The translations under genes were made by a program, and so were the position numbers. The notes under the pieces are model-generated. The model saw only the letters and a program-made list of their open reading frames with translations. It was not told the origin of the DNA and did no database searches. Shown here in pieces: positions 1 through 64,000 of a DNA stretch of 64,000 bases (within the stretch, counting starts at the first letter, position 1; each line of letters opens with the position of its first letter). This DNA is from Candidatus Melainabacteria bacterium (GTDB lineage Bacteria; Cyanobacteriota; Vampirovibrionia; 2-02-FULL-35-15), in the NCBI GenBank assembly GCA_016193285.1, contig JACPSL010000018.1, forward strand, positions 91,535 through 155,534, in the 5' to 3' direction.

Positions 1-202
1 CATCTTCTCCCCTTTTGAATACCCAGGAATCCAAAAGTTCATATGCAGTACCACCTAGTAATGCTGCTCCTGCAACATGTCTTCTTTTTATATCTTCATA
101 CCAGCATCTTTTATCTTTTGGAGTGTAAGTAGTACCAAATAATTGCCTGTCCCAGAAACCAACTGTGGTTTTTATTTCTACTGTTTTCAAAGCATCAACC
201 AT
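1..202 (-). CDS. N-terminal part of a hypothetical protein (MVDALKTVEIKTTVGFWDRQLFGTTYTPKDKRCWYEDIKRR...). The gene runs off the window start.
   Basis: Open frame on the minus strand from an ATG at 202 to the window edge. No family recognised. Confidence 0.35.
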   Translation of the reverse strand, partial: MVDALKTVEIKTTVGFWDRQLFGTTYTPKDKRCWYEDIKRRHVAGAALLGGTAYELLDSWVFKRGED

Positions 203-327
203 TGATAAACCTTGTAAAATATTCTACTCTTTTAAATAAATTGTCTTCTCTGATATTACAAAACAAGCTTCTTAACCTGCAATAGTTAAGAGCTACAAAA
301 TCTTAAATAAAGATAAAAAATTATAAA

Positions 328-522
328 TTACTTACTTTTTTCATCTTCTTCAGTTAAGCCTGCTTTTATTTCAGTAGCAGTTGAAGTCAATGATTCTTTA
401 AAGTTTTTTAATCCTTTTCCTAAGTTACGCCCAAGCTCAGGTAATTTTTTTGGCCCAAATATAACTAATGCAATTCCTAAGATTACTATTACTTCTGGAA
501 ATCCAAGGTTAAAAGGAAGCAT
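328..522 (-). CDS. tatA: Twin-arginine translocase subunit TatA/E.
   Basis: 64 aa with an N-terminal TM helix, then [21 protein letters not shown] amphipathic helix. This is the classic TatA signature. Confidence 0.8.
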
Positions 523-527
523 AACAA

Positions 528-2828
528 CTAAATACTAGCACAATTATTTACAAATGCAAATGCCCAAATTGATCCTGGCCTCTGATAAAGAGATGCTCTA
601 AAGTTCCCATTTATATCCCACGCTTCAGGAGTTCTAAACCAGTATCCTTTTTCATTGTAGACAACATTATAAATACCAAACGCAGTTTGAAGTGATTCTT
701 TTTTTAATCCCCTTAATTCCATATGTGATGCTAAAGCTAATGTAACTCCTGACCATATTTCATTTGATTGAGTGTTTAGTTTCCAGATTTTACTTTCTGG
801 AAGTAAAGTGCCATCTGGATTTATACCATTTATTGCACCAATATTTCCATTACCTATTTTTTTTACATTGAACTCAAAGATTTTTCTTAAAACCTTTTCA
901 ACTCTGTCTTTTTGAAAAATATCTCCAAGCCCTAAAAGATCTGCATACCACTGACCACAAAGCTGGTCTGCCATTATGTTCTCTTTATGTGAGCTTTTTG
1001 TATCGTATAAGTAATATTCACCATTCCAAAGTTTTGACTCAAGATTTATTCTTCCAATTTCAAACCAACTTTTAAAAAGCTCGTGATCTTTATTTAATAA
1101 TTTTGCGATTTCAACTACTGCTAATAAAGATGCTAGCCAAAGGCCATTACAATAAGTGCTAGCTCCATGCATTGTCCAATTATCATATGTTTGATCAGGA
1201 ATATTATCATTTTCAATTAAGCAATCATTGTCTCTGTCAAATTGTTTTAAATATTTAATTGCTTCAATTATGGGAAGCCATGCTGATTTTAAAAACTCAA
1301 TATCTTTTTTACCTGTAAAATAAAAATCACGATAAATTAAAAGTATAAATTTTGAATTTAAATCTTTCCATAGATTTACGTTTATATGCGAGTAAGCATT
1401 AATTTTTAAAAAAGGATCCTCATAAGGTGCTCCTAAATCGTGTGGTGCTGCTCCTTTTACTTTTCTTTCAGCCTTTGTTCTGTCAAGTGGATGGTCAAAA
1501 AACTTTTGCTCTTTAATTTCAAAATCAATTGTTTTTAAGTAGTCTTTCATTATTAATATCTCAAGCTCAGGCCATAGTTTTAAAAGAGGAAACGAGCCGT
1601 AAAACCTTACATCGAGTGTTTCATAAAATGGATAGTCAAAACATTCAAGAGAGCCAAAATGTTCTTCTTGCCTAAAAAACAAGTTGCTCTCTCTTTGTTC
1701 TGATTTCGCCGATACGCCGATACGCCGATACGTTGATGCTTGTTCTCTCCCTGCTGTCCAGATTGTTCCTCCAGCTGCTAGAAAATATAGTTCATTAATC
1801 AAAAGTATCTTAAACCAGTCAGGTTTATCAGTTCGTAAAAATTCTTCCTGCCAATTTTTTATTTCACTTATCCATTTTTCATGATTATTAAATGCTTTGC
1901 GTGCAATTTTTACTACGTTCTTCCCATCTCTGCCAAAAAACTTTGTATAGTGCTTGTACCACTTAGTACCACAACCAGATTCCAATATTGGGAAATCCCA
2001 AGCAAGTACAAAAACAATTGTCTTTCTTTCATAAGGTTTTAGCTTTACTTTTGCACAGATTGCACCAGGAGAATCTTTTAAATTTGATGAAGAGCTAAGA
2101 GCTCCCACTTTTGAAAATGTTTTCCAAATCTCAGAGCCATCTCCATGCTCAGAGAAAGCATTTGCATAACTTACTTCTACATCTTCTCTTTGAACAAAAA
2201 TCCCCATTTGTCCATATTTGTAGTCTTTTTTCTGGCTTAAGTTATCAAAAATTAATCCATAAAAATTGTTTTCTTGATAAAAGAAATTTTCCTTGCTTCC
2301 AAATATACTTTGCCAGCTCCAAAGTAATGAAATCTCTCTTTCACTCTTAGTAGGATTTGAAATATGCCATCTAAAAATTGCAAGAGGATAACTAGTATCC
2401 TGATAATTGTGTGGAATGATTGGAGAAAATTGTTCTTGAATTAAATTTAATCCTTCATATTCAAAATAAGCTCTTGGATATAATGCATGATAAGTGCCAT
2501 TTTGTTTTTTCCAAACCCAAGAAGACAGAGAGTTATCATTTGGTTTATAATCATTTAGAATAAAAGCTGTTCCATTCTCATAGAAACCAAACTGACAGGG
2601 AAAAATTGTTTTATAAATATGCTTCCCAACTTCTAGATGCCATCTTGAAAAATCTCCTCTAAATGATTGAGAAAAAGTCCCTGCTCCAAAGCCACCTAAT
2701 GGGATGCCTTGAAAATATCCATCATCAAAATTAGGCAGTCCTCCTTCAGGACCAATTACTTTTACTACTCCAGGTGACTCATGTGGTTCACCAATTTTTC
2801 TTTTCCAGCTTATTTCTGGGATTATCAT
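528..2828 (-). CDS. GH116-family (GBA2-type) beta-glucosidase/glucosylceramidase-like glycoside hydrolase.
   Basis: 766 aa, the usual size and two-domain organisation of bacterial GH116 enzymes. The family assignment is from memory of conserved blocks, not a search. Confidence 0.55.
1707..1738. repeat. Tandem octamer repeat, CGCCGATA x3 plus one degenerate unit, inside the GH116 coding region.
   Basis: Direct reading of cgccgatacgccgatacgccgatacgttgatg. The 24 perfect bases encode YRRIGVSA on the minus strand. Confidence 0.8.
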
Positions 2829-2967
2829 AAGATATATGACAAGTATATAAGCCAGGAAGTTTCTAACTGTATTTCTAATTTAGGGTTAACGGGTCATATA
2901 AAAATTTTATATTCTTTTAATTTATTTTTAGTTTAAAAACTTTTCTTGCGAGGAAAGATATCTAAGC

Positions 2968-3138
2968 AATGAAGCACAAGAAAAAATTAAAGGATAAAAA
3001 AATGCTTGGAAGTTTTATAGGGAAACTTGATAAGGGAGTTTGCATTATTAGCTTAGTAATATTTTCATTACTTACAATGACAATTATTACATCTGACTTA
3101 TTTAGAGTATTTGATATAACTGGGGTGTTTAAGCAGTA
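2968..3138 (+). CDS. Possible small membrane peptide (56 aa, MKHKKKLKDKKMLGSFIGKLDKGVCIISLVIFSLLTMTIITSDLFRVFDITGVFKQ).
   Basis: Short ORF below the ORF-track cutoff. It has a Lys-rich N-terminus plus one hydrophobic helix. No other support. Confidence 0.2.
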
Positions 3139-3141
3139 GAT

Positions 3142-3213
3142 TGGGCACTATTGGAATCGAACCAATACTTTCTTCCGTGTGAAGGAAGCGTTTTGCCATT
3201 AAACTAAGCGCCC
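3142..3213 (-). tRNA. tRNA-Val (anticodon CAC). CCA is not encoded.
   Basis: Reverse complement GGGCGCTTAGTTTAATGGCAAAACGCTTCCTTCACACGGAAGAAAGTATTGGTTCGATTCCAATAGTGCCCA. It has a 7-bp acceptor stem with one G-U pair, a GTTCGATTC T-loop, and anticodon loop TTCACAC. Confidence 0.85.
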
Positions 3214-3348
3214 TTAAATACCTTGACTGTCCTATTATAAGACACGCTAGATTAAATAAATTTTATCTACTTAGCTATTGACTATAAGAACAAAATGAAA
3301 TAGATTATTTAAATATTATTATTTAAGCATCTTTTAAAAGGAGGAAAT

Positions 3349-3525
3349 ATGACATCTATAAAGATAGGACCTTTAGCTCTCTATAGCAAAATTAGACGAC
3401 CTCAAAAGAGTTTTTCTTCACGGGATAGAGAAGCAATATCTCGCTCTCAAGCTAGTACTCTTCCACCTGAGCATCAATCTAATTTCAGAAGACATATGAA
3501 ACGCCCTAATTTACACTTTGTTTAA
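3349..3525 (+). CDS. Small, highly basic hypothetical protein (58 aa, MTSIKIGPLALYSKIRRPQKSFSSRDREAISRSQ...).
   Basis: A strong Shine-Dalgarno (AAAGGAGGAAAT) sits 6 nt upstream of the ATG. The ORF is just below the track cutoff and is R/K-rich. Confidence 0.35.
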   Translation: MTSIKIGPLALYSKIRRPQKSFSSRDREAISRSQASTLPPEHQSNFRRHMKRPNLHFV

Positions 3526-3569
3526 AAATTTGTTCGTGGAGGTATATCTCAACTCGGGAGAATATTGTC

Positions 3570-3911
3570 ATGAAACAAATATTATTTTTATTAATTAGTT
3601 TAATTTTAATCTCAAGCGATCTTGCATTTGCTACGTGTGGTTATAGAGCACCAGAAATACAAACTCGTCAAAGAAGCTCATTAGTAATTCCTGAATCAAC
3701 AAATAACATAAAAAAACTTGCAGCAATTTCAAAAAAAGATGCAAAGAAATTTGCTACATCTCAATATCACGGTAAAGTTAAAAAAGCAGAACTTATAACA
3801 GAAGACGGCACACTTGTTTGGAAACTTGAAGTTAAAGGTGAACAAGGACAAAAGGAATTATTTATTGATCCAGCAAATGGTACGTTTTTAGGATACGGGT
3901 TAACTAAATAA
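3570..3911 (+). CDS. Secreted PepSY-domain protein.
   Basis: Signal peptide, then a C-terminal block (YHGKVKKAELITEDGTLVWKLEVKG...LFIDPANGTFLGY) that matches the PepSY fold pattern. Confidence 0.5.
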   Translation: MKQILFLLISLILISSDLAFATCGYRAPEIQTRQRSSLVIPESTNNIKKLAAISKKDAKKFATSQYHGKVKKAELITEDGTLVWKLEVKGEQGQKELFIDPANGTFLGYGLTK

Positions 3912-3943
3912 AGAAGCAGGTATGTTATTTTATTTAGTTAACC

Positions 3944-5317
3944 GTGAGAGAAATTCTTGAAAAAACAAAACTAAAATACAAAAAAAATATTCTTGAAACA
4001 ATAGGTTACACTCCGTTAATTCAACTTACAAAGATAACAAAAGGTTTAAAGCCACTAATTCTTATCAAAGCAGAGTTTTTTAATCCTGGCGGATCTGTTA
4101 AAGATCGTCCTGCAATAAAAATGATTGAAGAAGCAGAAAAAAAAGGATTATTAAAACCAGGAGGAACAATAATTGAACCTACTAGTGGAAACACTGGCGT
4201 AGGACTTGCTCAAGTTGCAGCTGTAAAAGGATATCGGTGTGTACTAGTAATGCCAGATAAAATGAGTGAAGAAAAGTTTGCACTTCTTAAAGCATATGGT
4301 GCTGAAGTAGTAAAAGTGCCTACTACTGCTACTTCAAGTCCAGAGAGTTATAACAATGTAGCTCAAAGACTAGCTACAGAAATTCCCGGAGCATTTTTAC
4401 CAAATCAGTTTCAAAATCCTGATAATCCAAAAGCTCACTATGAAACAACTGGACCAGAAATTTGGGAAGATACACATGGAAAAGTTACACATCTTGTTGC
4501 AGGAGTTGGAACAGGTGGAACAATTTCTGGAATTGCTAAATTTTTAAAAGAAAAAAATCCAAAAATTAAAATAATTGGTGTAGATCCTGAAGGATCAATT
4601 TACTCAGGTGATTATAGTAAGTCATATAAGATTGAAGGAATTGGAGAAGACTTTTTACCTCGCAATGTAAATCTGTCGTTAATTGATCAATTTGAAAGAG
4701 TTAATGATAAAGATGCTTTTGAAACAGCTAGAAAGCTAGCAAAAGAAGAAGGGATTTTAGCTGGTGGATCTGCTGGAGCTGCAGTTTGTGGAGCTATAAG
4801 AATTGCTAAAAACTTAAAAGAGAATGACATAGTAGTAGTAATTCTTCCTGACACTGGAAGAGCTTATCTAAGTAAGATTTACTCAGACAAATGGATGAAA
4901 GAAATGGGATTTCTTGCAGGCAGCCCATACAGGATAACATTAAAAGAATTGTTAACAAAAAAAGAATTTTCAGATAAGCTAATCTCTATAAATTACAGAG
5001 CTACTGTCAAAGAAGCAATTGAAGTAATGAGAAAAGACAGCATTTCACAATTACCTGTTGTAAAAGGAAATGGTTATGTTGGGAGCTTAAGTGAAATTGC
5101 ATTAATGCAGGGGATTTTTGATAGAACAATTCAGACTAATGATCCTATTGAAAAAATAATGGGCAAGCCTTTCCCAGAGCTTGATGAAAATACTGAAGCA
5201 GAAGAAGCATTTAAAGAATTTGCTCTTGGCGGTTCAGCAATTATTGTAAAAAGAAGTGACAAGCCAGTTGGACTTTTAACAAAGATAGATTTGCTTGATC
5301 AGTTTTTAAGTAAATAG
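3944..5317 (+). CDS. Cystathionine beta-synthase: PLP-dependent CysK/CBS-type catalytic domain plus a tandem CBS pair.
   Basis: GGSVKDRPA PLP-lysine motif, TSGNTG, a GxGTGGT glycine loop, and a C-terminal approximately 120-aa Bateman (CBS) module. Confidence 0.8.
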   Translation: MREILEKTKLKYKKNILETIGYTPLIQLTKITKGLKPLILIKAEFFNPGGSVKDRPAIKMIEEAEKKGLLKPGGTIIEPTSGNTGVGLAQVAAVKGYRCVLVMPDKMSEEKFALLKAYGAEVVKVPTTATSSPESYNNVAQRLATEIPGAFLPNQFQNPDNPKAHYETTGPEIWEDTHGKVTHLVAGVGTGGTISGIAKFLKEKNPKIKIIGVDPEGSIYSGDYSKSYKIEGIGEDFLPRNVNLSLIDQFERVNDKDAFETARKLAKEEGILAGGSAGAAVCGAIRIAKNLKENDIVVVILPDTGRAYLSKIYSDKWMKEMGFLAGSPYRITLKELLTKKEFSDKLISINYRATVKEAIEVMRKDSISQLPVVKGNGYVGSLSEIALMQGIFDRTIQTNDPIEKIMGKPFPELDENTEAEEAFKEFALGGSAIIVKRSDKPVGLLTKIDLLDQFLSK

Positions 5318-5388
5318 CTTTATATCTTAGGTTTAATCAGGGATTTGTTTCTAAGATTTATTAAGTGGGTATAATATCCCTGTAAAAA

Positions 5389-8300
5389 ATGAAAAAATTA
5401 ATTTGTTTAATCTTCGTATTGTCTATTAATCTTCCAACCCTTGCAGCACTAGGCATTAACTATGGAAATCTTTTTACTATTCCTCTTTTAGAAAATCATA
5501 AAGATAAAAGTACTATACTTCTTGCTCAGTCACAAACAAGTTTTTCAGGATCTACTAGTGGTAACAATGAAACACCATTTTCTGACACAGTTAAGATGTA
5601 CCTGTCCTCTACCCCTTCAAACTTACTTGGAGCTTATGAACATTACAAACCTCAATCAGCTCATCTAAACTTAACTGGTACATCTCAAACTACTCCAGCA
5701 TTTACTATTACAGCAAATGCTACTTTTACAAATCAAGCTTGGTCAATCACTGATGTTCAATTAAGTGGCACAGTTCCTACCAGCTATACTGTTCCTGAAC
5801 TTATAATCGATGATATTGTTGCTCAAATTGGAGGTCCTCAGTGTACTGGAACTAAATTTATTGCTGTAAAAACAATGGGTGGTCAAGATTATCTCATTAC
5901 TTGGATGATTGACGGCACCTCAACCAATGAAACTCGTCCTGTTTTACTTCCTAGACTTCAATTAACTCCATGGATAGGTGATAAGAGAGGCTGGCTTATT
6001 AAAATAAGAAACACAAACCCAGAAGGCGGGTTTGATCCTTATGCAGTTCCTTATGGACAAGACAATGTAAACCTAAAAAATTTAATCGATCCAATCATAA
6101 ATGTAATAAACAGATTGTCTAATAATCAAGTCAGGATGTTTTATGAAATAAAAGAAGCTTATTATAATGGACCTACAAATATAAGTTGCCAACTAAATCA
6201 AAACCCAATTATAAGTAATGTTCTTACTAATCTAGGAATCAATGAAACAAACTGGCGAAGCAGCTTTGACTTTTCAGTATACACAATGTACAAAATATTG
6301 CTTGATGCCTTCAAGCAGTATGAGAATTGTTATATACCACAAGGTACTGCCGCTTTTTGTGCTGCTGGTGCATGGTATCCAGATATTATTACTTCCTCTT
6401 TCAACGAAAGAACTTTTCAACATGAATTTGGACACACTATAAAATTTCCTCATCCATATTTAAATATCAATTGTGAAGGTGGCAATCCTCAAAACGTAAT
6501 AGCAAACCAGGTATTTGACAGCTGCAATGATTCACCAAGAAGCCCAACTTCAAATATGGGCCCAAACAATGGATTTTGGTGGAGTCCTATGGAAAGAGCT
6601 ATTCTTGGCTGGTTAAAAGGAGCTCAAGTAAAATCAATATCAAAGACTGGAATATATGACTTATACAGTGATAACGACGATCTTACTTCTGATCCTAGTA
6701 AACCTCTTATCCTTCAAGTACCAGTTAAAGTTAATAACATAACTGATTTTATTTATTTAACGCTACCAAATATAAGTGATGTAACTTACTGTTATAGTAG
6801 GACTGGTGAAACAGAGTTCATAGATCATTACAGTATGGGAGTTGAACTTAGTGCAGCGCACAATTTAAATCTTGATTTTACTGCATCAAGATTTGGTAGA
6901 AGTCTTTATTCAGTTGGATTAAAAGTATATAGTTACAACAATCAACCGTACAATGATGGTGACTGGCAAGCAGAAAGAAATGCTACATTCAAAAATACTA
7001 TACAACCTGATCAAGAAGTTCATCTAAATTGGCAAGGTACAGATGTCGTAATAAGAAATTTAGAACGCAGCGGTAATCATGCAAGAATTAGTATTCAATA
7101 CAACGAAGACATAACTTTATCTTCCTCATCAAGCTCATCAAGTAGTTCAAGTTCATCTTCATCATCAAGTTCGTCAAGTTCCTCTTCTAGTTCATCTTCT
7201 TCTAGCTCAGGTGGTTCATCATCATCATCATCTTCTTCTTCTAGTTCATCTTCCTCAAGTTCATCTTCTTCTAGCTCAGGTGGTTCATCATCATCTTCTT
7301 CTTCTAGTTCATCTTCCTCAAGTTCATCTTCTTCTAGCTCATCAAGTAGTTCAAGTTCATCTTCATCATCAAGTAGTAGTTCTTCCTCAGGTGGTTCATC
7401 ATCATCTTCTTCTAGTAGTTCATCATCTTCTTCTTCAAGTAGCTCTTCAGGTGGAGTAGATGGTAGCTCATCATCAAGTAGTAGTTCTTCTTCAGGTGGT
7501 TTCTCTACTTCAACAACCTCAAGTACTTCTACAGGTGGTACTTCTACCTCAACAACTTCAAGCACTACTTCATCTACAACCTCAAGTACTACAACTGGTG
7601 GTGCTCCAAGTTTAGGTGGTGGTGGTCTGTTTTTACCTTTAGAACCTCCTCCACAAACACCAGTACCTATTACATCTCCAACACCAAGTCCACAAGTACC
7701 TGAAGAGCCAATAACATCTCCTCCTCCAATTGCTACGGATCAAGGAAATGAAACAAAAAGTAATGAGAAGGAAATTGAACTTATTTTATCCTCTCAATTA
7801 CCTAATACTGCTTGGCAATCGCTTACACCAGATGAGTTGTCTAGTAATGTTAGTCTTGCATATAGTGATTCAAGCCTAACATTTGAAATTAAGCTTGCAA
7901 ACGATATTTCTAGTTCAGATATAGTTGCTCTTGATCTGGTAGATAGTAAGGGTACTGAATTTAAAAATATTCCGTTTACATTAACTTCAACTTCAAAAAA
8001 TTTAAATAATTTTATTTTAAGTTTTCAAATGCCTAGTAATATTGCTAAGGGCAAAATGACATTTAAACTAACATCAAATAAGGATACTACCTTTATTGGA
8101 TCAGTTAGAATTGTTAATTCTTTAAACATTGTAGCCATTACTTCTGGAAAAGAAAAAATCATTTCAAAACCAGTTATTAATAAGATTCAAGTAAAAAAGA
8201 AAAATAACAATGTTATCTTAGGTTTATTAGGCAATGGCTTTATAGATAAAAAACCACTTTTTACTAAAGATGGTAAGAAAACAGTCTTAAGAAGTAATAA

Positions 8301-8502
8301 AGGTAGTGAAAACACTATAGTTACAGTATTCCCAAGCAATCTAAATATAAACCAAAAGATAACTTCTATTTCAAAAAATGGCAGGAGCCTTACGATAAAG
8401 TTAGTTTTAAATAAAGAAGATCTTAAAGAACAAGTTCAAGGTATTGTTACTGTTGCTACCCCAAGAGGAATTACATCCAAGCAATTTGTAATCGATAAAT
8501 AA
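5389..8502 (+). CDS. Large secreted, probably cell-surface, protein. It has an N-terminal metzincin-like zinc-protease region (HEFGHTIKFPH), a poly-Ser/Gly/Thr stalk, a Pro-rich linker and a C-terminal beta-rich domain.
   Basis: Signal peptide. The HExxHxxxxxH spacing matches metzincins with Gly replaced by Lys. Roughly 150 residues are almost pure Ser. PLEPPPQTPVPITSPTPSPQVPEEP linker. Confidence 0.6.
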   Translation: MKKLICLIFVLSINLPTLAALGINYGNLFTIPLLENHKDKSTILLAQSQTSFSGSTSGNNETPFSDTVKMYLSSTPSNLLGAYEHYKPQSAHLNLTGTSQTTPAFTITANATFTNQAWSITDVQLSGTVPTSYTVPELIIDDIVAQIGGPQCTGTKFIAVKTMGGQDYLITWMIDGTSTNETRPVLLPRLQLTPWIGDKRGWLIKIRNTNPEGGFDPYAVPYGQDNVNLKNLIDPIINVINRLSNNQVRMFYEIKEAYYNGPTNISCQLNQNPIISNVLTNLGINETNWRSSFDFSVYTMYKILLDAFKQYENCYIPQGTAAFCAAGAWYPDIITSSFNERTFQHEFGHTIKFPHPYLNINCEGGNPQNVIANQVFDSCNDSPRSPTSNMGPNNGFWWSPMERAILGWLKGAQVKSISKTGIYDLYSDNDDLTSDPSKPLILQVPVKVNNITDFIYLTLPNISDVTYCYSRTGETEFIDHYSMGVELSAAHNLNLDFTASRFGRSLYSVGLKVYSYNNQPYNDGDWQAERNATFKNTIQPDQEVHLNWQGTDVVIRNLERSGNHARISIQYNEDITLSSSSSSSSSSSSSSSSSSSSSSSSSSSSSSGGSSSSSSSSSSSSSSSSSSSSSGGSSSSSSSSSSSSSSSSSSSSSSSSSSSSSSSSSSSGGSSSSSSSSSSSSSSSSSSGGVDGSSSSSSSSSSGGFSTSTTSSTSTGGTSTSTTSSTTSSTTSSTTTGGAPSLGGGGLFLPLEPPPQTPVPITSPTPSPQVPEEPITSPPPIATDQGNETKSNEKEIELILSSQLPNTAWQSLTPDELSSNVSLAYSDSSLTFEIKLANDISSSDIVALDLVDSKGTEFKNIPFTLTSTSKNLNNFILSFQMPSNIAKGKMTFKLTSNKDTTFIGSVRIVNSLNIVAITSGKEKIISKPVINKIQVKKKNNNVILGLLGNGFIDKKPLFTKDGKKTVLRSNKGSENTIVTVFPSNLNINQKITSISKNGRSLTIKLVLNKEDLKEQVQGIVTVATPRGITSKQFVIDK
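7120..7560. repeat. Highly repetitive poly-Ser-coding tract (TCA/TCT/AGT/AGC microsatellite-like) within the 1037-aa protein.
   Basis: Direct reading. The antisense ORFs 7095..7565 and 7211..7459 are artefacts of this low-complexity tract. Confidence 0.85.
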
Positions 8503-8531
8503 AACTCTACCACAAGTGATAAAATAAAAAT

Positions 8532-9680
8532 ATGCAATTTGAAACAAAAGCAATTCACATTGGTCAAGAACCAGATCCAACTACTGGTGCAACTATTACA
8601 CCTATTTATCAGACATCTACCTTTACACAAGATGCTCTAGGAAAACACAAAGGCTATGAATATTCAAGAACTGGAAACCCTACACGAGCAGCACTTGAAA
8701 CTGTTTTAGCTTCACTTGAAAATGGAAAATATGGGCTTTGTTTTGCTTCTGGATTAGCAGCTACAGTAAATGTTTTATGCTTGTTACAAGCTGGTGATGA
8801 GATTTTAGCTTGTGATGATCTTTATGGCGGTACAATTAGACTCTTTAACAGAGTATTTCCTAACTTCAATATTAAAACTACTTATGTAGATGGTACAAAT
8901 CAAAAAAACTTTGAAGATGGAATTACATCAAAAACTAAATTAATCTGGATTGAAACACCAACTAACCCTATGCTAAGACTTTGTGATATAAGTGCTATTA
9001 GTAAAGTCGCAAGACAAAGGGCGGATGGCCATCTGCCCCTACTGGCTGTTGATAATACATTTGCAAGCCCATTTTTTCAAAAGCCTCTTGATCTTGGTGC
9101 AGACATTGTAATCCATAGCACAACTAAATACTTAGGTGGGCACAGTGATGTAGTTGGTGGCACAGTAATTGTAAGTGATAAAAATATTTATGAAAAAATA
9201 AAGTTTTATCAAAATGCTCTTGGTGCAACACCAGGACCACTTGATTCATGGCTCATACTAAGAGGGGTTAAAACCTTGGCACTTAGAATGAAAAAACATG
9301 AAGAAAATGCAATCAAGGTAGCAGAGTTTCTAGAAAAACATCCAATAGTAAAAAAAGTAAATTACCCAGGCTTAAAATCTCACCCTCAGTATGAACTTGC
9401 AAAAAAACAAATGACTGGGTTTGGTGGAATGATATCTTTTGAAGTAAAAGGTGGAAGAGACATTGTTAAAAAAATAGTTGAATCAACTAAGCTCTTTGCA
9501 CTTGCTGAAAGTCTTGGGGGAGTTGAATCGCTGATTAATTTCCCGTTTACAATGACTCATGCAGGAGTTCCTGATAATCATAAAGCAAGGCTTGGTATTA
9601 CAGAAAGTTTAATTAGACTTTCAGTAGGAATTGAAAATACAAATGATTTAATAGATGATTTAAGACAAGCACTAAGTTGA
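8532..9680 (+). CDS. Cystathionine gamma-lyase / gamma-synthase family PLP enzyme (MetB/MetC/MccB type).
   Basis: 382 aa. It has the Cys/Met-metabolism PLP-enzyme blocks YSRTGNPT and TKYLGGHSDVVGG, where the lysine binds PLP. Confidence 0.8.
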   Translation: MQFETKAIHIGQEPDPTTGATITPIYQTSTFTQDALGKHKGYEYSRTGNPTRAALETVLASLENGKYGLCFASGLAATVNVLCLLQAGDEILACDDLYGGTIRLFNRVFPNFNIKTTYVDGTNQKNFEDGITSKTKLIWIETPTNPMLRLCDISAISKVARQRADGHLPLLAVDNTFASPFFQKPLDLGADIVIHSTTKYLGGHSDVVGGTVIVSDKNIYEKIKFYQNALGATPGPLDSWLILRGVKTLALRMKKHEENAIKVAEFLEKHPIVKKVNYPGLKSHPQYELAKKQMTGFGGMISFEVKGGRDIVKKIVESTKLFALAESLGGVESLINFPFTMTHAGVPDNHKARLGITESLIRLSVGIENTNDLIDDLRQALS

Positions 9681-9768
9681 AAACAAAGACATACAAATTT
9701 CATTCCTTGGCAATCTATGTTAAAAATAAAAGAAGTTATTCTTAGGATCCAAGAAAGGAAAAAGAAAG

Positions 9769-10476
9769 ATGAAAAGTACAAACTCTAGAAAGAATTTTCT
9801 TTATGCTATTTTATTTTTAGTTGCTATATTCTTTAATAGTCTTCCTCTTTATGCACAAACACTACAAGTACAAGCTTCCTTATATAACAGGCTTGGAGGA
9901 GTATTTGTGATTAGCGCTGTTGTAGATGATTTTACTGAAAGGTTAGTTTCTGATCCTATTATTACTGCAAATCCAAACATTGTAGCTGCAATCTCTGAAA
10001 TTAATAAGCCAGGACTAAAGTTCCTTATAACTGAGTTCCTTTGTGATAGAAGTGGTGGACCACAAAAATATACAGGGAAAAATATGAAAGAAGCTCACCA
10101 AAATTTAAAAATTACAGAAATTGAGTGGGGTACATCAGTAAAAATATTACTTGATGCTCTTGCAAAACAAAATGTCCCAGAAAAAGAAAAAAATGAACTA
10201 GTTGCACTTATATCAAGCATAAAGGGAGATATTGTTTCAGCTGAAATAAAAGTTCCTACACCACAAGTTCCTCCATTACAAGTCCCTGCTCCACTAGGAC
10301 AAGCTCCTTTTCCACAAGTTGCTCCTCTCCCACAAGCTGCTCCTGAAGTGCAAGTTGTGCCACCTCCTTTACAAGCTCCACAACCTGTAATCCCACCAGT
10401 ACAAGCTGCACCTGTAATAGAAGCAGTACCTCCTGATATCGAAAATATACTTCCTGATCTAGCACCACCTGAGTAG
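9769..10476 (+). CDS. Group-1 truncated hemoglobin (2/2 Hb) with an N-terminal signal peptide and a C-terminal Pro/Gln/Val-rich repeat tail.
   Basis: LYNRLGG...FTERLVSDP...FLITEFLCDRSGGPQKYTGKNMKEAHQNLKITEIEW matches trHbN conserved blocks. The signal-peptide-like N-terminus ends LYA-QT. The tail is about 70 residues of PxQ/VPP repeats. Confidence 0.6.
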   Translation: MKSTNSRKNFLYAILFLVAIFFNSLPLYAQTLQVQASLYNRLGGVFVISAVVDDFTERLVSDPIITANPNIVAAISEINKPGLKFLITEFLCDRSGGPQKYTGKNMKEAHQNLKITEIEWGTSVKILLDALAKQNVPEKEKNELVALISSIKGDIVSAEIKVPTPQVPPLQVPAPLGQAPFPQVAPLPQAAPEVQVVPPPLQAPQPVIPPVQAAPVIEAVPPDIENILPDLAPPE

Positions 10477-10659
10477 CTATTTAATACATAGCATTAAATC
10501 CATCAAGCATTTTTAAAAACCTTGGAGATTCTGCTTGCTTTAAGATTTCAAGAAGCATTCTTACATGATCTATTGCTGCTTAGTTGCTTTCACAAATGTC
10601 AATAATTTATCATTAGAAGACTTGATTGTATAGCACTACAATATAGCCATGTCTATTTT

Positions 10660-11889
10660 GTGGTATACTGCAAAGTAGCCATGATAGAAAGAGAGCTATA
10701 TAGTTTAATAGAAAAAGATAGCAATCTAAGACAAATGTCTTTTGTTGCAGGGCCAAGACAAATAGGGAAAACAACTCTTGCTAAAGAATTATTGCATAAG
10801 CATAATTGCTCAGAGTTTTATTTTAATTGGGATTTAGCTTCTACAAGATCAAATTATAGAGAAAATTCAAATTTTTATTCTAACAACATAGGGAACAGGA
10901 AGAAGGTCTGGATTTGTTTTGATGAAATCCACAAACTAAGAAAATGGAAAAATATATTAAAAGAGCATTTTGACAAAAATGAAGGCAGAATGAAAACAAT
11001 AATTACTGGAAGTGCAAGGTTAGATCTGTTTAGAAAATCTGGAGATAGTCTTGCAGGAAGATATTTTTTATATCATTTGTTACCTTTAACGCTAAGTGAA
11101 ATTTCAGCAAGGGGAAAAAATGTTGAAGAGAAGCTAGCATCAGCAATAGACTTTATTGAATTAAGAATAAGTAGGAAAGTTAAATCTAAAAACTCAATTG
11201 ATCAGCTACTAAGATTCAGTGGTTTTCCAGAGCCCTTTAAAATAGCTTCTGAAGATTTCCATACAAAGTGGAAAAAGTCTTATGTTGACAGGCTAATCTA
11301 TGAAGATTTGAGAGAGATATCACAGATTCAAGACCTGGAAAAAACTGCACTATTAATTGATTTACTGCCAGAAAGAATAGGAGCACTTTTATCAATTAAT
11401 TCACTAAGTGAAGATTTAGAAGTAAATTTCAGAACAGCTAAAAATTATCTTAAAGCATTAGAATTAACTTACATATTGTTTTTTATTAAACCCTATACAA
11501 AAAATATTTCAAGATCGGTAAGAAAAGAACAAAAAGTCTATTTCTATGACTGGACAAGAATTAACAATGAATCAAATAGATTTGAAAATTATGTTGCATG
11601 TGAACTTTTTATACTAGTTTCCTTCTGGAATGATTCTGGATATGGATATTATGACTTGAATTTTATTAGAACAAAAGATGGAAAAGAAACAGACTTTCTA
11701 ATTATAAAAGATAAGAAACCCTGGTTACTTATAGAGGTAAAGCTTGCGTCAAAGGAAATAAAGTCGCATCATATTACACAAGCAAAATACTTAGGTAATA
11801 TTCCGGTTATTCAGATAGTTTATGAAGGAAGTGTAATAAAAAGATTAGATAAGAATTTGTTTATAATTTCTGCTGAAAAGTTTTTTTAA
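10660..11889 (+). CDS. AAA-family ATPase with a DUF4143-type C-terminus.
   Basis: Walker A GPRQIGKTT, Walker B-like WICFDEIH, and the architecture typical of the ATPase-DUF4143 family. The true start may be the ATG at 10681. Confidence 0.55.
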   Translation: MVYCKVAMIERELYSLIEKDSNLRQMSFVAGPRQIGKTTLAKELLHKHNCSEFYFNWDLASTRSNYRENSNFYSNNIGNRKKVWICFDEIHKLRKWKNILKEHFDKNEGRMKTIITGSARLDLFRKSGDSLAGRYFLYHLLPLTLSEISARGKNVEEKLASAIDFIELRISRKVKSKNSIDQLLRFSGFPEPFKIASEDFHTKWKKSYVDRLIYEDLREISQIQDLEKTALLIDLLPERIGALLSINSLSEDLEVNFRTAKNYLKALELTYILFFIKPYTKNISRSVRKEQKVYFYDWTRINNESNRFENYVACELFILVSFWNDSGYGYYDLNFIRTKDGKETDFLIIKDKKPWLLIEVKLASKEIKSHHITQAKYLGNIPVIQIVYEGSVIKRLDKNLFIISAEKFF

Positions 11890-12203
11890 AGAGATCTTAG
11901 CTCCATTGTAGAAGAAGTCAGAACCAGAATTTGGGAGCGTGGGTATCTATTGTGCCTAAGAAAATAGTGTTACACCTTTTACAGAAATTTACCTATGAAA
12001 TCTCTCAGACTTTTTCAGTGAAGCCTACCTAGTAGTAAAAACCTTACCTCTTTTCTTTCAAGTGGCAATTTTCAATTTAGATTAGGGTTATCCTAAAGTT
12101 GATCGGGGTATCCTTAAAAATTTTTGTTATGTTCTGGTGATCACTGAGCTTTCACTGACAACCTTACTATACTTAGGGAAGAACATTAATGTAGGAGGTA
12201 CTT

Positions 12204-12398
12204 ATGAAAGAAATAATTTATAAGTTACTGGTTATAGCATTTCTTATTCCAACTTTACAACTTCCTGTTTTTGCAGAAGGTGATTGTATTCTTGATGAAG
12301 CAGGAGTTTGTCAGGAAGGGGAATGCAGACTGGAAGATGGAGAGATCGGTGTTTGCAGACAATCAGGTGATGATTGTGTATGCTCTCCAAATAACTAA
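12204..12398 (+). CDS. Small secreted, acidic, six-cysteine peptide (64 aa). It is the first gene of the tad operon.
   Basis: Strong RBS GGAGGT. Signal-peptide-like N-terminus, then EGDCILDEAGVCQEGECRLEDGEIGVCRQSGDDCVCSPNN. There is only a 2-nt gap to the downstream tadE. No Flp G/XXXXEY motif. Confidence 0.5.
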   Translation: MKEIIYKLLVIAFLIPTLQLPVFAEGDCILDEAGVCQEGECRLEDGEIGVCRQSGDDCVCSPNN

Positions 12399-12400
12399 CA

Positions 12401-12928
12401 ATGTTTAATTTTAGATCAGATAAGGGGAATGTGCTTCTTGAACTAGCTTTAGTTACTCCACTTTTAATAATGTTTATTGGAGTAATTTTTGAAGCTTCAC
12501 GAATGTATTATATCCAAAGTGCTTTAGAGTATGGAGCTAAAGAAGCTGCACGAATTGGTTCATCAGTTAAAGAAAGTGTTGATGCTAACTACATGAGTAA
12601 GAGTACTATTTCACGTTATGAAATTGAAAACTTAATAAAAAATAGTGTGAGAGTAATGGGTGTAATTGAAGAAGGAGCACAATTTATGATTAGATACTTA
12701 AATCCAGCTGGTAATGAAATTAGTGGTGTTCAGGATAATTTGCCATTTGACAGAAAAAATGATCCCGGTGCAATTGATTTTGTAGAAGTAGAAATTACAT
12801 ATCCTGGAAGTGGACCTGGAGTAAACAGTCCAATTCCTGTAGTAATAAATCCAGGAAATATTTTTAAAGACAGTATAACTTTAAGTTCAAAAGCAATATT
12901 TAAAATTGAAGGAAGGTTTGAAAGATGA
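12401..12928 (+). CDS. tadE: TadE-like pseudopilin.
   Basis: N-terminal LLELALVTPLLIMFIGVIFEASRMYY, the TadE/TadF signature TM segment. 175 aa. Confidence 0.7.
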   Translation: MFNFRSDKGNVLLELALVTPLLIMFIGVIFEASRMYYIQSALEYGAKEAARIGSSVKESVDANYMSKSTISRYEIENLIKNSVRVMGVIEEGAQFMIRYLNPAGNEISGVQDNLPFDRKNDPGAIDFVEVEITYPGSGPGVNSPIPVVINPGNIFKDSITLSSKAIFKIEGRFER

Positions 12929-13428
12929 AAAATATTTTAAGAAGAGATTTAGGAGCAATAATGGTAGAAGCTGCATTTGCAATACCAGTGTTTTTATTTT
13001 TAATTTTTGGTTTACTTGAACTTTCAAGAATAATGTACATTAAAAATGCATTAAATATCGCAGCTCAACAAGTAGCAAGTTCAATTTCAATACATGCAAA
13101 AAGGACAGCAACCTATGATGTTGCTTCTTTTTCAACTTATGCAGCCAGCATTCATTATCCAGGTGCTGTGTTTAGCTCAAGTCAGTTTTCTTTTAATGTT
13201 ACAAATGCTTCAAACAGTTCTACAGTTACAAATGGACAAGCTGATGGAATAGCAAGCACAAAAGTTGTAGTGAATGCTATTTTTCCACCACCAAATAGTG
13301 GTGTTAAAGTTCCAACTTTTGATCCAGGTAGATTATTTGGTGCACCAATTTTTGGGCGAAATGGTATACAGCTTTCAGCACAAGCAATTTGTTTTCTTGA
13401 ACGCTCAAGGAGACCTGTATTAAATTAG
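12925..13428 (+). CDS. Second TadE/TadF-like pseudopilin.
   Basis: AIMVEAAFAIPVFLFLIFGLLELSRIMYIKNAL. Its start overlaps the previous gene's stop by 4 bp. Confidence 0.7.
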   Translation: MKNILRRDLGAIMVEAAFAIPVFLFLIFGLLELSRIMYIKNALNIAAQQVASSISIHAKRTATYDVASFSTYAASIHYPGAVFSSSQFSFNVTNASNSSTVTNGQADGIASTKVVVNAIFPPPNSGVKVPTFDPGRLFGAPIFGRNGIQLSAQAICFLERSRRPVLN

Positions 13429-13439
13429 GAGAAGTAAAA

Positions 13440-15083
13440 GTGAGACATAAAGTAAGAAATAATCCTGGATCAATTATACCCATGGCAGCTCTTTTAATGA
13501 GCGTGATTATTTCTTTTTCAGCACTTGCAATAGATATGAGTTATAACGGTATTGTAAGAAGTTCACTTGAAAAAGCAACTGAGTCTGCAGCTGTAGCTGG
13601 AGCACAAGAATATTTTAGAAATGGTGCTGATGCAGGAAAAGCAGTAAATGAAACTATTCGGATCTTTAAAATGAATGTTTCTAATGACACAATGATTGGT
13701 AACTATTACTCTGCTACTGGTATGGGTAGTCCAACAACATTAACTTATTCAAAAACATTTACATCAGGTGATAACTTAAGAGCTTTATTTAAACAACAAC
13801 CAATTACTTTAACCATCATGACTGACTTAAATCGCGGTAAAGTAACAGTAACTTCAGCACATACTACAAAATCATACTTTGCAAAACTGTTTACAAGTAA
13901 TTCAATGATCTCAATAACAAGAGAAGCAGAATTACCACCATATGATGTTGTATTTGTAGTTGACTTATCGGGCTCAATGAGATTTGCTACAGTAAGTACT
14001 TATATTGGAACTGCATATGTACAAACACAAGGAATGTCAGGTTTAGGACCACTGACTACAGATGTGATTATTACTCAGTCCCAGTATCAGCCAGGCATAG
14101 GCACAATGATTACAGCAAACGGCCTTGTGACAACTCTTTCTAATATCACTGATGTAGTAATTAACACACCAGGAACTGATATTCCTGCAACTGCAACCTA
14201 TAGTAGTGGCAAAAGTATTTATATCAATGATCCTGACAGAGGATTTATAGTAAATCACGATATGGCTAGTGGGCTTAGAAGAATAGCTTTAACTGGTTAC
14301 AGAATTAATCAATTAGCAGCATTAAATGTATCTGGTGAAGATAAACAACTTGCACAAACTTTTAATGACAATAAAAGTACAAATCAAGCAGTTGTAGACA
14401 ATTATTTTACTAGAGCAGCTTCTTATATAGAACCAGTTGCAAGTGCAATAGATGGTGTTAGTGCTTTTATTGATACTGTAAAAATATATGGTTCAGCTGC
14501 TTTAAAGTTAGGTTTAGTAACTTTTGAAAGTAGTTCTTATACTGCTGATATGACATCTAACTGGTATTGTAGTGAACTAGAAGGAGGAAATGTTTCTAAA
14601 TATATGAAAAGAACATTACCTTACTTAAGCCTTGTAAATCCTGTTAACTTTGATACTGTTACTAATAAACTATCCATCATGGCAACAAGTGGTACTGGCT
14701 CCTTTACAAATCCAATTGTTACTTATAGTTATCCTAATGGTGGTACAAATATAAATGCTGGACTTACTAATGCAAAGTATGTATTTGACAAAAGCGACAG
14801 ACCAAATTCTGAAAAAGTAATTATTCTTTTTACTGATGGTGAACCAACAGCACATACTTTTAGTGCACTTGGGCAAAAAGTTAAATCACTAACTGATGCA
14901 AAAATTAAAATTTATTCAATAGTACTTACTTTAGCTATATCACAAACTACTATTAATAATTTTAAATATCAAGTTGAAACTATTGGAAAAGCAGAGCCTG
15001 TAATATTTATAAATGATCCTGCAAAACTAAAAAATGCATTTCTTCAAATTGCTGATGATTTGGGATTAAAGTTGGTTAATTAA
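13440..15083 (+). CDS. tadG: TadG-like pilus-assembly protein with a von Willebrand factor A domain.
   Basis: TadG N-terminal region (MAALLMSVIISFSALAIDMSYNGIVRSSLEKATESAAVAGA). vWA MIDAS motif DVVFVVDLSGSM, and later ILFTDGEPT. Confidence 0.7.
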   Translation: MRHKVRNNPGSIIPMAALLMSVIISFSALAIDMSYNGIVRSSLEKATESAAVAGAQEYFRNGADAGKAVNETIRIFKMNVSNDTMIGNYYSATGMGSPTTLTYSKTFTSGDNLRALFKQQPITLTIMTDLNRGKVTVTSAHTTKSYFAKLFTSNSMISITREAELPPYDVVFVVDLSGSMRFATVSTYIGTAYVQTQGMSGLGPLTTDVIITQSQYQPGIGTMITANGLVTTLSNITDVVINTPGTDIPATATYSSGKSIYINDPDRGFIVNHDMASGLRRIALTGYRINQLAALNVSGEDKQLAQTFNDNKSTNQAVVDNYFTRAASYIEPVASAIDGVSAFIDTVKIYGSAALKLGLVTFESSSYTADMTSNWYCSELEGGNVSKYMKRTLPYLSLVNPVNFDTVTNKLSIMATSGTGSFTNPIVTYSYPNGGTNINAGLTNAKYVFDKSDRPNSEKVIILFTDGEPTAHTFSALGQKVKSLTDAKIKIYSIVLTLAISQTTINNFKYQVETIGKAEPVIFINDPAKLKNAFLQIADDLGLKLVN

Positions 15084-17149
15084 TACGAGGAAATCTTATT
15101 TTCTCTTGCAAGTCTCATAGCTTCCTGAGCTTGTGCATAACGTGCAGTTTCAATTCTCCATGCTGCATTTAGTAATTGTTGTTGTCTTTTAAGTTTATCC
15201 TCATTTTTTTTAAAATTATTTAGTTTTCTAAGTTCACTATATTCATTGTTTAAAGAAATGTTGTTATCTACTTTCTTATTTGTAGACTCATTATATTTCC
15301 CTGCATCTAAAGGCTCTTTCATATCAGGACCTTTTTCATCATCTTTCTTTATGTAAGGTTTAAATGGTGCTAGCTCATCAAAATCATGATATGGAATTTC
15401 TGGTTTAGCAAGCTTGGATATTTTAGCCACCGAAGTTGGTCTTACAATTTGTGGTGAAACAACAACAAGTAATTCTGTTTCACCTTGTCTAAATGACTTG
15501 CTTCTAAATAAAGTCCCTAAGATTGGGATGTCACCAATGCCTGGTACTTTACGGAGGTTTCTTGTATTGTCTTCTCTTAAAAGTCCACTTATAGCAAATG
15601 CTTGTCCTGTTTCAAGTTCAACCTGTGTTTGTGTTCTTCTTGTCCTAAATGCAGGTGGTCTTACTGATGTTGAACCTACTGGTACAACAAGGTTTGAAAG
15701 ATTAGTATCAATATCTCTTATTTCAGGACTAAGTTGTAAATAAATTTTATTTTCACCAGTTACTGTTGGTAGTATTACAAACCTTATTCCAAAAGGTTCA
15801 TAAGTAATATCTTGGCTTGCACCACCAGCTGTAAAAACTGATCTTACAATTGGTACTTCTCCACCAGCTAAAAATGAAGCTGGCTCTCCGTTTGCAACTA
15901 CAAGATTCGGTTCAGCAAGTGTTTTAATTTCTCCTCTTTCTTGAAGAGCCTGAAGAACAACTCCAATACCATTATCTGGATTAAAGATTGCTCCAGTTAC
16001 ACCATCTCCAATTGTTTGTGCAACAACTGATCCACCTGCAACTGAACCATGACCAAAACCAAATTCAGGAGCTGAACCTCCACTTGCAGCTTTAAATTCA
16101 GTTAAATTTGCTATTGAACCAATTTGTCCTAAAAGCTGCCCGATTCCACTCCCACCAATAAATGTTCCACCTTGAATTGTGCTGCCGCCAAACGTTGTAT
16201 TAAAACCTAAATTTCTTGCAACACTTCTTGAGACTTCAAAAAACCTTATAGCAACTGATACTTGTGGAGGATCTTTTACTGTTAAAAAACTAATTACTGA
16301 TCCATTTTGTGTAGTTGCAATTACACCACGACTAAGATTTGCATATCTATTTGAGGTAAATTTTATTGGGTCACGTGCACCAAAAGATACAGCTGAACCT
16401 TGGGTTTGAGTTTGCCCTTGAGAATCTGAATTTGCAGATATGTCATATCTTCCTGCCAACCCATCAACAATTTGTCCACCAGGTTGACTTATAATTTTTA
16501 TTCCTTGATCCCCTACATACACACCTGCAATTTGAAGAGCTCTGGCAATTATCTCTGCATTTGAAACTTCTCCTTTTAAAATTATTTTTCCACTAGTTGC
16601 TGCTGTAGATGATGACGTAGTAGAGCTGGAACTACCTGCAGTTGGAGAAGGAGTAGAAGAAGATGCTGCTGCTTGTGATAATGAACTAGTAGCAACTGAT
16701 GTTTGTTCGCTTGAAGTTTTTGATGTAGAACTTATATTAGAACTTGGTGGAATGTATTCTACTGTAATATTTTTATCTAGGTCTTGTAGTTGCTTAGTTA
16801 AATAATCAATATCAGGCCAAACTGAGATATCAAATCTTGCTGGATGTGAAGTTTCTTTTTCCCACATAATTATTGTACTTATACCTAATTTTTTAGCTCT
16901 AACAAAAACCTCTTTTTCATTTAGCACCTGAAGATCTACAATTGCTGGATCACTTACTGCAACTCTTAAAATTGTTTTATCACTTGATATGATTTCACCT
17001 TTTCCAAGGTTTAATTTTTTTATTTGAGTTTTATCTTGATAGTAATCTGCTTCAAGAAAGAAAACTTTTGAACTTACAGGGATTATTGTTTGAATACAAA
17101 AAGCACTAATTAAAGTTAATAAAAATAAAGTCTTAATGAATGGCTTCAC
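15080..17149 (-). CDS. cpaC: Tad secretin CpaC/RcpA. It carries a Ser/Thr-rich linker and an unusual Lys/Gln-rich coiled-coil C-terminal extension.
   Basis: Secretin C-domain blocks GGEVPIV...LAEPNLVVANGEPASFLAGGEVP...IPILGTLFRS...ELLVVVSPQIV. Its 3' end overlaps the tadG 3' end (convergent TTAATTAA). Confidence 0.8.
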   Translation of the reverse strand: MKPFIKTLFLLTLISAFCIQTIIPVSSKVFFLEADYYQDKTQIKKLNLGKGEIISSDKTILRVAVSDPAIVDLQVLNEKEVFVRAKKLGISTIIMWEKETSHPARFDISVWPDIDYLTKQLQDLDKNITVEYIPPSSNISSTSKTSSEQTSVATSSLSQAAASSSTPSPTAGSSSSTTSSSTAATSGKIILKGEVSNAEIIARALQIAGVYVGDQGIKIISQPGGQIVDGLAGRYDISANSDSQGQTQTQGSAVSFGARDPIKFTSNRYANLSRGVIATTQNGSVISFLTVKDPPQVSVAIRFFEVSRSVARNLGFNTTFGGSTIQGGTFIGGSGIGQLLGQIGSIANLTEFKAASGGSAPEFGFGHGSVAGGSVVAQTIGDGVTGAIFNPDNGIGVVLQALQERGEIKTLAEPNLVVANGEPASFLAGGEVPIVRSVFTAGGASQDITYEPFGIRFVILPTVTGENKIYLQLSPEIRDIDTNLSNLVVPVGSTSVRPPAFRTRRTQTQVELETGQAFAISGLLREDNTRNLRKVPGIGDIPILGTLFRSKSFRQGETELLVVVSPQIVRPTSVAKISKLAKPEIPYHDFDELAPFKPYIKKDDEKGPDMKEPLDAGKYNESTNKKVDNNISLNNEYSELRKLNNFKKNEDKLKRQQQLLNAAWRIETARYAQAQEAMRLARENKISSY

Positions 17150-17221
17150 AGTACTCTTATCAGAACAATAAGCAATAGTAAATGTTCCTTTTTTAGGAAT
17201 TTTTTATCTTGCTCAAGATAA

Positions 17222-18202
17222 TTATTGTGGCAGACCACTCCCAAGTGTTGAAATTAATTGAAGTACAGGAGGTCCTACACTTACTGCTAAAACACATGGA
17301 AAAATAAACAGTGCCATTGGAAGCATCATTTTAATTGTCATTTGTGCTGCTGTTTCTTCTGCTTTTTGTCTTCGTCTAACCCTTAAAAAATTTGCCTGGC
17401 TTCTAAGCACACCTCCAATACTAGAACCAACTTTTTCTGACTGAATTATAATCCTTGCAAGACTTTTTAATTCTTCTGAACTTGTTCTTGTTCCTAAGTT
17501 TAACCAACAAGTAGTCCTGTCTTGTCCTAAATTCATTTCTCTGTTTGTAAGAATAATTTCTTCAGCTAGATCTTTTCCTTTATTCCCAATATTTGAAGCA
17601 ACTCTTAGTAATGACTGATCAATTCCCATACCAGCCTCAGTACATATGACTAAAAGATCTAAGGCATCTGGCAAGATGCGATCAATGCTTTGTTGTCTTT
17701 TTGCTACTAGTTTATCTAAAAAAATATTTGGAAATATAAATCCAACAGCACCTACAATAAAAGCAAGAAACATTCCAGTTTGTAAATTTTTTCCTATTAC
17801 TGAAAGAATAAAAAATGGAATTACTGCAAGTACAATAGCTAAGGTTATTTTAATTGTATATAAAAACTGAAGTGCTTTTTTATCCCTGAAGCCAGCTTTA
17901 ATTAAAAGCTTTCTTGCAGCTGACTGTTTACTGTAAGGCACCTTCTCGCTAAACCAGCTCCCTACTTGTTCTCCAAGAGGAATTAAAACTCTTTTTGCAA
18001 AACTTTCATCTTTATCTTCTTTATCTTGAGTGTCGGGGGTGTACTTTGCAGATTCGCTTTTTTCAGATAACCAAAATTGTAATCTTTTACTTATTTCACT
18101 TGATTCAGCAGATATTGCTCTTGTCCTGTAGATTACTATGCAAATTAAAAATATTGCACCAAATGCACATACACTACTTAGAATAATCATTAGGTTTGTC
18201 AT
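17222..18202 (-). CDS. tadC: TadC (GspF-like inner-membrane platform protein).
   Basis: T2SS-F domain pattern, 326 aa with three TM regions. It sits in a tadB-tadC pair downstream of cpaF. Confidence 0.7.
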   Translation of the reverse strand: MTNLMIILSSVCAFGAIFLICIVIYRTRAISAESSEISKRLQFWLSEKSESAKYTPDTQDKEDKDESFAKRVLIPLGEQVGSWFSEKVPYSKQSAARKLLIKAGFRDKKALQFLYTIKITLAIVLAVIPFFILSVIGKNLQTGMFLAFIVGAVGFIFPNIFLDKLVAKRQQSIDRILPDALDLLVICTEAGMGIDQSLLRVASNIGNKGKDLAEEIILTNREMNLGQDRTTCWLNLGTRTSSEELKSLARIIIQSEKVGSSIGGVLRSQANFLRVRRRQKAEETAAQMTIKMMLPMALFIFPCVLAVSVGPPVLQLISTLGSGLPQ

Positions 18203-18212
18203 TTGTCTTTTC

Positions 18213-19208
18213 CTACACCTCCAACTTAGTAATTTTATTTATCATTAAATAACCAATAGTCATAGAAATAACACACCCAATTAAAATATTTTTTCCCATT
18301 GGATCTTTTACAAAGGTACTGTAAGTTTCAGGAGCAATTAAGTTCAACATTATATAAATGCCAATAGGTAAAGAAAGCAGAAGATAAGCAGACATCTGGC
18401 TTTCGGCAGTAAGAGCTTTAACCATTCCTTTTAATCTAAATCTTTCTCTTACGGTTTCACCGATACTTCCAATTAATTCTGAAAGATTACCACCAAGTTC
18501 TCTATTTATTATTATTCCAGTACATAAAATTTGTACATCCATTGCATTAACTCTTGCAGAAAGATTTTGTAGTGCTTCATTTAAAGATAGTCCTAAATTA
18601 ACTTCAATAATTACTTTTCCAAATTCTTCACCAAGTGGAGAAGGAAACTCTTCTGCTAAGTGTTTTAATCCTGTCTGAACATCAAGCCCTGCTCTTAAAT
18701 CAGAACCAAGCATGTCAAGTGCCTGGGGTAATTGTTTAACAAAATCATCTATCCTTTTAGCTTTTAAAAAATTTAATAACCCAAAAGGGAGAATTGCAAA
18801 GACTAGTCCTATTAAAGGAATATGGAAAAATAAATCAACTAACATTCCACCAATTAATCCAACAAGTCCTATAAACAATAAAAATTCTCCAACTTTAATT
18901 TTTAATCCGCTTTGCTCAATTAAAGTTAAAAGAAAATCAGATCTGTTTTTTAACAATCTTTGAAGTAAATCATTTAACCAAGGAATTGTACTAACCCGTA
19001 AATCCCTTCTTAGTGTTTGTTCTTGATTTTCAGTAACTGAACTTTGGGATACTTCACTGTATCCAAGGGTTTGTATATTAATTACTTGTTCAACTCTTTG
19101 ACTTTGATATTTTAAATTTTCTTTTCTTTGCCAAAAATAATAAATGGATAAGCAGATTAATATCACTACAAAAAATACAAAGACTGAAAAAATTATTGGA
19201 GCTAGCAT
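18213..19208 (-). CDS. tadB: TadB (GspF-like platform protein).
   Basis: 331 aa T2SS-F family. It overlaps the cpaF stop. Confidence 0.7.
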   Translation of the reverse strand: MLAPIIFSVFVFFVVILICLSIYYFWQRKENLKYQSQRVEQVINIQTLGYSEVSQSSVTENQEQTLRRDLRVSTIPWLNDLLQRLLKNRSDFLLTLIEQSGLKIKVGEFLLFIGLVGLIGGMLVDLFFHIPLIGLVFAILPFGLLNFLKAKRIDDFVKQLPQALDMLGSDLRAGLDVQTGLKHLAEEFPSPLGEEFGKVIIEVNLGLSLNEALQNLSARVNAMDVQILCTGIIINRELGGNLSELIGSIGETVRERFRLKGMVKALTAESQMSAYLLLSLPIGIYIMLNLIAPETYSTFVKDPMGKNILIGCVISMTIGYLMINKITKLEV

Positions 19209-20599
19209 AGATTAAACATATTTGGAGGGAGCTTATACCCCATTGCCTCAATTCTTTTTGAAAACACTGGTCTAATACCTGATGGTTTAAATATACCCTT
19301 TACTTTACTGTTTTCATCAACTCCTTTTTGCTCAAATGTAAAAATGTCTTGGGTTGTGATAACACCATTTTCCATGCCTGTTACTTCTGATATCTGGGTA
19401 ACCCTTCTTGAGCCGTCAGAAAATCTGTTTAACTGACAAATTAAATTTACTGCTGAAGCAATTTGTTCTCGGATTGCTCTTTGTGGCAATTCAATCCCAG
19501 ACATTAAACACATTGTTTCTAATCTGCTAAATGCATCACGGCTTGTGTTTGCATGTAATGTTCCCATACTGCCATCATGACCTGTATTCATTGCTTGTAA
19601 AAGATCAAGTGCTTCACCAGATCTAATTTCTCCTAAGATTATTCTTTCTGGTCTCATTCTAAGTGCATTTTTAACTAAGTCTCTTTGTGTAATTTCACCT
19701 TTTCCTTCTAAATTTGGTGGTCTTGTTTCAAGTCTAACTACATGATCTCTTTGAAGTTGTAATTCTGCAGCATCTTCAATAGTTACAACTCTTTCGTGAT
19801 TAGGTATGTATCTTGAAAGTGCATTTAAAAATGTTGTTTTCCCAGAACCAGTACCACCAGAAACAATAATATTTAACCTGCAAAGCACGCAAAGTTTTAA
19901 CATCTCACACATGTTTTCAGTCATTGCTCCAAACTTTATTAAATCTTCAAGCATGAATTTTTTCTCTGAGAATTTTCTAATTGATAAAGCTGCCCCATCT
20001 ATGGAAAGGGGCAGAACAATAGCATTAACTCTTGAACCATCTTTTAGCCTTGCATCTACCATTGGTGAGGATTCATCTACTCTCCTACCAACACCACTTA
20101 CAATGCGGCTTATAACTTTCATAAGATGAAACTCATCGTCAAATACAATATCTGTTTTTTCCAGCACTCCTTTTCTTTCTACATAAACTTTTTCAGGACC
20201 ATTTACTAAAATATCGTTTACAGTTGGATCTTTAAGCAGTGGTTCAATAGGACCTAGTCCTAAAATGTCATCTATTAATTCATCAATTAATTTTTTCCTG
20301 TCACTTAAACCTAAAGGAGTTCCTTCTTCCTGGAGTAAAGTATCAATTAAACTAATAATATTTTGTTTTGTAGATTCATCATTTAAGTTTGAATTTAATT
20401 TGCTTGTGTCTAACTCGTCGAGTAATTTACTATGTAATTTCTTTTTTAATTCCTTATAGCCACCTAAAAATTTAGAAGGAGTGGCAGAGGGCTTTTTTTG
20501 TGCTTGAGGACAAGCTTGTTCAGTGCCTGCATTTTCCTTTAAAGGTTCTTCTTTTTTTGAAAATATACTTTTTGAAAATTGTTGTCCTGGATTATTCAT
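19202..20599 (-). CDS. cpaF: CpaF/TadA secretion ATPase.
   Basis: Walker A GGTGSGKTT, followed by Asp box, Walker B and His box; TGHDGSMGTLHANTSRDAFSRLETM. Confidence 0.85.
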   Translation of the reverse strand: MNNPGQQFSKSIFSKKEEPLKENAGTEQACPQAQKKPSATPSKFLGGYKELKKKLHSKLLDELDTSKLNSNLNDESTKQNIISLIDTLLQEEGTPLGLSDRKKLIDELIDDILGLGPIEPLLKDPTVNDILVNGPEKVYVERKGVLEKTDIVFDDEFHLMKVISRIVSGVGRRVDESSPMVDARLKDGSRVNAIVLPLSIDGAALSIRKFSEKKFMLEDLIKFGAMTENMCEMLKLCVLCRLNIIVSGGTGSGKTTFLNALSRYIPNHERVVTIEDAAELQLQRDHVVRLETRPPNLEGKGEITQRDLVKNALRMRPERIILGEIRSGEALDLLQAMNTGHDGSMGTLHANTSRDAFSRLETMCLMSGIELPQRAIREQIASAVNLICQLNRFSDGSRRVTQISEVTGMENGVITTQDIFTFEQKGVDENSKVKGIFKPSGIRPVFSKRIEAMGYKLPPNMFNLC

Positions 20600-20602
20600 T
20601 TT

Positions 20603-21802
20603 TTAAAACCAATTTAAAATTCCTTTCTTTTTAATACTTTTTTCTTCAGTGCTTGAAATATGTTTGCTTGGAGCTTCAGAATCTCCTTCTGGTATTTCTG
20701 ATTTTGAAATTTTTCCTGCTAGAATTTTATAAGATGTTGCAAGCGGGGAATTAGGAGAAAATTCTAAAATAGGTCTTCCATAATTTGATGCTTCAACACA
20801 TAACTGCCAGTCATTTGGCAAGGCATGGTAAATGCTGTGATCAAGTTGCTTCTGAACTAAGGCAGGTTCTAAACTTCCAATGTACCAATCCTGCCTATTA
20901 ATTACAGGTTTAATTTTATTGTCAAAGGTGCCAAGCTCTTTTAAAATCTGAATAAAAATTCTATTGTCTCTAATAGCTAAAAGATCAAATGTCGTAAGTA
21001 AGAGCAAGTCATTAGATTTTTGAATAAAAAACATGGATATTTCATCAAGCATTCGTGCAGAAGTATCAATTAAAATAAAGTCATAAGTTTCAGAAGCAAT
21101 TTCTATTAAATGTTCTAAGCCAGAAGCAGTTATTTCGTTGTAATCACTGGTTTTAATCAGGCCACCTATAAGTGCTAGGTTTTTCCCAATAGTGCTTACA
21201 GCATTTGTAAGATAATGTTCATCCAGGCTTTTATCTTGTTTACAAATATCAACAAGTGTACACTTTGGAATTGTGTTTAATAAAACGGTTACATGATTAG
21301 AAAATCCTGCAGCATCAATGATTAATGTTTTTTTCTGGTAAGTGTTTGCAAGTGCATAACTAAGATTTACTGTTGTAGTACTTACACCTGTACCACCTTT
21401 GTAACTAAGTAAAGTAATAACCTTGGCTGTCTTTCTTGTAGGCATATGACCTTTAGGTGCTGTATTTAAACGATCTAAACAAGAAATGAGTTCAAATCTT
21501 TTAAATGGTTTAACTAAAAATCCAACTGCACCAAGTTTAATTGCTTCAATTGCTAAATCTGCATCTTTAAAATCTGAGACTATTAAGAAATGCTTCCCGA
21601 CTAAATTTGATGAATAGTCAGCAAGAATATTGTGAGCATTTGTTTGGTTTCCTGAAAAATCTAAAATTATTAAGTTACAACCTGGCAGTTCTTGATAATC
21701 CTTGACTAAGGATATCTCTAATTGGCCTTCCCATACATTGGATATGGTTTCTTCCCAATATTTTTGTTCGTTTTGTTGTGTTATAACTAGTATTTTAAGC
21801 AT
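20603..21802 (-). CDS. cpaE: CpaE/TadZ-like protein: N-terminal receiver-like domain plus a MinD/ParA-type ATPase.
   Basis: Deviant Walker A LSYKGGTGVSTTTVNLSYALA. Confidence 0.7.
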   Translation of the reverse strand: MLKILVITQQNEQKYWEETISNVWEGQLEISLVKDYQELPGCNLIILDFSGNQTNAHNILADYSSNLVGKHFLIVSDFKDADLAIEAIKLGAVGFLVKPFKRFELISCLDRLNTAPKGHMPTRKTAKVITLLSYKGGTGVSTTTVNLSYALANTYQKKTLIIDAAGFSNHVTVLLNTIPKCTLVDICKQDKSLDEHYLTNAVSTIGKNLALIGGLIKTSDYNEITASGLEHLIEIASETYDFILIDTSARMLDEISMFFIQKSNDLLLLTTFDLLAIRDNRIFIQILKELGTFDNKIKPVINRQDWYIGSLEPALVQKQLDHSIYHALPNDWQLCVEASNYGRPILEFSPNSPLATSYKILAGKISKSEIPEGDSEAPSKHISSTEEKSIKKKGILNWF

Positions 21803-21892
21803 ATATTAATTAGTGGGCAATATATAGTAATGTGCCCTCTAAAGTTCAACTGCTAACAACCAAGGGAAATAGTGGGTTAACCCTACGTCATA

Positions 21893-22960
21893 ATGACTAT
21901 GTTAAAAATTTTCTTTACTTTATCTTTAATTTTTCTACTTCAGTTAACTTGTTTTGCAAATACTTCTTCTCCTCTATTTAGAGGATATATTGTAAACAAA
22001 ACATTAATTCCAATGAAACTTAAGATATATGAAATTGATAAGGATTCATATTATTTAGCAGAGAGAAATTTTGATGACAATTCAATTGTACCGGTTTTAA
22101 ATTTAAAAGTTACTGTTGAAAACAAGGAGGATTATAACTTAGCTTTTGAAGATTATAAAATATTTATTCCAGAGTCAACAAAACTTATTGGACATATAAG
22201 TGAAATTATTCCTCCTAAAAGCTTTGACAGAAAAGGTTTTTACAAAGTTACTTTTAATAAAGCAATTTGTCCTAGTGGACAGACAATTTATCTGATGTCA
22301 GATATAGTTTCTGGCGAATTAACAAAAACATATAATCCTTTACATCATTTAGGAAAAAGTACTTTAAGTTTACTTGGTGGTTCACTTGCAGGAGCATTAT
22401 TTTCATACCAGCTTGGTGGATTAGGTTTAATAGTAGCAACTCATGGTTATTCACTTGCAGCAGGTGCAGGAATCGGTGGGTTGTTTGCTACAGTTGGTGG
22501 TTTTACAAGTAGCGGAAAAAGTGCAACTATAGAACCTGGTAATGAACTAACATTAACTCCTCTTGATGAAGTAAGTTTAGAACAATTAAAACAAGTTACA
22601 TGTCTAAAAGATCAAGTTTCCCAAACAGCTGACAAGTCTGAACTTAGTCTTGAGATTTTAAAAGTCAAACAAAAAAAAGATATTATGGGAGATAAGATTC
22701 TTAAAATAACTGTTAAAGTTATAAATAATTCAGATGAGAAATATAGACTAAGTAATTTTTACTTAAAGGACTCACAAGGGAAAGAATATTCACCTACGTT
22801 TGTTGATTTAAATGATGATATGTTTATTGACTTTCCTCCAAAACTAACTAAAATAGCTAAACTTAATTTTTTTGTAGATTATCCTAAGGCTACACACTGG
22901 CTTGTTTTAAAAAATGGGACTTTTAGTAAGGAGCTTGGTTCTTGGAAAGTAATTGACTGA
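21893..22960 (+). CDS. Secreted protein with a central glycine-zipper segment. It is a paralog of 45063..46148.
   Basis: Signal peptide. GGSLAGALFSYQLGGLGLIVATHGYSLAAGAGIGGLFATVGG compares with ATHGISVLAGGGIGASAGIVGS in the paralog. Both share the IIPP...F.RKG N-domain. Confidence 0.45.
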   Translation: MTMLKIFFTLSLIFLLQLTCFANTSSPLFRGYIVNKTLIPMKLKIYEIDKDSYYLAERNFDDNSIVPVLNLKVTVENKEDYNLAFEDYKIFIPESTKLIGHISEIIPPKSFDRKGFYKVTFNKAICPSGQTIYLMSDIVSGELTKTYNPLHHLGKSTLSLLGGSLAGALFSYQLGGLGLIVATHGYSLAAGAGIGGLFATVGGFTSSGKSATIEPGNELTLTPLDEVSLEQLKQVTCLKDQVSQTADKSELSLEILKVKQKKDIMGDKILKITVKVINNSDEKYRLSNFYLKDSQGKEYSPTFVDLNDDMFIDFPPKLTKIAKLNFFVDYPKATHWLVLKNGTFSKELGSWKVID

Positions 22961-23881
22961 AGTTGCTAAGTACCATTCATATGTTTTTTTTAGTCCAGTT
23001 TTTAAGTTAGTTTTTGCTTTCCATCCTAGTTTGTTTAGTTTTGTGGTGTCTAAAAGTTTTCTTGGAGTTCCATCTGGCATGGATATGTCAAATTGTAAGT
23101 CTCCTTTATAATCAATCACTTCACATATTAGTTTAGCTAGTTGTTTAATTGAATATTCTTCACTAGAACCAATATTTATAATTTCATTTTCTGAATAATT
23201 TCTTATAATAAATATACATGCATTTGCTAAGTCATCCACGTATAAAAATTCTCTGAGTGGCTTACCACTACCCCAAATAGTTACCTCATTAGAGTTTAAT
23301 ACTTTTGCTTTATGGATCCTTTCAATTAAAGCAGGAATTACATGATTGTTTTTACTATCATATTTATCACCAATGCCGTATAGATTTGCTGGCATTACTG
23401 AAACAAAATTTGTTTTATATTGCTTGTTATAACTTTGACACATAATTATCCCTGCGATTTTTGCAATTGCATAAGATTCATTTGTAGATTCTAATTTACT
23501 TGTTAATAAATATTCTTCTTTTATTGGCTGAGGACAATCTCTTGGATAAATACAAGAAGAACCTAAGAATAAAAGTTTTTTAACTTTATTTAAATATGAA
23601 TTGTGGATTATATTATTTTGGATTTGTAGGTTTTCATAAATAAACTCTGCTGGATAAGTACTGTTTGCATATATTCCACCAACCTTTGCAGCAGCTAATA
23701 TTACATATTCAGGTTTTTCATCCTTAAAGAAAGAAAATACTTTTTTGTAATCTAAAAGTTCTAATTCTTCATGAGTTTTTGTTATTAAATTTTTATATCC
23801 TTGGTTTTTTAATTCCCTTATAATTGCAGAACCTACTAAACCAGTATGTCCAGCTACATAAATTTTTGATTTTCTTTCCAT
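22907..23881 (-). CDS. fcl: GDP-L-fucose synthase (GDP-4-keto-6-deoxymannose 3,5-epimerase/4-reductase).
   Basis: SDR fold, glycine-rich VAGHTGLVGSAI NAD(P)-binding motif and YxxxK. It lies directly downstream of gmd. Confidence 0.8.
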   Translation of the reverse strand: MERKSKIYVAGHTGLVGSAIIRELKNQGYKNLITKTHEELELLDYKKVFSFFKDEKPEYVILAAAKVGGIYANSTYPAEFIYENLQIQNNIIHNSYLNKVKKLLFLGSSCIYPRDCPQPIKEEYLLTSKLESTNESYAIAKIAGIIMCQSYNKQYKTNFVSVMPANLYGIGDKYDSKNNHVIPALIERIHKAKVLNSNEVTIWGSGKPLREFLYVDDLANACIFIIRNYSENEIINIGSSEEYSIKQLAKLICEVIDYKGDLQFDISMPDGTPRKLLDTTKLNKLGWKAKTNLKTGLKKTYEWYLATSVNYFPRTKLLTKSPIF

Positions 23882-25011
23882 TAGTTACTGTATATGGGTT
23901 CTTTAAAGCTGCCTTCTTTTAAGTAAATTGATTGTTTGGCTTGTTCTAAATCATGTTTAACCATTTCCTTTATTAATGAATTAAGATCATATTCTCTTTT
24001 CCAGCCTAATTCTTTTTCTGCAAGTATAGAATCTCCCTTTAAGATATCTGTCTCAGTAGGTCTAAAATATCTTGAATCAACTTCAATAAGTACATCTCCC
24101 TTTTTATATCTTGATAATATAGGAAGAAGTGTTACATTAGTAAAGTCTTTTATCTTTCCTTTTGTTTCAAGTCCTTTTCCTGTCCATTCAATAATTATTC
24201 CAACTTCCTTAAATGCTAACTCAACAAATTCTCTAACTGATGTTGTAGTTCCTGTAGCTAGTACATAGTCTCTGGGCTCCTTTTGCTGAAGCATTAACCA
24301 CATGCCATATACATAATCTTTAGTATGTCCCCAGTCACGCTTGGCATCTAAGTTTCCAAGATAAATTTTATCTTCAATACCTAATGCGATTTTGCTTACT
24401 CCCCTTGTAATTTTTCTACTTACAAATGTTTCACCTCTAAGTGGTGATTCATGATTAAAAAGAATTCCATTACAAGCAAAAATATCATAAGCTTCCCTGT
24501 AATTGACTGTAATCCAGTAAGCAAAAACTTTTGAAGCAGCATACGGGGATCTTGGATAAAAAGGAGTATTTTCATTCTGAGGAATTTCCTGAGCTAAGCC
24601 AAACATCTCGGAAGAAGAAGCCTGGTAAAACTTAATTTTTTTTTCTAACTTTAAGGTTCTAATTGCTTCTAAAATTCTTAAAGTACCAAGTGCATCAACA
24701 TTTGCAGTGTATTCTGGATTTTCAAATGAAACCTGTACGTGGCTTTGAGCTCCTAGATTATAAATTTCATCTGGTTCAATTTTTTGGACAAGATGAACAA
24801 TGCTTGTTGAATCGGTAAGATCGCCATAATGTAAAAAAAAACGACAATCTGGTATGTGTGGGTCTTGATACAAGTGATCAATTCTACTTGTATTAAATGT
24901 AGATGCTCTTCGTTTAATACCATGTACTATATAACCTTTTTTTAAAAGTAGTTCTGATAAGTAAGTTCCATCTTGTCCGGTAATTCCAGTAATCAAAGCT
25001 TTTTTTGACAT
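23881..25011 (-). CDS. gmd: GDP-mannose 4,6-dehydratase.
   Basis: [43 protein letters not shown] is near-canonical Gmd. Confidence 0.85.
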
Positions 25012-25050
25012 ATCTTTTCCATTATATTACATAAGTAAAATCTTTATTAA

Positions 25051-26679
25051 TTGACTTTACCTTTAAGTAATATTGTAAAATCATTTTTGCAAATGCCAAA
25101 AGTATTAGTCACAGATAAATTAAACGAAGCAGGTCTGGAAATTTTGAAACAAGTTTCTGAAGTTGTATATAAGCCAGGAATTTCAGTTCTTGAATTAAAA
25201 CAAATAATTAAAGATTACAATGCTCTTTTAGTTCGTAGTCAGACAACAGTTACTAAAGAAATTATTGATTCTTGTTCTTCTAGTATGCAAATAATTGGAA
25301 GAGCAGGAGTTGGTGTTGACAATATTGATTTAGATGCAGCAACAAAAAAAGGAATTATTGTAGTAAATTCTCCTGAGGGTAATACTACAAGTGCAGCAGA
25401 ACACACAATTGCAATGATGATGTCCTTAGCTAGATTAATTCCACCTGCAGATGCCTCAATGAAAAAAAATGAATGGAAGAGAACAAGTTTTTTAGGATTT
25501 GAAATATTTAACAAGGTTCTTGGTGTTGTAGGTCTTGGAAAAATTGGAGCTAGAGTAGCAAAAATTGCACAGTCAATGGGAATGAAAATAATTGCTTATG
25601 ATCCATATGTAAGTCAAGAATTTGCATCACAACATAGGTTTGAACTTGTTAGCATTAATGATATTTGGGAAAGAGCAGACATTATTACTTTCCATGTTCC
25701 AAAAACTCAAGAGACAACAAATCTTCTTAATAAGGAAACACTAAAAAAATGTAAAAAAGGTGTGAGGATAATTAATTGTGCCCGTGGGGGTATTGTAAAT
25801 GAAGAAGCAATAACTGAGGCAATTCAATCAGGGCATGTAGCTGGTGCTGCTTTTGATGTGTTTAATGAAGAACCTGTTAAAAATAGTCCTCTTCTTTCAC
25901 TTGGTGACAAAATTGTTTTAACACCACATCTTGGTGCAAGTACTGAAGAAGCTCAATTAAATGTTGCATTAGATGTTGCAGAACAAATTAGGGATGTTTT
26001 AACAGGTGGCTATGCAAGAAGTGCTGTTAATTTACCTGCAATGAAACCTGAAATAATTGCTGAAGTTAAGCCATTTATGAAGTTGGCTAATTGGTTAGGA
26101 ACAATTGCAGCACAACTTATAGATGGTAAAGTTCAGGAAATTCAAATTGAGGCTAGAGGTGAACTTGCTAAGAAAAATATAGACCCATTAAATATTTCAA
26201 TTATAAAAGGTGTTTTAGCTTGTAGCATTGAAGGGGTAAATTTTGTAAATGCTCCATTAATTGCTAAAGCAAGAGGAGTAAAAATTACTGAATCAAAATC
26301 ATTTGACTCAAGAGATTATGTAGAAGAGTTAAAAGTTACTTTAAAAACAGAAAAGAGAGTTAAAGTTGTCTCTGGAACACTCTTGGCACAAGGTGTTCCT
26401 GCAATTGTACAGATTGATAATTATTCAATGAATGCAACACCTGCAGAACATATGCTTTTAACACAGCACCAAGATAAGCCTGGAATGATTGCTCAAGTTT
26501 CAACTATTCTTTGGCAAGGAAACATAAATATAAGTTCAATGCATGTAGGTAGAAAAGGCCCAAGAGAAATGTCAGTAATGATATTAAACTTAGACGATCC
26601 ACTTCCAGAAGAACTTGTAAAAAAAGTGGGGAAGATAGAAGGAGTCTTGGAAGCTAGATACATTAAACTGATTACTTAG
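25051..26679 (+). CDS. serA: D-3-phosphoglycerate dehydrogenase (long form with ASB and ACT domains).
   Basis: 2-hydroxyacid dehydrogenase blocks GVVGLGKIGARVA, CARGG and HLGAST. C-terminal ACT domain. 542 aa. Confidence 0.8.
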   Translation: MTLPLSNIVKSFLQMPKVLVTDKLNEAGLEILKQVSEVVYKPGISVLELKQIIKDYNALLVRSQTTVTKEIIDSCSSSMQIIGRAGVGVDNIDLDAATKKGIIVVNSPEGNTTSAAEHTIAMMMSLARLIPPADASMKKNEWKRTSFLGFEIFNKVLGVVGLGKIGARVAKIAQSMGMKIIAYDPYVSQEFASQHRFELVSINDIWERADIITFHVPKTQETTNLLNKETLKKCKKGVRIINCARGGIVNEEAITEAIQSGHVAGAAFDVFNEEPVKNSPLLSLGDKIVLTPHLGASTEEAQLNVALDVAEQIRDVLTGGYARSAVNLPAMKPEIIAEVKPFMKLANWLGTIAAQLIDGKVQEIQIEARGELAKKNIDPLNISIIKGVLACSIEGVNFVNAPLIAKARGVKITESKSFDSRDYVEELKVTLKTEKRVKVVSGTLLAQGVPAIVQIDNYSMNATPAEHMLLTQHQDKPGMIAQVSTILWQGNINISSMHVGRKGPREMSVMILNLDDPLPEELVKKVGKIEGVLEARYIKLIT

Positions 26680-26725
26680 CATTAATACATAATATTTCAT
26701 TTTTGGATGCTAAAATAAAAAAACT

Positions 26726-27190
26726 ATGTCAAATATAAAACTCTTACTTAAAGAAAAAGTAGATAAACTTGGGGACATTGGAGAAATTGTTTCAGTTAAA
26801 CCTGGTTATGCGAGGAATTTCTTGCTGCCTAATGGTTTAGCAGCTATTCCAACACTTGGTGAAATAAAAGCAATGCAAAGAAAGAAAGAATTACTAGAAA
26901 AGCAATATAAAGAAGAAAAATTAACAGCAGAAGAGTTAGCTAAAAAGATTAGTGAATATCCGTCGCTTAGTATAGTTGCATCTAGTGGTGCAGCTGGAAA
27001 ACTTTTCGGGAGGATTACACCGAAAGACATTGCAGAAAAATTGACCAGTCTTATTGGGGAAAATATAGACAGAAAACAAGTACTCTTAAAAAGATCAATC
27101 AGTGAACTTGGTGAATATGAAATTAAATTAAAACTTCATGGTGAAGTTATAACTCAGATTAAACTTATAGTTAAAAAAGAAGATGTCTAA
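26726..27190 (+). CDS. rplI: 50S ribosomal protein L9.
   Basis: KLLLKEKVDKLGDIGEIVSVKPGYARNFLLP N-terminal signature. Confidence 0.85.
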   Translation: MSNIKLLLKEKVDKLGDIGEIVSVKPGYARNFLLPNGLAAIPTLGEIKAMQRKKELLEKQYKEEKLTAEELAKKISEYPSLSIVASSGAAGKLFGRITPKDIAEKLTSLIGENIDRKQVLLKRSISELGEYEIKLKLHGEVITQIKLIVKKEDV

Positions 27191-27515
27191 AAAGCTCTCA
27201 ATTTTAAAAAAAATGTTTTTATTGATACTTCTCTTGAATTTATTAATTGGTCTGGCCAAGGGAGCAAGTGCTGAAAATAGTCTAAAAGGCGAAAGATTGT
27301 TTAAGGCTAATTGTAGTGGTTGTCATTTAAATGGGCAAAATCTAATAAGACCAGAAAAACCTATAATAGGTTCTTTAAAGCTTCAATCAAAAAAGACGTT
27401 TAAAGCTTTTATAGAAAATCCACCACCACCAATGCCAAAGTTTAAAAACATTGCAGATAAACCTGTACAATTAGATGCTTTATACAAATATGTAACTTCA
27501 CTTAAAGGCCAATAA
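27183..27515 (+). CDS. Class I c-type cytochrome (c6/c553-like), secreted.
   Basis: Signal peptide. Single CSGCH heme-binding motif. Approximately 85-aa mature protein with a Met-containing distal region (PPPPMPKF). Confidence 0.6.
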   Translation: MSKKLSILKKMFLLILLLNLLIGLAKGASAENSLKGERLFKANCSGCHLNGQNLIRPEKPIIGSLKLQSKKTFKAFIENPPPPMPKFKNIADKPVQLDALYKYVTSLKGQ

Positions 27516-27517
27516 AG

Positions 27518-28129
27518 ATGTCATTTGTTACTTTTGAAGGAATTGATTGTTCTGGCAAAACCACTCAGATAAATCTTTTAAAAAAATATTTTCAAAATAA
27601 TCAAGATGTAATTTTTACATCTAACCCGGGTGAAACCCAACTTGGAAAAGAGCTAAGGAAGATTCTTTTACACAGATCAGATCTTAAACTTTCTGAAATA
27701 AATGAAATGTTTTTATTTTTTTCTGGTATTCAGGATAATTATGAAAAAATAATTTTACCTGCCTTGTCAAAAAATCAAACTGTATTTTGTGACAGATATT
27801 ATGATTCAACAATTGCATATCAAGGTTTTGGAAGGCGTCTTGATATGAATAAAATCATAAAATTAGTTGAAGTAACTGCTCTTCCTGAACCCAACTTAAC
27901 TTTTTTATTTAGAATTGATTTTGATATTTTTTTAAAGCGATCAGAAAACAAGTCTTCAAAAGATAAAATGGAAAATTCTAAAAATCAATTTTATAAGAAT
28001 GTAATTAATGGTTATGATGAATTATCAAAAATATATAAGAACAGATATGTAGTGTTAGATGGCTCAAAAGCTGTAGAAATATTGCATGGTGAGATAAAAG
28101 AAGTACTAAAAGAAAGATTAGGTGTTTGA
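27518..28129 (+). CDS. tmk: Thymidylate kinase.
   Basis: FVTFEGIDCSGKTTQ P-loop and DRY motif. Confidence 0.8.
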   Translation: MSFVTFEGIDCSGKTTQINLLKKYFQNNQDVIFTSNPGETQLGKELRKILLHRSDLKLSEINEMFLFFSGIQDNYEKIILPALSKNQTVFCDRYYDSTIAYQGFGRRLDMNKIIKLVEVTALPEPNLTFLFRIDFDIFLKRSENKSSKDKMENSKNQFYKNVINGYDELSKIYKNRYVVLDGSKAVEILHGEIKEVLKERLGV

Positions 28130-28145
28130 TAGAATGCTATGGAAT

Positions 28146-28217
28146 GCCGAAGTAGCTCAATGGCAGAGCAACGGTTTTGTAAACCGTAGGTTGTCAGTTC
28201 GAATCTGATCTTCGGCT
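28146..28217 (+). tRNA. tRNA-Thr (anticodon TGT).
   Basis: GCCGAAGTAGCTCAATGGCAGAGCAACGGTTTTGTAAACCGTAGGTTGTCAGTTCGAATCTGATCTTCGGCT. Anticodon stem ACGGT/ACCGT with loop TTTGTAA. Confidence 0.85.
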
Positions 28218-28273
28218 TGGTACAAAGCAAAGGCTTGTCCGAGAGTATGACTCAATAAGAAAGGAGAAAGAAT

Positions 28274-28834
28274 TTGAGATTTGAAAGATTTGAAAGAAGA
28301 CCTTATAGAGAGCTGCCAATGATTAATGAAAGGATTAGAGCAAGAGAGGTTCGCTTAATATCTGAAACAGGTGAGATGTTAGGCATAATGCCAACAATGC
28401 AAGCAGTAAAAATTGCAAAAGAAAGAGGTTACGATCTTGTATTAGTTAGCGGGCAAGAGGGTCAAACGCCAGTTGCAAAAATAGTAGACTATGGGAAATT
28501 TAAATTTGAAGCTGAAAAAAAAGCACGTGAGGCAAGAAAAAAACAACACATTGTTGATGTGAAAGAAATTAAAATGAGTTACAAGATAGAAAAACATGAC
28601 TACCTGGTAAATGTAAGAAAGGCAGAAAGATTTTTAACTCATAACAAAGATAAGGTAAAAGTTACTGTTACATTACGTGGCAGAGAAATGGAACATAAGA
28701 ATCTAGCTATTGATTTATTAAATAGATTTGTTACAGATATCTCTGTTTGGGGTGCTCCTGAAAAACCTGTAAAAATGGAAGGTAGAACAGCGCTAGTAAT
28801 CATAACTCCAGTACAACATACACACAAAAAATAA
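28274..28834 (+). CDS. infC: Translation initiation factor IF-3, probably with a non-ATG (TTG) start.
   Basis: INERIRAREVRLISETGEMLGIM and the C-domain are conserved. AAGGAG lies 7 nt upstream of the TTG at 28274. The first in-frame ATG is at 28319. Confidence 0.85.
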   Translation: MRFERFERRPYRELPMINERIRAREVRLISETGEMLGIMPTMQAVKIAKERGYDLVLVSGQEGQTPVAKIVDYGKFKFEAEKKAREARKKQHIVDVKEIKMSYKIEKHDYLVNVRKAERFLTHNKDKVKVTVTLRGREMEHKNLAIDLLNRFVTDISVWGAPEKPVKMEGRTALVIITPVQHTHKK

Positions 28835-29770
28835 CTAAACTATAGCAGGTCTTTTAAGATGGTTCATTTCAGGAAGTTTAAAGTTTATATTTTCTTCTTT
28901 TAATTGTAAGGTTTCTACTGGGGCAGCAAGTTTGTTTAGTAAAGTCTCTACAAGAATTTCCGGTGCAGATGCTCCTGAACTTACACCTACAGTTTTTCCA
29001 TATAATTTCTTAGACACTTCATATGTATATGGGTCAGGTACTAGTTCAGCTTCTGTACCTGCAAGCTTTGCAACTTCTACAAGGCGGCACGAGTTTGAAG
29101 AATTTCTGGATCCGATAATTAAAATATAATCAGTTAGTTTTGCTAATTCTTTAACTGCATCTTGCCTGTTTTGAGTAGCATAACAAATATCTTGTGCACA
29201 AGGAAGAGAAATTTCTTTGTATTTTTTCTTGAGAGCTTCAATAATTTCTTTTGTATCGTCTACTGATAAAGTTGTTTGTGTAGCAATAAAAACTTTTCCA
29301 ATATTATTTGCTAGAGATTTAACATCTAAAACTGAACCAACTAAAAAACAAGAATCTTTTGGTAAATGACTCATTGCACCAATTACCTCCTGATGTCCTT
29401 TATGTCCTATGTAAACAACTTTGCAATCTTTCTTCCAGGCATCAATCATCTCAAGATGAACTTTAATTACAAGTGGACATGTTGCATCAATAACTGTTAG
29501 ATTCCTGCTTTTTGCTTCTTCGAAAACTCTTACTTCAGAGCCATGAGCTGATAAAATCACACAGTTTCCATCTGGCACTTCATTAAGTTCGTCTACAAAA
29601 ATTACTCCACGTGACTCAAAATCTTTCTTTATATGCTCGTTGTGAACTATCTCGTGTCTAACATAAATAGGTGGACCTAAACTTTTAAGTGCTAAATTAA
29701 CAATGTCAATTGCCCTTATAACACCTGCACAAAATCCTCTAAGTGATGCTAAAACTACTTTTTTAACCAT
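28835..29770 (-). CDS. ispH: 4-hydroxy-3-methylbut-2-enyl diphosphate reductase.
   Basis: LASLRGFCAGVIRAIDIV...VRHEIVHN and three conserved Cys regions. 311 aa. Confidence 0.85.
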   Translation of the reverse strand: MVKKVVLASLRGFCAGVIRAIDIVNLALKSLGPPIYVRHEIVHNEHIKKDFESRGVIFVDELNEVPDGNCVILSAHGSEVRVFEEAKSRNLTVIDATCPLVIKVHLEMIDAWKKDCKVVYIGHKGHQEVIGAMSHLPKDSCFLVGSVLDVKSLANNIGKVFIATQTTLSVDDTKEIIEALKKKYKEISLPCAQDICYATQNRQDAVKELAKLTDYILIIGSRNSSNSCRLVEVAKLAGTEAELVPDPYTYEVSKKLYGKTVGVSSGASAPEILVETLLNKLAAPVETLQLKEENINFKLPEMNHLKRPAIV

Positions 29771-29976
29771 AGCACTGGTATTTTACCATCCAAAAAAAGT
29801 TCCCAATTGTTATGCTCCTTTATACTATACTTGTTTTAATTTTTGTGATGATATACTACTTCCTTGTAGAAAAGCTCGTTTAAATTTTCAGGAACCAGGC
29901 TTAAATGGTTTTTGAAGGGGTCTAATAAGAAGGCAATTTTTAAAAGGTTGCTTCATTGTAATTAAGGAGTGGTAAT

Positions 29977-30381
29977 ATGAAAAAAAACTTGTTTTTACTT
30001 TTACTTCTAGTTAGCATTGTGTTTCCAATGAGCACAATAAAAGCTAATGCTGCGGTAGAAGATATTGTTAAACAAACTACTGGAGTAGTCCTAGGAGTTG
30101 GTGCTGGACCAGTAGTTGGTGGCTTGCGTGGTTTCCTAAAAGGGTTGCTATGGGGAAAAGACGCAACTGCTGAAGCATTAGGGGACAAAGACGGTGTAGC
30201 TCAACAAGCAGTTGGTTATGCAACTGGTGGTGTAGTTGGTGCAGCTGCAGGTGGAGTTTCTGGAGTACTCATGGGTGCTTATGACGGCATTAAATATGGC
30301 TGGGATAAACCATGGTCACATGAAAACTTTAGCTGTGGTGGAAAAGGCTTAACTGATTATGATCCATTTAAGTGGGAATAA
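29977..30381 (+). CDS. Small secreted glycine-zipper protein, paralog of 46375..46845.
   Basis: Signal peptide. GVVLGVGAGPVVGGLRGFLKGLLWG...ATGGVVGAAAGGVSGVLMGAYDG, and a shared C-terminal KPFSC / ENFSCG motif with the paralog. Confidence 0.45.
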   Translation: MKKNLFLLLLLVSIVFPMSTIKANAAVEDIVKQTTGVVLGVGAGPVVGGLRGFLKGLLWGKDATAEALGDKDGVAQQAVGYATGGVVGAAAGGVSGVLMGAYDGIKYGWDKPWSHENFSCGGKGLTDYDPFKWE

Positions 30382-30415
30382 TTAGTTAGACTGAAGTAGT
30401 AAAAAATATTAAAAA

Positions 30416-30448
30416 AAGAGGCTTACAAATAAGTCTCTTTTTTTTTCA
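30416..30448 (+). terminator. Rho-independent terminator.
   Basis: 10-bp stem AAGAGGCTTA/TAAGTCTCTT (one G-U pair), CAAA loop, then T9. Confidence 0.6.
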
Positions 30449-30572
30449 TGCTTTTAGTCTAGGAAACATTTACCACATTTTATCCAGCACTAAACTTATT
30501 AGTCGATTTAACTTTTATGTAAAAGTGCGAATAATTACTTTATAACAGTAATCATTGCAAGCGAGGAAAAAT

Positions 30573-31166
30573 ATGTTTAAGCATTTAACAAGTTTAATTT
30601 TAGCCTTGATTTTTAGTATACAGTTTATTTGTACAAAGACATTTGCAGAAGTTATAGTTCCTTTAAATGTTACTGTTAATGGATCGTTTGTTATAACTGA
30701 TGCTGCAAATGACAGTATGTCAGGTACAAATCCAACTATAAATGTAAACCTAAATGTTACACCAGATATTGGTGCAGGTACAGTTAATGGTCAAGCTAAT
30801 TTTAGAATAAGAACAAATCGAACTACATGGAGATTAACTACACAAAAAACAGCTACAAATACAGGAGGTACAGGACTTGCAGATACTGATGTTTCTCTTA
30901 TAGTTTCAAAGTCAGCTGGATCTACTGGAAATGCAAATGCTGGTAATCTTGTTGCACCATTTAATGCTCCAACTACAATAGCTTCAATACCAACTGCTAC
31001 AGCTATAGATGTAATTAGTGGTACAGCAAAAACATCAGGTGCAAAAGATGGTACAAATACAAATAACTATTTTCAGGTAAACACAACTTATGGTGTGCAG
31101 CCGGATTTCTTTTATTCACCCGGGACATTTAGTACAACAATTACATACAATTTAGTAAGTCCATAA
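30573..31166 (+). CDS. Fimbrial subunit-like secreted protein, family member 1 (SCPU/Csu-pilin-like). It is the probable major subunit.
   Basis: Signal peptide, then an alternating-hydrophobic strand VPLNVTVNGSFVITDA. NFRIRTNRTTWRLT motif. C-terminal DFFYSPGTFSTTITYNLVSP. GAGG RBS before the ATG at 30573; the ORF track used a TTG at 30555. Confidence 0.5.
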   Translation: MFKHLTSLILALIFSIQFICTKTFAEVIVPLNVTVNGSFVITDAANDSMSGTNPTINVNLNVTPDIGAGTVNGQANFRIRTNRTTWRLTTQKTATNTGGTGLADTDVSLIVSKSAGSTGNANAGNLVAPFNAPTTIASIPTATAIDVISGTAKTSGAKDGTNTNNYFQVNTTYGVQPDFFYSPGTFSTTITYNLVSP

Positions 31167-31175
31167 CGTTTTTAT

Positions 31176-31250
31176 AGAAACAAGGTCACCTTGTCTCTTT
31201 AGTACAAATATCCTTTTATTTAAGTAGAGGCAAGGTAACCTCGTCTCTAC
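31176..31250 (+). promoter_or_regulatory. Two tandem related hairpins between the major subunit gene and the usher-like gene. This is a likely attenuator, and the hairpins are degenerate copies of the GTAGAGACG palindrome family.
   Basis: agaaacaagg-tcac-cttgtctct at 31176-31199 and gtagaggcaagg-taa-cctcgtctctac at 31224-31250. Confidence 0.5.
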
Positions 31251-31280
31251 TTTGAACATTTGTGGAATGAACATCTGTAG

Positions 31281-33947
31281 ATGAGATATTTATTAAAAAA
31301 AATATTCTTGTTAATATTGCTTTTACTTGTGTGTAATATTTGTTTTACTTTTAAGCCTTTATGTGCTCAGTTAATGACACCAGCTAATCAGTTAGAACCA
31401 CCAGAAGTAATATTAAACAACCAAAAAATAATTTTTACCAGGAAACCTATTCTTGACAATGAAGGCTGGCTTTTTCCACTGGAAGAAGTAGCAGTAAAAC
31501 TTCAAGACAAAGTTAGTGTAGATATTGTAGGTGGCACAATTACAATTCAAAGATATAGAGATAAATCAATTGTTGAGCTAAACGTAAGAAATGGAACTGT
31601 AACGGTAAACAACAGCCCGTTTAAAACTCTTTTTGGCTATAACAGAATTATTTTAGGACAAGATGTACAAATGGTTCCTACAAGTGCATTAGTAATTTTA
31701 CTTGGATTAGCTGTTAAAGATAATGATGAAGGAAAGTTAATTTTAAATAATACAATTGGAACAGATTCTACTTATCTTGGAACTATACAGCCACTCTCTC
31801 GAAAAGGCGTTAAAGATCTTTTAGTAGATTACTTAACAGTAACTAATTCATTTAACTGGTTAAAAACTCAGGAGCAATACCAAAGAAGAACAGAGATAAA
31901 CAGTGGGTTTCATAATGATGACTATACTCTTACATCTGATTTTTTAGTAAAAGCAGGTACAGATGCACCACTTGTAAATTTTGATACTGCTAATGTTTCA
32001 CTTTATAAAAATGCATCGCCATTTCAGTTTCACCTTGGTGATAGGCCTCTTAGCTTAGTTAAATCTCCTTTGCTTGGTGGCATTACACTCCGTGGTATAC
32101 AAATTCAAACAGATGGGAAACTAAAAGATAGTAAGTTTGTTTTTGGTGCAGGTGTTTTACCAAGTGATGGTAAAGTATTAGGCAAAGGACTTTCTTTTGT
32201 AAGGTATGGAAGAATTGCTGAGATAGCTGAATGGTCTACCTCTCCAAATAAAGACTGGCAGTTTTCTATAGGTGAAGCTACATACAATGACTTAATACCA
32301 AATCAGTTAATAATGTCAAGGCAAACAGGAGCACTTCTTGCAGCAAGTATTACAAAAACAGGAAAATATATTGAAGGAGATTCTAATTTTGCATTTGGAA
32401 CTTCAAGTGACATTCTAACTAAAGAAAATTTCTCAGGACCTGGTACTGATTTATTAATAAGGCTTAAGCCAAAAAAATATTTTAGTTTGTTTACTAAAGG
32501 AGCATATTATTCTCCTGGATTTTATCCACTTTCAGGTAACCCTTACTTTCATGACAGGAATGAAGCTACTGTTGGTTTTAATTTAACTCCATCAAGATCA
32601 AATATAGGATTTAGTCACTCTGTAGGAAAATACAATTTTAATGCTAATAGACCAAATACCTATAGTGTTAGCAATCTTTTTGCTTCTACAACGCCTTTTA
32701 AAAAAGGACCAACACTCCTTGCAAGTTATTCCCAAAACAAGTCACAAATTAGCTCAACAAGAGCAGTTGATAATCTTTTGTTTCCAATAAATAAAACAAA
32801 TATTTCATCTATTGATCTTGATACCTTAATAGAACGTAGAACTAATTCTTTTTTTAGAGCAAGTTTACTTAAGAGCTGGGCAACAGCAAATGTAAGTTCA
32901 AGTATTAATTATTTTACATTTGCAAATAACAATCCTTTAAAAGCTTCAATCTTACAGAATCAACCTCTGACAAAACTTGTAACTTATGATTTTAATTTCA
33001 ATAAGTATTTAAATAAAGTTTTTGGGTTACAGACTTATTTTCAAGGTAGTGAATTATATAAGCAAATTAAATTAGGTTTTAATTTAGGTCCAGTATTTAA
33101 CAATAAACTAAATCTCCAGTTTTTAACTGGTGCATTAATGCAAACAAAAAAAGAACTAAGCCCAATCTATACAGTTCGTTTAAATTATCAAGTAAACAGT
33201 ATGAATCAGTATAATTTAGACCTTGATAAAACTCCTTATTTTACACAAGTATCTGCTCTTTGGCAGTATAATTTACGCCCTAAAAGAGCAGGAACATTAC
33301 CACAAGTTGGTGAGGCTCAATCGGTTGGAAGAATAAAAGGCAGGGTTATTGTACTTGAAGAATCAAATAAAGAGCAAGCTATTAGTAATAGAATTGTTTT
33401 ACCTTCTACACATGAGAGAGGATTAGCTAATGTAAGGATTCACTTGGGAAATTACACTATTATGACTGATGAAAAAGGTTATTTTGAATTCCCAAGTCTT
33501 ACAAATGGTATACATACTGTCCGAGTTGAATATTCTGATCTCCCATCATATTTAACTTCTATTACTCCTGAAAAAGTTGATATTAAAGTAGAATCTGGAA
33601 AAGAAACAAACTTTAATTTTGTTCTAGCTTATTTTGGTGAAGTAAAAGGAAAAATTAAATTAGCAAATGAACCACTAGTGAAACCTGAAGAAGAGCCAGA
33701 GTTACAAGACATTAGGGTTTATCTTGAAGGTACTGATGTTGAGACACTTACTAATATAGATGGTTCATTTGTATTAGGAGATGTTAAACCAGGAAAATAT
33801 AAATTAAAAGTTGATCCAGATTTTCTTCCAGATATATTAGAAGCTTCTCAAGAATTAGAATTAGAAGTTCATGGAAAACAAAAAATTGAAAATATTCAGT
33901 TGCCTATTAGATTTAAATCAAAACAAACTGAAATAAAAGAATTTTAG
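31281..33947 (+). CDS. Large outer-membrane usher-like protein (888 aa) with two C-terminal carboxypeptidase-regulatory/transthyretin-like beta-sandwich domains.
   Basis: Signal peptide, a long beta-rich middle with many aromatic-X-aromatic stretches, and a terminal F. Two GxVxxxxxxxPLxxVRIxLxGTDxxTxTxxDGSF-type domains at the C-terminus fit usher CTD1/CTD2. Confidence 0.4.
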   Translation: MRYLLKKIFLLILLLLVCNICFTFKPLCAQLMTPANQLEPPEVILNNQKIIFTRKPILDNEGWLFPLEEVAVKLQDKVSVDIVGGTITIQRYRDKSIVELNVRNGTVTVNNSPFKTLFGYNRIILGQDVQMVPTSALVILLGLAVKDNDEGKLILNNTIGTDSTYLGTIQPLSRKGVKDLLVDYLTVTNSFNWLKTQEQYQRRTEINSGFHNDDYTLTSDFLVKAGTDAPLVNFDTANVSLYKNASPFQFHLGDRPLSLVKSPLLGGITLRGIQIQTDGKLKDSKFVFGAGVLPSDGKVLGKGLSFVRYGRIAEIAEWSTSPNKDWQFSIGEATYNDLIPNQLIMSRQTGALLAASITKTGKYIEGDSNFAFGTSSDILTKENFSGPGTDLLIRLKPKKYFSLFTKGAYYSPGFYPLSGNPYFHDRNEATVGFNLTPSRSNIGFSHSVGKYNFNANRPNTYSVSNLFASTTPFKKGPTLLASYSQNKSQISSTRAVDNLLFPINKTNISSIDLDTLIERRTNSFFRASLLKSWATANVSSSINYFTFANNNPLKASILQNQPLTKLVTYDFNFNKYLNKVFGLQTYFQGSELYKQIKLGFNLGPVFNNKLNLQFLTGALMQTKKELSPIYTVRLNYQVNSMNQYNLDLDKTPYFTQVSALWQYNLRPKRAGTLPQVGEAQSVGRIKGRVIVLEESNKEQAISNRIVLPSTHERGLANVRIHLGNYTIMTDEKGYFEFPSLTNGIHTVRVEYSDLPSYLTSITPEKVDIKVESGKETNFNFVLAYFGEVKGKIKLANEPLVKPEEEPELQDIRVYLEGTDVETLTNIDGSFVLGDVKPGKYKLKVDPDFLPDILEASQELELEVHGKQKIENIQLPIRFKSKQTEIKEF

Positions 33948-34139
33948 GTTTTTATTTCTAGAGTAATAGTATAAAGAGCCCTAACTTTTAAATATTAGTA
34001 ACTTCGTACCGATAACAAACTCGGGAGAGAAATAATTACGAGAAAGACTTGGACTTAAGTCTAAAACAGATTGTTTTTCTTATGGCTGGGAAAAATTTTC
34101 TTTTGTAATTTTAAATCTGCTTCCAGAAAGGAGCAAACT

Positions 34140-34742
34140 ATGTTTAAAGAAATCATGAGACTATTAGCAGTAATAGCTATTCTCTGTTCTGCAAACATTG
34201 TTTGTGTAGATAGTGCATTTGCAGCAGGTACTGTACCATTATCAATTACTGTTAATGGTTCACTTGTAATCTCAGATGCTGATAATGACACTATGGCAGG
34301 AAAAGATCCTACAAAGAATGTTAGTTTAACAATTACACCTGATCTTGGCCACACTTTACAAAGTGGTAGTGCTAATTTTAGGCTAAGAACTAACCGTTCA
34401 ACGTGGAGGTTAACTGCTCAGCGTACAGCAACAAATGCTGGTGGTACTGCAATTGCAGATAGTGATGTCAAGGTTGACATTAGTAAATCTGCAGGTTCAA
34501 CAGCAAGTGCTGCCGCAGGTTCTTTAGTTGCTCCGTTTACTGCACAAACTGACCTGACTTCTATTACTACAGCTAGTCCAGTTGATGTTATTAGTGGAAC
34601 AGCTAAAACATCTACAGCGCTAGATGCAAGTAATACAAACAACTGGTTTCAAGTTAATACTACGTATAGCTTGCAACCAGACTTTTTCTACGCACCAGGT
34701 ACGTTTAGTACAACCATAACGTACAATTTTGTGTCACCGTAG
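34140..34742 (+). CDS. Fimbrial subunit-like protein, family member 2.
   Basis: RBS AGGAG then ATG at 34140. TVPLSITVNGSLVISDA...NFRLRTNRSTWRLTAQRTATN...DFFYAPGTFSTTITYNFVSP. About 60% identical to member 1. Confidence 0.55.
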   Translation: MFKEIMRLLAVIAILCSANIVCVDSAFAAGTVPLSITVNGSLVISDADNDTMAGKDPTKNVSLTITPDLGHTLQSGSANFRLRTNRSTWRLTAQRTATNAGGTAIADSDVKVDISKSAGSTASAAAGSLVAPFTAQTDLTSITTASPVDVISGTAKTSTALDASNTNNWFQVNTTYSLQPDFFYAPGTFSTTITYNFVSP

Positions 34743-34749
34743 GAGAAAT

Positions 34750-34821
34750 AGCAATCAGCAGTCAGCAGTCAGCAATCAGCAAAATAAAAGAGCTGATAGC
34801 TGAATGCTGATAGCTGATAGC
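34750..34821. repeat. Long imperfect hairpin built from heptamer repeats, (AGCARTC)n facing (GCTGAWW)n. STRR-like; probably a terminator.
   Basis: agcaatcagcagtcagcagtcagcaatcagc aaaataaaagag gctgatagctgaatgctgatagctgatagct. Confidence 0.6.
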
Positions 34822-34936
34822 TTGTTAATCCTAGACTTATCAAATGATTTTTATTTTTTCAGTACTAAATTACTAAGACTTTTTAATTTGATAAAAATAA
34901 TTTTGGGCATGTTATTCTTGCAACAAAAAAACACAT

Positions 34937-35542
34937 ATGAAATTCAATTTTCAGATCATTTATTTGTTCCTAGTGGTATTAATAGTTTTATCATTGATAC
35001 CAATAAAATCTTTTTCTCAATCTGCAACAGTACCAGTCAATATAACTGTAAACGGGACTTTTACAATTTCAGATGCTGCAAATGATTCAAACTCTGGAAA
35101 AAATCCCACCATAAATGTAAATTTATCTGTCACTCCTGATCTTGGAGCTGCACCTGCAACTGGAGATGCTAATTTTAGAATTCGTACAAATAGATCTACA
35201 TGGAGACTTACTGCACAAAGAACATTAGAGATTGATATAGGACCTACAAATATTACTTCAAAAGATATTGGACTACTTGTTACTACTCAAGCAGGAATTA
35301 ATGCAAATGCTGCAGCAGGAACATTAGTACCACCATTTAACAGTCAAACAAATTTAAATGCAATATTAACTTCTTCCCCAGTAGATGTCATAAGTGGCAC
35401 AGCAAAAACATCTACTGCCAGAGATACTACAAATACCAATAACTATTTTCAGGTTAATACTCGCTATAGTATTCTTCCTGACTTTTTTTACCAACCTGGT
35501 ATTTGGAGAACAACCATTACTTATAATCTTGTAAGCCCGTAA
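34937..35542 (+). CDS. Fimbrial subunit-like protein, family member 3.
   Basis: TVPVNITVNGTFTISDAANDS...NFRIRTNRSTWRLTAQRT...DFFYQPGIWRTTITYNLVSP. Confidence 0.55.
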   Translation: MKFNFQIIYLFLVVLIVLSLIPIKSFSQSATVPVNITVNGTFTISDAANDSNSGKNPTINVNLSVTPDLGAAPATGDANFRIRTNRSTWRLTAQRTLEIDIGPTNITSKDIGLLVTTQAGINANAAAGTLVPPFNSQTNLNAILTSSPVDVISGTAKTSTARDTTNTNNYFQVNTRYSILPDFFYQPGIWRTTITYNLVSP

Positions 35543-35676
35543 GCCTCTTTAATAGTAATAACCCTAAGTACTATCGCTTTTTATTTAGGTTCTTTTAACA
35601 TATTTATCCGATAGTATTTGTATACTAGAACCAAAGGACTAAATTCTAGTTCCAGCCATAAGAAAAACAATCGCTC

Positions 35677-36288
35677 ATGACCTTGAAAAATTACATAGCA
35701 AGGATATTAATTCTTTTTACTGCTAGCGCATGCATTTTTATTTCTTCAAGTAATTTAAATGTGAAGTCAAGCCAAGCAACAATACCTTTAAATATTGTTG
35801 TCCTTGGAAAGCTGGTTATAACTGATGCAATTAATGACAATAGTCTTAGTAAAGACCCTACTATAAATGTCTTGCTGAGGCTGACACCCGATTTAAGTAA
35901 CTCAGTAGTTTCAGGAAGTGCTGCAATAAGAATAAGAACAAATTTAAACAAGTGGAAACTTACTGCTCAAAGAACAAATATTACTAATTCTCTTCAAATA
36001 GATCCAAGTGATATATCAATAACTTATACAACTCAAACAGGCTCAAAAGGAAACCCAAATGCTGCTAGTTTGAATCCTCCTTTTGATATGGCAACAAACT
36101 TAAGTCAGATTTTAACTAGCTTTCCTACTGAAGTCTTAATTGGTAACAGTAAAACATCACTTGATAAGGAGCCTGATAATAAAAACAACTGGTTTCAATT
36201 AACTTCAAATTATAGTATCCTGCCTGACTTTTTCTATGACATAGGGGAATTAAATACTACGATTAGTTATAGTTTAGTAAGTCCATAA
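35677..36288 (+). CDS. Fimbrial subunit-like protein, family member 4 (more divergent).
   Basis: TIPLNIVVLGKLVITDAINDN...IRIRTNLNKWKLTAQRT...DFFYDIGELNTTISYSLVSP. Confidence 0.5.
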   Translation: MTLKNYIARILILFTASACIFISSSNLNVKSSQATIPLNIVVLGKLVITDAINDNSLSKDPTINVLLRLTPDLSNSVVSGSAAIRIRTNLNKWKLTAQRTNITNSLQIDPSDISITYTTQTGSKGNPNAASLNPPFDMATNLSQILTSFPTEVLIGNSKTSLDKEPDNKNNWFQLTSNYSILPDFFYDIGELNTTISYSLVSP

Positions 36289-36317
36289 ATAAGAACATAT
36301 AATAATATTGATTGTAG

Positions 36318-36869
36318 ATGCCCAAAGCTTTTTATATATTTTTCTTTGCTTTAATATTTTTCATTGCCTTTTCAGGTTGTGCTTTAGCCTGTCTGTCATT
36401 TACTGATGACTATAATTTTCCAAATCCTGTATTAAATGCAAACTTTAATATTTTGCCAGATGTTAGTCCTTTTACTGAATGTTGGACTGGTGTTTTTAGA
36501 ATAAGAAGTAAACAAAATGGCTGGCGTCTAATTGCAAGTAGAGAAGGTCCAATGCCATTACAAGCTAGTGGTGCTCCAGCTGATAATGTTAAAGCTAGTG
36601 ATGTAACGCTTGATTTTTCAATAAAAAGCTTTGGGCAAGCTCCACCGAACGGTGCTGTTTTAGTTTCTCCATTTTCTTCAATAACAAATCTGTCTTCAAT
36701 TCAGTCAGGGACTTTTATTGTTTCAGGTATAGCAAAATCCAGTAATAGTTGTTCATCTAACAATCCAAGTTTTTATAGACTTACAAAAAACCTTTGTTTG
36801 TTTCATGATTTTGTATTTAATCCAGGGGAATATAATGGACAAGTGTCATATATTTTAGTGGCACCGTAG
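36318..36869 (+). CDS. Divergent, Cys-containing member of the same family. Possibly a tip/minor subunit or adhesin.
   Basis: FRIRSKQNGWRLIASREG...YILVAP. Unlike the other members it has Cys residues (C21, C25, CW, CSSNN...C). Confidence 0.4.
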   Translation: MPKAFYIFFFALIFFIAFSGCALACLSFTDDYNFPNPVLNANFNILPDVSPFTECWTGVFRIRSKQNGWRLIASREGPMPLQASGAPADNVKASDVTLDFSIKSFGQAPPNGAVLVSPFSSITNLSSIQSGTFIVSGIAKSSNSCSSNNPSFYRLTKNLCLFHDFVFNPGEYNGQVSYILVAP

Positions 36870-36877
36870 GAGAAGGT

Positions 36878-37741
36878 ATGGGAGTATCGGCGCATCAACG
36901 TGTTTTAATTTTCCTGATTTTGTTAGGAGTATTATTTTCTCAAAATACAAAAGCTTTGGCCTGGACTGTTTCACCAGTTAGGTTTGAAGTTAAAGCTGAA
37001 AAAGGGAAAGAATATACATTAACCTTTTCAGTATTAAATGAAAGTCAGCTTTATCAAAAAAGATTTGAAATCCAAACAGATGATTGGGTAATAGATAAAG
37101 AAAATAATTTTCTAAGGAAAGCTTTTAATAAAAATTTAGAAATAAAATATTCAGCAACATCATGGATTAGAGTTTCACCACAACAGTTTGTGCTTCCGCC
37201 AGGACAGTCAAAAAGTGTTAGATTTACCATTGCTGTTCCAAGTAATCTTGATGGAGATGGAGAATATAAAACAGGTATTTTTGTAGGTGAAAAAAATATT
37301 GAAAAGCCTCCAAAAGGAGAAAAAATTGTTCATATAAAACAAGATACTTATATTGGTGTAATTGTTTATGTAAAAATTGGAGAAGAAAAACCAGAAATTA
37401 TTTTAAAAGATTTTAAAGTAAGTACAAAACCACAAGAAAAAAACTTACATAAGGTAACAATTTATCCTGTTTATGAAAGCCATGGGAATGTTCATTCAAG
37501 AGGACAAATCTCAGTAAAGATGGAACCACTCTCAGCTATTGGCCCTAACCTCCCAGCTCCTGATGCTTTTAATGCTGGCGAGTTAGTTGTTTTAAGAGGA
37601 ACAGAAGTTGCATATCCAATTGATATTCCTGTTTTACTTCCAGCAAATAGTGAATGGAAGTTTGTTGTAACTAGTGATTTCGGTAATAAGACACCTAATC
37701 TTGTTGGGACTAAGAAATATAAGATACCTTTACACCCATAA
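36878..37741 (+). CDS. PapD-like periplasmic pilus chaperone candidate.
   Basis: Signal peptide. N-domain AWTVSPVRFEVKAEKGKEYTLTFSVLNES...WIRVSPQQFVLPPGQSKSVRFTIAVP resembles the chaperone N-domain pattern. RBS AGGAGAAGG. 287 aa. Confidence 0.45.
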   Translation: MGVSAHQRVLIFLILLGVLFSQNTKALAWTVSPVRFEVKAEKGKEYTLTFSVLNESQLYQKRFEIQTDDWVIDKENNFLRKAFNKNLEIKYSATSWIRVSPQQFVLPPGQSKSVRFTIAVPSNLDGDGEYKTGIFVGEKNIEKPPKGEKIVHIKQDTYIGVIVYVKIGEEKPEIILKDFKVSTKPQEKNLHKVTIYPVYESHGNVHSRGQISVKMEPLSAIGPNLPAPDAFNAGELVVLRGTEVAYPIDIPVLLPANSEWKFVVTSDFGNKTPNLVGTKKYKIPLHP

Positions 37742-38206
37742 GTTTCCTAAGTATTCTAAATTTTTAAATCCTTCTTTGTAAGCTTTAATTATTTTATCTG
37801 CTACAGGTGGATATAGCGTGATTCTATTAAGCTCAAGAATTGGCTTGTAGTCTACATCAGCAAGCATTGGTTCATTACCTATTTTTAATTCCCCGCCTAG
37901 TACTTCTCCTGTTGCATAAATATTTATTATGTGTCTGCTTCGATCTGGTGCAATTGCTTCAGATAAAAAAACCACTTTACCAAATTTTATGTCAAGATTT
38001 GTTTCTTCTTTTAACTCTCTTACTGCACAGTCTTGAAATGATTCCCCGTACTCTATTCGCCCACCTGGCAAAACCCAATAATATCTACTTGCTTTTTTAT
38101 GTTGGACAAGCAGTATTTCTTCTTTTTCATTTACGACAATTATTGAAACCCTGAAATTAGGTCTTTGTATGAAATTTCTTCTGTCCCTATATCTAGGATT
38201 TGGCAT
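37730..38206 (-). CDS. NUDIX hydrolase.
   Basis: Nudix box GGRIEYGESFQDCAVRELKEETNL. Confidence 0.7.
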   Translation of the reverse strand: MPNPRYRDRRNFIQRPNFRVSIIVVNEKEEILLVQHKKASRYYWVLPGGRIEYGESFQDCAVRELKEETNLDIKFGKVVFLSEAIAPDRSRHIINIYATGEVLGGELKIGNEPMLADVDYKPILELNRITLYPPVADKIIKAYKEGFKNLEYLGNLWV

Positions 38207-38316
38207 GATTTAAGTTTTTTTAGTATGCACAACTCTTGATGCACAAATAAACTGTATATATTGTACACGATTAAAGAATAAATTAAACTCGTGAGTTAAG
38301 ATTCTTATGTCAGACT

Positions 38317-39657
38317 ATGTCAGTATCATTTTTAAACCTACTGGATAAATTCAGGCCTCATAAAGTTTATATGCCTTCACCTTTAGTAGGCATTGCACGA
38401 TTTATTGCATTAGCTATATTTTGGTTTCTAATTATTTATGGTACAACTTCAATTAGTGTAATTTTGTTTGCAAAATTTATTCCAGAGTTATTGTTTAGCT
38501 TAAAATTTTTTAAATTAGCGAGGTTCGTTTATTATCTTGCTCCTTTAGTTTGTGTAGTAGTTTTAATTGCAGTAAATGCAATTTTTTTAGTTTTAAATGA
38601 AAGAAAAATTCTTGCTTTACTTACAGTAAGAGTGGGTCCAAACAGAGTTGGTCCAAATGGTTTTTTTCAAACAGTAGCAGATGCTATTAAGCTCTTGTTT
38701 AAAGAAGACATCATTCCAAAAGGTGCTGACAGACTACTTTTTAATGTAGCTCCTATAATATTTTTTGCACCTACTACAATTGCATTTATACCTATTCTTT
38801 CAACTGCAACTAATAATAGTGGACCGTTTTTGTCTTGTGATCTTTCAATTGGAATCTTATTTATTATGGCCATTTCTTCAATCCCAGTGATAGGCTTAGT
38901 TTTAGGTGGTTGGGCTAGCAGCAATAAATACTCACTCATTGGCGGACTGCGTAGCGCAGCACAGTCAATTAGCTATGAGATCCCAATGATACTTACTGTA
39001 ATTAGCATAATTGTTCTAACTGGCTCACTTAATTTAAAAGAAATTGTAGACAGTCAAATAGGTGGAATTTTAAATTGGAATATTTTTGCTTTTGGGAAGT
39101 TACCACTTGTACTAAATCTTTTTCCACTTGGTAAAAATACATTCATTGGCCTTTATGCATTAGCTTTTTTAGCTGTAACATTTGTTTTGTTTTTAATATA
39201 TTTAACTTCTGCATTTGCTGAAGTAAACAGAATTCCTTTTGACTTGCCTGAAGCAGAAAGTGAGCTTGTCTCTGGTTATAATACAGAGTTTACTGGTATA
39301 AAATTTGCCTTATTTTTTTTAGGAGAATATACAGCACTTTTTATAATATGTTGTTTAGCTTCAATGCTTTTCTTAGGTGGAGGACATCTTGGAGTTTCAA
39401 TAGAGACTGAAAGATCTATTATTCAATCATTAGCTACTTTACAAATTGGCGATCAATTTTTTGATTTGTCCTGGCTTTTGCCATCTGTTGTTTTAATGCT
39501 AAAAGCTTATGTGCTGATTTTTTGTTCTGTGTGGGTAAGAGCTACTTTGCCAAGATTACGATATGATCAACTTATGAGCTTTGGCTGGAAGTATTTAATT
39601 CCACTTTCGCTTATAAATATTTTTGTAGTTGCAATCTTAGTAAGTGTAAGATTTTAA
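38317..39657 (+). CDS. ndhA: NADH-quinone oxidoreductase subunit H (NdhA/NuoH) with an approximately 60-80-aa N-terminal extension.
   Basis: LNERKILALLTVRVGPNRVGPNGFFQTVADAIKLLFKED is canonical NuoH but starts near residue 80. Total 446 aa versus roughly 330-370 typical. Confidence 0.8.
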   Translation: MSVSFLNLLDKFRPHKVYMPSPLVGIARFIALAIFWFLIIYGTTSISVILFAKFIPELLFSLKFFKLARFVYYLAPLVCVVVLIAVNAIFLVLNERKILALLTVRVGPNRVGPNGFFQTVADAIKLLFKEDIIPKGADRLLFNVAPIIFFAPTTIAFIPILSTATNNSGPFLSCDLSIGILFIMAISSIPVIGLVLGGWASSNKYSLIGGLRSAAQSISYEIPMILTVISIIVLTGSLNLKEIVDSQIGGILNWNIFAFGKLPLVLNLFPLGKNTFIGLYALAFLAVTFVLFLIYLTSAFAEVNRIPFDLPEAESELVSGYNTEFTGIKFALFFLGEYTALFIICCLASMLFLGGGHLGVSIETERSIIQSLATLQIGDQFFDLSWLLPSVVLMLKAYVLIFCSVWVRATLPRLRYDQLMSFGWKYLIPLSLINIFVVAILVSVRF

Positions 39658-39659
39658 AA

Positions 39660-40154
39660 GTGTTGAACGTATTTGCAAAAACAATTGATGGTCTCTACAA
39701 CATACTAAAAGGTATGTTTACTGTAATTAAGCATACTGGTAGAAATCCGATTACATCTAGTTATCCTGATGTAATACCTGAGCTTTATCCAACAAGCCGT
39801 CATAGACTTGCATTAACAGTAAATCCTGATACTGGTGAACATCTTTGTATTGCATGTAAACAATGTGAAAGAATTTGCCCTGATACATGTATAACTGTAA
39901 TCCCGGATCCCGAGAAGAAAGGTGTGATAAAAGAATTTTATTTAGATCATGGACTTTGTATGTTTTGCGGGCTTTGTACTGAGGTTTGTCCTACTAACTG
40001 TATTATAAATACTGTTGATTTTGAAATGAGTGAGTATAAAAGAGAAGATTTAATTTATGATATAAAAAGACTTACTCTTACTCAGGAACAATCAAGATTT
40101 TATTTTGATTTTAAAGAAATGCCGAAACCAAAACCAAAGCCAGTAAAGGCTTGA
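39660..40154 (+). CDS. ndhI: NADH-quinone oxidoreductase subunit I (NdhI/NuoI), 2x[4Fe-4S].
   Basis: CIACKQCERICP and CMFCGLCTEVCP ferredoxin motifs. Confidence 0.8.
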   Translation: MLNVFAKTIDGLYNILKGMFTVIKHTGRNPITSSYPDVIPELYPTSRHRLALTVNPDTGEHLCIACKQCERICPDTCITVIPDPEKKGVIKEFYLDHGLCMFCGLCTEVCPTNCIINTVDFEMSEYKREDLIYDIKRLTLTQEQSRFYFDFKEMPKPKPKPVKA

Positions 40155-40666
40155 AAGGAAACATCATAATGGACCTAGCTTATTTTGCTTTCAGTGTTTT
40201 AGCTGTAGCTGGTGCAATAGGTGTCGTATTAGAAAAAAACATTATTAGAGCAGGCTTTGCACTTGTAGTTTGTTTTGGAGCAGTTGCAGGGACTTATTTT
40301 ACTCTTTCTGCTCCATTTGTAGGTGCTTCGCAAATTTTAATTTATGCTGTTGGAATTACATTAGTAGTTGTTTTTGCACTTATGTTAACAAGTTCAAAAT
40401 CAAATCTAGAGTCAATAAAAGGTGAGACAGGAAAAAATTTCTTAAGTGCAATAATAGCTCTTGGAATATTTTTTACATTTGCTTTTGCTTTAGTAAGTAA
40501 TAAATGGCCAAGTAACTTACATGCTATTTGTCCTAGAAATACAGAGGTTATTGGTTTAAAACTTTTAAGTTTATATGTTCTTCCATTTGAATTAATTTCT
40601 GTACTTTTATTAGTAGCATTAATAGGAGCAGTCTTAATTGCTAAGAAGGATAAAAAACAGGAGTAA
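40151..40666 (+). CDS. ndhG: NADH-quinone oxidoreductase subunit J (NdhG/NuoJ).
   Basis: 171-aa multi-TM protein positioned between nuoI and nuoK. Its start overlaps the nuoI stop. Confidence 0.7.
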   Translation: MKGNIIMDLAYFAFSVLAVAGAIGVVLEKNIIRAGFALVVCFGAVAGTYFTLSAPFVGASQILIYAVGITLVVVFALMLTSSKSNLESIKGETGKNFLSAIIALGIFFTFAFALVSNKWPSNLHAICPRNTEVIGLKLLSLYVLPFELISVLLLVALIGAVLIAKKDKKQE

Positions 40667-40688
40667 ACAGGAGTAAACAGAAGTAAAG
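40657..40688 (+). repeat. Tandem 10-bp repeat CAGGAGTAAA x2 plus CAGAAGTAAA. It spans the ndhG stop and the ndhE ribosome-binding site.
   Basis: Direct reading: caggagtaaacaggagtaaacagaagtaaag ATG. Confidence 0.8.
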
Positions 40689-41069
40689 ATGTCTAATTTT
40701 TTAAAACTTTTTATTAGTGCTCTTTTATTAGCATGTTTTTTATTTATGGCTATTAGATTAGACTCTTCACTTGAAAGGTATATCTTGCTTTCAACAGCAA
40801 TATTTAGTTTAGGAATATATGGTTTAACAGCATCAAGAAACGCAATTAGGGTACTAATGTCTATTGAACTTTTACTTAATGCAGTTAACATTAATCTTGT
40901 AGCATTTTCAAGTTTTATGGATCCACTTGAAATCAAAGGACAAATCTTTGCAATTTTTGTTATGGCAGTTGCAGCAGCAGAAGCAGCAATTGCACTTTCT
41001 ATAATTCTAGCTATCTATCGCAACATGTCATCTGTAGACATGGAGGACTTTGTAAATTTAAAGTGGTAG
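40689..41069 (+). CDS. ndhE: NADH-quinone oxidoreductase subunit K (NdhE/NuoK).
   Basis: Three TM helices and a conserved E in the second helix. 126 aa. Confidence 0.75.
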
Positions 41070-41371
41070 AGGTTTGAATAAAGGCAGACAATATTGTTTC
41101 CTTAATTTAAATTAACTCTGTAAATACTTTAGAATTGGTGTCTTAAATTTGGGGTACCTGCCAAAAGAAAAAAGAAGTGTTGGCTTCACTTGGTTTGAAC
41201 TTTACTTTAAAAGACAAGAAACTACGCTTAGAACCTATTTTCTGGCTAGAACCAATTATTGAAAACAAAGAAAAACTTGATGATGTAAATGCAAGGTTTG
41301 AACTGGCTGAATGTTCAAAAGATTTAGGAGATAAAGGGAATGAAGAAGTTTTAGCTTCAGTCATTCCCATC

Positions 41372-41449
41372 TGGGGCAGCTGACGGGATTCGAACCCGCG
41401 TATACCGGGACCACAACCCGGGGCCTTGGGCCACTTGGCGACAGCTGCC
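41372..41449 (-). tRNA. tRNA-His (anticodon GTG) with genomically encoded G-1 and 3' CCA.
   Basis: Reverse complement GGCAGCTGTCGCCAAGTGGCCCAAGGCCCCGGGTTGTGGTCCCGGTATACGCGGGTTCGAATCCCGTCAGCTGCCCCA. It has an 8-bp acceptor stem including the G-1:C73 pair. Anticodon loop TTGTGGT. Confidence 0.85.
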
Positions 41450-41527
41450 GTGTCCTAGAAATTAGAAAATCAGAAATCAGAGGATCAGAATGAGAAAAAC
41501 AAATTTAATTATAGCCTACCCTATGTA

Positions 41528-43225
41528 TTAGCTGACCAAAGTTGCTTCGAGTAATTTGTGATTAGTAATAGCCCCGTCCCTTGCACTGCCCACTAGCTTC
41601 GCATACTTAGCTAAAGCTCCAGAAGTATAATTTGGTTTTGGTGGTTGCCATTTATTTTTTCTTTGCTTTAATTCTTGTTCACTTAACTCGACATTGATCA
41701 TTCCTTTTCCAGCATCAATTTCAATCATGTCTCCATCTTGAATAAGTGCAATTGGTCCGCCAATAAATGCTTCAGGTGCTACGTGTCCTATCATGAGTCC
41801 TCTTGTACCACCACTAAATCTCCCGTCTGTAATTAATGCACATTCAGTTCCTAAACCTTGACCATAAAGTGCTGCAGTAACTGAAAGCATTTCTCTCATG
41901 CCAGGCCCTCCTTTTGGACCTTCATAACGAATTACAACAACATCACCAGCTTTAATTTTTTTGTTTGTAATTGCTTCAAAACATTTTTGCTCACTGTTAA
42001 AAACTCTAGCTGGACCATGATGAAATAATTTTTTTGTACCTGCTACTTTTACAACTGCTCCATCTGGTGCAAGATTCCCTTTTAAAATTTTTAAACCACC
42101 AGTTGAGCTTAGTGGTTTGTCAATTGGATAAATTACATCTTGATCTTTTGGGAATCTTATATTCTTTAAATTTTCAGCTTGTGTTTTACCTGTAACAGTT
42201 AAGCAGTCTCCATTTAACAAACTTGCATCCAACAGATTTTTTAAAACAACTGAGACACCACCTACTTTATGTAAATCATAAGCTACATACTTACCACCTG
42301 GTTTTAAATCTACAAAATATGGTGTTTCATGAAATATTTTTTCAATTTCTTCAATTGAAAATTTAATTCCAGCTTCATGTGCCATTGCTGGGAGATGTAA
42401 GACTGCATTTGTTGAACCACCTGTAGCAGCTACAACTCTACTAGCATTTTCAAATGCTTTCTTAGTCATAATGTCCAGAGGTTTAATGTCTTCTTTTAAA
42501 AGATTAATTACTGCTTCACCACAAGCTTTATGGATTTTCTTTCTTTCAGGATCAATTGCTGGATATGAACTGCTCCCTGGAAGTGCAATTCCAATTGCTT
42601 CAGAAACACATGCCATTGTATTTGCTGTAAATTGACCACCACAAGAACCTGCTCCAGGACAAGCATTGCATTCTATTTCATATAATTCTTTATTAGAAAT
42701 TTTTCCTACATTATAAGCACCAACTGCTTCATATACATCTACAATAGTCAAATCTTTTCCTTTATAATTACCGGGCATTATTGTTCCACCATAAAGAAAA
42801 ACAGCAGGTAAATTCAAGCGGAGCATTGCCATCATTATTCCAGGTAATCCTTTGTCACAACCAGCTATTCCAATCCATCCGTCATAGCAATGAGCATGCA
42901 TCATTAGTTCAATTGAGTCTGCAATTATTTCACGACTAACAAGTGAAGCTTTCATCCCTTCATGTCCCATTGCAATTGCATCACTAACTGAAATAGTTAT
43001 AAATTCACGTGGTGTTCCACCATTTGCAACAATTGATTTTTTAATTGCTTCTGCTTGATCATGAAGAGTTAAATTACAAGGAGTTACTTCATTCCATGTA
43101 CTAGCAACTCCAATAAAAGGCTGGTTTAATTCTTTATCAGTTAGACCCATTGCACGGTACATTGATCGATGAGGTGCTCTTTCAGGTCCGATTGTTACTG
43201 TTTTGCTTTGTTGTTTTAAATCCAT
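41528..43225 (-). CDS. ilvD: Dihydroxy-acid dehydratase.
   Basis: 565 aa. CDKGLPG and SGGTRG signature regions. Confidence 0.9.
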
Positions 43226-43231
43226 GAATTT

Positions 43232-43296
43232 AGACCATAGACCATAGACTAGAGACTATAGACCTTTTTGTGGTCTACGGTCTATGGTCTATAGTC
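43232..43296. repeat. Hairpin composed of heptamer repeats (AGACCAT/AGACTAG/AGACTAT units and their complements). It starts 7 bp upstream of the ilvD start codon.
   Basis: agaccatagaccatagactagagactatagacc tttttgt ggtctacggtctatggtctatagtct. Confidence 0.7.
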
Positions 43297-43402
43297 TTTT
43301 GTCCCAACGTGGTTTTTGATTTCATCTAAGCTATAATCTAACATATAAATTTGAAGAATAACAGTATAAGCATATTTATTTAAATAAAGAAAAAAATATA
43401 AG

Positions 43403-44062
43403 ATGACCAAAACAGAACTTAACATAGAGAAAATATATGAGGAAAATCTTAAGTTCTGGGATAAGGCGTGGCAAAGAGTTACTAAACCTCATAAAGAATT
43501 ACCAAAGCTTCCATACATACATGAAATTACACGCAAATTAAAAAAATACCAAGTTAAAAAAGTTCTTGATCTTGGTTGTGGTTCAGGTTGGTTATCAGTT
43601 TTTATTTCAAAATATGGTTTTGATGTAACTGGAATTGATATTGCAAAACCAGCTATTGAACTTGGCAAGGTATGGGCAAAGGAAGACAATGTAAACGTAA
43701 ATTTTTTAGTAGGAGACATTTTAAATTTACCTTTTAAAGAAAAGTCATTTGATGCAATTATTTGTAATTCTGTTCTTGAGCACTTTAGAATGGATCAAGC
43801 AAAAATCATTTTTGATAAAGTTTATAAAATATTAATAGATAAAGGATTTTTCTTTGGATGCTTTGACGAAGTTGGTTCTGGAAAAGGTGAATATTTTGAA
43901 CTAGTAGATTCCACGCATATTTACACTGACGAGGCGCGCCATGGCATGATGCTAAGAAATTATTCGGATCAAGAATTAAAAGAACTTCTAGCTAACTTTG
44001 ATATCTTATCTTTTGATAAGAATAATTATGGAAGTAGATTAGTCTGGGCGAGGAAGAAATAG
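43403..44062 (+). CDS. Class I SAM-dependent methyltransferase.
   Basis: Motif I VLDLGCGSGWLS and motif II FDAIICNSVLEH. Confidence 0.6.
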   Translation: MTKTELNIEKIYEENLKFWDKAWQRVTKPHKELPKLPYIHEITRKLKKYQVKKVLDLGCGSGWLSVFISKYGFDVTGIDIAKPAIELGKVWAKEDNVNVNFLVGDILNLPFKEKSFDAIICNSVLEHFRMDQAKIIFDKVYKILIDKGFFFGCFDEVGSGKGEYFELVDSTHIYTDEARHGMMLRNYSDQELKELLANFDILSFDKNNYGSRLVWARKK

Positions 44063-44066
44063 ATCT

Positions 44067-45044
44067 TTAAAACACTGCCGTACACCACTCTTTGTACAAA
44101 TGATTTCGTCCTCTGACTACATTAAAATAAATATCTTGTAATTTTTTACTAATGGGTCCAGGTTTTCCATCTCCAATTGGTCTATGATCAATCATTGTTA
44201 TTGGGCTGACTTGAGCTCCAGTTCCACAAAAAAATGCTTCATCTGAAATATACAACTCTGTCCTGTCAATTTTTCTTATTTCTGTTTCCAAATCAAGTTC
44301 ATTTTTTGCAAGCTCGATAATGGTAGTTCTAGTAATGCCTTCTAAGATATTGTCTGAAACTAAAGTAGTAATTAACTTTCCATCTCTGACTATAAAAACA
44401 TTCATTGCACTTCCTTCAGAGACATGTCCGTCTTGAGATAAGACAATTGCATCATCAAAGCCAGATAAAATTGCATCAGTTTTTGCAAGAGCAGTGTTTA
44501 CATAACTACCTTGAATTTTTCCTCTTGCAGGTATTGCATTGTCTTCTACTCTTGTCCAGCTGCTAACACAAACATGAAGCCCTTTTGAAATATCTACATA
44601 GTCTCCCATTGGCATTGTACAAATTGAAAGTCCTGTAGGATTTAATCCGCCTTTATTTAACAAAGAAGGCCCAACTATAATTCCTGACTTGTATACATTA
44701 GGACGAATGTACATGTCACAACTTGGATTATTTTTTTGCATTAACTCTAAAGTAATTTTACAAAGCTCATCAGGAGTTTTATCTAATTCCAGATTTAAAA
44801 GATTACAGTTACTAGCTAATCTTTGATAATGTTCTTTCATCCTGAAAATATACATTCGTTTTTCTTCATTGTTCCAATAACCACGAATACCTTCAAAGAT
44901 CCCAGTACCGTACTGAAAAGCATGGGTCATTATATTTATATTTGCTTCTCTAAGTGGAACAAATTTCCCGTTAAAGTAAGCAATTGAATTTAAATCTATC
45001 CCCTCTTTATTTGCCATTGTTTTCTCCAAAGTTTGTTTTGTCAT
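44067..45044 (-). CDS. ilvE: Branched-chain amino acid aminotransferase (fold-type IV PLP enzyme).
   Basis: 325 aa. Class IV aminotransferase blocks FEGIRGY and ...TGTFEG-like. Adjacent to ilvD. Confidence 0.75.
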   Translation of the reverse strand: MTKQTLEKTMANKEGIDLNSIAYFNGKFVPLREANINIMTHAFQYGTGIFEGIRGYWNNEEKRMYIFRMKEHYQRLASNCNLLNLELDKTPDELCKITLELMQKNNPSCDMYIRPNVYKSGIIVGPSLLNKGGLNPTGLSICTMPMGDYVDISKGLHVCVSSWTRVEDNAIPARGKIQGSYVNTALAKTDAILSGFDDAIVLSQDGHVSEGSAMNVFIVRDGKLITTLVSDNILEGITRTTIIELAKNELDLETEIRKIDRTELYISDEAFFCGTGAQVSPITMIDHRPIGDGKPGPISKKLQDIYFNVVRGRNHLYKEWCTAVF

Positions 45045-45062
45045 AATTAGACATTATATCAA

Positions 45063-46148
45063 TTATTTTTCTTTCAATGGTACTCTTAGAATTTCTTCAT
45101 TATCAAGTGGATCAACTAATGCTAATGAATAATTTCCAACTTTATCCATAATTAAAAATGCAAGAGAAATAGTTGCCTCGTTAAATGGTTTTATTGTTTT
45201 AAGTGCTTCTTGTCCTGATAGAAATAAATCTGGATGCAATGGCTCAACTTCAGAATTGTTTACTAAAACAATGTCAGATAAACTAATTGGGTTTTGTGAA
45301 TTATTTTTTAGTTCAAAATTTAAAATAATGTAATCTCCATATTTTTTACTGTGCATCTTATTTATATTTTTTATTGTTATATTAATTTCATCTTTATTTG
45401 TTTTTGGAAAAAATCTAAATCCTTTGTAGCTCTCTGCTTCTCTGTTTCTTTGTTTCTCTGCTTCTTGTACCGGAAGCTCTCCTAAAATATATAAATTACT
45501 TTTTAAGACAACTTTTGTATTAATTCCAGTCAAGAGTGTTGGGATTTTACCTTTCCTTCGCATTGAGCCTACAATTCCTGCACTTGCTCCGATTCCACCA
45601 CCAGCAAGGACACTAATTCCATGCGTAGCAAATGCAAGCGGTAAACCACCATATTGAAGTCCTGCAATTAAACCATGGAAAGTTCCATAGGTAGTTAATG
45701 CAGCATCATAAGTTAAAGTATCTGCAAGTTTTTTTGTAATGGGTAAAGTGTTTGTACTTACAGAAGCAAAAATTGGAATTCTTATATTACCTGGAGTAAT
45801 AATTTCATTAAATTCAATTTCAAATGCGCCGTCTTGTCCAAAGTATCTTGGACTTTTTATTTCAGTTATAATTCCATCAAGTCTGCTTCCTTTTGGTATG
45901 TAAAAATCTTTCCCAATTAAAATATCATCCTTTAAAATCGCACTTATTTTATCTCCTTGTTGACTAAAGTAAAAATTTATTGGTGTGTTTAAACTAATAT
46001 CAATGATTTGTCCTTTGTCAATGACTGTTGAAATCCCACCCTTTAGTAAGGTCTTGGAGGTTGCTTCAAGTCCACAGTAACTACTTACAAGAAGAAAAGA
46101 AAGAACTAGTAGAAAATTTACAAACCTAAGTAATATCATATGCATCAA
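45063..46148 (-). CDS. Secreted glycine-zipper protein, paralog of 21893..22960.
   Basis: Same three-part architecture and the shared ATHG-S-AGGGIG motif. Confidence 0.45.
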   Translation of the reverse strand: MMHMILLRFVNFLLVLSFLLVSSYCGLEATSKTLLKGGISTVIDKGQIIDISLNTPINFYFSQQGDKISAILKDDILIGKDFYIPKGSRLDGIITEIKSPRYFGQDGAFEIEFNEIITPGNIRIPIFASVSTNTLPITKKLADTLTYDAALTTYGTFHGLIAGLQYGGLPLAFATHGISVLAGGGIGASAGIVGSMRRKGKIPTLLTGINTKVVLKSNLYILGELPVQEAEKQRNREAESYKGFRFFPKTNKDEINITIKNINKMHSKKYGDYIILNFELKNNSQNPISLSDIVLVNNSEVEPLHPDLFLSGQEALKTIKPFNEATISLAFLIMDKVGNYSLALVDPLDNEEILRVPLKEK

Positions 46149-46374
46149 ATCTCAATCCCAATTTTTTAATTTTCCAATTAGCTAAGAATTACCAGAGAAT
46201 TCCTTAATTTTCAATTCTCAAACCTTAGTTGTCAATTACAAATATGTAATGCTACTAGTTAATCATGCCAAACATTTTGTAAAAAATACATGTTTTCAGG
46301 TATGCTACATCAGAACAACTTGGTTTAATTAACATCTTAGGGATAGGTAATTTAATAAGAAGGAGCAAAAAAGG

Positions 46375-46845
46375 ATGTTAAAAAAATCAAAACTAGTTGC
46401 ACTTACGTTAGTGATATCAATGCTACTACCACTAGCAGCATTGGCTGATGAAGCAAGTTCAGGTTGTAAGAAACCGAATCTGCTAACTGAGTGGACAATT
46501 GGATTGCCGTTTAAATTAGTTGGTGCAACTTTAAGTAGTGCAACAGGATTACTTGTTGGAACAACAACAGGAATAGTTAGAGGTGCAATTAAAGGTACTA
46601 AAGCAGTTGCAGGTGCTCTTGGTGATGAAGATGGAGCAGTTGAAACATTAGCTGGTTTAGCAGTAGGTGCAGCACCCGGTGCAGCAGTGCATGGACTTCT
46701 TGGTGGAACTCTTTGGACAGCAAAAGGATTTCAATCTGGATTTGAAAAACCTTTTTCATGCCAATCATTACATTCTGCATTTGAAGGCATACCTGATTCT
46801 GTTGAGTGGACTGCTGAAGGTGCTTCAAAAGCATTTTCAAGCTGA
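46375..46845 (+). CDS. Small secreted glycine-zipper protein, paralog of 29977..30381.
   Basis: Shared GxxxG-rich core and an ALGDEDG / ALGDKDG motif. Confidence 0.45.
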   Translation: MLKKSKLVALTLVISMLLPLAALADEASSGCKKPNLLTEWTIGLPFKLVGATLSSATGLLVGTTTGIVRGAIKGTKAVAGALGDEDGAVETLAGLAVGAAPGAAVHGLLGGTLWTAKGFQSGFEKPFSCQSLHSAFEGIPDSVEWTAEGASKAFSS

Positions 46846-46888
46846 AAATTAAAGTTCGATTTGTTTAAACATTAAATGGTAGAATACG

Positions 46889-46929
46889 AAAGCCAGTACT
46901 AGCTTAAGCTGCTGGCTTTTAAATTTTTA
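46889..46929 (+). terminator. Stem-loop (8-bp stem AAAGCCAG/CTGGCTTT with a palindromic 15-nt loop) followed by a T-rich run.
   Basis: aaagccag tactagcttaagctg ctggcttt taaattttt. Confidence 0.45.
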
Positions 46930-46931
46930 TT

Positions 46932-49100
46932 ATGAGCCGATATGTTTTAGTTTTAACTTTTATCTTTGGTTTAGTACTCGGAAGTTATATAGCTCTTTCT
47001 TCAGTAAATAAGTTTTTAGGTCTTCCAAATGTTAGTAACATAACTGAATATGAACCGATAAGCTCAATTGAACTGTATGACTATAGAAATAAATTTGTTG
47101 GCTTTTTACAAGGCACTGAAGACAGGCAAGTTGTTCCTTTAAGTGAGATTTCTCCTTATTTAAAACGAGCTGTTCTAGCTATTGAAGATAAAAGTTTTTA
47201 TGAACATGGAGGTGTAGATCTTGTAGCAATAGTTAGGGCATTTTTTGCAAACCTTCAAGCTGGAAAAATAGTTGAAGGTGGCAGCACAATTACTCAGCAG
47301 CTTGTTAAAAATCTTTTAATCCCTGAAAAAGAAAGAGGCAGAACTTTCACAAGAAAAATAAAAGAGATTTTACTTGCACTTGAACTAGAAAGAAAAGTCA
47401 ATAAAGATAAAATACTAGAACTTTATTTAAATCAGGTTTATTGGGGAAATCGTGCTTATGGAATACAAAGAGCTGCACAAAGATACTTTAATAAAAGCTC
47501 AACAAATCTAACACTAGGTGAATCAGCATATCTTGCAGGACTTCTTCAAGCACCAAGTCAGTTATCATCCGATCTTAAATTAGCAAAAGAAAGAAAAAAT
47601 CTTGTTCTTTTAAAAATGTTAGAGTTTGGCTATATAAATAAAAAGCAATATAACTTGGCTCTGAAAGAAAAACTTAATTTTAGTTCTTCACCAGGACAAT
47701 TTGAACTTTATCCATATTATTTTTCATATGTCCTGGAAGAATTAAAAAAAAGATTTAACATAGAGGAGTTAAGAGAAAAAGGATATAAAGTTTACACAGG
47801 TTTAGATCCAGAAGCACAAACTAAAGCAGAAAAAATTTTAAATGAAGAAATTAAAAATGCCCCATATGGAGTAAATCAATATGCACTTGCTGCAATAGAT
47901 GTAAAAAGTGGACAGGTAAGAGCTCTTGTTGGAGGAGTTGGAGATTTCTGGAAAAACCAATGGAACAGAGCAACAAACCCTCATACAATTGGTTCAGCAT
48001 TTAAACCATTTACTTATTTAACTGCATTTGAACTTGGTTTAGTAGATCTAGATACTAAAATTAAAGATTCAAAGATTGAAATAGAAGATGGAGTAGATAT
48101 GATCTGGGCCCCAAAAAACTTTGATGAAAAATACTGGGGCACTATAACGGTAAGAGAAGCAATAACTTTTTCTAGAAACCTTCCAGCAGTTAAAGTTGCA
48201 AAACAAATTGGAATTGAAAGAATTATTGAAACAGCTAAAGCATGTGGAATTGAATCAACTTTAGAACCACACTTATCATTATCACTTGGCAGTGATGCAA
48301 TTACACCTTTAGAAGCTGCCAGTAGTTATGCTACTTTTGCAAGAGGTGGAGTTTATATAAAACCAATCTTAATTAGAAGCATAGAAGATCCTAAGAAAAG
48401 AATTATTGAAAAAAATGTGCCAGTGCCTCAAAGAGCAGTATCAGCTGACGCAACAGCAATATTAGTTAGCGTTTTAGAAGATGTAGTAAAAAGAGGGACA
48501 GGTACTTTAGCTCGTCTTAGTGACAGGCCTGTTGCTGGTAAAACAGGCACATCAGACAAGTCAAGAGATGTTTGGTTTATTGGCTTTACACCTGATCTTT
48601 CAGTAGCAATATGGGGCGGCAATGATTTAAATAAAGAAATTCATGGCAAAGGAGTAACAGGAGGAGCAATTGTTGCAAGAGTATGGAAAAGATTTTGTGA
48701 GGGATATTATGCAGATAAAGATATTTCACCAGGAAAGTTTCCTCATGAACCTAGAATGAAAGAATTACTTGTTGATCCACTAACAGGACTTTTAGCTACT
48801 CCATATACATTTCATCCAATTAAAAAACGCTTTTTCCCTGGAACTGAACCAAACGAATATGCTCCTGTTCCACTTGGTGCAAAAAGGTTTAGGCCTTTTG
48901 CTAGACTTTTTTATAATCAAATTTTTAATAATAAAAATAAATTTGTCGAAGATAAGGAAACAATTCTAAATAATGGAGACGAAGAAAACGAAGAAAACGA
49001 AGAAAAAGGAGAAATAATTGATGAGACTAAACAAGAAGTTGAACCACCTGTTCCACAAGAAGAAATAAAAGATAATGAAGAAGAAGAAAAAGGGCCATAA
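46932..49100 (+). CDS. Class A penicillin-binding protein (GT51 transglycosylase plus transpeptidase) with an acidic C-terminal tail.
   Basis: GT51 motifs EDKSFYEHGGVD and GGSTITQQ. Transpeptidase SAFKPF (SxxK), SRN and KTGTS. The tail contains ENEENEEK repeats. Confidence 0.8.
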   Translation: MSRYVLVLTFIFGLVLGSYIALSSVNKFLGLPNVSNITEYEPISSIELYDYRNKFVGFLQGTEDRQVVPLSEISPYLKRAVLAIEDKSFYEHGGVDLVAIVRAFFANLQAGKIVEGGSTITQQLVKNLLIPEKERGRTFTRKIKEILLALELERKVNKDKILELYLNQVYWGNRAYGIQRAAQRYFNKSSTNLTLGESAYLAGLLQAPSQLSSDLKLAKERKNLVLLKMLEFGYINKKQYNLALKEKLNFSSSPGQFELYPYYFSYVLEELKKRFNIEELREKGYKVYTGLDPEAQTKAEKILNEEIKNAPYGVNQYALAAIDVKSGQVRALVGGVGDFWKNQWNRATNPHTIGSAFKPFTYLTAFELGLVDLDTKIKDSKIEIEDGVDMIWAPKNFDEKYWGTITVREAITFSRNLPAVKVAKQIGIERIIETAKACGIESTLEPHLSLSLGSDAITPLEAASSYATFARGGVYIKPILIRSIEDPKKRIIEKNVPVPQRAVSADATAILVSVLEDVVKRGTGTLARLSDRPVAGKTGTSDKSRDVWFIGFTPDLSVAIWGGNDLNKEIHGKGVTGGAIVARVWKRFCEGYYADKDISPGKFPHEPRMKELLVDPLTGLLATPYTFHPIKKRFFPGTEPNEYAPVPLGAKRFRPFARLFYNQIFNNKNKFVEDKETILNNGDEENEENEEKGEIIDETKQEVEPPVPQEEIKDNEEEEKGP

Positions 49101-49877
49101 ATGTTACATGAATTTGAAAAAGAATTAGTTTATGGCAGAAAGCCTGTTCTAGAAATGCTCCAGCAAAGCGCCTCTACACAAATAAATAAAATTTGGCTAA
49201 GCAATGGTTTTCAGGATAAAAAATTTAAACAATTAATTATTTCTTTTGCAAAAGATAAAAAAATTCCTATTAATTTTGTTCCAGAATCTAGATTAAACAA
49301 TTTAACAATTAACCAAAATCATCAAGGGATTGTTCTAAGCATTTCTCCAATTAATTATTTGTCTGTAGAGACGCTCCACCGGAGCGTCTCTACACCAAAA
49401 ATAATTTTAATTGCTCATGAAATTGAAGATCCTCATAATTTAGGTGCAATGATTAGAACTTTTGTAGCTGGTGGTGGGAAAGGAATAATACTTACAGGCA
49501 GAAAAAGTGTTGGTATAAGTTCGACAGTTATTAAGACAAGTGCAGGTGTTTTGTTTCAAGCAAATTTTGCAAGGGCTACAAATTGTATAAATGTTATTAA
49601 AGAGCTAAAAGAAAAAGGATTTTGGATAGTAGGAACAGATGTTACAAAAAATGCTGAATCAATTTATAAAGTAGACCTGCCAGATCAAATCGCCATCTTA
49701 GTTGGCAATGAGCATGAAGGCTTAAGTAATTTAATAAAAAAGAACTGTGATTTTCTTATAAGAGTCCCTACAAGTAATAAAGTTGATTCATTAAATGTGT
49801 CTGTAGCTTTTGGAATATTACTTTTTGAGTTTCTAAGGCAGAAAAACCTTTTAACAGTAATCAATCCTATATCCTAG
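49101..49877 (+). CDS. SpoU/TrmH-family RNA 2'-O-methyltransferase (RlmB-like).
   Basis: N-terminal substrate-binding domain plus SPOUT motifs LVGNEHEGLS and SLNVSVA. Confidence 0.7.
   Translation: MLHEFEKELVYGRKPVLEMLQQSASTQINKIWLSNGFQDKKFKQLIISFAKDKKIPINFVPESRLNNLTINQNHQGIVLSISPINYLSVETLHRSVSTPKIILIAHEIEDPHNLGAMIRTFVAGGGKGIILTGRKSVGISSTVIKTSAGVLFQANFARATNCINVIKELKEKGFWIVGTDVTKNAESIYKVDLPDQIAILVGNEHEGLSNLIKKNCDFLIRVPTSNKVDSLNVSVAFGILLFEFLRQKNLLTVINPIS
49365..49393. repeat. Perfect 13-bp-arm palindrome GTAGAGACGCTCC-ACC-GGAGCGTCTCTAC inserted in frame in the methyltransferase (encodes VETLHRSVST).
   Basis: Direct reading. The offset from the CDS start is 264, which is divisible by 3. Confidence 0.85.
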
Positions 49878-50792
49878 CTCTTTCATCATTGGTTCAATTA
49901 CTGGATAAGTATTTTTTATAAGATCTATATTTTTTTTCCATTTATCTTTATCTGGCTTTGAGTTTGCATTTACTATTGGAGGAGTCTTGGACAGATCTCT
50001 TAGTCTTTTTGTAAATGGAATATCAATAAAGTCACAAACTTTTTTAACTATCTCATAAGTGTTACAAGAAAGTTCTTCATAAGAAATAAAATATTTTCTT
50101 TGATTTTCAATGGCTTGTAAACCCTCAAGGGCAGCTTTGTTTGAGCTTATCCATTGAAATGCACAAACTTCTTCTAAAGGTTTGTTTGTATAATTTTTCC
50201 AGCCTGGAGGTAGAACAAACTTCCAGACAGTGTCATTGTAACCTTTTATGTTTAATGATACTTGAAGATTTTCTGTCCTTAGATACTTGTTTGGGATTTT
50301 CCATCCTTCAATTAAAGAACTTATGTTTGACCTGCCATCACGTTTAAGAAAAATGAATAAGCAATCTTTAAATAACTTATTTACAAATGGTATCCGATAA
50401 CAATTCTTAGGTGTCTTTTCAACTAGTCTGTATTTTCTTAGAAGAAGATTTTTGTATAAAAGATTTGAAGGAATTATAAGCTTGCTTAATCCTCTAAAGA
50501 AATTATTTTTTAGTATAAATTCCCTGTTAAAATATCCAAGATAATAATTATTTAAAGATTTTTTATGAAACTCATTTAAAATAAAATTCTTGGACTTGTT
50601 ATTTAAGTCGTTTTCACTTAAGATATCATCTTGCAATTCTTTCTTTGTAAGTTGAAAATATAAATCCCAAATCTCATTACTTTCTCTATATAAAGACCAT
50701 AATTCACTACTAGTACTTAATATCCTAAAAAGTAAGCTAGTACCAGATCTTGGGCATCCAACTATTATTACTGGCTTTCTAATCTCTAGCAT
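49851..50792 (-). CDS. Sulfotransferase-family protein.
   Basis: N-terminal PAPS 5'-phosphosulfate-binding loop VGCPRSGTSLL and a downstream RD...S region. It overlaps the 3' end of the previous gene convergently. Confidence 0.55.
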   Translation of the reverse strand: MLEIRKPVIIVGCPRSGTSLLFRILSTSSELWSLYRESNEIWDLYFQLTKKELQDDILSENDLNNKSKNFILNEFHKKSLNNYYLGYFNREFILKNNFFRGLSKLIIPSNLLYKNLLLRKYRLVEKTPKNCYRIPFVNKLFKDCLFIFLKRDGRSNISSLIEGWKIPNKYLRTENLQVSLNIKGYNDTVWKFVLPPGWKNYTNKPLEEVCAFQWISSNKAALEGLQAIENQRKYFISYEELSCNTYEIVKKVCDFIDIPFTKRLRDLSKTPPIVNANSKPDKDKWKKNIDLIKNTYPVIEPMMKELGYRIDYC

Positions 50793-50874
50793 TTTACCTA
50801 TTTTACGCTACTTTTTAGCACTCAGTATAAATTTACTGTCAAAAGATTATTAAGCCTTGCTTTTTATTATTGAT

Positions 50875-51213
50875 ATGGAAAATGACTTACAGCTAGATCA
50901 AAATGAATTAAAAATTGATTCATTTGAAATTTTAAGTAGGTTTATAGATTTATGTAAAAACCATTCTAGAAATAGTCCCTTTAAAATATCACTTTCATGC
51001 TCAGCTGATATTACAGCTGCTGTATATTACTATCGTAAATACCCAAAGGTTGATAATTTTATTTCTGAATGCTTGAACGGTAACTGTGACTATCTACAGT
51101 TAAAGTGGCTAAGATCGACATGGAATGCATTTAGCAAGATGAATGATTTTGAATTGTCTGAACTTGTTATAAATCAAATTACTTTGGTTGCTAATTTAGA
51201 AGAAGAACAATAA
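50875..51213 (+). CDS. Hypothetical protein.
   Basis: ORF only. The track calls a TTG start at 50857. Confidence 0.3.
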   Translation: MENDLQLDQNELKIDSFEILSRFIDLCKNHSRNSPFKISLSCSADITAAVYYYRKYPKVDNFISECLNGNCDYLQLKWLRSTWNAFSKMNDFELSELVINQITLVANLEEEQ

Positions 51214-51223
51214 TATAGGAAGC

Positions 51224-52672
51224 GTGAAAAAGGAACCTCTCTCCAAAAAGCTTACTTTTGGTATCTTTTATTTGCTTTCAAGTTCTTTTGCTACACTTGG
51301 TTTAAATGTAATAACTGTTGGTTTTATCGCAAGAACACTAGGCGTTGAGCAGTTTGGACTTTATTCAGCAATTTTTTCCTTTGTAGGACTTTTTCAATTT
51401 TTCAGTGATTTTGGAATTAACAAAACCTTACTTAAGTTTGGTTCTACAGAAATTAAAAATGCTCAAGCTAGTTTTGGGAATGCACTTTTTGTTAAAAGCA
51501 TTTTAATAGTACCAACAATTTTTTTAGTTATAATTTTTGGACTTATTGCTGGTTATAGAAATAATGAAATAATTATAGTTACTTTTTTTATTATTAGTTT
51601 GATTTTTGATAGCTATGGAACTTTGTTTAGTAGCATTAGAAGAATTTTAGGAAGTTTTAAATTAATCTCGTTTTTTAGAGTGTTGAGAACTTGTTTGAAT
51701 TTAATAATCATTATATGTGCTTTATCAATTAAAAGCTCAGTTTTTTCTCTTGCATTAGCAATTATGATTTTCAGCCTTGTTACTTTTCTTATTTCTTTAA
51801 TTAATACTGTAATGCTACTGAAACCAAAGTTACAGTTAAATCTATTAAATGAATTTTTTAAAGACTCAGTAATATTTAGTTTTAGTGATTTTTTTCTAGG
51901 CATTTATGCAAAAATCAGCACAGTATTATTGTCGTTTTTTAGTGATTTACATTCAGTTGGGATTTATGGTGCTGCAATAAGATTTACAAGAATTGCAAAT
52001 CTTTTACCAAATCAAGTTAAGTTTGCTCTACTACCAACAATGTACAGGTTATTAGGTAACAATAACAATGATACTTACTCTTCAAATGTAAGAGTTTTTA
52101 AGATCTTGTTTAAATACATGACAATTTTTGCAACTCCTCTTGTTATATCAATTTATTTTTTTTCTGATTCAATTATTCATCTTATTTTTGGCAAGAAATA
52201 CGATCTTGCAATTCCACTTGTTAAGTTGTTTAGTTTATTTATTTATTTACGTTTTGTAGAAACACCTTTTAACTTATTTTATATTGCCATGAACAAGCAT
52301 AAAAAGATGGTTTATTTTCAAGGCATTACAAGTGGATTAAGTGTAATTTTGAATTTAATTTTAATTCCTAAGTTTTTTATGTATGGAGCAGCTGCAGCAA
52401 CAATCATAAGCGAAATAGTTTTCGCCTTAATGCTTGTGTTTTCTGGCATTAAATATTCAATATGGGATTTGCAAAATATTTTTGTTTTGTTCTTAAAGCC
52501 TTTAACTTCTGGTTTATTGGCTTTGTTTCTTACATTGTTTTTCCTTAGTAAAATTAATATATTTGTTCAAATCATATTTTTATATGTTAGTTATCTGTTG
52601 TTTCTTTTTGTTACAAGATTATTTAATAAAGAAGATAAAGATCTTTTCATGAAAATCATTGCTAGAGAGTGA
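51224..52672 (+). CDS. Wzx-type oligosaccharide/polysaccharide flippase (MOP superfamily).
   Basis: 482 aa with about 12-14 TM helices and a Wzx-like N-terminus. GTG start with an upstream AGGAAG. Confidence 0.6.
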   Translation: MKKEPLSKKLTFGIFYLLSSSFATLGLNVITVGFIARTLGVEQFGLYSAIFSFVGLFQFFSDFGINKTLLKFGSTEIKNAQASFGNALFVKSILIVPTIFLVIIFGLIAGYRNNEIIIVTFFIISLIFDSYGTLFSSIRRILGSFKLISFFRVLRTCLNLIIIICALSIKSSVFSLALAIMIFSLVTFLISLINTVMLLKPKLQLNLLNEFFKDSVIFSFSDFFLGIYAKISTVLLSFFSDLHSVGIYGAAIRFTRIANLLPNQVKFALLPTMYRLLGNNNNDTYSSNVRVFKILFKYMTIFATPLVISIYFFSDSIIHLIFGKKYDLAIPLVKLFSLFIYLRFVETPFNLFYIAMNKHKKMVYFQGITSGLSVILNLILIPKFFMYGAAAATIISEIVFALMLVFSGIKYSIWDLQNIFVLFLKPLTSGLLALFLTLFFLSKINIFVQIIFLYVSYLLFLFVTRLFNKEDKDLFMKIIARE

Positions 52673-52686
52673 TATGATTATTAAAA

Positions 52687-53565
52687 ATGTCAATTGGTAC
52701 GAAAATAAAAAAATCATCCCGCCTTCCCGAATGGCTCCAGAAGAATGTTTTATTAAGTGAAGAGTCAAGAAAAGTTCATGCTTTAATTCAGGAATTTAAC
52801 TTAAATACAGTTTGTCAAAGCGCTCGTTGTCCAAATAAAAATGAATGTTTTTCAAGCGGTACAGCAACTTTTATGATTAATGGAAATATTTGTACAAGAG
52901 GTTGTACTTTTTGTAGTGTTTTAAAAGGCAAACCTACCATGTTGCCTAATGAAGATGAACCCAAAAATATTGCACTATTAGCTAAAGTGCTTGACTTAAA
53001 ACACATTGTTATAACTTCAGTAAATAGAGATGATTTACCTGATCAAGGTTCCAGTCAATTTGCAAAAACTATTTATGCAATTCGCGGGATAATCCCTAAA
53101 GTAGTAATTGAAGTTTTAACTCCAGACTTTAGAGGTAGCAAAGAATGTATTAAAAGGGTAGTAGACGCTTCTCCAGATATTTATAATCATAATTTAGAAA
53201 CAGTGCCAAGATTGTATCGGATAGTTAGGCCTGGTGCAATTTATAAAAGATCTCTAGAGTTAATAAACTATGTAAAAGATCTAAATCCAAACATAACTAC
53301 AAAGTCTGGAATGATGCTTGGTTTAAGTGAAGAAATAAAAGAAGTTATACAAGTAATTGAGGATTTATTTTTATATAAATGTGATTATCTTACTCTTGGA
53401 CAATATATGCAACCAACACAAGATAGTTGTCCTGTTTTTAGATATCTTAAACCAAGTGAGTTTGAAAACCTAAAAGATATAGCTTTAAAAATTGGTTTTA
53501 AAAAAGTATTTAGCGGACCATTAGTTAGAAGTTCTTATCATGCTGAAAAGTTGCATCAACAGTGA
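52687..53565 (+). CDS. lipA: Lipoyl synthase.
   Basis: CPNKNEC auxiliary cluster motif and CTRGCTFC radical-SAM motif. Confidence 0.85.
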   Translation: MSIGTKIKKSSRLPEWLQKNVLLSEESRKVHALIQEFNLNTVCQSARCPNKNECFSSGTATFMINGNICTRGCTFCSVLKGKPTMLPNEDEPKNIALLAKVLDLKHIVITSVNRDDLPDQGSSQFAKTIYAIRGIIPKVVIEVLTPDFRGSKECIKRVVDASPDIYNHNLETVPRLYRIVRPGAIYKRSLELINYVKDLNPNITTKSGMMLGLSEEIKEVIQVIEDLFLYKCDYLTLGQYMQPTQDSCPVFRYLKPSEFENLKDIALKIGFKKVFSGPLVRSSYHAEKLHQQ

Positions 53566-54743
53566 TGGAAAAGAAACCAAAATATTTGTTAGTTCTTCTC
53601 ATCATGCTTATTTCTTTTTTAAGCCTGGGGATTTCTGTAAGCAAGTTATCTTTAGATAAAGAAGAGCCAAAAATAAAAGAAGAAGAATCTAAAAATATTA
53701 GCGAATCATATTGCACTGCTAAAGTAATAAAAATAATTTCAGACAATGAAGAAGAACTTCCTGGCGGAAACAAACAAAGAGTACAACAATTACTTCTTAA
53801 AATTGTTTCAGGAGTTGATAAAAATAAAAAAAGAGTTACAACTAACATCATCCCTGACAATCCTGCTTTCTCAATTTTTGGTGAGGTTGGAAGAAAATAT
53901 TTAATTACAAAAGTAGAAAACTTAGAAACAGGCAGTGAAGATTATTTCATTATTGATTACTATCGGGAGCATTTTGTCTGGTATTTGTTTAGTGCTTTTT
54001 TAGTTGTGCTTATAGTGGTCGGTGGTGTTAAAGGAATTAGAACAATATTTTCGTTAGCTGCAACAATTTTACTTATTGCATTCTTTTTAATCCCTTGTGT
54101 AATAAAAGGAATTAATCCTCTTTTAATTGCAGTAATAGTTTCATTTCTTGCAACTGCAGTTACAATGATGCTTGTAGCAGGCATTAATGTAAAATCTTTA
54201 GCAAGTACTCTAGGTACTGTTATTGGAGTTAGTTTTAGCGGGTTAATTGCTACAGTTGTAATTAAAACTGCACCACTCTCAGGACTTGCAAGTACTGAAG
54301 CAATGATACTTTGGGGAAACCAACTGTATGAAATAAATTTTAAAGGTTTACTTGCTAGTGGCATGATTATCTCATGTCTTGGAGCAATTATGGATGTAGC
54401 AATTTCAATTTCAAGTTCTATTTATGAAATTAAAACAGCAAATCCAAATTACACTGTTAAAAAATTATTTACATCAGGTATGAATATTGGAAAAGATATC
54501 ATGGGAACTATGACTAATACATTGGTCTTGGCATATACAGGAATGGCATTGCCATTGCTTTTGCTAATTAGCTATGAAAAAAACCCTACTAAGTTTTTAA
54601 ACTTAGAGCTTGTAGTCTCAGAAATAACTGCAGCTATTGCTGGAAGTATTGGACTTGTAATTTCAGTGCCAGTTACTGCTTTAATAATGAGTTTTTTAGC
54701 AGCACGAGCTAGCGAACCGGCGAAGGGACGAACCGGCGATTAG
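53562..54743 (+). CDS. YibE/F-family membrane protein.
   Basis: 393 aa. N-terminal TM, an extracytoplasmic region, then about 8 TM helices; the Gly-rich helices fit YibE/F. The C-terminal codons include a duplicated GAACCGGCGA. Confidence 0.5.
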   Translation: MMEKKPKYLLVLLIMLISFLSLGISVSKLSLDKEEPKIKEEESKNISESYCTAKVIKIISDNEEELPGGNKQRVQQLLLKIVSGVDKNKKRVTTNIIPDNPAFSIFGEVGRKYLITKVENLETGSEDYFIIDYYREHFVWYLFSAFLVVLIVVGGVKGIRTIFSLAATILLIAFFLIPCVIKGINPLLIAVIVSFLATAVTMMLVAGINVKSLASTLGTVIGVSFSGLIATVVIKTAPLSGLASTEAMILWGNQLYEINFKGLLASGMIISCLGAIMDVAISISSSIYEIKTANPNYTVKKLFTSGMNIGKDIMGTMTNTLVLAYTGMALPLLLLISYEKNPTKFLNLELVVSEITAAIAGSIGLVISVPVTALIMSFLAARASEPAKGRTGD

Positions 54744-54750
54744 AAAAAAT

Positions 54751-55404
54751 ATGGATATCCTTGATTACAAAGAATGTGTAACGAAAATATACTTTGTTCG
54801 TCATGGGGAGACAAAAGCAAATAAACTTAGATTATTGTTTGGCCAGTTAGACTTGGATTTAAACAAGCAAGGTTTAAAAGATGCAAGAAGAGTTGCAAGC
54901 AAGTTATTAAAAATTGCAAAGAAAGAAAAAATAAGTTTTATTATTTCAAGCCCTTTAAAGAGAGCAAAACATACAGCAAATATAATCTCACAAGAGCTTG
55001 TAAGGGCAGGCCTTGCGCCTGCCTCTAGAATCATCATAGATAAAAACTTAATGGAAAAATCAGAAGGCACGTGGGATGGGAAAAGTTTTTGGGATGTTAG
55101 ACAAAAAGACCCTAAAAATTATTATTCTTGGGTAAAAGATCCTTTTAAGAACAGGACTCCAAAAGGTGAATCAGTACTTGATTTAAATAAAAGAGTAAAA
55201 AAATTTTATAAGACTGTATTAAAAAAGTATTTAGGTAAAAATATTATTGTAACGACTCACTCAGGACCAATTAGACTTTTTGTCTTAAATTTATTAGGCA
55301 CAAAAATAAATAAGTTTTGGTACTTAAAAACTGAATGTGGCTCTATTACAGAAGTTCATATAAGCAAAAAACATGCAATGATATGGAGTTTAAATGTTAA
55401 TTAA
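54751..55404 (+). CDS. Histidine phosphatase superfamily (phosphoglycerate-mutase-like) protein.
   Basis: IYFVRHGETKAN catalytic RHG motif. Confidence 0.65.
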   Translation: MDILDYKECVTKIYFVRHGETKANKLRLLFGQLDLDLNKQGLKDARRVASKLLKIAKKEKISFIISSPLKRAKHTANIISQELVRAGLAPASRIIIDKNLMEKSEGTWDGKSFWDVRQKDPKNYYSWVKDPFKNRTPKGESVLDLNKRVKKFYKTVLKKYLGKNIIVTTHSGPIRLFVLNLLGTKINKFWYLKTECGSITEVHISKKHAMIWSLNVN

Positions 55405-55418
55405 ATTAATTAAACTTC

Positions 55419-56558
55419 TTACCTTAAGTAATTAAGCGGGTTTTGTGGTCTGCCGTTTTTTCTAACTTCAAAATGTAAGTGTGGTCCAGTTGAATAACCG
55501 GTTTGACCTTCATATCCAACTATATCTCCTTTTGTTATTGTTTTTCCTTTAGAAACATTGTCTCTGCTTAAGTGAGCATAAAGTGTTGAAAAACTCATAC
55601 CATGATCTACAATAACAACTTTTCCATAACCACCGTACCAACCGTTAAAAATTACTCTTCCACTATCTGATGCCATTATTGGTGTTCCAAAAGGTGCAGC
55701 TAGATCTACACCACTGTGAAAACTAACCACTCTAAAAATAGGATGTCTTCTTAAACCAAATGGTGAAGTTAGTCTGCCCATAATTGGATAAGAAAATGCA
55801 CCACTGCCACCTATAAATGAACCTGAAAAATCACTTTCCCCAATAAGTTGGTTTATTTCACTAATAAGCTGCTGAGATTCTCTTTCCAATTGTCTTTCTG
55901 CTTGTTCATAAGCAGCTCTTTCTGTCCGAAGCTTGCTTACTATGTTTGATTGAGCCTTATGTTCTTTAGAAATAAGTTTTTTTTGTTCTTCAATTTCAGT
56001 TACAATATTTGTAAACTTAATTTTTTGTACCGCAAGACGATCTTTATAATTTCCAATTTCCTTGGACTGTTGTTCAAGTCTTTCTAGAAGGTTTTTGTCT
56101 TGTACTACAAGTAATTTTTGATAGTACAGGTAATCTAAAAAATCTGTAAGATTAGGTGTCTTTAACAGAGTTTCTAAAACTCTCAATCTTTGACCTTGGT
56201 AAATTTGTTTAATTCTAGCTGCAGCATCAGTTCTTAAACCTGAATAATCTGTCTTTAGTTCTGAGAGCTTTTCCTCAGTGGATTCAAGATCATTTTGTGT
56301 ACTAGAAAGCTGAAGCTTGTTCCTTTTTAGTTTTTCTTGAGTAGAGTAAAGTTTCTTTTGTATTTCTGTAAGCCTGCCAACTGCAACTTTTTCTTTTTCC
56401 TTAGTTTCTTCTATTTTTTTTCTTAAGTATTCTCCTTTTTGTTCTAAGTCCTTAAGTACCCTTGATTTACTTGAACTCTTCGAATAGGTTGGAAGATTTG
56501 AAAATATAATCAGTAGCAATAAAACTATAGTTAAAAAGATTTGATTTGTTTTCTTCAT
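55419..56558 (-). CDS. M23-family peptidase with a long N-terminal coiled coil (EnvC-like murein hydrolase activator).
   Basis: Signal peptide, about 230 aa of heptad-rich sequence, then a LytM domain HSGVD...GPHLHFE. Confidence 0.75.
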   Translation of the reverse strand: MKKTNQIFLTIVLLLLIIFSNLPTYSKSSSKSRVLKDLEQKGEYLRKKIEETKEKEKVAVGRLTEIQKKLYSTQEKLKRNKLQLSSTQNDLESTEEKLSELKTDYSGLRTDAAARIKQIYQGQRLRVLETLLKTPNLTDFLDYLYYQKLLVVQDKNLLERLEQQSKEIGNYKDRLAVQKIKFTNIVTEIEEQKKLISKEHKAQSNIVSKLRTERAAYEQAERQLERESQQLISEINQLIGESDFSGSFIGGSGAFSYPIMGRLTSPFGLRRHPIFRVVSFHSGVDLAAPFGTPIMASDSGRVIFNGWYGGYGKVVIVDHGMSFSTLYAHLSRDNVSKGKTITKGDIVGYEGQTGYSTGPHLHFEVRKNGRPQNPLNYLR

Positions 56559-56696
56559 GGAATTAAAAATTATTGTTTATTATAAGCAAAAATAAAGAGT
56601 ACTGGAACTACAGAAACCACTAGAAACGATATTAACATAATGAGTACTATGATTCGTGAGTGCTTTCTAAAAAAATCCATCATAAGAGGTATTTTA

Positions 56697-58721
56697 TCAC
56701 GTTTTTGTTTTTGATAATTCTTTTAAAGTGTGCAACTCGTCGCGTAACTTTGCTGCTCTTTCAAAGTCTAATAATAGCGCTGCGTTTTTCATTTGTTGTT
56801 CTACTTTTTTTAATACTCTTGGAAGTTCTTTAAGATCAAGCTTTTCATATGCAAGTTCATCAGCTACTATTTCTTCTATATCTTTGTTTGTGCGCAATGA
56901 TTCAAGTAGTGGATTTGCATGACTTTTAACAATTGTTTTTGGTGTAATATTATGTTCTTTATTAAACTCTGTTTGTAATTTTCTTCTTCGTTCTGTTTCA
57001 TCAATTGCTTTTTTCATTGAGTCTGTAGTTTTATCAGCATAAAAAATTACTTTTCCTGCTGCATTCCTTGCAGCTCTTCCAATCATTTGAATAAGTGCTC
57101 TCTCTGCCCTAAGAAATCCTTCTTTATCAGCATCCATAATACATACAAGAGAAACTTCAGGTAAGTCTAAACCTTCCCGTAAAAGATTTACACCAACCAA
57201 CACATCAAATTCACCTAACCTTAAGTCTCTTAGAATTTCTATTCTGTCTAAAGCAACAATCTCACTATGTAGCCACCGGACTTTTAAATTTGAGCCAGCA
57301 AGATATGCTGTTAAATCTTCAGCCATTCTTTTTGTAAGAGTTGAAATTAGTATTCTTTCTTTTTTTAAAGTCCTGATTTTTATTTCATGAATTAAATCAT
57401 CAATTTGTCCATTAGTTGGTCTTATTTCAATTTCTGGATCAACTAATCCAGTTGGTCTGATAATTTGTTCAACTATTTGCTCACTTATTTTTAATTCATA
57501 ATCTCCTGGTGTTGCACTGACAAAAATTGTTTGTGGAATCCTTGACCAGAATTCATCAGGCTTTAATGGCCTGTTATCCTTTGCACAAGGCAATCTAAAA
57601 CCATATTCAACTAATGTATTTTTCCTGGAAGCATCACCATGATACATTCCTCCAATTTGAGGTATTGTTACATGTGATTCATCAATAAAACATAACCAGC
57701 CATCTTTTCCATATCTTCTATTAAAATAATCAACTAACACTGTTGGCGGCTGACCTGGTTCTCGTCCTTCTAAAATCCTTGAGTAATTTTCTATCCCTGT
57801 GCAGTAACCAACTTCTTTTAACATTTCAAGATCAAACTTTGTTCTTTGCCAGAGTCTTGCTGCTTCGAGATCCTTTCCTTGAGATTTCAAATCTTCATAT
57901 CTTTCTTTTAATTCTTCATTAATTTGCTTGCAAGCTGATTCAATACTTTCTTCATCTGCCACATAGTGTTTTGCTGGATAAATTTTAATTTCAGGAATTG
58001 TTGATTTTACTTCTCCAGAAACTGGATCAATCATCGATAGATTTTCTATCTCATCTCCAAAGAAATCTATTCTTAGAATTTCTTCTTCATATATTGGGAA
58101 AATATCAAGTATTTCTCCACGTACTTTAAATTTTCCACGTGTGAATTCTATATCATTTCTTTCATAGTAAATATTTACTAAACCACGAACCAATTTCTCG
58201 CGATTAATTTCTTGTCCTTTTTTAATTTCTATAGCTGAATCATAATACAGCTCTGGGGTTCCAAGCCCATATATGCAGCTAACGGATGCAACTGTTATCA
58301 TGTCATCTCTTTCAAATATTGAGCGTGTTGTGGAGTGGCGAAGTCTGTCAATCTCATCATTTACACTTGCAACTTTTTCTATATAAGTATCTGTTTGAGG
58401 GATATATGACTCAGGCTGATAATAGTCATAGTAACTTATAAAATACTCAACTGCATTATTAGGAAGAAATTCTCTAAACTCGTTACAAAGTTGTGCTGCA
58501 AGAGTTTTATTGTGAGCAATTACAAGTGCAGGCTTTTGAACTTTTGCAATTATATTTGCAACTGTAAAAGTTTTTCCAGAGCCAGTTACACCAAGTAATG
58601 TTTGATACTTACAACCTTTTTTAATTCCTTCTTCTAGTTCTTTAATGGCCTTTGGTTGATCACCAGCTGGCTTAAAAGGAGCCACGATCTCAAATCTTGA
58701 AGTCTTAGTTGTCATAATCAA
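56697..58721 (-). CDS. uvrB: Excinuclease ABC subunit B.
   Basis: GVTGSGKTFT Walker A, helicase motifs, and a C-terminal UVR domain. Confidence 0.9.
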   Translation of the reverse strand: MIMTTKTSRFEIVAPFKPAGDQPKAIKELEEGIKKGCKYQTLLGVTGSGKTFTVANIIAKVQKPALVIAHNKTLAAQLCNEFREFLPNNAVEYFISYYDYYQPESYIPQTDTYIEKVASVNDEIDRLRHSTTRSIFERDDMITVASVSCIYGLGTPELYYDSAIEIKKGQEINREKLVRGLVNIYYERNDIEFTRGKFKVRGEILDIFPIYEEEILRIDFFGDEIENLSMIDPVSGEVKSTIPEIKIYPAKHYVADEESIESACKQINEELKERYEDLKSQGKDLEAARLWQRTKFDLEMLKEVGYCTGIENYSRILEGREPGQPPTVLVDYFNRRYGKDGWLCFIDESHVTIPQIGGMYHGDASRKNTLVEYGFRLPCAKDNRPLKPDEFWSRIPQTIFVSATPGDYELKISEQIVEQIIRPTGLVDPEIEIRPTNGQIDDLIHEIKIRTLKKERILISTLTKRMAEDLTAYLAGSNLKVRWLHSEIVALDRIEILRDLRLGEFDVLVGVNLLREGLDLPEVSLVCIMDADKEGFLRAERALIQMIGRAARNAAGKVIFYADKTTDSMKKAIDETERRRKLQTEFNKEHNITPKTIVKSHANPLLESLRTNKDIEEIVADELAYEKLDLKELPRVLKKVEQQMKNAALLLDFERAAKLRDELHTLKELSKTKT

Positions 58722-58776
58722 TATAATATTACCCTGAGAAAAGATGAGGGATGAGTGATAAGGTAATATATTACAT

Positions 58777-59700
58777 ATGCCAATTGAAACAAAACCATTA
58801 TCTGAAGCTACATGTAGAGAAGATCTTAAAAAGGTTTGTAACTTGGCCTACAAAAGAGGTTTAGTTTCTGGAATGGAAGGTAATTTTTCTTTAAAAATTA
58901 ACAATGAATTAATTTTAGTTACTCCAAGAAATACTCATAAAGGACTTATTGAAGTATCTGATTTTGTAGTTGTTGACATGAATGGAAACATTATTTCCAA
59001 TGGTAGTAGAGAACTAACTAGTGAACTATCTTTACATCTTGAAGCATATAAGAAGAGAACAGATATCAAAGCAGTTGTTCATGCTCATCCACCTGCTACA
59101 GTTTCTTTTTCAGTTGCTGGTATAGATTTTAATCAACCAGTCATTCCAGAAACAATTGTCCTTCTTGGAGAAATACCTACTGTTCCTTATAGAGAGCCTG
59201 GAACAAATAAGCTGGGAGAACTAGTTGGAGTTTATATTGAAAAACATGATGCAGTTATTTTAGAAAGGCACGGAGTAGTTACAGTTGGAAAAGATATTTT
59301 TAATGCTTATTGTAAGCTAGAGTCTTTAGAACATGCTGCAAAAATAATGTACTTTGCACATACACTTGGCGATATTAAAACTTTAGATGAAGTAGATGTT
59401 AATGAGCTTATAAAACAAAGACATGAAACTTATGGAAAAGAATTAGAAGACAGGGAAGGTAAAAAACTTTTTCAATCTTCATTACAAACATTTAAACTTA
59501 AAAATCTCTTAAAGAAACTTACAGATGGAAATTCTCCCCTTTTCCAAAGGCTTTTAAATCTATCTAATGAATTAATGCTAGCTACTTTACAACGTACAAA
59601 TTATTCCCAAAAACTAACAAGTGATGAAAAAGAACAGCTTGCAAGAGAACTAACAGCATCCTCCTTAAGTATGATATTAGGACGATTTACAAAGACATGA
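58777..59700 (+). CDS. Class II aldolase/adducin-family protein (fuculose-phosphate-aldolase-like) with an approximately 90-aa C-terminal extension.
   Basis: Metal-binding His pattern AVVHAHPP...HG and the class II aldolase fold pattern. Confidence 0.55.
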   Translation: MPIETKPLSEATCREDLKKVCNLAYKRGLVSGMEGNFSLKINNELILVTPRNTHKGLIEVSDFVVVDMNGNIISNGSRELTSELSLHLEAYKKRTDIKAVVHAHPPATVSFSVAGIDFNQPVIPETIVLLGEIPTVPYREPGTNKLGELVGVYIEKHDAVILERHGVVTVGKDIFNAYCKLESLEHAAKIMYFAHTLGDIKTLDEVDVNELIKQRHETYGKELEDREGKKLFQSSLQTFKLKNLLKKLTDGNSPLFQRLLNLSNELMLATLQRTNYSQKLTSDEKEQLARELTASSLSMILGRFTKT

Positions 59701-59723
59701 CATGATAAAATCAAAGTTGAATT

Positions 59724-61031
59724 ATGCTTCTTACAAAAGAATTTCAAGATTTAACTCTTAAAAAGAAAAAGATTGAAAACCCAGCTTTAAAAGATCTTTA
59801 TTTATTTACTGTAAGTCACAAAACAGCTCCAATTCCAATTCGAGAAAAATTTGCTATACCAGAATGTTCCTTAAAAGAAACTTATCAAAATCCTAAAAAA
59901 TATAAATCATTAAAAGCTTTTTTAATTCTTAGTACCTGTAGCAGAACCGAGATTTATTTTGTCTCTGACAATTTAGAACAATCCATTAATGAAATCTACA
60001 TTTTTTTAAATGCTAGTTTAAATATTGAACAAAGGGTTGCTAAGGAATACAGCTCTGTAATTTCTAATATTGAAGTAATTAATCATGCATTTAAGCTAGC
60101 AAGTGGTTTAGATAGTTTAGTAATAGGTGAAAAGCAAATTTTATCTCAAGTAAAAGAAGCTTATTTTTATGCTCAAAAAGAAAAGACATTAAATAAAACA
60201 CTTGAACTTTTATTCCAGAAAATTATTCAGACTGCAAAGGAAGTTCACAAAAATACAAACATTTCAAAAAGTTCACAGTCAATTAGCTCTGCTGCAGTTG
60301 AATTAGCAAATAAGATAGCTGGGCCGCTTAAAACAAAACAAGTGATGGTTTTAGGTGCAGGACGCATGGCAAAACTAGTACTTGAACACATCCTAAAAAT
60401 CAGTGGTTCAAAAGAAACAGTTGTATTGAATAAATCACCTCACAGGATTATAGAATTTCCCTATAAGTATAAAATCGACAGATCAGTCCCTTTTGAAAAT
60501 GTTTATGAAACCATGAATGATGTAGACATTGTAATTGCAGCAACAGGTGCACCTCATTTTATAATTTTTGCAGAGCAGTTTAACAAGGTAAGAAAAAATC
60601 AAAATAAAGAACTTTTTATTTTTGATATATCAATGCCGAGAAATATTGATTCTGAATTTGGGAAACTACCAAATGTTCATCTCTATGATATTGATAGCTT
60701 GCAAACTATTTACAATCAAACAACTACTATAAATATTAAGGATTTAAGTAAGACAGAAGAGATGATCCAAGAAGGAAAAAATAAATTTATTGAGCAGATT
60801 TCAAATCAAAGTGTTCAATTATTAATTAAAGAGCTAAAAGAAAAAGTTGAGAAAATAAGAACAGAAAAACTTATGAAATTTAATAGCAGCAAGTCTACTT
60901 TTACTGCCAAGGAAGTGGAATATATTACAAGGAATATTATTAACAGTATATTCCATACACCAATTACAAATTTAAAAGATTCAACAGGTTCAATAGAGTT
61001 AAAAATAGTAAAAAAATTATTTGATATTTAG
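59724..61031 (+). CDS. hemA: Glutamyl-tRNA reductase.
   Basis: STCSRTEIY active-site Cys motif and the NADPH-binding VLGAGRMAKLV. Confidence 0.8.
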   Translation: MLLTKEFQDLTLKKKKIENPALKDLYLFTVSHKTAPIPIREKFAIPECSLKETYQNPKKYKSLKAFLILSTCSRTEIYFVSDNLEQSINEIYIFLNASLNIEQRVAKEYSSVISNIEVINHAFKLASGLDSLVIGEKQILSQVKEAYFYAQKEKTLNKTLELLFQKIIQTAKEVHKNTNISKSSQSISSAAVELANKIAGPLKTKQVMVLGAGRMAKLVLEHILKISGSKETVVLNKSPHRIIEFPYKYKIDRSVPFENVYETMNDVDIVIAATGAPHFIIFAEQFNKVRKNQNKELFIFDISMPRNIDSEFGKLPNVHLYDIDSLQTIYNQTTTINIKDLSKTEEMIQEGKNKFIEQISNQSVQLLIKELKEKVEKIRTEKLMKFNSSKSTFTAKEVEYITRNIINSIFHTPITNLKDSTGSIELKIVKKLFDI

Positions 61032-61050
61032 TGTTTCTACCTAGAGACTC

Positions 61051-62013
61051 GTGACTGTAAAATCAAAATTAATAATTGGTACCCGCTCTAGCAAGCTTGC
61101 TTGTTGGCAAGCAAATTATGTAAAAGACAAGCTATTAAGATTTTATCCAGAGCTTGAAATTAATTTAAAAGAAATAAAAACAAAAGGTGATCATATTACT
61201 GATGTTGCTCTTTCAAAAGTTGGTGGGAAAGGATTTTTTACAAAAGAAATTGAAGATGCACTTCTTAAAAAAGAAATTGATTTAGCAGTGCATAGCTTAA
61301 AAGATCTGCCAACAAAATTACCAAGCGGACTAAAAATAGGAGCCGTATTAAAAAGAGAGAGTCCACATGATGTATTGATTACAAGGGGTCTGACCCCATT
61401 AAGGGGTCTGCCCCCTTGGGCAAAAATAGGTACTTCAAGCCTTCGTAGAATTGCTCAACTAAAGGCGTTGCGACCTGATTTGGAGTACATTGACCTTCGT
61501 GGAAATCTCGATACAAGGATTAGAAAGCTTGAAGAAGGAAAACATGATGGAATAGTCCTAGCTTACAGCGGGGTAAAACGATTAGGTTTTGAAAACAAGA
61601 TTACTGAACATTTTAACCCAAAAGAAATTTTGCCTGCTATTGGACAAGGAGCACTAGCAATTGAAATCAGAGAAGAAAGAGTAGTAGAAGAACTAATTTC
61701 TAAACTCAATGATCAAGAAACATATTTAAGTTCAATTGTAGAGCGAGCATTTTTAGAAACCTTGCAAGGTGGTTGTCAAGTACCGATTGGCGCTTATTCA
61801 GAAATTGCAAATAATAAAATTACTTTATATGGAATGATTGCAAGTCTGGATGGAAAAAAAATAGTCAAAGACCATAGACTAGAGACCATAGACTATAGAC
61901 TAGAACTAAGAGAACAAAATATAGAGGGTTGTTATAGACTTGGGAAAGAATTAGCAGAAAGGTTACTGCAATTAGGTGGAAAAGAAATTCTTCAAGAGAT
62001 TGTAAGGGTGTGA
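61051..62013 (+). CDS. hemC: Porphobilinogen deaminase (hydroxymethylbilane synthase).
   Basis: IGTRSSKLACWQA, GGKGFFTKEIE, and the cofactor-binding Cys region GGCQVPIG. Confidence 0.85.
   Translation: MTVKSKLIIGTRSSKLACWQANYVKDKLLRFYPELEINLKEIKTKGDHITDVALSKVGGKGFFTKEIEDALLKKEIDLAVHSLKDLPTKLPSGLKIGAVLKRESPHDVLITRGLTPLRGLPPWAKIGTSSLRRIAQLKALRPDLEYIDLRGNLDTRIRKLEEGKHDGIVLAYSGVKRLGFENKITEHFNPKEILPAIGQGALAIEIREERVVEELISKLNDQETYLSSIVERAFLETLQGGCQVPIGAYSEIANNKITLYGMIASLDGKKIVKDHRLETIDYRLELREQNIEGCYRLGKELAERLLQLGGKEILQEIVRV
61869..61910. repeat. Six tandem heptamers (AGACCAT AGACTAG AGACCAT AGACTAT AGACTAG AACTAAG) inserted in frame in hemC (encodes approximately [14 protein letters not shown]).
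   Basis: Direct reading. The units are the same as in the hairpin at 43232-43296. 42 bp equals 14 codons. Confidence 0.85.
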
Positions 62014-62025
62014 TATTGTAGTTAT

Positions 62026-63588
62026 ATGGAACATGGAAAACAAAACAATTCTATTGTATACATTACAGGTGCAGGTCCCGGGGATCCTGGCTTACTAACA
62101 TTAAAGGCTAAAGAAATTATTGAAAGAGCAGATGTTATTGCTTATGATAACTTAGTTTCAAAAGAAATCTTAGAACTTGCCTTGTTTTTAAATAAGGGTG
62201 TAAAAATTGTTTACGTAGGCAAGGTTGGTTATAAGCAAGAAGAGTCAGTTAATCAAGAAAAAATAAATAATCTTTTACTTGAGCTATCTAAGGATTACAA
62301 AATTATTTGCCGTTTAAAAGGTGGCGATCCAAACGTTTTTGGTCGTGGTGGCGAAGAAGCATTGTTCTTAAAGAAAAACAATATAAATTTTGAATTTATT
62401 CCAGGAGTGTCTAGTATTTCTGCTGTTCCTGCTTATAGTGGAATACCTTTAACTCATAGGGATTGTAGTAGCTCTTTTACTGTCATATCTGCTCATGAAG
62501 ATCCATTTGATTTAAATAATTCAATTAACTGGAAAGACTTTGAAGTTGTTAACAATACTCTTGTACTTTTAATGGGGGTTAAGAATCTGCCTAAGATAGC
62601 TGAAAAACTAGTTTCTTTAGGACGTTCTAAAGATACTCCTGTTGCAATAATTTATTGGGGTACGACAAATAAGCAAAAATCAGTTCTTACTACTTTGCAA
62701 GATGTTTCTTATAACATAAAAAGGTATGAGGTTAAAGCCCCTTCAGTGATTATAATTGGTAAGGTAGTTAATTATAAAAGTATATTAGACTGGTTTGAGA
62801 CAAAAACATTGTTTGGGAAAAAGATTTTAATTACAAGATCAAAAGAGCAATCTTTTTCTTTTGTTTCCAAACTACTTGATATGGGCACAAAGCCAATTAA
62901 TTGTCCTATTGTTAGTTATGAAATTGTTGAGAAAGAAATTTACAACAAAAATATTATAAATAATTTGTCAAAGTTTAATTGGATATTTTTTACAAGTCAA
63001 AATGCAGTAAGGTATTTTTTTGAAATTTTAAATAAGAATTATTTTGATTCTAGAGTTCTTGCAAATAATGAAATAGCTGCTGTTGGTTATAAAACAAAAT
63101 TAGAATTAGAGAAACATAATATTAAGCCAGACTTTGTACCAAAGAGGTTTTCATTTGATGATTTAATTAATGAATTATCAGAAAGAATAAATTTAAAAGA
63201 TAAAAAGATTTTACATCCAACGCAGGTAGAGACGTTGCGTGCAACGTCTCTACAGATAACCCATTGGCCAATTTACGAGGCAAATTTTGTAAATGAGTTA
63301 GACCAAGAAATAATAAATCAAATTAAAGAAGGGATAGACGTTATTACTTTTTTTAGTTCAAGTACAGCAAGACATTTTGCAAAATTAATTGAAAAATATG
63401 ATGTAGAGATACGATTAATCGCGTCTCTAACAGCAACAATTGGGGATAAAACCTCAGATACAGTCAAACAATTATTTGGTAAAGTTGATATTATTGCAGA
63501 TCCTTTTACAGAAGATGGTTTAATTAATTCAATGGAAAAATATTATGCAAGATCAAATTCTAAAATCAAGACCAAGACGACTGCGTAA
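62026..63588 (+). CDS. Bifunctional uroporphyrinogen-III C-methyltransferase / uroporphyrinogen-III synthase (CobA-HemD fusion).
   Basis: N-terminal half has IVYITGAGPGDPGLLTLKA (SUMT motif). C-terminal half has the HemD-like fold. 520 aa. Confidence 0.8.
   Translation: MEHGKQNNSIVYITGAGPGDPGLLTLKAKEIIERADVIAYDNLVSKEILELALFLNKGVKIVYVGKVGYKQEESVNQEKINNLLLELSKDYKIICRLKGGDPNVFGRGGEEALFLKKNNINFEFIPGVSSISAVPAYSGIPLTHRDCSSSFTVISAHEDPFDLNNSINWKDFEVVNNTLVLLMGVKNLPKIAEKLVSLGRSKDTPVAIIYWGTTNKQKSVLTTLQDVSYNIKRYEVKAPSVIIIGKVVNYKSILDWFETKTLFGKKILITRSKEQSFSFVSKLLDMGTKPINCPIVSYEIVEKEIYNKNIINNLSKFNWIFFTSQNAVRYFFEILNKNYFDSRVLANNEIAAVGYKTKLELEKHNIKPDFVPKRFSFDDLINELSERINLKDKKILHPTQVETLRATSLQITHWPIYEANFVNELDQEIINQIKEGIDVITFFSSSTARHFAKLIEKYDVEIRLIASLTATIGDKTSDTVKQLFGKVDIIADPFTEDGLINSMEKYYARSNSKIKTKTTA
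63226..63253. repeat. Palindrome GTAGAGACGTTGC-GT-GCAACGTCTCTAC in frame in cobA/hemD (encodes VETLRATSLQ).
   Basis: Direct reading. The offset is 1200 from the CDS start. Confidence 0.85.
63403..63431. repeat. Degenerate copy GTAGAGATACG-ATTAAT-CGCGTCTCTAAC of the same palindrome family, in frame in cobA/hemD (encodes VEIRLIASLT).
   Basis: Direct reading. The offset is 1377 from the CDS start. Confidence 0.7.
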
Positions 63589-64000
63589 AAGTGAGGTAAT
63601 TAGAAACCTTGTTCAGGAGACAATTTTATCTCCAGTACAATTCATAGCCCCAGTCTTTATTCATGAAGGCAATGAGCCTGAAATTAAAATAAATTCTATG
63701 CCGGGGATTTATCAATTTTCTGTAGACAGAACCTTGAAATATGTAGAAGAACTTTTAGAAAATAAAATTAAATCAATAATTATTTTTGGCATACCAAGAA
63801 ATAAAGATAACCAAGCTTCATCTGCTTGGAATGAAAATGGAGTAGTCCAAAAGGCAAATAAAAAAATTAAAGAACACTTTCCAGAAATCTTACTTGTAAA
63901 TGATACTTGTCTTTGTGAATATATGGAGCATGGACATTGTGGAGTTGTAGAGACGCGGTTAACCACGTCTCTACAGAATATAACAATTTCAAATGATCTT
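63545..64000 (+). CDS. hemB: Porphobilinogen synthase (delta-aminolevulinate dehydratase), N-terminal part. The gene continues past the window end.
   Basis: Manual translation MQDQILKSRPRRLRKSEVIRNLVQETILSPVQFIAPVFIHEG...NDTCLCEYMEHGHCG with the Zn-binding CxCx7C region. It overlaps the cobA/hemD 3' end. It is not in the ORF track because there is no stop in the window. Confidence 0.8.
   Translation, partial: MQDQILKSRPRRLRKSEVIRNLVQETILSPVQFIAPVFIHEGNEPEIKINSMPGIYQFSVDRTLKYVEELLENKIKSIIIFGIPRNKDNQASSAWNENGVVQKANKKIKEHFPEILLVNDTCLCEYMEHGHCGVVETRLTTSLQNITISNDL
63947..63974. repeat. Palindrome GTAGAGACGCGG-TTAA-CCACGTCTCTAC in frame in hemB, immediately after the HGHCG active-site motif (encodes VETRLTTSLQ).
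   Basis: Direct reading. The offset is 402 from the hemB ATG. Confidence 0.85.

Follow-up and report, generated by a model that had tools for sequence, protein, structure and literature searches.

The window analysed here, i.e., the whole 64-kb stretch of DNA from a Candidatus Melainabacteria genome, contains two genes on the same strand, of which the first encodes a putative pilin-like subunit (gene 1) and the second a predicted usher-like protein (gene 2). The stop codon of gene 1 (TAA, 31164-31166) and the start codon of gene 2 (ATG at 31281, fixed by an N-terminus that is conserved among orthologues) leave an intergenic gap of 114 nt between them, and in this gap two stem-loops are found, the first base of hairpin 1 being 9 nt 3' of the gene 1 stop codon (Table 1). 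The genes belong to a cluster whose order is conserved in related Melainabacteria: ispH (on the opposite strand), a 132-aa gene, an optional gene 1, a ~900-aa gene, three ~200-aa genes, a 184-aa gene, a ~330-aa gene and a NUDIX gene.

Table 1. Positions of the genes, hairpins and palindromes within the 64-kb window.
Feature	Position	Strand	Description
Terminator of the preceding 134-aa gene	30411-30444	+	canonical intrinsic terminator: A-tract, stem, T9; -14.8 kcal/mol, z -7.1
Gene 1	30573-31166	+	197 aa, secreted, pilin-like subunit; HYY52_04250, annotated hypothetical
Hairpin 1	31176-31198	+	AGAAACAAGG-TCA-CCTTGTCTCT; 23 nt; 10 pairs including one A·C mismatch
Spacer	31199-31221	+	TTAGTACAAATATCCTTTTATTT; first part of the conserved block upstream of gene 2 (alignment)
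Hairpin 2	31224-31250	+	GTAGAGGCAAGG-TAA-CCTCGTCTCTAC; 27 nt; 12 pairs including one G·U and one A·C
Conserved motif	31259-31269	+	TTTGTGGAATG; invariant in 8 of the 9 relatives read at the motif (CTGTGGAATG in L129)
15-nt tandem duplicate	31268-31281	+	contains the gene 2 ATG
Gene 2	31281-33947	+	888 aa, usher-like outer-membrane protein
Gene 1 paralogue	34140-34742
Gene 1 paralogue	34937-35542
Gene 1 paralogue	35677-36288
Perfect family member	49364-49394		TGTAGAGACGCTCC-ACC-GGAGCGTCTCTACA; in rlmB; -25.2 kcal/mol; 38 bits; frame VETLHRSVST
Family member	63225-63254		in the cobA-hemD fusion; 45 bits; frame VETLRATSLQ
Degenerate family member	63404-63429		in cobA-hemD; 13.5 bits, E 0.03; frame VEIRLIASL
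Family member	63946-63975		in hemB just after the HGHCG motif; 41.7 bits; frame VETRLTTSLQ

The nature of the flanking genes was assessed from both sequence profiles and predicted structures. Gene 1 and its paralogues have no Pfam or NCBIfam matches, and all 187 of the 187 homologues of gene 1 come from Melainabacteria or unnamed organisms. The AF2 model of the gene 1 product (pLDDT 90) is a beta-sandwich, whose best Foldseek matches in the PDB are weak (E ~1e-3, TM 0.3-0.5) and correspond to the TasA fibre and CFA/I CfaB; further weak structural matches were to the CS17, CooA and Fim pilins. In Pfam, gene 2 matches only Cu_amine_oxidN1 and CarboxypepD_reg, and no match to the usher family (PF00577) was found. 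In its AF2 model (pLDDT 68.6) an N-terminal domain is followed by about 25 long beta strands, two beta-sandwich domains form the C-terminal part, and the 13 best Foldseek matches in the PDB are all FimD/PapC ushers (E from 1.7e-19 to 5e-9, TM ~0.3), with other barrels from 1e-7. A scan of metagenome contigs with gene 2 gave two distant domain matches only. The last gene of the cluster shows weak matches to ASH, Cep192 and WxLIP_PGBD in five of five orthologues, none of them above the Pfam cut-offs; we take these three to belong to the PapD-like fold group. A Gram-positive surface cluster of the WxL/Csc type, to which the weak WxLIP_PGBD and EF0750 matches pointed, was set aside after the usher-like barrel model. 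The predicted folds make it moderately probable that the cluster is chaperone-usher-like and very divergent, the support coming from fold and not from sequence. The labels 'subunit' and 'usher', which the original prediction had attached to the two genes, likewise have moderate support from the predicted fold, with FimD/PapC as the top matches for gene 2, and none from sequence family.

The two related stem-loops proposed for the 114-nt gap are indeed there, with exact coordinates and sequences. They form 24-nt direct repeats that are 83% identical and spaced by 50 nt, and they have an identical inner stem, AAGG/CCTT. The pattern common to both has no other site in the window, and it did not occur in any of 100 shuffles of the window. 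A simple segmental duplication of 50 nt was rejected as the source of the pair: the similarity ends with the ends of the 24-nt palindrome. In the contigs which carry exactly gene 1 (L001-L004) the gap is 100% identical, so that these contigs offer no population variation. The folding-energy check that had been suggested for this RNA gave -7.8 kcal/mol for hairpin 1 (weak; z -2.6, 5 of 200 shuffles equally stable) and -15.9 kcal/mol for hairpin 2 (z -4.7, 0 of 200 shuffles). When all 35-nt windows of the 64 kb were ranked by stability, hairpin 2 was in the top 0.08% and hairpin 1 in the top 2.7%. This ranking and the shuffles place hairpin 2, and likewise the kinship of the two, outside what chance would give, while hairpin 1 alone is unremarkable. 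The minimum-energy fold of the 82-nt unit reaches -26.7 kcal/mol (z -5.3), and in it hairpin 1 contributes its 3' arm and hairpin 2 its 5' arm to a joint stem. This 2:3 pairing and the two separate hairpins (1:2 + 3:4, -23.7 kcal/mol summed) are mutually exclusive; such competing folds are an automatic outcome of having two copies of one palindrome.

The sequence GTAGAGACG with at most one mismatch has 13 matches in the window against 2.9 ± 1.9 expected, which confirms the existence of the palindrome family to which the hairpins had been ascribed. The family form is (T)GTAGAGACG - 4 bp variable stem - 2-3 nt loop - CGTCTCTAC(A), with a length of 27-30 nt, and the better copies in the window are 28-30 nt long and read (T)GTAGAGACG-N10/11-CGTCTCTAC(A). 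At least four window copies are better than hairpin 2, and all of these are intragenic, in frame and in housekeeping genes (Table 1); counted together, 4 of 6 window copies are intragenic and hairpins 1 and 2 are extragenic. The palindrome in rlmB falls in a linker that varies when RlmB is compared with that of E. coli. The copies in cobA-hemD overlie segments that are equal in length in orthologues and are not simple insertions. An Rfam search of the window and five relatives returned tRNAs only, and no RAYT gene was found within the 64-kb window.

To decide on membership of the two hairpins, we relied on a covariance model and on comparison of their arms with the family form. The model was made from 49 foreign copies chosen for perfect arms, which means that decayed copies are under-scored and that E-values are rough. 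Three good copies in the window score 36-45 bits with it; the next loci are 63401-63433 (13.5 bits, E 0.03) and, in fifth place, hairpin 2 (12.3 bits, with a borderline E of 0.08). Noise begins at ~10 bits. Hairpin 1 gave no match to the model at E<=10. The 3' arm of hairpin 2 is a perfect CGTCTCTAC (9 nt), its 5' arm carries two substitutions, and its architecture is 9+3+3+3+9 nt versus 9+4+2/3+4+9 in the family. Hairpin 2 begins with GTAG (31224-31227), which is paired with CTAC; hairpin 1 has ATAG without CTAC and deviates from the family at 6 of 18 arm positions. On these features hairpin 2 is a fair candidate for a degenerate family member. The original prediction had regarded both stem-loops as degenerate members, and this holds for hairpin 2, with its score and its perfect 3' arm; hairpin 1 was missed by the model and would belong to the family solely through its identity to hairpin 2.

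The same palindrome was then sought beyond the window. One genome per species was scanned for the exact pattern, which yielded at least 120 loci; since about 110 matches are expected by chance in 596 Gb (an estimate), the hit count is no evidence of a family. The evidence comes from the length distribution, the inner-stem complementarity, the multi-copy loci and the RAYT linkage. Among the matches listed, 123 of 130 copies have a length of 28-29 nt, and 96 of 125 copies have a fully complementary inner 4-bp stem, with 33 different stem sequences; several of the listed loci carry 2-4 copies. Long ORFs contain 19 of the 130 listed copies in comparison to 346 of 595 random positions (85% versus 42% outside long ORFs). 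The phyla and groups represented among the listed matches are Cyanobacteria, Bacteroidota, Chloroflexota, Geobacter, Rhodothermales, Omnitrophota and others, with G+C contents from 31% to 74%.

All ORFs of the 120 listed loci were clustered in order to find palindrome-linked proteins. In six loci (L024, L026, L058, L086, L109 and L117) the palindrome is overlapped or directly adjoined by a member of one protein family, of which L005 contains a fragment. The family's sole real NCBIfam match is NF047646, 'REP-associated tyrosine transposase' (E ~1e-15, 57-58 bits, which is below the 80-bit equivalog cut-off); the Pfam match to Y1_Tnp is marginal, and the solved structure of E. coli TnpArep (PDB 4er8) was matched at E 6e-6. 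In L026 the RAYT gene has a palindrome on either side, and in three loci the palindrome is inside the RAYT gene. Since the palindrome is present in many phyla and a RAYT gene lies on or beside it in 7 of the 120 listed loci, it is, judged by sequence, a GTAG-type REP family with RAYT linkage in other genomes. The element is of a known kind (REP-type), of which the window provides a further example. A literature search with the palindrome sequence returned only cloning primers with BsmBI sites, and the sequence does not occur in the figure or supplement text of Di Nocera et al. 2013 (PMC3733652).

Eleven orthologous loci from related Melainabacteria (L127 and L129-L138; gene 2 protein identity 61-70%) were available for comparison. 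Gene 1 is present in eight of them and missing from L127, L134 and L138. Neither hairpin 1 nor hairpin 2 was found at the orthologous gap in any of the 11 loci. The gap of the relatives is longer (137-491 nt) and contains a conserved element of ~110 nt in 7 of the 8 relatives with gene 1, as well as in L127 and L138. Around the hairpin ATTGTTTTTC-TATGGCTAG-GAAACAAT the element is closed by a helix that shows compensatory changes, and its sequence possibly includes a small ORF (..FLWLGN..). A canonical intrinsic terminator is found in this gap in 4 of the 8 relatives with gene 1 (L130, L131, L133 and L135), which makes the position after gene 1 a site of transcript punctuation in the relatives. 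Some stable hairpin follows every subunit gene in every relative, and the one after gene 3 occurs in every genome, 17-27 nt downstream. A perfect family member, TATAGAGACGTTGCATGCAACGTCTCTATA, forms the hairpin after gene 3 in L133, and tcTTTTTgg follows it; TTTTTGG also trails unrelated hairpins at the same position in L132 and L134. The gap between gene 1 and gene 2 of L133 contains a family-like palindrome as well.

Upstream of gene 2 the relatives have a conserved block, which reads ..TAGGAT.A.TGTAC.TTTTATTT, ~23 AT-rich nt, TTTGTGGAATG, 10-41 nt and ATG. The spacer between the two hairpins of the window corresponds to the first part of this block (consensus ..TAG.A...TGTAC.TTTTATTT across the relatives). 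Hairpin 1 is placed directly upstream of the block, where the relatives have the long element with or without the terminator, and hairpin 2 lies within the AT-rich spacer of the block, which is 37 nt long here, a net gain of 14 nt versus all 8 aligned relatives. A hairpin of the CGGG-TTAG-CCCG type is found between TTTGTGGAATG and the start codon in 7 of the 9 relatives read there. In the three relatives without gene 1, where a strong terminator closes the upstream gene, the block is kept, and a separate promoter or leader is therefore probable for gene 2. The conserved block including TTTGTGGAATG is probably this promoter or leader element; a sigma-70 promoter was sought in it and none was convincing. 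The claim that the stem-loops occupy the position after the first subunit gene must be divided accordingly: both hairpins do lie in the gap, but hairpin 2 interrupts the upstream block of gene 2.

Both hairpins fail as intrinsic terminators in the usual sense of a G+C-rich stem-loop with at least 4-5 U. They are followed by UUUAGUAC and UUUGAACA, respectively, and a U-tract is absent from both tails, in comparison to 7-9 U in the real terminators of this genome. A lax terminator scan flags hairpin 1 alone of the two, with a tail of only CTCTTTAG, and over 11 kb the scan gives 7 sites versus 4.9 expected, i.e., no excess. The window gap contains no other terminator-like structure, which leaves room for a real functional recruitment of the hairpins. 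As for the sensing component of an attenuator, Rfam gave no match, and the 114-nt gap, when read through, showed no leader ORF. In E. coli, a REP array within an operon both causes partial termination, in part through Rho, and stabilises the mRNA upstream of it; REPs are generally devoid of U-tracts, and REP fragments of 2-4 hairpins are insufficient for Rho dependence (10.64898/2026.03.23.713779). The idea of an intra-operon attenuator thus stands in part: the punctuation site in relatives and the E. coli REP precedent speak for it, and the missing U-tract, the weakness of hairpin 1 and the conservation in 0 of 11 relatives speak against it. The further suggestion that the repeat family has been co-opted into regulatory hairpins may be right, but we observe no sign of selection on the structures, and both hairpins are more decayed than the copies inside genes.

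The explanation which we favour, with moderate confidence, is that the pair consists of lineage-specific, neutral and decaying tandem palindromes of REP type, whose default effect, if they are co-transcribed with gene 1, would be leaky termination together with protection of the 3' end from exonucleases. According to this explanation, a GTAG-type REP-like palindrome, accompanied by RAYT in other genomes, would be scattered through the Candidatus Melainabacteria genome, and a head-to-tail pair would have arisen in one Melainabacteria lineage, inside the regulatory gap of the chaperone-usher-like cluster. Hairpin 1 would have come to lie at the site of the structured element of the relatives (plus terminator in half of them), and hairpin 2 would have split the upstream block of gene 2. 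If transcribed with gene 1, the hairpins could cause leaky, possibly Rho-assisted termination, and they could also form a barrier to 3'-to-5' exonucleases, which would lead to more gene 1 transcript than gene 2 transcript. Such gene 1-biased output would be a consequence of physical properties, and a selected, tuned attenuator would not be required. What was observed of the pair is its identity, relatedness and stability, the membership of hairpin 2, the lineage specificity and the context, whereas the function is inferred by analogy with the REPs of E. coli.

The same hairpins could instead be a co-opted attenuator, i.e., REP-derived hairpins that replaced the ancestral terminator and were kept for a high subunit:usher transcript ratio, acting by partial termination or by protection of the gene 1 3' end, with a 2:3 pairing that may allow switching. 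We regard this as rather unlikely. The canonical terminators in the gap of L130, L131, L133 and L135, the hairpin found everywhere after gene 3, the lack of any other terminator in the window gap and the pilin-like and usher-like folds of the flanking gene products all argue for it, as do the perfect family member with tcTTTTTgg at the post-gene-3 terminator site of L133, the two conformations that are near in energy (-23.7 summed versus -26.7 kcal/mol) and the REP325 element of the E. coli yjdMN operon, which has exactly such a role. However, the tails UUUAGUAC and UUUGAACA have no U-tract, hairpin 1 is weak (-7.8 kcal/mol, top 2.7% of windows), the hairpins are conserved in none of the 11 relatives, both contain mismatches in comparison to the perfect intragenic copies, and a sensing element was sought (leader ORF, ligand pocket, protein site) and none was found. 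Moreover, hairpin 2 lies inside a gene 2 block that is also kept without gene 1 (L127, L134 and L138), and therefore the gene 2 promoter is probably downstream of or around hairpin 2. A more far-reaching version, in which the cross-phylum REP/RAYT palindrome was repeatedly recruited in Melainabacteria as the punctuating hairpins of a previously unrecognised, sequence-orphan chaperone-usher-like pilus cluster and the window pair is a tunable leaky terminator/stabiliser setting the subunit:usher ratio, seems improbable to us. That version would draw on two cases of recruitment, one in the window, 3' of gene 1, and one in L133, where a copy follows gene 1 and another, with a T-run, follows gene 3.

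The position of hairpin 2 between two conserved sub-blocks upstream of gene 2 also suggests a different assignment, with hairpin 2 belonging to gene 2, either as a stabilising or occluding stem-loop of its 5'-UTR or as the operator of a dimeric regulator, and with hairpin 1 alone ending the gene 1 transcript. The block is kept where gene 1 is absent, and the different leader hairpin in 7 of 9 relatives indicates that leader hairpins are typical of gene 2. On the other hand, no sigma-70-like promoter stands out, the sequence of hairpin 2 is a copy of a dispersed repeat and not a locus-specific operator, and hairpin 2 is conserved in no relative; we find this assignment very improbable. Least credible of all, in our view, is that both are chance palindromes of AT-rich intergenic DNA, unrelated to the repeat family. 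Taken alone, hairpin 1 is ordinary (z -2.6, top 2.7%), and an estimated ~30 sites per 64 kb fit the family arms as poorly as it does. However, hairpin 2 is within the top 0.08% and has a perfect 9-nt family arm as well as the family architecture, and the 24-nt similarity between the hairpins had no match in 100 shuffles. As an origin of hairpin 2 and of the pair, chance is thus effectively ruled out.

At present, the value of decaying REP-type palindromes at this site is mostly one of annotation: the hairpins should be labelled as REP-like repeats and not as a dedicated attenuator. The hairpins may dampen read-through as E. coli REPs do, and a selected attenuator is possible. If they do modulate read-through, this would be a case from beyond the Proteobacteria in which selfish REP DNA has become an expression dial in a pilus operon. 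The surroundings are of more interest than the hairpins themselves, as they include a chaperone-usher-like cluster which is invisible to sequence profiles. The conserved structured RNA or small-ORF element in the relatives may also deserve attention, and so may the 28-nt GTAG...CTAC palindrome that, together with RAYT, is common to many phyla.

GTAG-tagged REP elements and RAYT transposases were reportedly described by Nunvar in 2010. The signature of such systems is the presence of repeats together with a RAYT gene flanked by them (PMC3116915, PMC3733652), and both GTAG REPs in cyanobacteria and REPs inside genes have been reported (Di Nocera et al. 2013, PMC3733652). The family described here is similar in that it is an imperfect palindrome of 20-40 nt starting with GTAG, with many dispersed copies and a variable stem tip in which complementarity is kept. 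Across phyla its positions are also mostly extragenic and downstream of ORFs, a copy may stand alone or in a dimer or cluster, a few copies lie in frame within genes, and in other genomes the repeat flanks or sits within the RAYT gene. Unlike in the published GTAG REPs, where GTAG is an unpaired tail (PMC3733652), GTAG pairs here with a 3' CTAC, so that the whole unit is a full palindrome. Furthermore, the same 9-bp arms are found in many phyla, whereas most REP families are species-specific, and most copies in this window are intragenic, with no RAYT seen in the window. The points that count against a REP account are the absence of a RAYT gene from the 64-kb window, the pairing of GTAG with CTAC, the intragenic location of 4 of 6 window copies, which is atypical for REPs, and the failure of hairpin 1 in the family model.

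The intragenic copies resemble the Rickettsia palindromic elements and intragenic REPs in that family members lie in frame in rlmB, cobA-hemD and hemB; they differ from the Rickettsia elements in their much shorter units (30 nt, 10 aa) and in that the cobA-hemD copies are not simple insertions. This comparison has no bearing on the two intergenic hairpins. A likeness to REPINs lies in the two REP copies 50 nt apart, which can form one long hairpin (-26.7 kcal/mol). Unlike in REPINs, each unit here is a complete palindrome, and therefore direct and inverted arrangements are indistinguishable; no evidence was found for REPIN-like mobility of the pair as a doublet.

Chaperone-usher operons have a stem-loop or terminator 3' of the major pilin gene (papA, fimA). 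The hairpins of the window are likewise located immediately 3' of the first pilin-like gene and 5' of the usher-like gene, and the relatives have canonical terminators there. In contrast to the papA and fimA stem-loops, the U-tract is absent, the hairpins are not conserved, and the cluster is chaperone-usher-like by fold only. The REP between malE and malF was reportedly found by Newbury et al. in 1987 to be an intra-operon terminator/stabiliser. The present case differs from the intra-operon REPs of E. coli in that it consists of two decayed hairpins only, known from their sequence, and in that gene 2 probably has its own promoter. With REP325 of the E. coli yjdMN operon (10.64898/2026.03.23.713779) it has in common the tandem hairpins without a U-tract between co-directional genes, an arrangement for which upstream-biased expression would be expected, since termination would be leaky and in part Rho-dependent and 3' exonucleases would be held up.

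The cluster that contains the pilin-like subunit gene (gene 1) and the usher-like gene (gene 2) appears to be a chaperone-usher system that has diverged very far. Every gene in it is annotated as hypothetical, and the cluster is restricted to Melainabacteria. A Pfam search gave no usher match for gene 2; the best 13 structural matches of its product are all FimD/PapC. The paralogues of about 200 aa encoded in the cluster are CfaB/TasA-like, and the last gene matches weakly the ASH, Cep192 and WxLIP_PGBD domains, which we take to be PapD-like folds. Coordinates are collected in the table.

Positions of the cluster and of the repeat and RNA-like features in the window, in related Melainabacteria loci with the orthologous cluster (L127, L129-L136) and in palindrome-bearing loci of other genomes (L026, L086, L117)
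Feature	Locus	Position	Remark
Hypothetical-only cluster	window	30573-37741	gene 2, 31281-33947; last gene, 36878-37741
15-nt tandem duplication TGAACATTTGTGGA / TGAACATCTGTAGA	window	31253-31281	
Conserved element of ~110 nt	L129	4768-4876	
Conserved element of ~110 nt	L130	4738-4846	
Conserved element of ~110 nt	L131	4686-4796	
Conserved element of ~110 nt	L133	608-716	
Conserved element of ~110 nt	L135	4770-4872	
Conserved element of ~110 nt	L127	4776-4894	
Copy of the ~110-nt element	window	34066-34095	
Family-like palindrome	L127	4966-4989	gene 2 leader
Family-like palindrome	L133	751-776	3' of gene 1 terminator
Family-like palindrome	L133	4610-4635	3' of gene 3
Family-like palindrome	L136	1595-1621	within aconitase-family gene
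Palindrome/RAYT set (example)	L026	1184-1965	
Palindrome/RAYT set (example)	L086	812-1600	
Palindrome/RAYT set (example)	L117	4928-5575	
In-gene palindromes of cobA-hemD	window	63225-63254; 63404-63429	orthologue alignment
Intergenic heptamer-repeat arrays	window	34752-34822; 43232-43303	
Very stable G+C-rich palindromes inside ORFs	window	61383-61417; 54997-55031; 9006-9040	

Relatives carry a conserved element of ~110 nt, for which Rfam gives no match and which is absent from the gap between genes 1 and 2 of the window. It contains the hairpin ATTGTTTTTC-TATGGCTAG-GAAACAAT enclosed by a closing helix with compensatory changes. GGAGG and an ATG stand 5' of the element, and this ATG could open a peptide of 11-17 aa (..FLWLGN..). 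In six of the relatives read, further copies precede gene 3 and also lie between genes 4 and 5, there on the minus strand. A leader hairpin of the CGGG-TTAG-CCCG type lies between TTTGTGGAATG and the ATG in 7 of the 9 relatives read there and is diverged in L129 and L130; it is missing in L135 and in the window, where the start-codon context of gene 2 comes from the second copy of the 15-nt duplication.

The palindrome GTAGAGACG-N10/11-CGTCTCTAC of the GTAG-type REP-like family is 28-29 nt long, and its 9-bp arms are identical across genomes of many phyla (L005-L124), with host G+C spanning 31-74% and covariation in the inner stem. In 7 of 120 loci among those listed, a RAYT-like gene has the palindrome internally or on both flanks. 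Family-like palindromes of their own are also present in three of the relatives, elsewhere in or near the same cluster.

Within cobA-hemD, the palindromes appear to overwrite loops rather than to be simple insertions, because the orthologues have segments of about equal length at the sites of the palindrome-encoded peptides, many of these segments seem to derive from REPs whose arms differ (VETCHGMSL, VGATGRSPL, VGAYHGMPL), and homologues outside Melainabacteria have ordinary sequence there.

The window holds further repeats. The stable palindromes inside ORFs, e.g., AAGGGGTCTGACCCCATTAAGGGGTCTGCCCCCTT (-21.8 kcal/mol in a genome of 32% G+C), may represent other intragenic repeat families. The first heptamer array lies directly 3' of subunit gene 3, and in the relatives a terminator hairpin occupies that place. 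Both arrays make long inverted repeats, in which CAGCAGT/CAATCAG units face GCTGATA and AGACCAT faces its complement, and they resemble the STRR sequences of cyanobacteria.

Follow-up and report, generated by a model that had tools for sequence, protein, structure and literature searches.

What are the short palindromes that lie in frame within several housekeeping genes of a Candidatus Melainabacteria genome, and how did they come to be there? Melainabacteria are the non-photosynthetic sister group of the Cyanobacteria, and the sequence analysed here, referred to below as the window, is a 64,000-nt stretch of a MAG from this group (GCA_016193285.1, contig JACPSL010000018.1, positions 91,535-155,534 of the forward strand). 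We believe, with a probability of about 85%, that the palindromes are double-foot REPs, the cognate repeats of TnpA_REP/RAYT subclass 2.4. Their anatomy, hairpin potential, spread across phyla, linkage to RAYT genes, in-frame location in loops and turnover at orthologous sites were all directly observed. This is an already-described class of tiny repeats, and what is new is the Melainabacteria host and the density of the case, not the kind of element.

A pattern search of the window for GTAGAGACG-N(6-20)-CGTCTCTAC returned exactly three matches, namely the copies in RlmB, at CobA/HemD site 1 and in HemB (Table 1). The same search of 100 dinucleotide shuffles of the window returned none, and the genuine, dispersed family of palindromic repeats that had been proposed from the sequence is thereby upheld. 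The three matches have perfect termini, of the form GTAGAGACG-N10/11-CGTCTCTAC, and lengths of 29, 28 and 28 nt in window order. Stems of the intact palindromes are 13-14 bp long, and when folded as single-stranded DNA the three good copies had energies between -10 and -15.7 kcal/mol, with z between -5.2 and -7.7. The fourth coding copy, which had also been taken as near-perfect, proved to be degenerate: its sequence, GTAGAGATACGATTAATCGCGTCTCTAA, ends at 63430, pairs at 11 of 14 positions, carries one change in each foot and has CTAA at its 3' end. Degenerate intergenic copies had likewise been predicted, and two were located. The better of these, GTAGAGGCAAGGTAACCTCGTCTCTAC, retains the GTAG...CTAC feet found in the three intact copies. 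The tally for the window is therefore six copies in 64 kb, four of them intragenic. Because every copy has a core of its own, there is no sign of recent proliferation within the window.

Table 1. Palindromes of the window, read here as probable double-foot REPs, and the genes that host them.
Feature	Coordinates	Strand	Remarks
Decayed, weak intergenic copy ATAGAAACAAGGTCACCTTGTCTCTTT	31174..31200	.	8 nt past stop codon of ORF 30555-31166
27-nt intergenic double-foot REP variant GTAGAGGC...CGTCTCTAC	31224..31250	.	3' of ORF 30555-31166
RlmB, 23S rRNA (Gm2251) 2'-O-methyltransferase	49101..49877	+	Host of the 49365 copy
29-nt double-foot REP GTAGAGACG CTCCACCGGAG CGTCTCTAC, in frame in RlmB	49365..49393	.	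Encodes VETLHRSVST
CobA/HemD fusion (uroporphyrinogen-III C-methyltransferase/synthase)	62026..63588	+	Host of the 63226 and 63403 copies
28-nt double-foot REP, CobA/HemD site 1, in frame	63226..63253	.	Residues 401-410, VETLRATSLQ
Degenerate 28-nt REP, CobA/HemD site 2, in frame	63403..63430	.	Residues 460-469, VEIRLIASLT
HemB (porphobilinogen synthase)	63545..64000	+	Host of the 63947 copy; truncated by window end
28-nt double-foot REP in HemB, in frame	63947..63974	.	After HGHCG-V, encodes (V)ETRLTTSLQ

The RlmB copy sits in the linker that joins the substrate-binding and SPOUT domains, and in the predicted structure of HemD the site 1 residues form a loop flanked by two strands. The block pLDDT is 72 at site 1 and 77 at site 2, where the mean is 88. 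The HemB copy directly follows HGHCG, the zinc-site motif, just as the original prediction had stated. Outgroup CobA/HemD, RlmB and HemB proteins, as well as solved structures, are free of the inserted peptide segments, which supports the view that the segments are lineage-specific, and close relatives have empty orthologous sites. The gain in length is smaller than the 10 or so residues that had been assumed for each copy. HemB is longer than empty orthologs by about 6-8 residues. At HemD site 2 and in RlmB the palindrome stands in place of native loop sequence, and the protein becomes little or no longer. The net change varies across sites, with gains of +4 to +8 residues at some and 0 at others. 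At the sites compared, neither the exact junctions of an insertion nor a clean duplication of the target site could be read.

All four coding copies are read in one phase (GTA GAG ACG, V-E-T), as had been noted. One of the three phases is ruled out because the TAG of the foot falls in it as a stop codon, and both of the remaining phases are used. Phase 0 was found at 7 of 8 independent Melainabacteria sites, and the counts inside RAYT genes were 31 versus 13, but long ORFs from other phyla use the phases about equally. The predicted phase bias is thus real, but moderate.

The consensus palindrome is by no means confined to this lineage. It was present in at least 120 loci from Bacteroidota, Cyanobacteria, Chloroflexota and other phyla, with identical 28/29-mers recurring at unrelated sites and in unrelated phyla, and in a Bacteroidales locus the copies follow stop codons immediately, in the manner of classical REPs. 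When 130 copies from other genomes were compared, their flanks proved unrelated to one another beyond +/-1; position -1 is T, and position +1 is A, in approximately 50%. The comparisons are between divergent sequences, and the target may be TA or GTAC. We also considered a MITE, which would have a non-palindromic interior bounded by terminal inverted repeats and a direct duplication of its target, and rejected it, as the whole element is one palindrome and no duplication accompanies either the filled HemB site, when set against empty ones, or the flanks of the 130 copies.

Linkage to RAYT genes was found from both directions. Six of 120 pattern-match loci had a RAYT-like ORF that either contained the palindrome or was flanked by it, the arrangement called a REPtron. 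These ORFs matched the NCBIfam model NF047646 ('REP-associated tyrosine transposase') with E-values of 6e-9 to 7e-18, under the equivalog cut-off, and their sole PDB match was 4ER8, TnpA_REP. Their motifs (NHFH or NHLH; WQ; YI(F/R/S/K)NNP or YIIDNP), summarised as NH[LF]H, WQ and YIxNNP, fit those published for subclass 2.4 (HuH motif NH[IFV]H, W motif WQ, Y motif YIxNNP; PMC6006769), with a slight departure in that the HuH motif is mostly NHLH. In the reverse test, 54 of 80 metagenomic RAYT loci had a double-foot palindrome, of the 28/29-nt GTAGAGAC type, in the gene or at most 400 nt away; 81 of the double-foot palindromes in these loci were 28 or 29 nt long, and the feet included GTAGAGACG 52 times and GTAGAGACA 16 times. 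Forty-four copies lay inside RAYT ORFs, a few of them near the 5' end and possibly upstream of the true start. As one example, we point to locus L177, in which the REP adjoining the RAYT gene is the exact reverse complement of the CobA/HemD site 1 copy of the window. A profile built from the RAYT ORFs found no RAYT gene in the 64-kb window or in approximately 147 kb from related Melainabacteria (loci L121-L130, discussed below), so the link of this lineage to RAYT is drawn from REPs in other phyla that are identical in sequence. The window searched is part of a contig of about 164 kb and a small part of the genome. We infer that this genome has, or formerly had, a RAYT.

Quentin et al. 2018 (BMC Genomics 19:475, PMC6006769) described the double-foot REPs of TnpA_REP subclass 2.4, or Bertels group 4, as having a GT[AG]G 5' foot, a C[TC]AC 3' foot and a long hairpin, and as occurring in large numbers in Cyanobacteria and Bacteroidetes, with a scattered presence elsewhere among the phyla; in-frame REP insertions were reported there, and REPs within unrelated genes were cited. 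The palindromes of the window share the feet, the long perfect hairpin and the tolerance of in-frame copies in loops, and the 28-mers found beside RAYT genes include the window's own sequence. They differ from those reports in their host, a Melainabacteria MAG, and in that the loops hold different variants across species; no RAYT gene was seen in the 64-kb window, and four of about six copies there are intragenic. In the literature searched we found no report of double-foot REPs in Melainabacteria. A related comparison is with the GTAG-tagged REPs of Di Nocera et al. 2013 (PMC3733652), some of which are intragenic in several species and which include the cyanobacterial families GTAG-12, -15 and -16. 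The tag, the short stem-loop, the dispersed copies, the sub-families with complementary stem changes, the copies within ORFs of known proteins and the stop codon that the foot's TAG creates in one of the phases are all common to both. In those repeats, however, the tag is unpaired and at one end and the stems are mostly 6-9 bp, whereas here the tag pairs with CTAC within the 13-14 bp stem.

RPEs are essentially confined to Rickettsia and are much longer than the palindromes of the window, RPE-1 being roughly 100-150 bp. They too are palindromic and multiply in frame inside conserved proteins, where surface regions tolerate them, and the original prediction, which did not recognise the family, named them as its only parallel, suggesting a new in-frame palindromic family of RPE-like habit, independent of known REP systems. 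The GTAGAGACG/CGTCTCTAC consensus was indeed not found in this context in the literature searched. Even so, we give this explanation practically no chance: architecture, size, taxonomic range and in-frame habit had already been described for subclass 2.4 REPs (PMC6006769), the exact consensus both flanks and inhabits RAYT genes, and in-frame or intragenic REPs are published in two studies (PMC6006769, PMC3733652). Membership among the RPEs themselves was rejected as well, given elements of 28-29 nt that are tagged with GTAG/CTAC and whose hosts span Melainabacteria and numerous further phyla. RPEs lack this double foot and have no sequence in common with the family; Di Nocera et al. linked RPE-4 and RPE-6 to CGTC-tagged repeats, not to GTAG, and described RPE-1 as longer palindromic insertions (PMC3733652).

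We took advantage of ten related Melainabacteria loci (L121-L130, chosen through HemD) to follow the same loops across species. In these relatives the loops of RlmB, HemC, HemD and HemB contain other REP variants, decayed or compound copies, heptamer arrays, or nothing at all. At one codon, HemB orthologs are empty (L123, L125, L128, L129 and L130), hold another REP variant, or hold unrelated heptamer arrays (L121 and L127). HemD site 1, compared in eleven genomes, includes intact, decayed and compound copies: in L123 and L125 an intact REP is accompanied by the right arm from another REP, in L126 the REP is interrupted by a 29-nt insert, and in L128 and L130 the copies have decayed into non-palindromic sequence with the frame retained. 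The site 1 copies of the window, L121 and L129 have the common core TTGC(A/G)TGCAA with few differences, some of them symmetric. L124 carries identical 29-mers at two sites of one genome, and the intact form of the degenerate HemD site 2 copy, GTAGAGACGCGATTAATCGCGTCTCTA(A/C), occupies that site in L122 and was found at other positions in L125, L158 and cyanobacteria. The word 'insertion', as used in the original prediction, is too simple a description of loops that also show replacement, decay and compound copies.

The cyanobacterial SDRs, reportedly described by Elhai et al. in 2008, are said to be hairpin-type mobile repeats of 21-27 nt with eight consensus sequences, compensatory stem changes, nested insertions and an association with tandem heptamers (STRRs), and their movement was reportedly proposed to proceed via RNA intermediates, not RAYT. 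By that description they resemble the present family as very small hairpin repeats, and here heptamer arrays occupy the same loops.

In a rival explanation, the hairpins are preserved by selection. They could be functional elements of the hem operon, in its transcript or its DNA (for example an mRNA stabiliser, a processing signal, a translational pause or a protein-binding site), maintained as palindromes in hemC-hemD-hemB, and would then be more than selfish repeats that the host tolerates. Palindromy is retained at orthologous sites even though the proteins are only 57-74% identical, and arm changes are fully compensated, with 8 of the 13 stem pairs of HemD site 1 altered on both sides; 85% of the cells in that comparison are paired, against 32-41% with the partner slid. 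REPs have also been reported to influence mRNA stability and translation in E. coli (PMC6006769, background). In-gene copies are concentrated in hemC-hemD-hemB, with none in other genes of the fetched loci. This concentration is not predicted by a simple model of random insertion plus a filter; it is biased, however, and looks inflated, because the loci were selected through HemD. The empty and heptamer-filled HemB sites and the in-frame decay in L128 and L130 do not fit a required element, and outside this phylum these 28-mers are found as ordinary repeats, either intergenic or linked to RAYT genes. Furthermore, imperfect cores contain A.C mismatches about as frequently as G.T (18 and 16, respectively), and hence there is no wobble signature. 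We therefore regard a hem-specific function as improbable.

The symmetry of the cores bears on a further alternative, in which one ancient insertion per site evolved in concert through an in-place DNA process such as template switching at quasi-palindromes, hairpin-directed mismatch correction or fold-back synthesis. The innermost core pair is complementary in 78 of 92 cases, whereas a free loop would be expected to give approximately 25%, and 74 of the 92 cores have AT or GC as their central dinucleotide; palindromy to the very centre is not required by hairpin recognition alone. The single core of the site 1 variants in the window, L121 and L129, with its partly symmetric changes, points the same way. 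Such a process leaves unexplained, however, why the retained 9-nt feet match exactly the feet of REPs from Bacteroidota and cyanobacteria, and the identical 28/29-mers at unrelated sites in unrelated phyla argue against it. The compound copies of L123 and L125 and the split REP of L126 record successive arrivals. As the sole explanation it is very improbable, but it could act alongside RAYT activity.

We return to the double-foot REP reading and to how the copies might move. TnpA_REP/RAYT proteins are single-strand-DNA HuH/tyrosine nucleases related to the IS200/IS605 transposases, the GT[AG]G of the 5' foot is the guide tetranucleotide, and we infer that RAYT catalyses the movement of these palindromes. 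Biochemical work on RAYTs comprises the E. coli, S. maltophilia and Marinomonas enzymes only (PMC8266576). The enzyme would bind the folded hairpin and foot where DNA is single-stranded, which is probably the case at replication forks, and cutting and rejoining beside the hairpin would spread or exchange REP copies. The symmetry of the element would allow processing of either strand. Genic copies would survive only if the frame is kept (28 nt plus small trims), in the two phases without the TAG stop, and where a linker or surface loop has room for about 8-10 residues, and new REPs would tend to enter or replace old ones. This survival filter, together with the tendency to enter or replace, would lead to the mixed occupancy of the RlmB, HemC, HemD and HemB loops in relatives.

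A more specific proposal, which we put forward as doubtful, is that in this Melainabacteria clade a handful of these loops are long-lived landing pads in which same-length REPs are repeatedly swapped foot-to-foot; in a stronger version, the transcript of the hem operon has acquired a use for the hairpins. Cassette-like replacement would be catalysed at the GTAG/CTAC feet and, if this is true, the loop would stay a perfect 28-nt palindrome, in frame, over divergences that randomise neutral sequence. In either version, if true, the REP/RAYT system would be a source of recurrent, length-preserving replacement of peptide loops in essential enzymes.

We searched the window for intact copies of the palindrome with the pattern GTAGAGACG-N(6-20)-CGTCTCTAC, using 100 dinucleotide-preserving shuffles as the control. 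Three exact matches were present in the window and none in any of the 100 shuffles, so the palindromes are real, and a relaxed scan added three further copies. Translation of RlmB, HemB and the two sites in the CobA/HemD fusion confirmed that the four coding copies share one phase, and it placed the HemB copy where the original prediction had put it. Chance or an assembly artefact as the source of these elements is ruled out, both by the empty shuffles and by the occurrence of palindromes at the same codons in independent assemblies. When folded as single-stranded DNA, the three intact copies form hairpins of -10 to -15.7 kcal/mol (z -5 to -8). The G+C content of the window is approximately 32%, and the proteins it encodes match those of a Candidatus Melainabacteria MAG at 100% identity.

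Double-foot palindromes of the window and the peptides they encode
Feature	Position	State and detection	Peptide
RlmB palindrome	49365-49393	intact, exact match	VETLHRSVST
CobA/HemD site 1 palindrome	63226-63253	intact, exact match	VETLRATSLQ
CobA/HemD site 2 palindrome	63403-63430	degenerate, relaxed scan	VEIRLIASLT
HemB palindrome	63947-63974	intact, exact match	VETRLTTSLQ, directly 3' of HGHCG
Intergenic palindrome	31224-31250	relaxed scan	
Intergenic palindrome	31174-31200	decayed, relaxed scan	

The window elements, which are of the GTAGAGAC type, are double-foot REPs of the RAYT (REP-associated tyrosine transposase, TnpA_REP) system of subclass 2.4, found here in a host lineage that is new for them. 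This subclass corresponds to Bertels group 4; it is characterized by the motifs NH[IFV]H, WQ and YIxNNP, and among its REPs are "double foot" families carrying GT[AG]G at the 5' end and C[TC]AC at the 3' end (Quentin et al. 2018, PMC6006769). Because that description matches the window elements, they are of a described kind, and the proposal of a novel family resembling the Rickettsia palindromic elements (RPE) is unsupported. GTAG- and CGTC-tagged REPs, intragenic ones included, have been catalogued, and RPE-4 and RPE-6 were tied to the CGTC class (Di Nocera et al. 2013, PMC3733652). In the literature searched we found neither a paper giving the consensus of the window elements nor a report of such palindromic repeats in Melainabacteria. 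REPs within unrelated genes may be harmless if they lie in linkers or loops (PMC6006769); the share of translated in-loop copies is notably high in the window.

A pattern scan of one genome per species returned at least 120 loci, a sample rather than a census, and no Melainabacteria record was among those listed. The matches listed come from Bacteroidota, filamentous Cyanobacteria, Chloroflexota, Desulfuromonadota, Ignavibacteria, Rhodothermales, Acidobacteriota, Patescibacteria and others. Among them the feet are constant and the cores diverse (10 nt in 92 copies, 11 nt in 32), nearly all cores are themselves palindromic, and the flanks are unrelated save for approximately 50% T at -1 and A at +1. 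Most copies listed are intergenic; at a Bacteroidales locus they lie a few bases 3' of stop codons. Some are inside long ORFs, where they use either stop-free phase. The cores are symmetric to the centre: among the 130 copies listed from these loci, 78 of 92 ten-nucleotide cores have complementary innermost bases, and the central dinucleotide is nearly invariably purine-pyrimidine (AT in 47, GC in 27, TA in 4 and CG in 0). Central symmetry of this kind is neither required nor explained by recognition of a free-loop hairpin alone. At the first core position, 118 of 124 copies have C or T.

Identical elements recur across these groups. The 28-mer GTAGAGACGTTGCATGCAACGTCTCTAC is present in L023, L033, L096, L103, L113, L166, L167, L175, L184 and L198, which belong to Cyanobacteria, Desulfuromonas and Anaerolineales or are among the metagenomic RAYT loci. 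At HemD site 1 of the Melainabacterium locus L129 its core is found with altered feet. The cores CGATTAATCG, CAATGCATTG, CACGGCCGTG and CAAAATTTTG recur in the same manner. Such recurrence implies that the system has spread horizontally or else that the permitted cores are strongly constrained.

To connect the palindromes with a transposase, we sought RAYT-like ORFs by motif search and then by profile search. They were present in 6 of the at least 120 loci listed, with the palindrome inside or flanking the ORF in all 6. These ORFs matched NCBIfam NF047646 ("REP-associated tyrosine transposase") at E-values of 6e-9 to 7e-18, below the equivalog cut-off, and scored 20.6-22.9 bits against Pfam Y1_Tnp, for which the cut-off is 23; their sole match among solved structures was 4ER8, the E. 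coli TnpA_REP. In the reverse test, which sampled 80 metagenomic relatives of these ORFs, a double-foot palindrome lay inside the gene or at most 400 nt away at 54 of the 80 loci. Among the double-foot palindromes of these loci, 81 measure 28 or 29 nt; the feet are GTAGAGACG in 52 cases and GTAGAGACA in 16. The window's HemD site 1 copy recurs as its reverse complement, GTAGAGACGTTGCACGCAACGTCTCTAC, at one metagenomic locus (L177), and an intact form of the window's degenerate site 2 copy is present at another (L158). The profile search found no RAYT gene in the 64-kb window or in the ten related Melainabacteria loci. Regular tandem arrays of double-foot REPs also accompany RAYT genes: seven copies at 57-bp spacing lie downstream of one (L104, 5214-5580), an array in which two core variants alternate adjoins another (L169, 97-671), and three copies of a single variant lie upstream of a third (L153, 3-304).

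The TAG of the foot closes one of the three reading phases and two stay open. The phase read as GTA GAG ACG (VET) is used at 7 of 8 independent Melainabacteria sites, the exception being the HemC loop, and by 31 of the 44 copies that fall in RAYT ORFs, although a few of these 44 are close to the 5' end and may precede the true start. In long ORFs of other phyla, a heuristic count among the matches listed divides roughly evenly between the two open phases. The phase bias is real but moderate, and is inflated by shared ancestry.

For comparison within Melainabacteria we took advantage of ten syntenic hemA-hemC-cobA/hemD-hemB loci. GTAG...CTAC palindromes with stems that vary from species to species are present in HemD at sites 1 and 2, in an N-terminal loop and at the C-terminus, and elsewhere in the HemB loop, the HemC loop and the HemC C-terminus; their feet include GTAGAGACG, GTAGAGACA, GTAGGGGC, GTAGGGAAT and GTAGAGGC. 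That in-gene copies are concentrated in the hem operon may be due in part to the way in which these loci were selected. At HemD site 1, compared at the DNA level across eleven genomes, we found intact copies, copies that are in frame but decayed (L128 and L130), compound copies in which an intact REP is followed after 5 nt by the right arm of another (L123 and L125), and a REP split by a 29-nt insert (L126). The aligned 28-mers of this site have changed on both sides in 8 of 13 stem pairs, and 85% of cells are paired, versus 32-41% with a slid partner. In addition, one 29-mer is present twice in L124, at a C-terminal site of HemC and between genes, consistent with recent copying. Taken together, these sequence comparisons favour turnover at a few permissive loops, where new REPs would enter or replace old ones, over one-off insertions. 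Self-correction directed by the hairpin may contribute, as may some degree of selection for it. A test for selection at the RNA level, from the mismatches in imperfect cores, showed no wobble excess (18 A.C versus 16 G.T, regardless of strand relative to transcription).

The peptide segments are specific to the lineage, as had been predicted, since these peptides are absent from distant orthologs and solved structures. Their description as insertions holds at HemB and is too simple at RlmB and HemD site 2. The empty HemB site reads HGHCGIV-LGDEV-LNDPTL in five related genomes; in the window, L122 and L124 the palindrome occupies that exact Val codon and adds 6-8 residues, and L121 and L127 have tandem heptamer arrays in the same place. 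For a TA or GTAC target site the readings are mixed: the empty site is ATTGTACTT in L125, the other empty sites are GTG C or GTA A, and the net gain in length is not constant. No target duplication or exact junction is definable at the divergences of these HemB sites. The RlmB palindrome is in the interdomain linker; at this place some relatives have a short form, some a long native one, and others different palindrome-type peptides (AVETPRRGIST and IETLRQSVST, for instance). Window RlmB does not exceed E. coli RlmB in length here. At HemD site 2, the palindrome-coded stretch equals in length the non-palindromic stretch of relatives and outgroups. Away from HemB, the alignments thus point to replacement and not plain insertion. 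In the AlphaFold model of the CobA/HemD fusion (mean pLDDT 88), site 1 (residues 401-410) has a block pLDDT of 72 and forms a loop that separates two strands, and site 2 (residues 460-469) has a block pLDDT of 77.

Other repeats were also evident in these genomes. The window hemC (ORF 61051-62013) contains an in-frame tandem array of approximately six heptamers (AGACYAK; 61869-61913) that adds about 9 residues absent in orthologs, and its heptamers contain TAGAGAC, resembling the REP foot. Inverted arrays of one heptamer (TAGACCA / TGGTCTA) at 43231-43264 and 43271-43297 form a long intergenic hairpin, and further arrays lie at 34750-34822 (AGCAATC, AGCTGAT) and 41457-41498 (AGAAATC-like, a unit that L127 has in its HemB). 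A 20-nt palindrome, GGGCGGATGGCCATCTGCCC, with 75% G+C in a 32% G+C genome, lies at 9019-9038 within an ORF for a cystathionine gamma-lyase/synthase homolog (8532-9680) and coincides with four extra in-frame residues, RADG, that solved homologs such as 6K1O lack; it seems to be another small palindrome, distinct from the REPs, that is translated as part of an enzyme. HemC of L125 and L128 has an insert of approximately 35 residues ("HHVIARKLEE...EIASSLPLLAMT"), and HemD C-terminal tails include "VIPAKAGIQ" and "MSFPGLTRESSL" (among P0006, P0007, P0008 and P0012 in alignment A1). Because these HemC and HemD peptides are likewise repeat-derived and sit at the same permissive places as REPs in relatives, the relatives' genomes carry several families of translated repeats.

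These results extend subclass 2.4, a REP/RAYT class that is known but has been little studied, to the lineage that is sister to Cyanobacteria and non-photosynthetic. They also provide an unusually clear case of 28-nt hairpins translated as loops of essential enzymes, namely the linker of RlmB, two loops of HemD and, in HemB, the loop beside the zinc site. For annotation, they explain the recurrent "VETxxxxSLQ", "xRDxxxxVST" and "VGAxxxxPLQ" peptides in MAG proteins and in short spurious ORFs. The part that is new relative to the literature searched is the comparative data, in which the same loops hold different variants, compound and decayed copies, and heptamer arrays, and which constitute a natural experiment for asking whether resident REPs are themselves the targets of REPs.

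Follow-up and report, generated by a model that had tools for sequence, protein, structure and literature searches.

The hemC gene and its product

The window (that is, the whole 64-kb stretch of DNA that was analysed) carries an intact hemC gene, the C-terminal part of which is interrupted in frame by a short tandem array of heptanucleotides. The features of the locus are as follows.

61051..62013, plus strand: hemC (hydroxymethylbilane synthase / porphobilinogen deaminase), from its open reading frame, Pfam matches and structure matches
61383..61417, plus strand: GC-rich palindrome AAGGGGTCTGACCCC-ATT-AAGGGGTCTGCCCCCTT in loop A of hemC, encoding RGLTPLRGLPP, from GC content and folding
61869..61903, plus strand: five clean heptamers (AGACCAT, AGACTAG, AGACCAT, AGACTAT, AGACTAG), read from the sequence and by TRF
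61870..61911, plus strand: peptide encoded by the array (aa 274-287; a two-fold 7-aa repeat), from the codon view and alignments

The hemC reading frame starts at a GTG codon and encodes a protein of 320 aa; the GC content of the gene is 0.35 and that of the window 32%. The product matches Pfam families PF01379 (E 2.4e-81, 272.7 bits at a cut-off of 22.1) and PF03900 (E 1.3e-19, 70.8 bits at a cut-off of 26), aligns with E. coli HemC structures at E 1.2e-75 (HMMER) and is 100% identical to MBI2995927.1, a protein from a Candidatus Melainabacteria metagenome-assembled genome (MAG). An alignment of Melainabacteria representatives showed that the invariant residues of the enzyme are all kept, including C242, the cysteine of the GGCQVP motif. 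With both Pfam domains above their gathering scores and the catalytic and cofactor residues conserved, the protein is a genuine member of the HemC family. With hemA on one side and a cobA/hemD fusion on the other, the gene belongs to a hemA-hemC-cobA/hemD cluster, and the same synteny is also found in relatives.

The heptamer array inside hemC

The array was brought to attention by a preliminary description of the window, in which a heptamer repeat of six units, or 42 bp, was reported in frame in the C-terminal domain of HemC. The sequence, the reading frame and the Pfam matches all agree with its presence and position; five of the units are clean (61869-61903), whilst the sixth (AACTAAG, 61904-61910) is degenerate. 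Being composed of head-to-tail 7-nt units and longer than expected by chance, the array is a heptanucleotide long simple sequence repeat (LSSR). TRF recovered it both as a period-14 repeat of 2.3 copies with 94% matches (61869-61900) and as a period-7 repeat of 5.4 copies with indels (61876-61913). Its first AGAC comes from the conserved Lys-Asp codons AAA GAC, and a degenerate tail continues to about 61910-61917, with the codons CTA GAA CTA AGA GAA CAA AAT; this tail may be native loop sequence that merely resembles decayed units.

The array occupies codons 273-285 of the 320. Its peptide reads as a 7-aa unit repeated twice, which is what three heptamers per repeat (3 x 7 nt) should give. Of the three sense frames of the array, two contain TAG stops and hemC reads the only open one, so that a gain or loss of one or two units leads to immediate TAG stops within the array. 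As RNA, the array forms no hairpin (z -0.61 against shuffles), being a direct array without an inverted arm. A lack of enrichment of the units elsewhere in the genome would, according to the preliminary description, refute its reading; within the 64-kb window they are strongly enriched: the pattern AGACNANAGACNANAGAC occurs nine times where 0.04 occurrences are expected, all of them at hemC or at 43232-43304, by ilvD. These two loci, 18 kb apart, have in common an exact 18-mer (AGACCATAGACTAGAGAC) and three unit variants.

Logan assemblies from two sequencing runs cover the array. That from SRR12113425 agrees with the window at every base for 12.2 kb, array included, and the contig is found in three samples; that from SRR12113428 is likewise 100% identical across the array, over 1.39 kb. 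The identity of the array in independent assemblies shows that it is not an assembly artefact. At the level of the consensus, no variation in repeat number was found in the hemC array. An origin by slippage would predict some such variation, and none is seen in the consensus assemblies.

The insertion relative to orthologues and in the protein structure

Homologues of HemC were sought among 5.8 billion protein clusters, in which the next-best protein after the query has about 75% amino acid identity, and the 80 best Melainabacteria cluster representatives were aligned. The array falls in the stretch between the SLDG motif and the LG of the last helix in domain 3, hereafter loop B. Loop B is 29 aa long in the query, compared with 18-20 aa in 74 of the 80 representatives (20 aa in 55, 18 aa in 19); that of E. 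coli HemC is 11 aa shorter than the query's. None of the 79 other Melainabacteria representatives has the 14 array-encoded residues, nor does E. coli, an outcome that answers the ortholog comparison proposed at the outset. The net gain relative to the orthologues of the clade is, however, 9 codons (27 nt) and not the 14 first claimed. As 27 is not a multiple of seven, this gain calls for at least one extra assumption, either a unit-like native seed or a later indel. The databases searched contain no relative closer than about 75% amino acid identity in which the empty site could be seen, and the boundaries of the insertion and its mechanism are therefore inferred.

According to an AlphaFold model for which the alignment of orthologues served as input (mean pLDDT 91), residues 271-279 form a lengthened beta-strand, 280-283 a turn and 284-319 a lengthened terminal helix. 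In the model the insert thus prolongs elements of secondary structure that are already there, at the point where the final beta-strand of domain 3 passes into its final helix. Within the insert, confidence drops only at residues 281-290 (pLDDT 79). Residues 47-60 are also modelled with low confidence, and these correspond to the mobile active-site loop known in this enzyme. When the query is aligned to human HMBS chains with HMMER, the alignments reach no further than query residue 280 (human residue 299). Human HMBS has a human-specific insert of 29 residues (296-324) at the interface of domains 1 and 3, which is unexplained (PMC10448817). The alignments to the human enzyme thus end where its 29-residue insert begins, which argues that loop B is naturally permissive, and its permissiveness across the Melainabacteria clade is well supported.

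The ilvD leader hairpin and other repeats in the window

The second locus with AGACYAK units lies upstream of ilvD, and a further heptamer locus was found elsewhere in the window.

41528..43225, minus strand: ilvD (dihydroxy-acid dehydratase), 565 aa, from Pfam matches
43232..43297, minus strand: AGACYAK heptamer hairpin with arms 43232-43264 and 43271-43297, from RNA folding
34750..34822, plus strand: heptamer hairpin with an AGCAATC/AGCAGTC arm facing a GCTGATA arm, from RNA folding

The ilvD product matches PF00920 (E 2e-129) and PF24877 (E 1.1e-79), and the position of its N-terminal Pfam domain, from residue 35 onwards, agrees with a start at the ATG at 43225. As the preliminary description had it, the units of the hemC array also build a hairpin in the leader of this gene. 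Two inverted arrays fold, as minus-strand RNA, at -38 kcal/mol (z -5.5; none of 200 shuffles was as good), and the 3' base of the hairpin lies 6-7 nt upstream of the AUG, so that the structure spans positions -7 to -72. No Shine-Dalgarno (SD) sequence was found between the hairpin and the AUG. From its position and the missing SD, the hairpin is a candidate for influencing the initiation of ilvD translation. Transcription might also start inside the hairpin. Scans for sigma-70 promoters and for intrinsic terminators, here and around the hairpin at 34750-34822, gave matches that were not above shuffle expectation. A sigma-70-like TAGACC-18-TATAGT does occur inside the ilvD hairpin, and this was not counted as evidence.

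The hairpin at 34750-34822, which belongs to a different family of units and had been reported to end one nucleotide earlier, is equally real as a predicted fold (-48.4 kcal/mol, z -6.9). The open reading frame 34071-34742 has its stop codon 8 nt ahead of this hairpin, and consensus scans found neither a canonical terminator T-run nor a promoter there. At 41455-41495, where a third hairpin had been reported, no fold was obtained (z +1.75), and that claim is not upheld; what the segment contains is weak direct repetition with a period of 8/15 and 75% matches. An Rfam scan of the whole window returned three tRNAs only and no family at any hairpin. Across its 64 kb the window has three repeat loci, with five arrays that fall into two unit families. 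No period-7 arrays were found in a further 10 kb (locus L208), and what may be spoken of as a genome-wide family of heptamer satellites thus rests on three loci in 74 kb.

Repeats in HemC loops across Melainabacteria

Loop B is one of two places in HemC where repeats are found. The other, loop A, is the stretch after the HDVLI motif in the linker of domains 1 and 2, which measures 15 aa in 41 of the 80 representatives and is longer, at up to 57 aa, in 35. In the query, the loop-A segment (45 nt, about 61381-61425) has a GC content of 0.58, folds at -26 kcal/mol and holds two copies of the palindrome GGGGTCTGMCCCC; it too is repeat-derived. Unlike the hemC array, the segment at 61383-61417 has the palindromic structure that is characteristic of Rickettsia palindromic elements (RPEs) and MITEs. 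A perfect palindrome (-32.2 kcal/mol) is present at the matching site in loop A of L083, the nearest orthologue, and the motif is found only in these two hemC genes among 212 loci and nowhere else in the window.

Other members of the clade carry unrelated repeats in the same loops. Palindromes of about 100 nt (GTCATTGCGAGG...CCTCGCAATGAC and GTCATTCTGAGCGAAGCG...) lie in frame in loop A of the hemC genes of L206 and L207, where they fold at -56 and -46 kcal/mol, and L206 has a further copy in an intergenic region. In P0029 (L084), a palindrome-derived insert brings loop B to 52 aa versus the usual 20. Heptamers occur in frame in loop A of L085 (P0052), as CAGAAGA x5, and of L209 (P0075), as GAGGACA x6 followed by CAGCTCG x4; in loop B of L085 there are CAGARRA units around a GC-rich mini-hairpin. 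The longer loop B of P0054 was considered as a heptamer insert and rejected, being AT-rich low-complexity sequence with no period-7 signal. Loops A and B are thus recurrent landing sites for repeats in Melainabacteria, and the unrelated repeats found in them comprise at least three heptamer families and three or more palindrome families.

Distribution of the AGACYAK unit

JGI metagenomes were scanned for the pattern AGACYAK x3 + AGAC, and arrays were found in at least 120 contigs; the 80 loci among them that were analysed have GC contents of 0.31-0.71. This spread shows the unit family to be widespread and not diagnostic of the Melainabacteria clade. Fifteen of 82 arrays are accompanied, no more than 60 nt away, by another array of period 7, and about one in two of these pairs folds into a strong hairpin (among them L139 at -74.5, L153 at -66.7 and L131 at -64.4 kcal/mol). 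Inverted heptamer arrays are therefore a recurring architecture. According to Mrazek 2007, as related in PMC4679880, heptamers are the commonest class of long simple sequence repeat (SSR) in many bacteria, and polymerase slippage is invoked for them.

The preliminary description had regarded such heptamers as a hallmark of cyanobacteria. This view did not hold, as heptamer arrays are widespread and are the commonest long SSR in many bacteria. Indeed at least 120 contigs carry AGACYAK arrays, the GC contents of the loci analysed spanning 31-71%. The units are not those of STRR1-3, and the host belongs to the Melainabacteria. These are the non-photosynthetic sister group of Cyanobacteriota (NCBI taxonomy).

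Origin and persistence of the array

The array in hemC is probably a passenger insertion of the genome's AGACYAK satellite in a permissive surface loop. The genome would carry a small heptanucleotide satellite family, whose intergenic copies are inverted arrays that would give rise to long hairpins (in the ilvD leader and 3' of the reading frame 34071-34742). One direct AGACYAK array would have entered, or expanded within, the hemC codons for loop B, which joins the final beta-strand of domain 3 to its final helix, and would persist there as a neutral or nearly neutral passenger. Its persistence would be explained by three circumstances together, namely that hemC reads the only TAG-free sense frame, that the net 27 nt are divisible by three and that the loop is permissive. 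The most likely effect of the array-encoded segment is no more than a longer strand-turn-helix hairpin in domain 3. As to its origin, slipped-strand or template-switch DNA synthesis, primed on unit-like native sequence, appears likely; the conserved Lys-Asp codons would supply the first AGAC, and if the native sequence was AAA GAC CTA GAA (with the unit-like 8-mer AGACCTAG), the replacement of these 8 nt by five units (35 nt) would give the +27 nt. We infer for the hemC insert its neutrality, the retention of enzyme function and the mutational mechanism.

An alternative, which we consider unlikely, is that the repeats belong to a mobile hairpin element, MITE-like or propagated by copy-and-paste, and that the hemC array is one arm of it, the other having been lost or never copied. 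The exact match of 18 nt and the three unit variants that hemC and ilvD share over a distance of 18 kb would fit such an element, as would the recurrence of inverted heptamer hairpins in unrelated metagenome contigs and, in other Melainabacteria, the dispersed palindromes of about 100 nt that have entered these HemC loops in frame and of which a further copy lies between genes; in-frame insertion of RPEs in Rickettsia offers a precedent (PMC10969869). The hemC array, however, has no inverted arm and does not fold, and neither hemC nor ilvD shows terminal inverted repeats or a target-site duplication; the flanks of the two loci differ and only the heptamer units are common to them. The order of the units also differs between the copies and no transposase-linked parent element was seen, whereas slippage or unequal exchange does give tandem arrays with shuffled unit variants. 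A more far-reaching proposal, namely that heptamers and palindromes actively propagate in Melainabacteria and seed peptides in the HemC loops, that the domain-3 insert has been co-opted as a modulator of the enzyme and that the ilvD hairpin is a translational control of a new type, appears to us a little more doubtful again.

It is improbable, too, that the AGACYAK arrays are functional cis-elements, whether regulator binding sites or structured RNA, through which ilvD translation and hemC are controlled together. Here the argument comes from ilvD, where the hairpin precedes an SD-less start and covers exactly the region where the 30S subunit must bind, and from other bacteria, in that start-adjacent heptamers of Beggiatoaceae have been proposed as sites for post-transcriptional regulators (PMC4679880) and deletion of the recO array in Nostoc PCC 7120 changed reporter responses (bioRxiv 10.1101/2022.06.06.494920). 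Against this, Rfam gives no match, the hemC copy is single-armed and unstructured, and no conservation is seen in the databases searched, which contain no close relative. The different heptamers and palindromes that other lineages have at the same HemC loops also argue for tolerance of the loop rather than for a conserved site.

The passenger reading also has to be set beside phase variation. If hemC were a contingency locus, changes of one or two units would shift the frame and reversibly switch the gene off; such changes would indeed lead straight to TAG stops, and non-triplet SSRs in coding sequence are a classic device of phase variation (PMC4692102, PMC4679880). The array nevertheless begins at codon 273 of 320 and not at the 5' end, the gene encodes a housekeeping enzyme of tetrapyrrole synthesis in a conserved operon and not a surface or virulence factor, assemblies from at least two runs are identical, and five imperfect units are a poor substrate for slippage, all of which makes this explanation very improbable. 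Lastly, although the sequence comes from a MAG and short repeats can mis-assemble, an assembly chimera or a decaying hemC is hardly credible given the complete identity of the two Logan assemblies over 12.2 kb and 1.39 kb, the full-length reading frame with its invariant residues and the confident AlphaFold model.

As a probable passenger, the hemC repeat is a fairly ordinary case and overturns no current understanding. It does place heptanucleotide satellites, long tied to Nostocales, in the non-photosynthetic sister lineage as well, and there in translated form within a conserved enzyme. The 80 Melainabacteria HemC variants amount to a compact natural experiment in the conversion of selfish or slippage-derived DNA into protein, and they reveal positions of HMBS that tolerate insertions, including the loop with the unexplained human insert. 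Translated repeats of this kind also inflate the apparent diversity of proteins in metagenomic catalogues.

Comparison with known systems

Heptanucleotide satellites, their adjacency to start codons and in-frame insertions of repeats are kinds of phenomena that are already known; what is new is that the host belongs to the Melainabacteria, that the array lies within a conserved domain of an enzyme and that repeats recur in this clade at two loops of HemC. Literature searches on tandem repeats of Melainabacteria and on the canonical STRR units brought up nothing of relevance. The first known relatives are the STRR heptanucleotide repeats of heterocystous cyanobacteria, which are said to have been described by Mazel et al. 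in 1990, and whose canonical units are CCCCAGT (STRR1), TTGGTCA (STRR2) and CAACAGT (STRR3). Like these, the repeats of the window are tandem 7-nt units that form several families in one genome and are mostly intergenic, near the ends and starts of genes. The units of the window are, however, not identical to STRR1-3, the best rotations agreeing at 5/7 positions with STRR2 and at 6/7 with STRR3 (AGTCAGC in the window and AGTCAAC in STRR3). The host differs as well: the nearest HemC loci are from Melainabacteria RIFCSP genomes and not from heterocystous (Nostocales) cyanobacteria. A further relative is an array of Nostoc PCC 7120, in which GAC(C/T)AAT x8 adjoins the start codon of recO and whose deletion has been shown to alter the responses of a reporter (bioRxiv 10.1101/2022.06.06.494920); GAC(C/T)AAT there and GACCATA here are similar in the best rotation. 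The repeats of the window differ from STRRs and from the Nostoc array in that their intergenic copies are inverted hairpin pairs and one copy is translated in a conserved enzyme.

The TAACTGA arrays of Beggiatoaceae lie a few nt upstream of SD-less starts, with a minority in open reading frames, mostly at the ends of proteins (PMC4679880; PMC4692102), and occasional intragenic heptamer copies have been described (PMC4679880). These and other heptanucleotide LSSRs (Mrazek et al. 2007, as related in PMC4679880 and PMC4692102) resemble the present repeats in having 2-6 or more units, in lying near SD-less starts with a minority in open reading frames and in the slippage that is proposed for them. 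In Beggiatoa, in contrast, the intragenic copies are mostly at protein termini or in hypothetical reading frames, whereas the copy described here is internal to a conserved enzyme domain, and the intergenic copies of the present genome form hairpins.

The RPEs of Rickettsia are palindromic elements for which in-frame insertion into housekeeping genes is established (PMC10969869). The hemC array agrees with these and other intragenic MITE-type insertions in being a genome repeat placed in frame within a conserved gene, where the structure tolerates an insertion and no orthologue has the array; as with RPEs, which enter unrelated housekeeping genes and add a peptide segment where the fold allows it, the same HemC loops have been hit repeatedly in the Melainabacteria clade. 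RPEs are palindromes of about 150 bp with a conserved peptide, whereas the hemC array is a direct satellite of 35-42 bp with no palindrome, and closer analogues of RPEs are the palindromes of about 100 nt in the hemC genes of L206, L207 and L084. The nearest likeness within the enzyme itself is the insert of human HMBS, which is likewise an extra, unexplained segment in the same domain-3 loop (PMC10448817); it differs in being longer, of unrelated sequence and origin and, as far as is known, not derived from a repeat.

Palindromes and heptamer arrays within hemC

Loop A of the window's hemC, which encodes the linker between HemC domains 1 and 2, contains a GC-rich palindrome made of two copies of GGGGTCTGMCCCC. 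The palindrome stands in place of the usual SKNKIKFKDLP and leaves the length of the linker unaltered. The loop-A segment bearing it has a GC content of 0.58 (against 0.35 for the hemC gene) and a fold of -26 kcal/mol. Since a perfect version of the palindrome occupies the identical site in the nearest orthologue (L083), the element arose before the two lineages diverged.

Window 61383-61417, plus strand: GC-rich palindrome, hemC codons 111-123
L083 1614-1651: perfect version, same site

Palindromic elements of ~100 nt, translated in frame, were also observed within hemC of further Melainabacteria, one of which (L206) has an additional intergenic copy. Their sequences read GTCATTGCGAGG...CCTCGCAATGAC and GTCATTCTGAGCGAAGCG..., and the encoded peptides resemble VIARRLEESTKQS...IASSLSFLAMT and CHSERSEESQ...ANASQNDM. 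Loop A is longer than usual in 35 of the 80 Melainabacteria HemC orthologues aligned.

L206 10334-10438, L207 4865-4945 and L084 871-982: ~100-nt elements in hemC, in frame
L206 ~5445: intergenic copy

Two further lineages (L085 and L209) carry in-frame hemC heptamer arrays that are unrelated and independent, and that lie at the same two loops, loop A and the domain-3 loop B.

L085 10325-10358 and 10831-10854: CAGAAGA x5, plus CAGARRA units flanking a GC mini-hairpin
L209 about 607-700: GAGGACA x6, then CAGCTCG x4

Other repeats in the window

The GH116 gene holds a further non-triplet coding repeat within this AT-rich genome, an octamer array situated between both GH116 domains with the product TYRRIGVSA. 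A second octamer-period repeat codes for QEAEKQRNREAES, in an ORF with no match in Pfam. A decamer array, which lines up Shine-Dalgarno-like AGGAG motifs in tandem, spans a stop codon and ends 1 nt ahead of the ATG at 40689. An independent Logan contig (L208) terminates near a dense region of nested repeats, which suggests that this region interrupts short-read assembly.

Window 1707-1732 (26 nt), in minus-strand GH116 gene 528-2828: GC-rich octamer CGTATCGG, ~3.2 copies
Window 7132-7572, within ORF 5389-8502 (1037 aa): nested tandem repeats, periods 15-63 nt
Window 40655-40687, spanning the ORF 40151-40666 stop codon: decamer AAACAGGAGT, 3.3 copies
Window 45431-45465, inside minus-strand ORF 45063-46148: TCTCTGCT x4.4 (plus strand)

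Hairpins of facing heptamer arrays

Hairpins formed by two heptamer arrays facing each other are found repeatedly in metagenome contigs with a GC content of 31-69%, some having arms of unlike heptamer units that pair imperfectly.

L139 3454-3555, L153 1700-1789, L131 937-1029, L149 1222-1310 and L089 3223-3301: facing-array hairpins

No published description of such hairpins as a general architecture was found; their recurrence across this range of GC content suggests that they are one.
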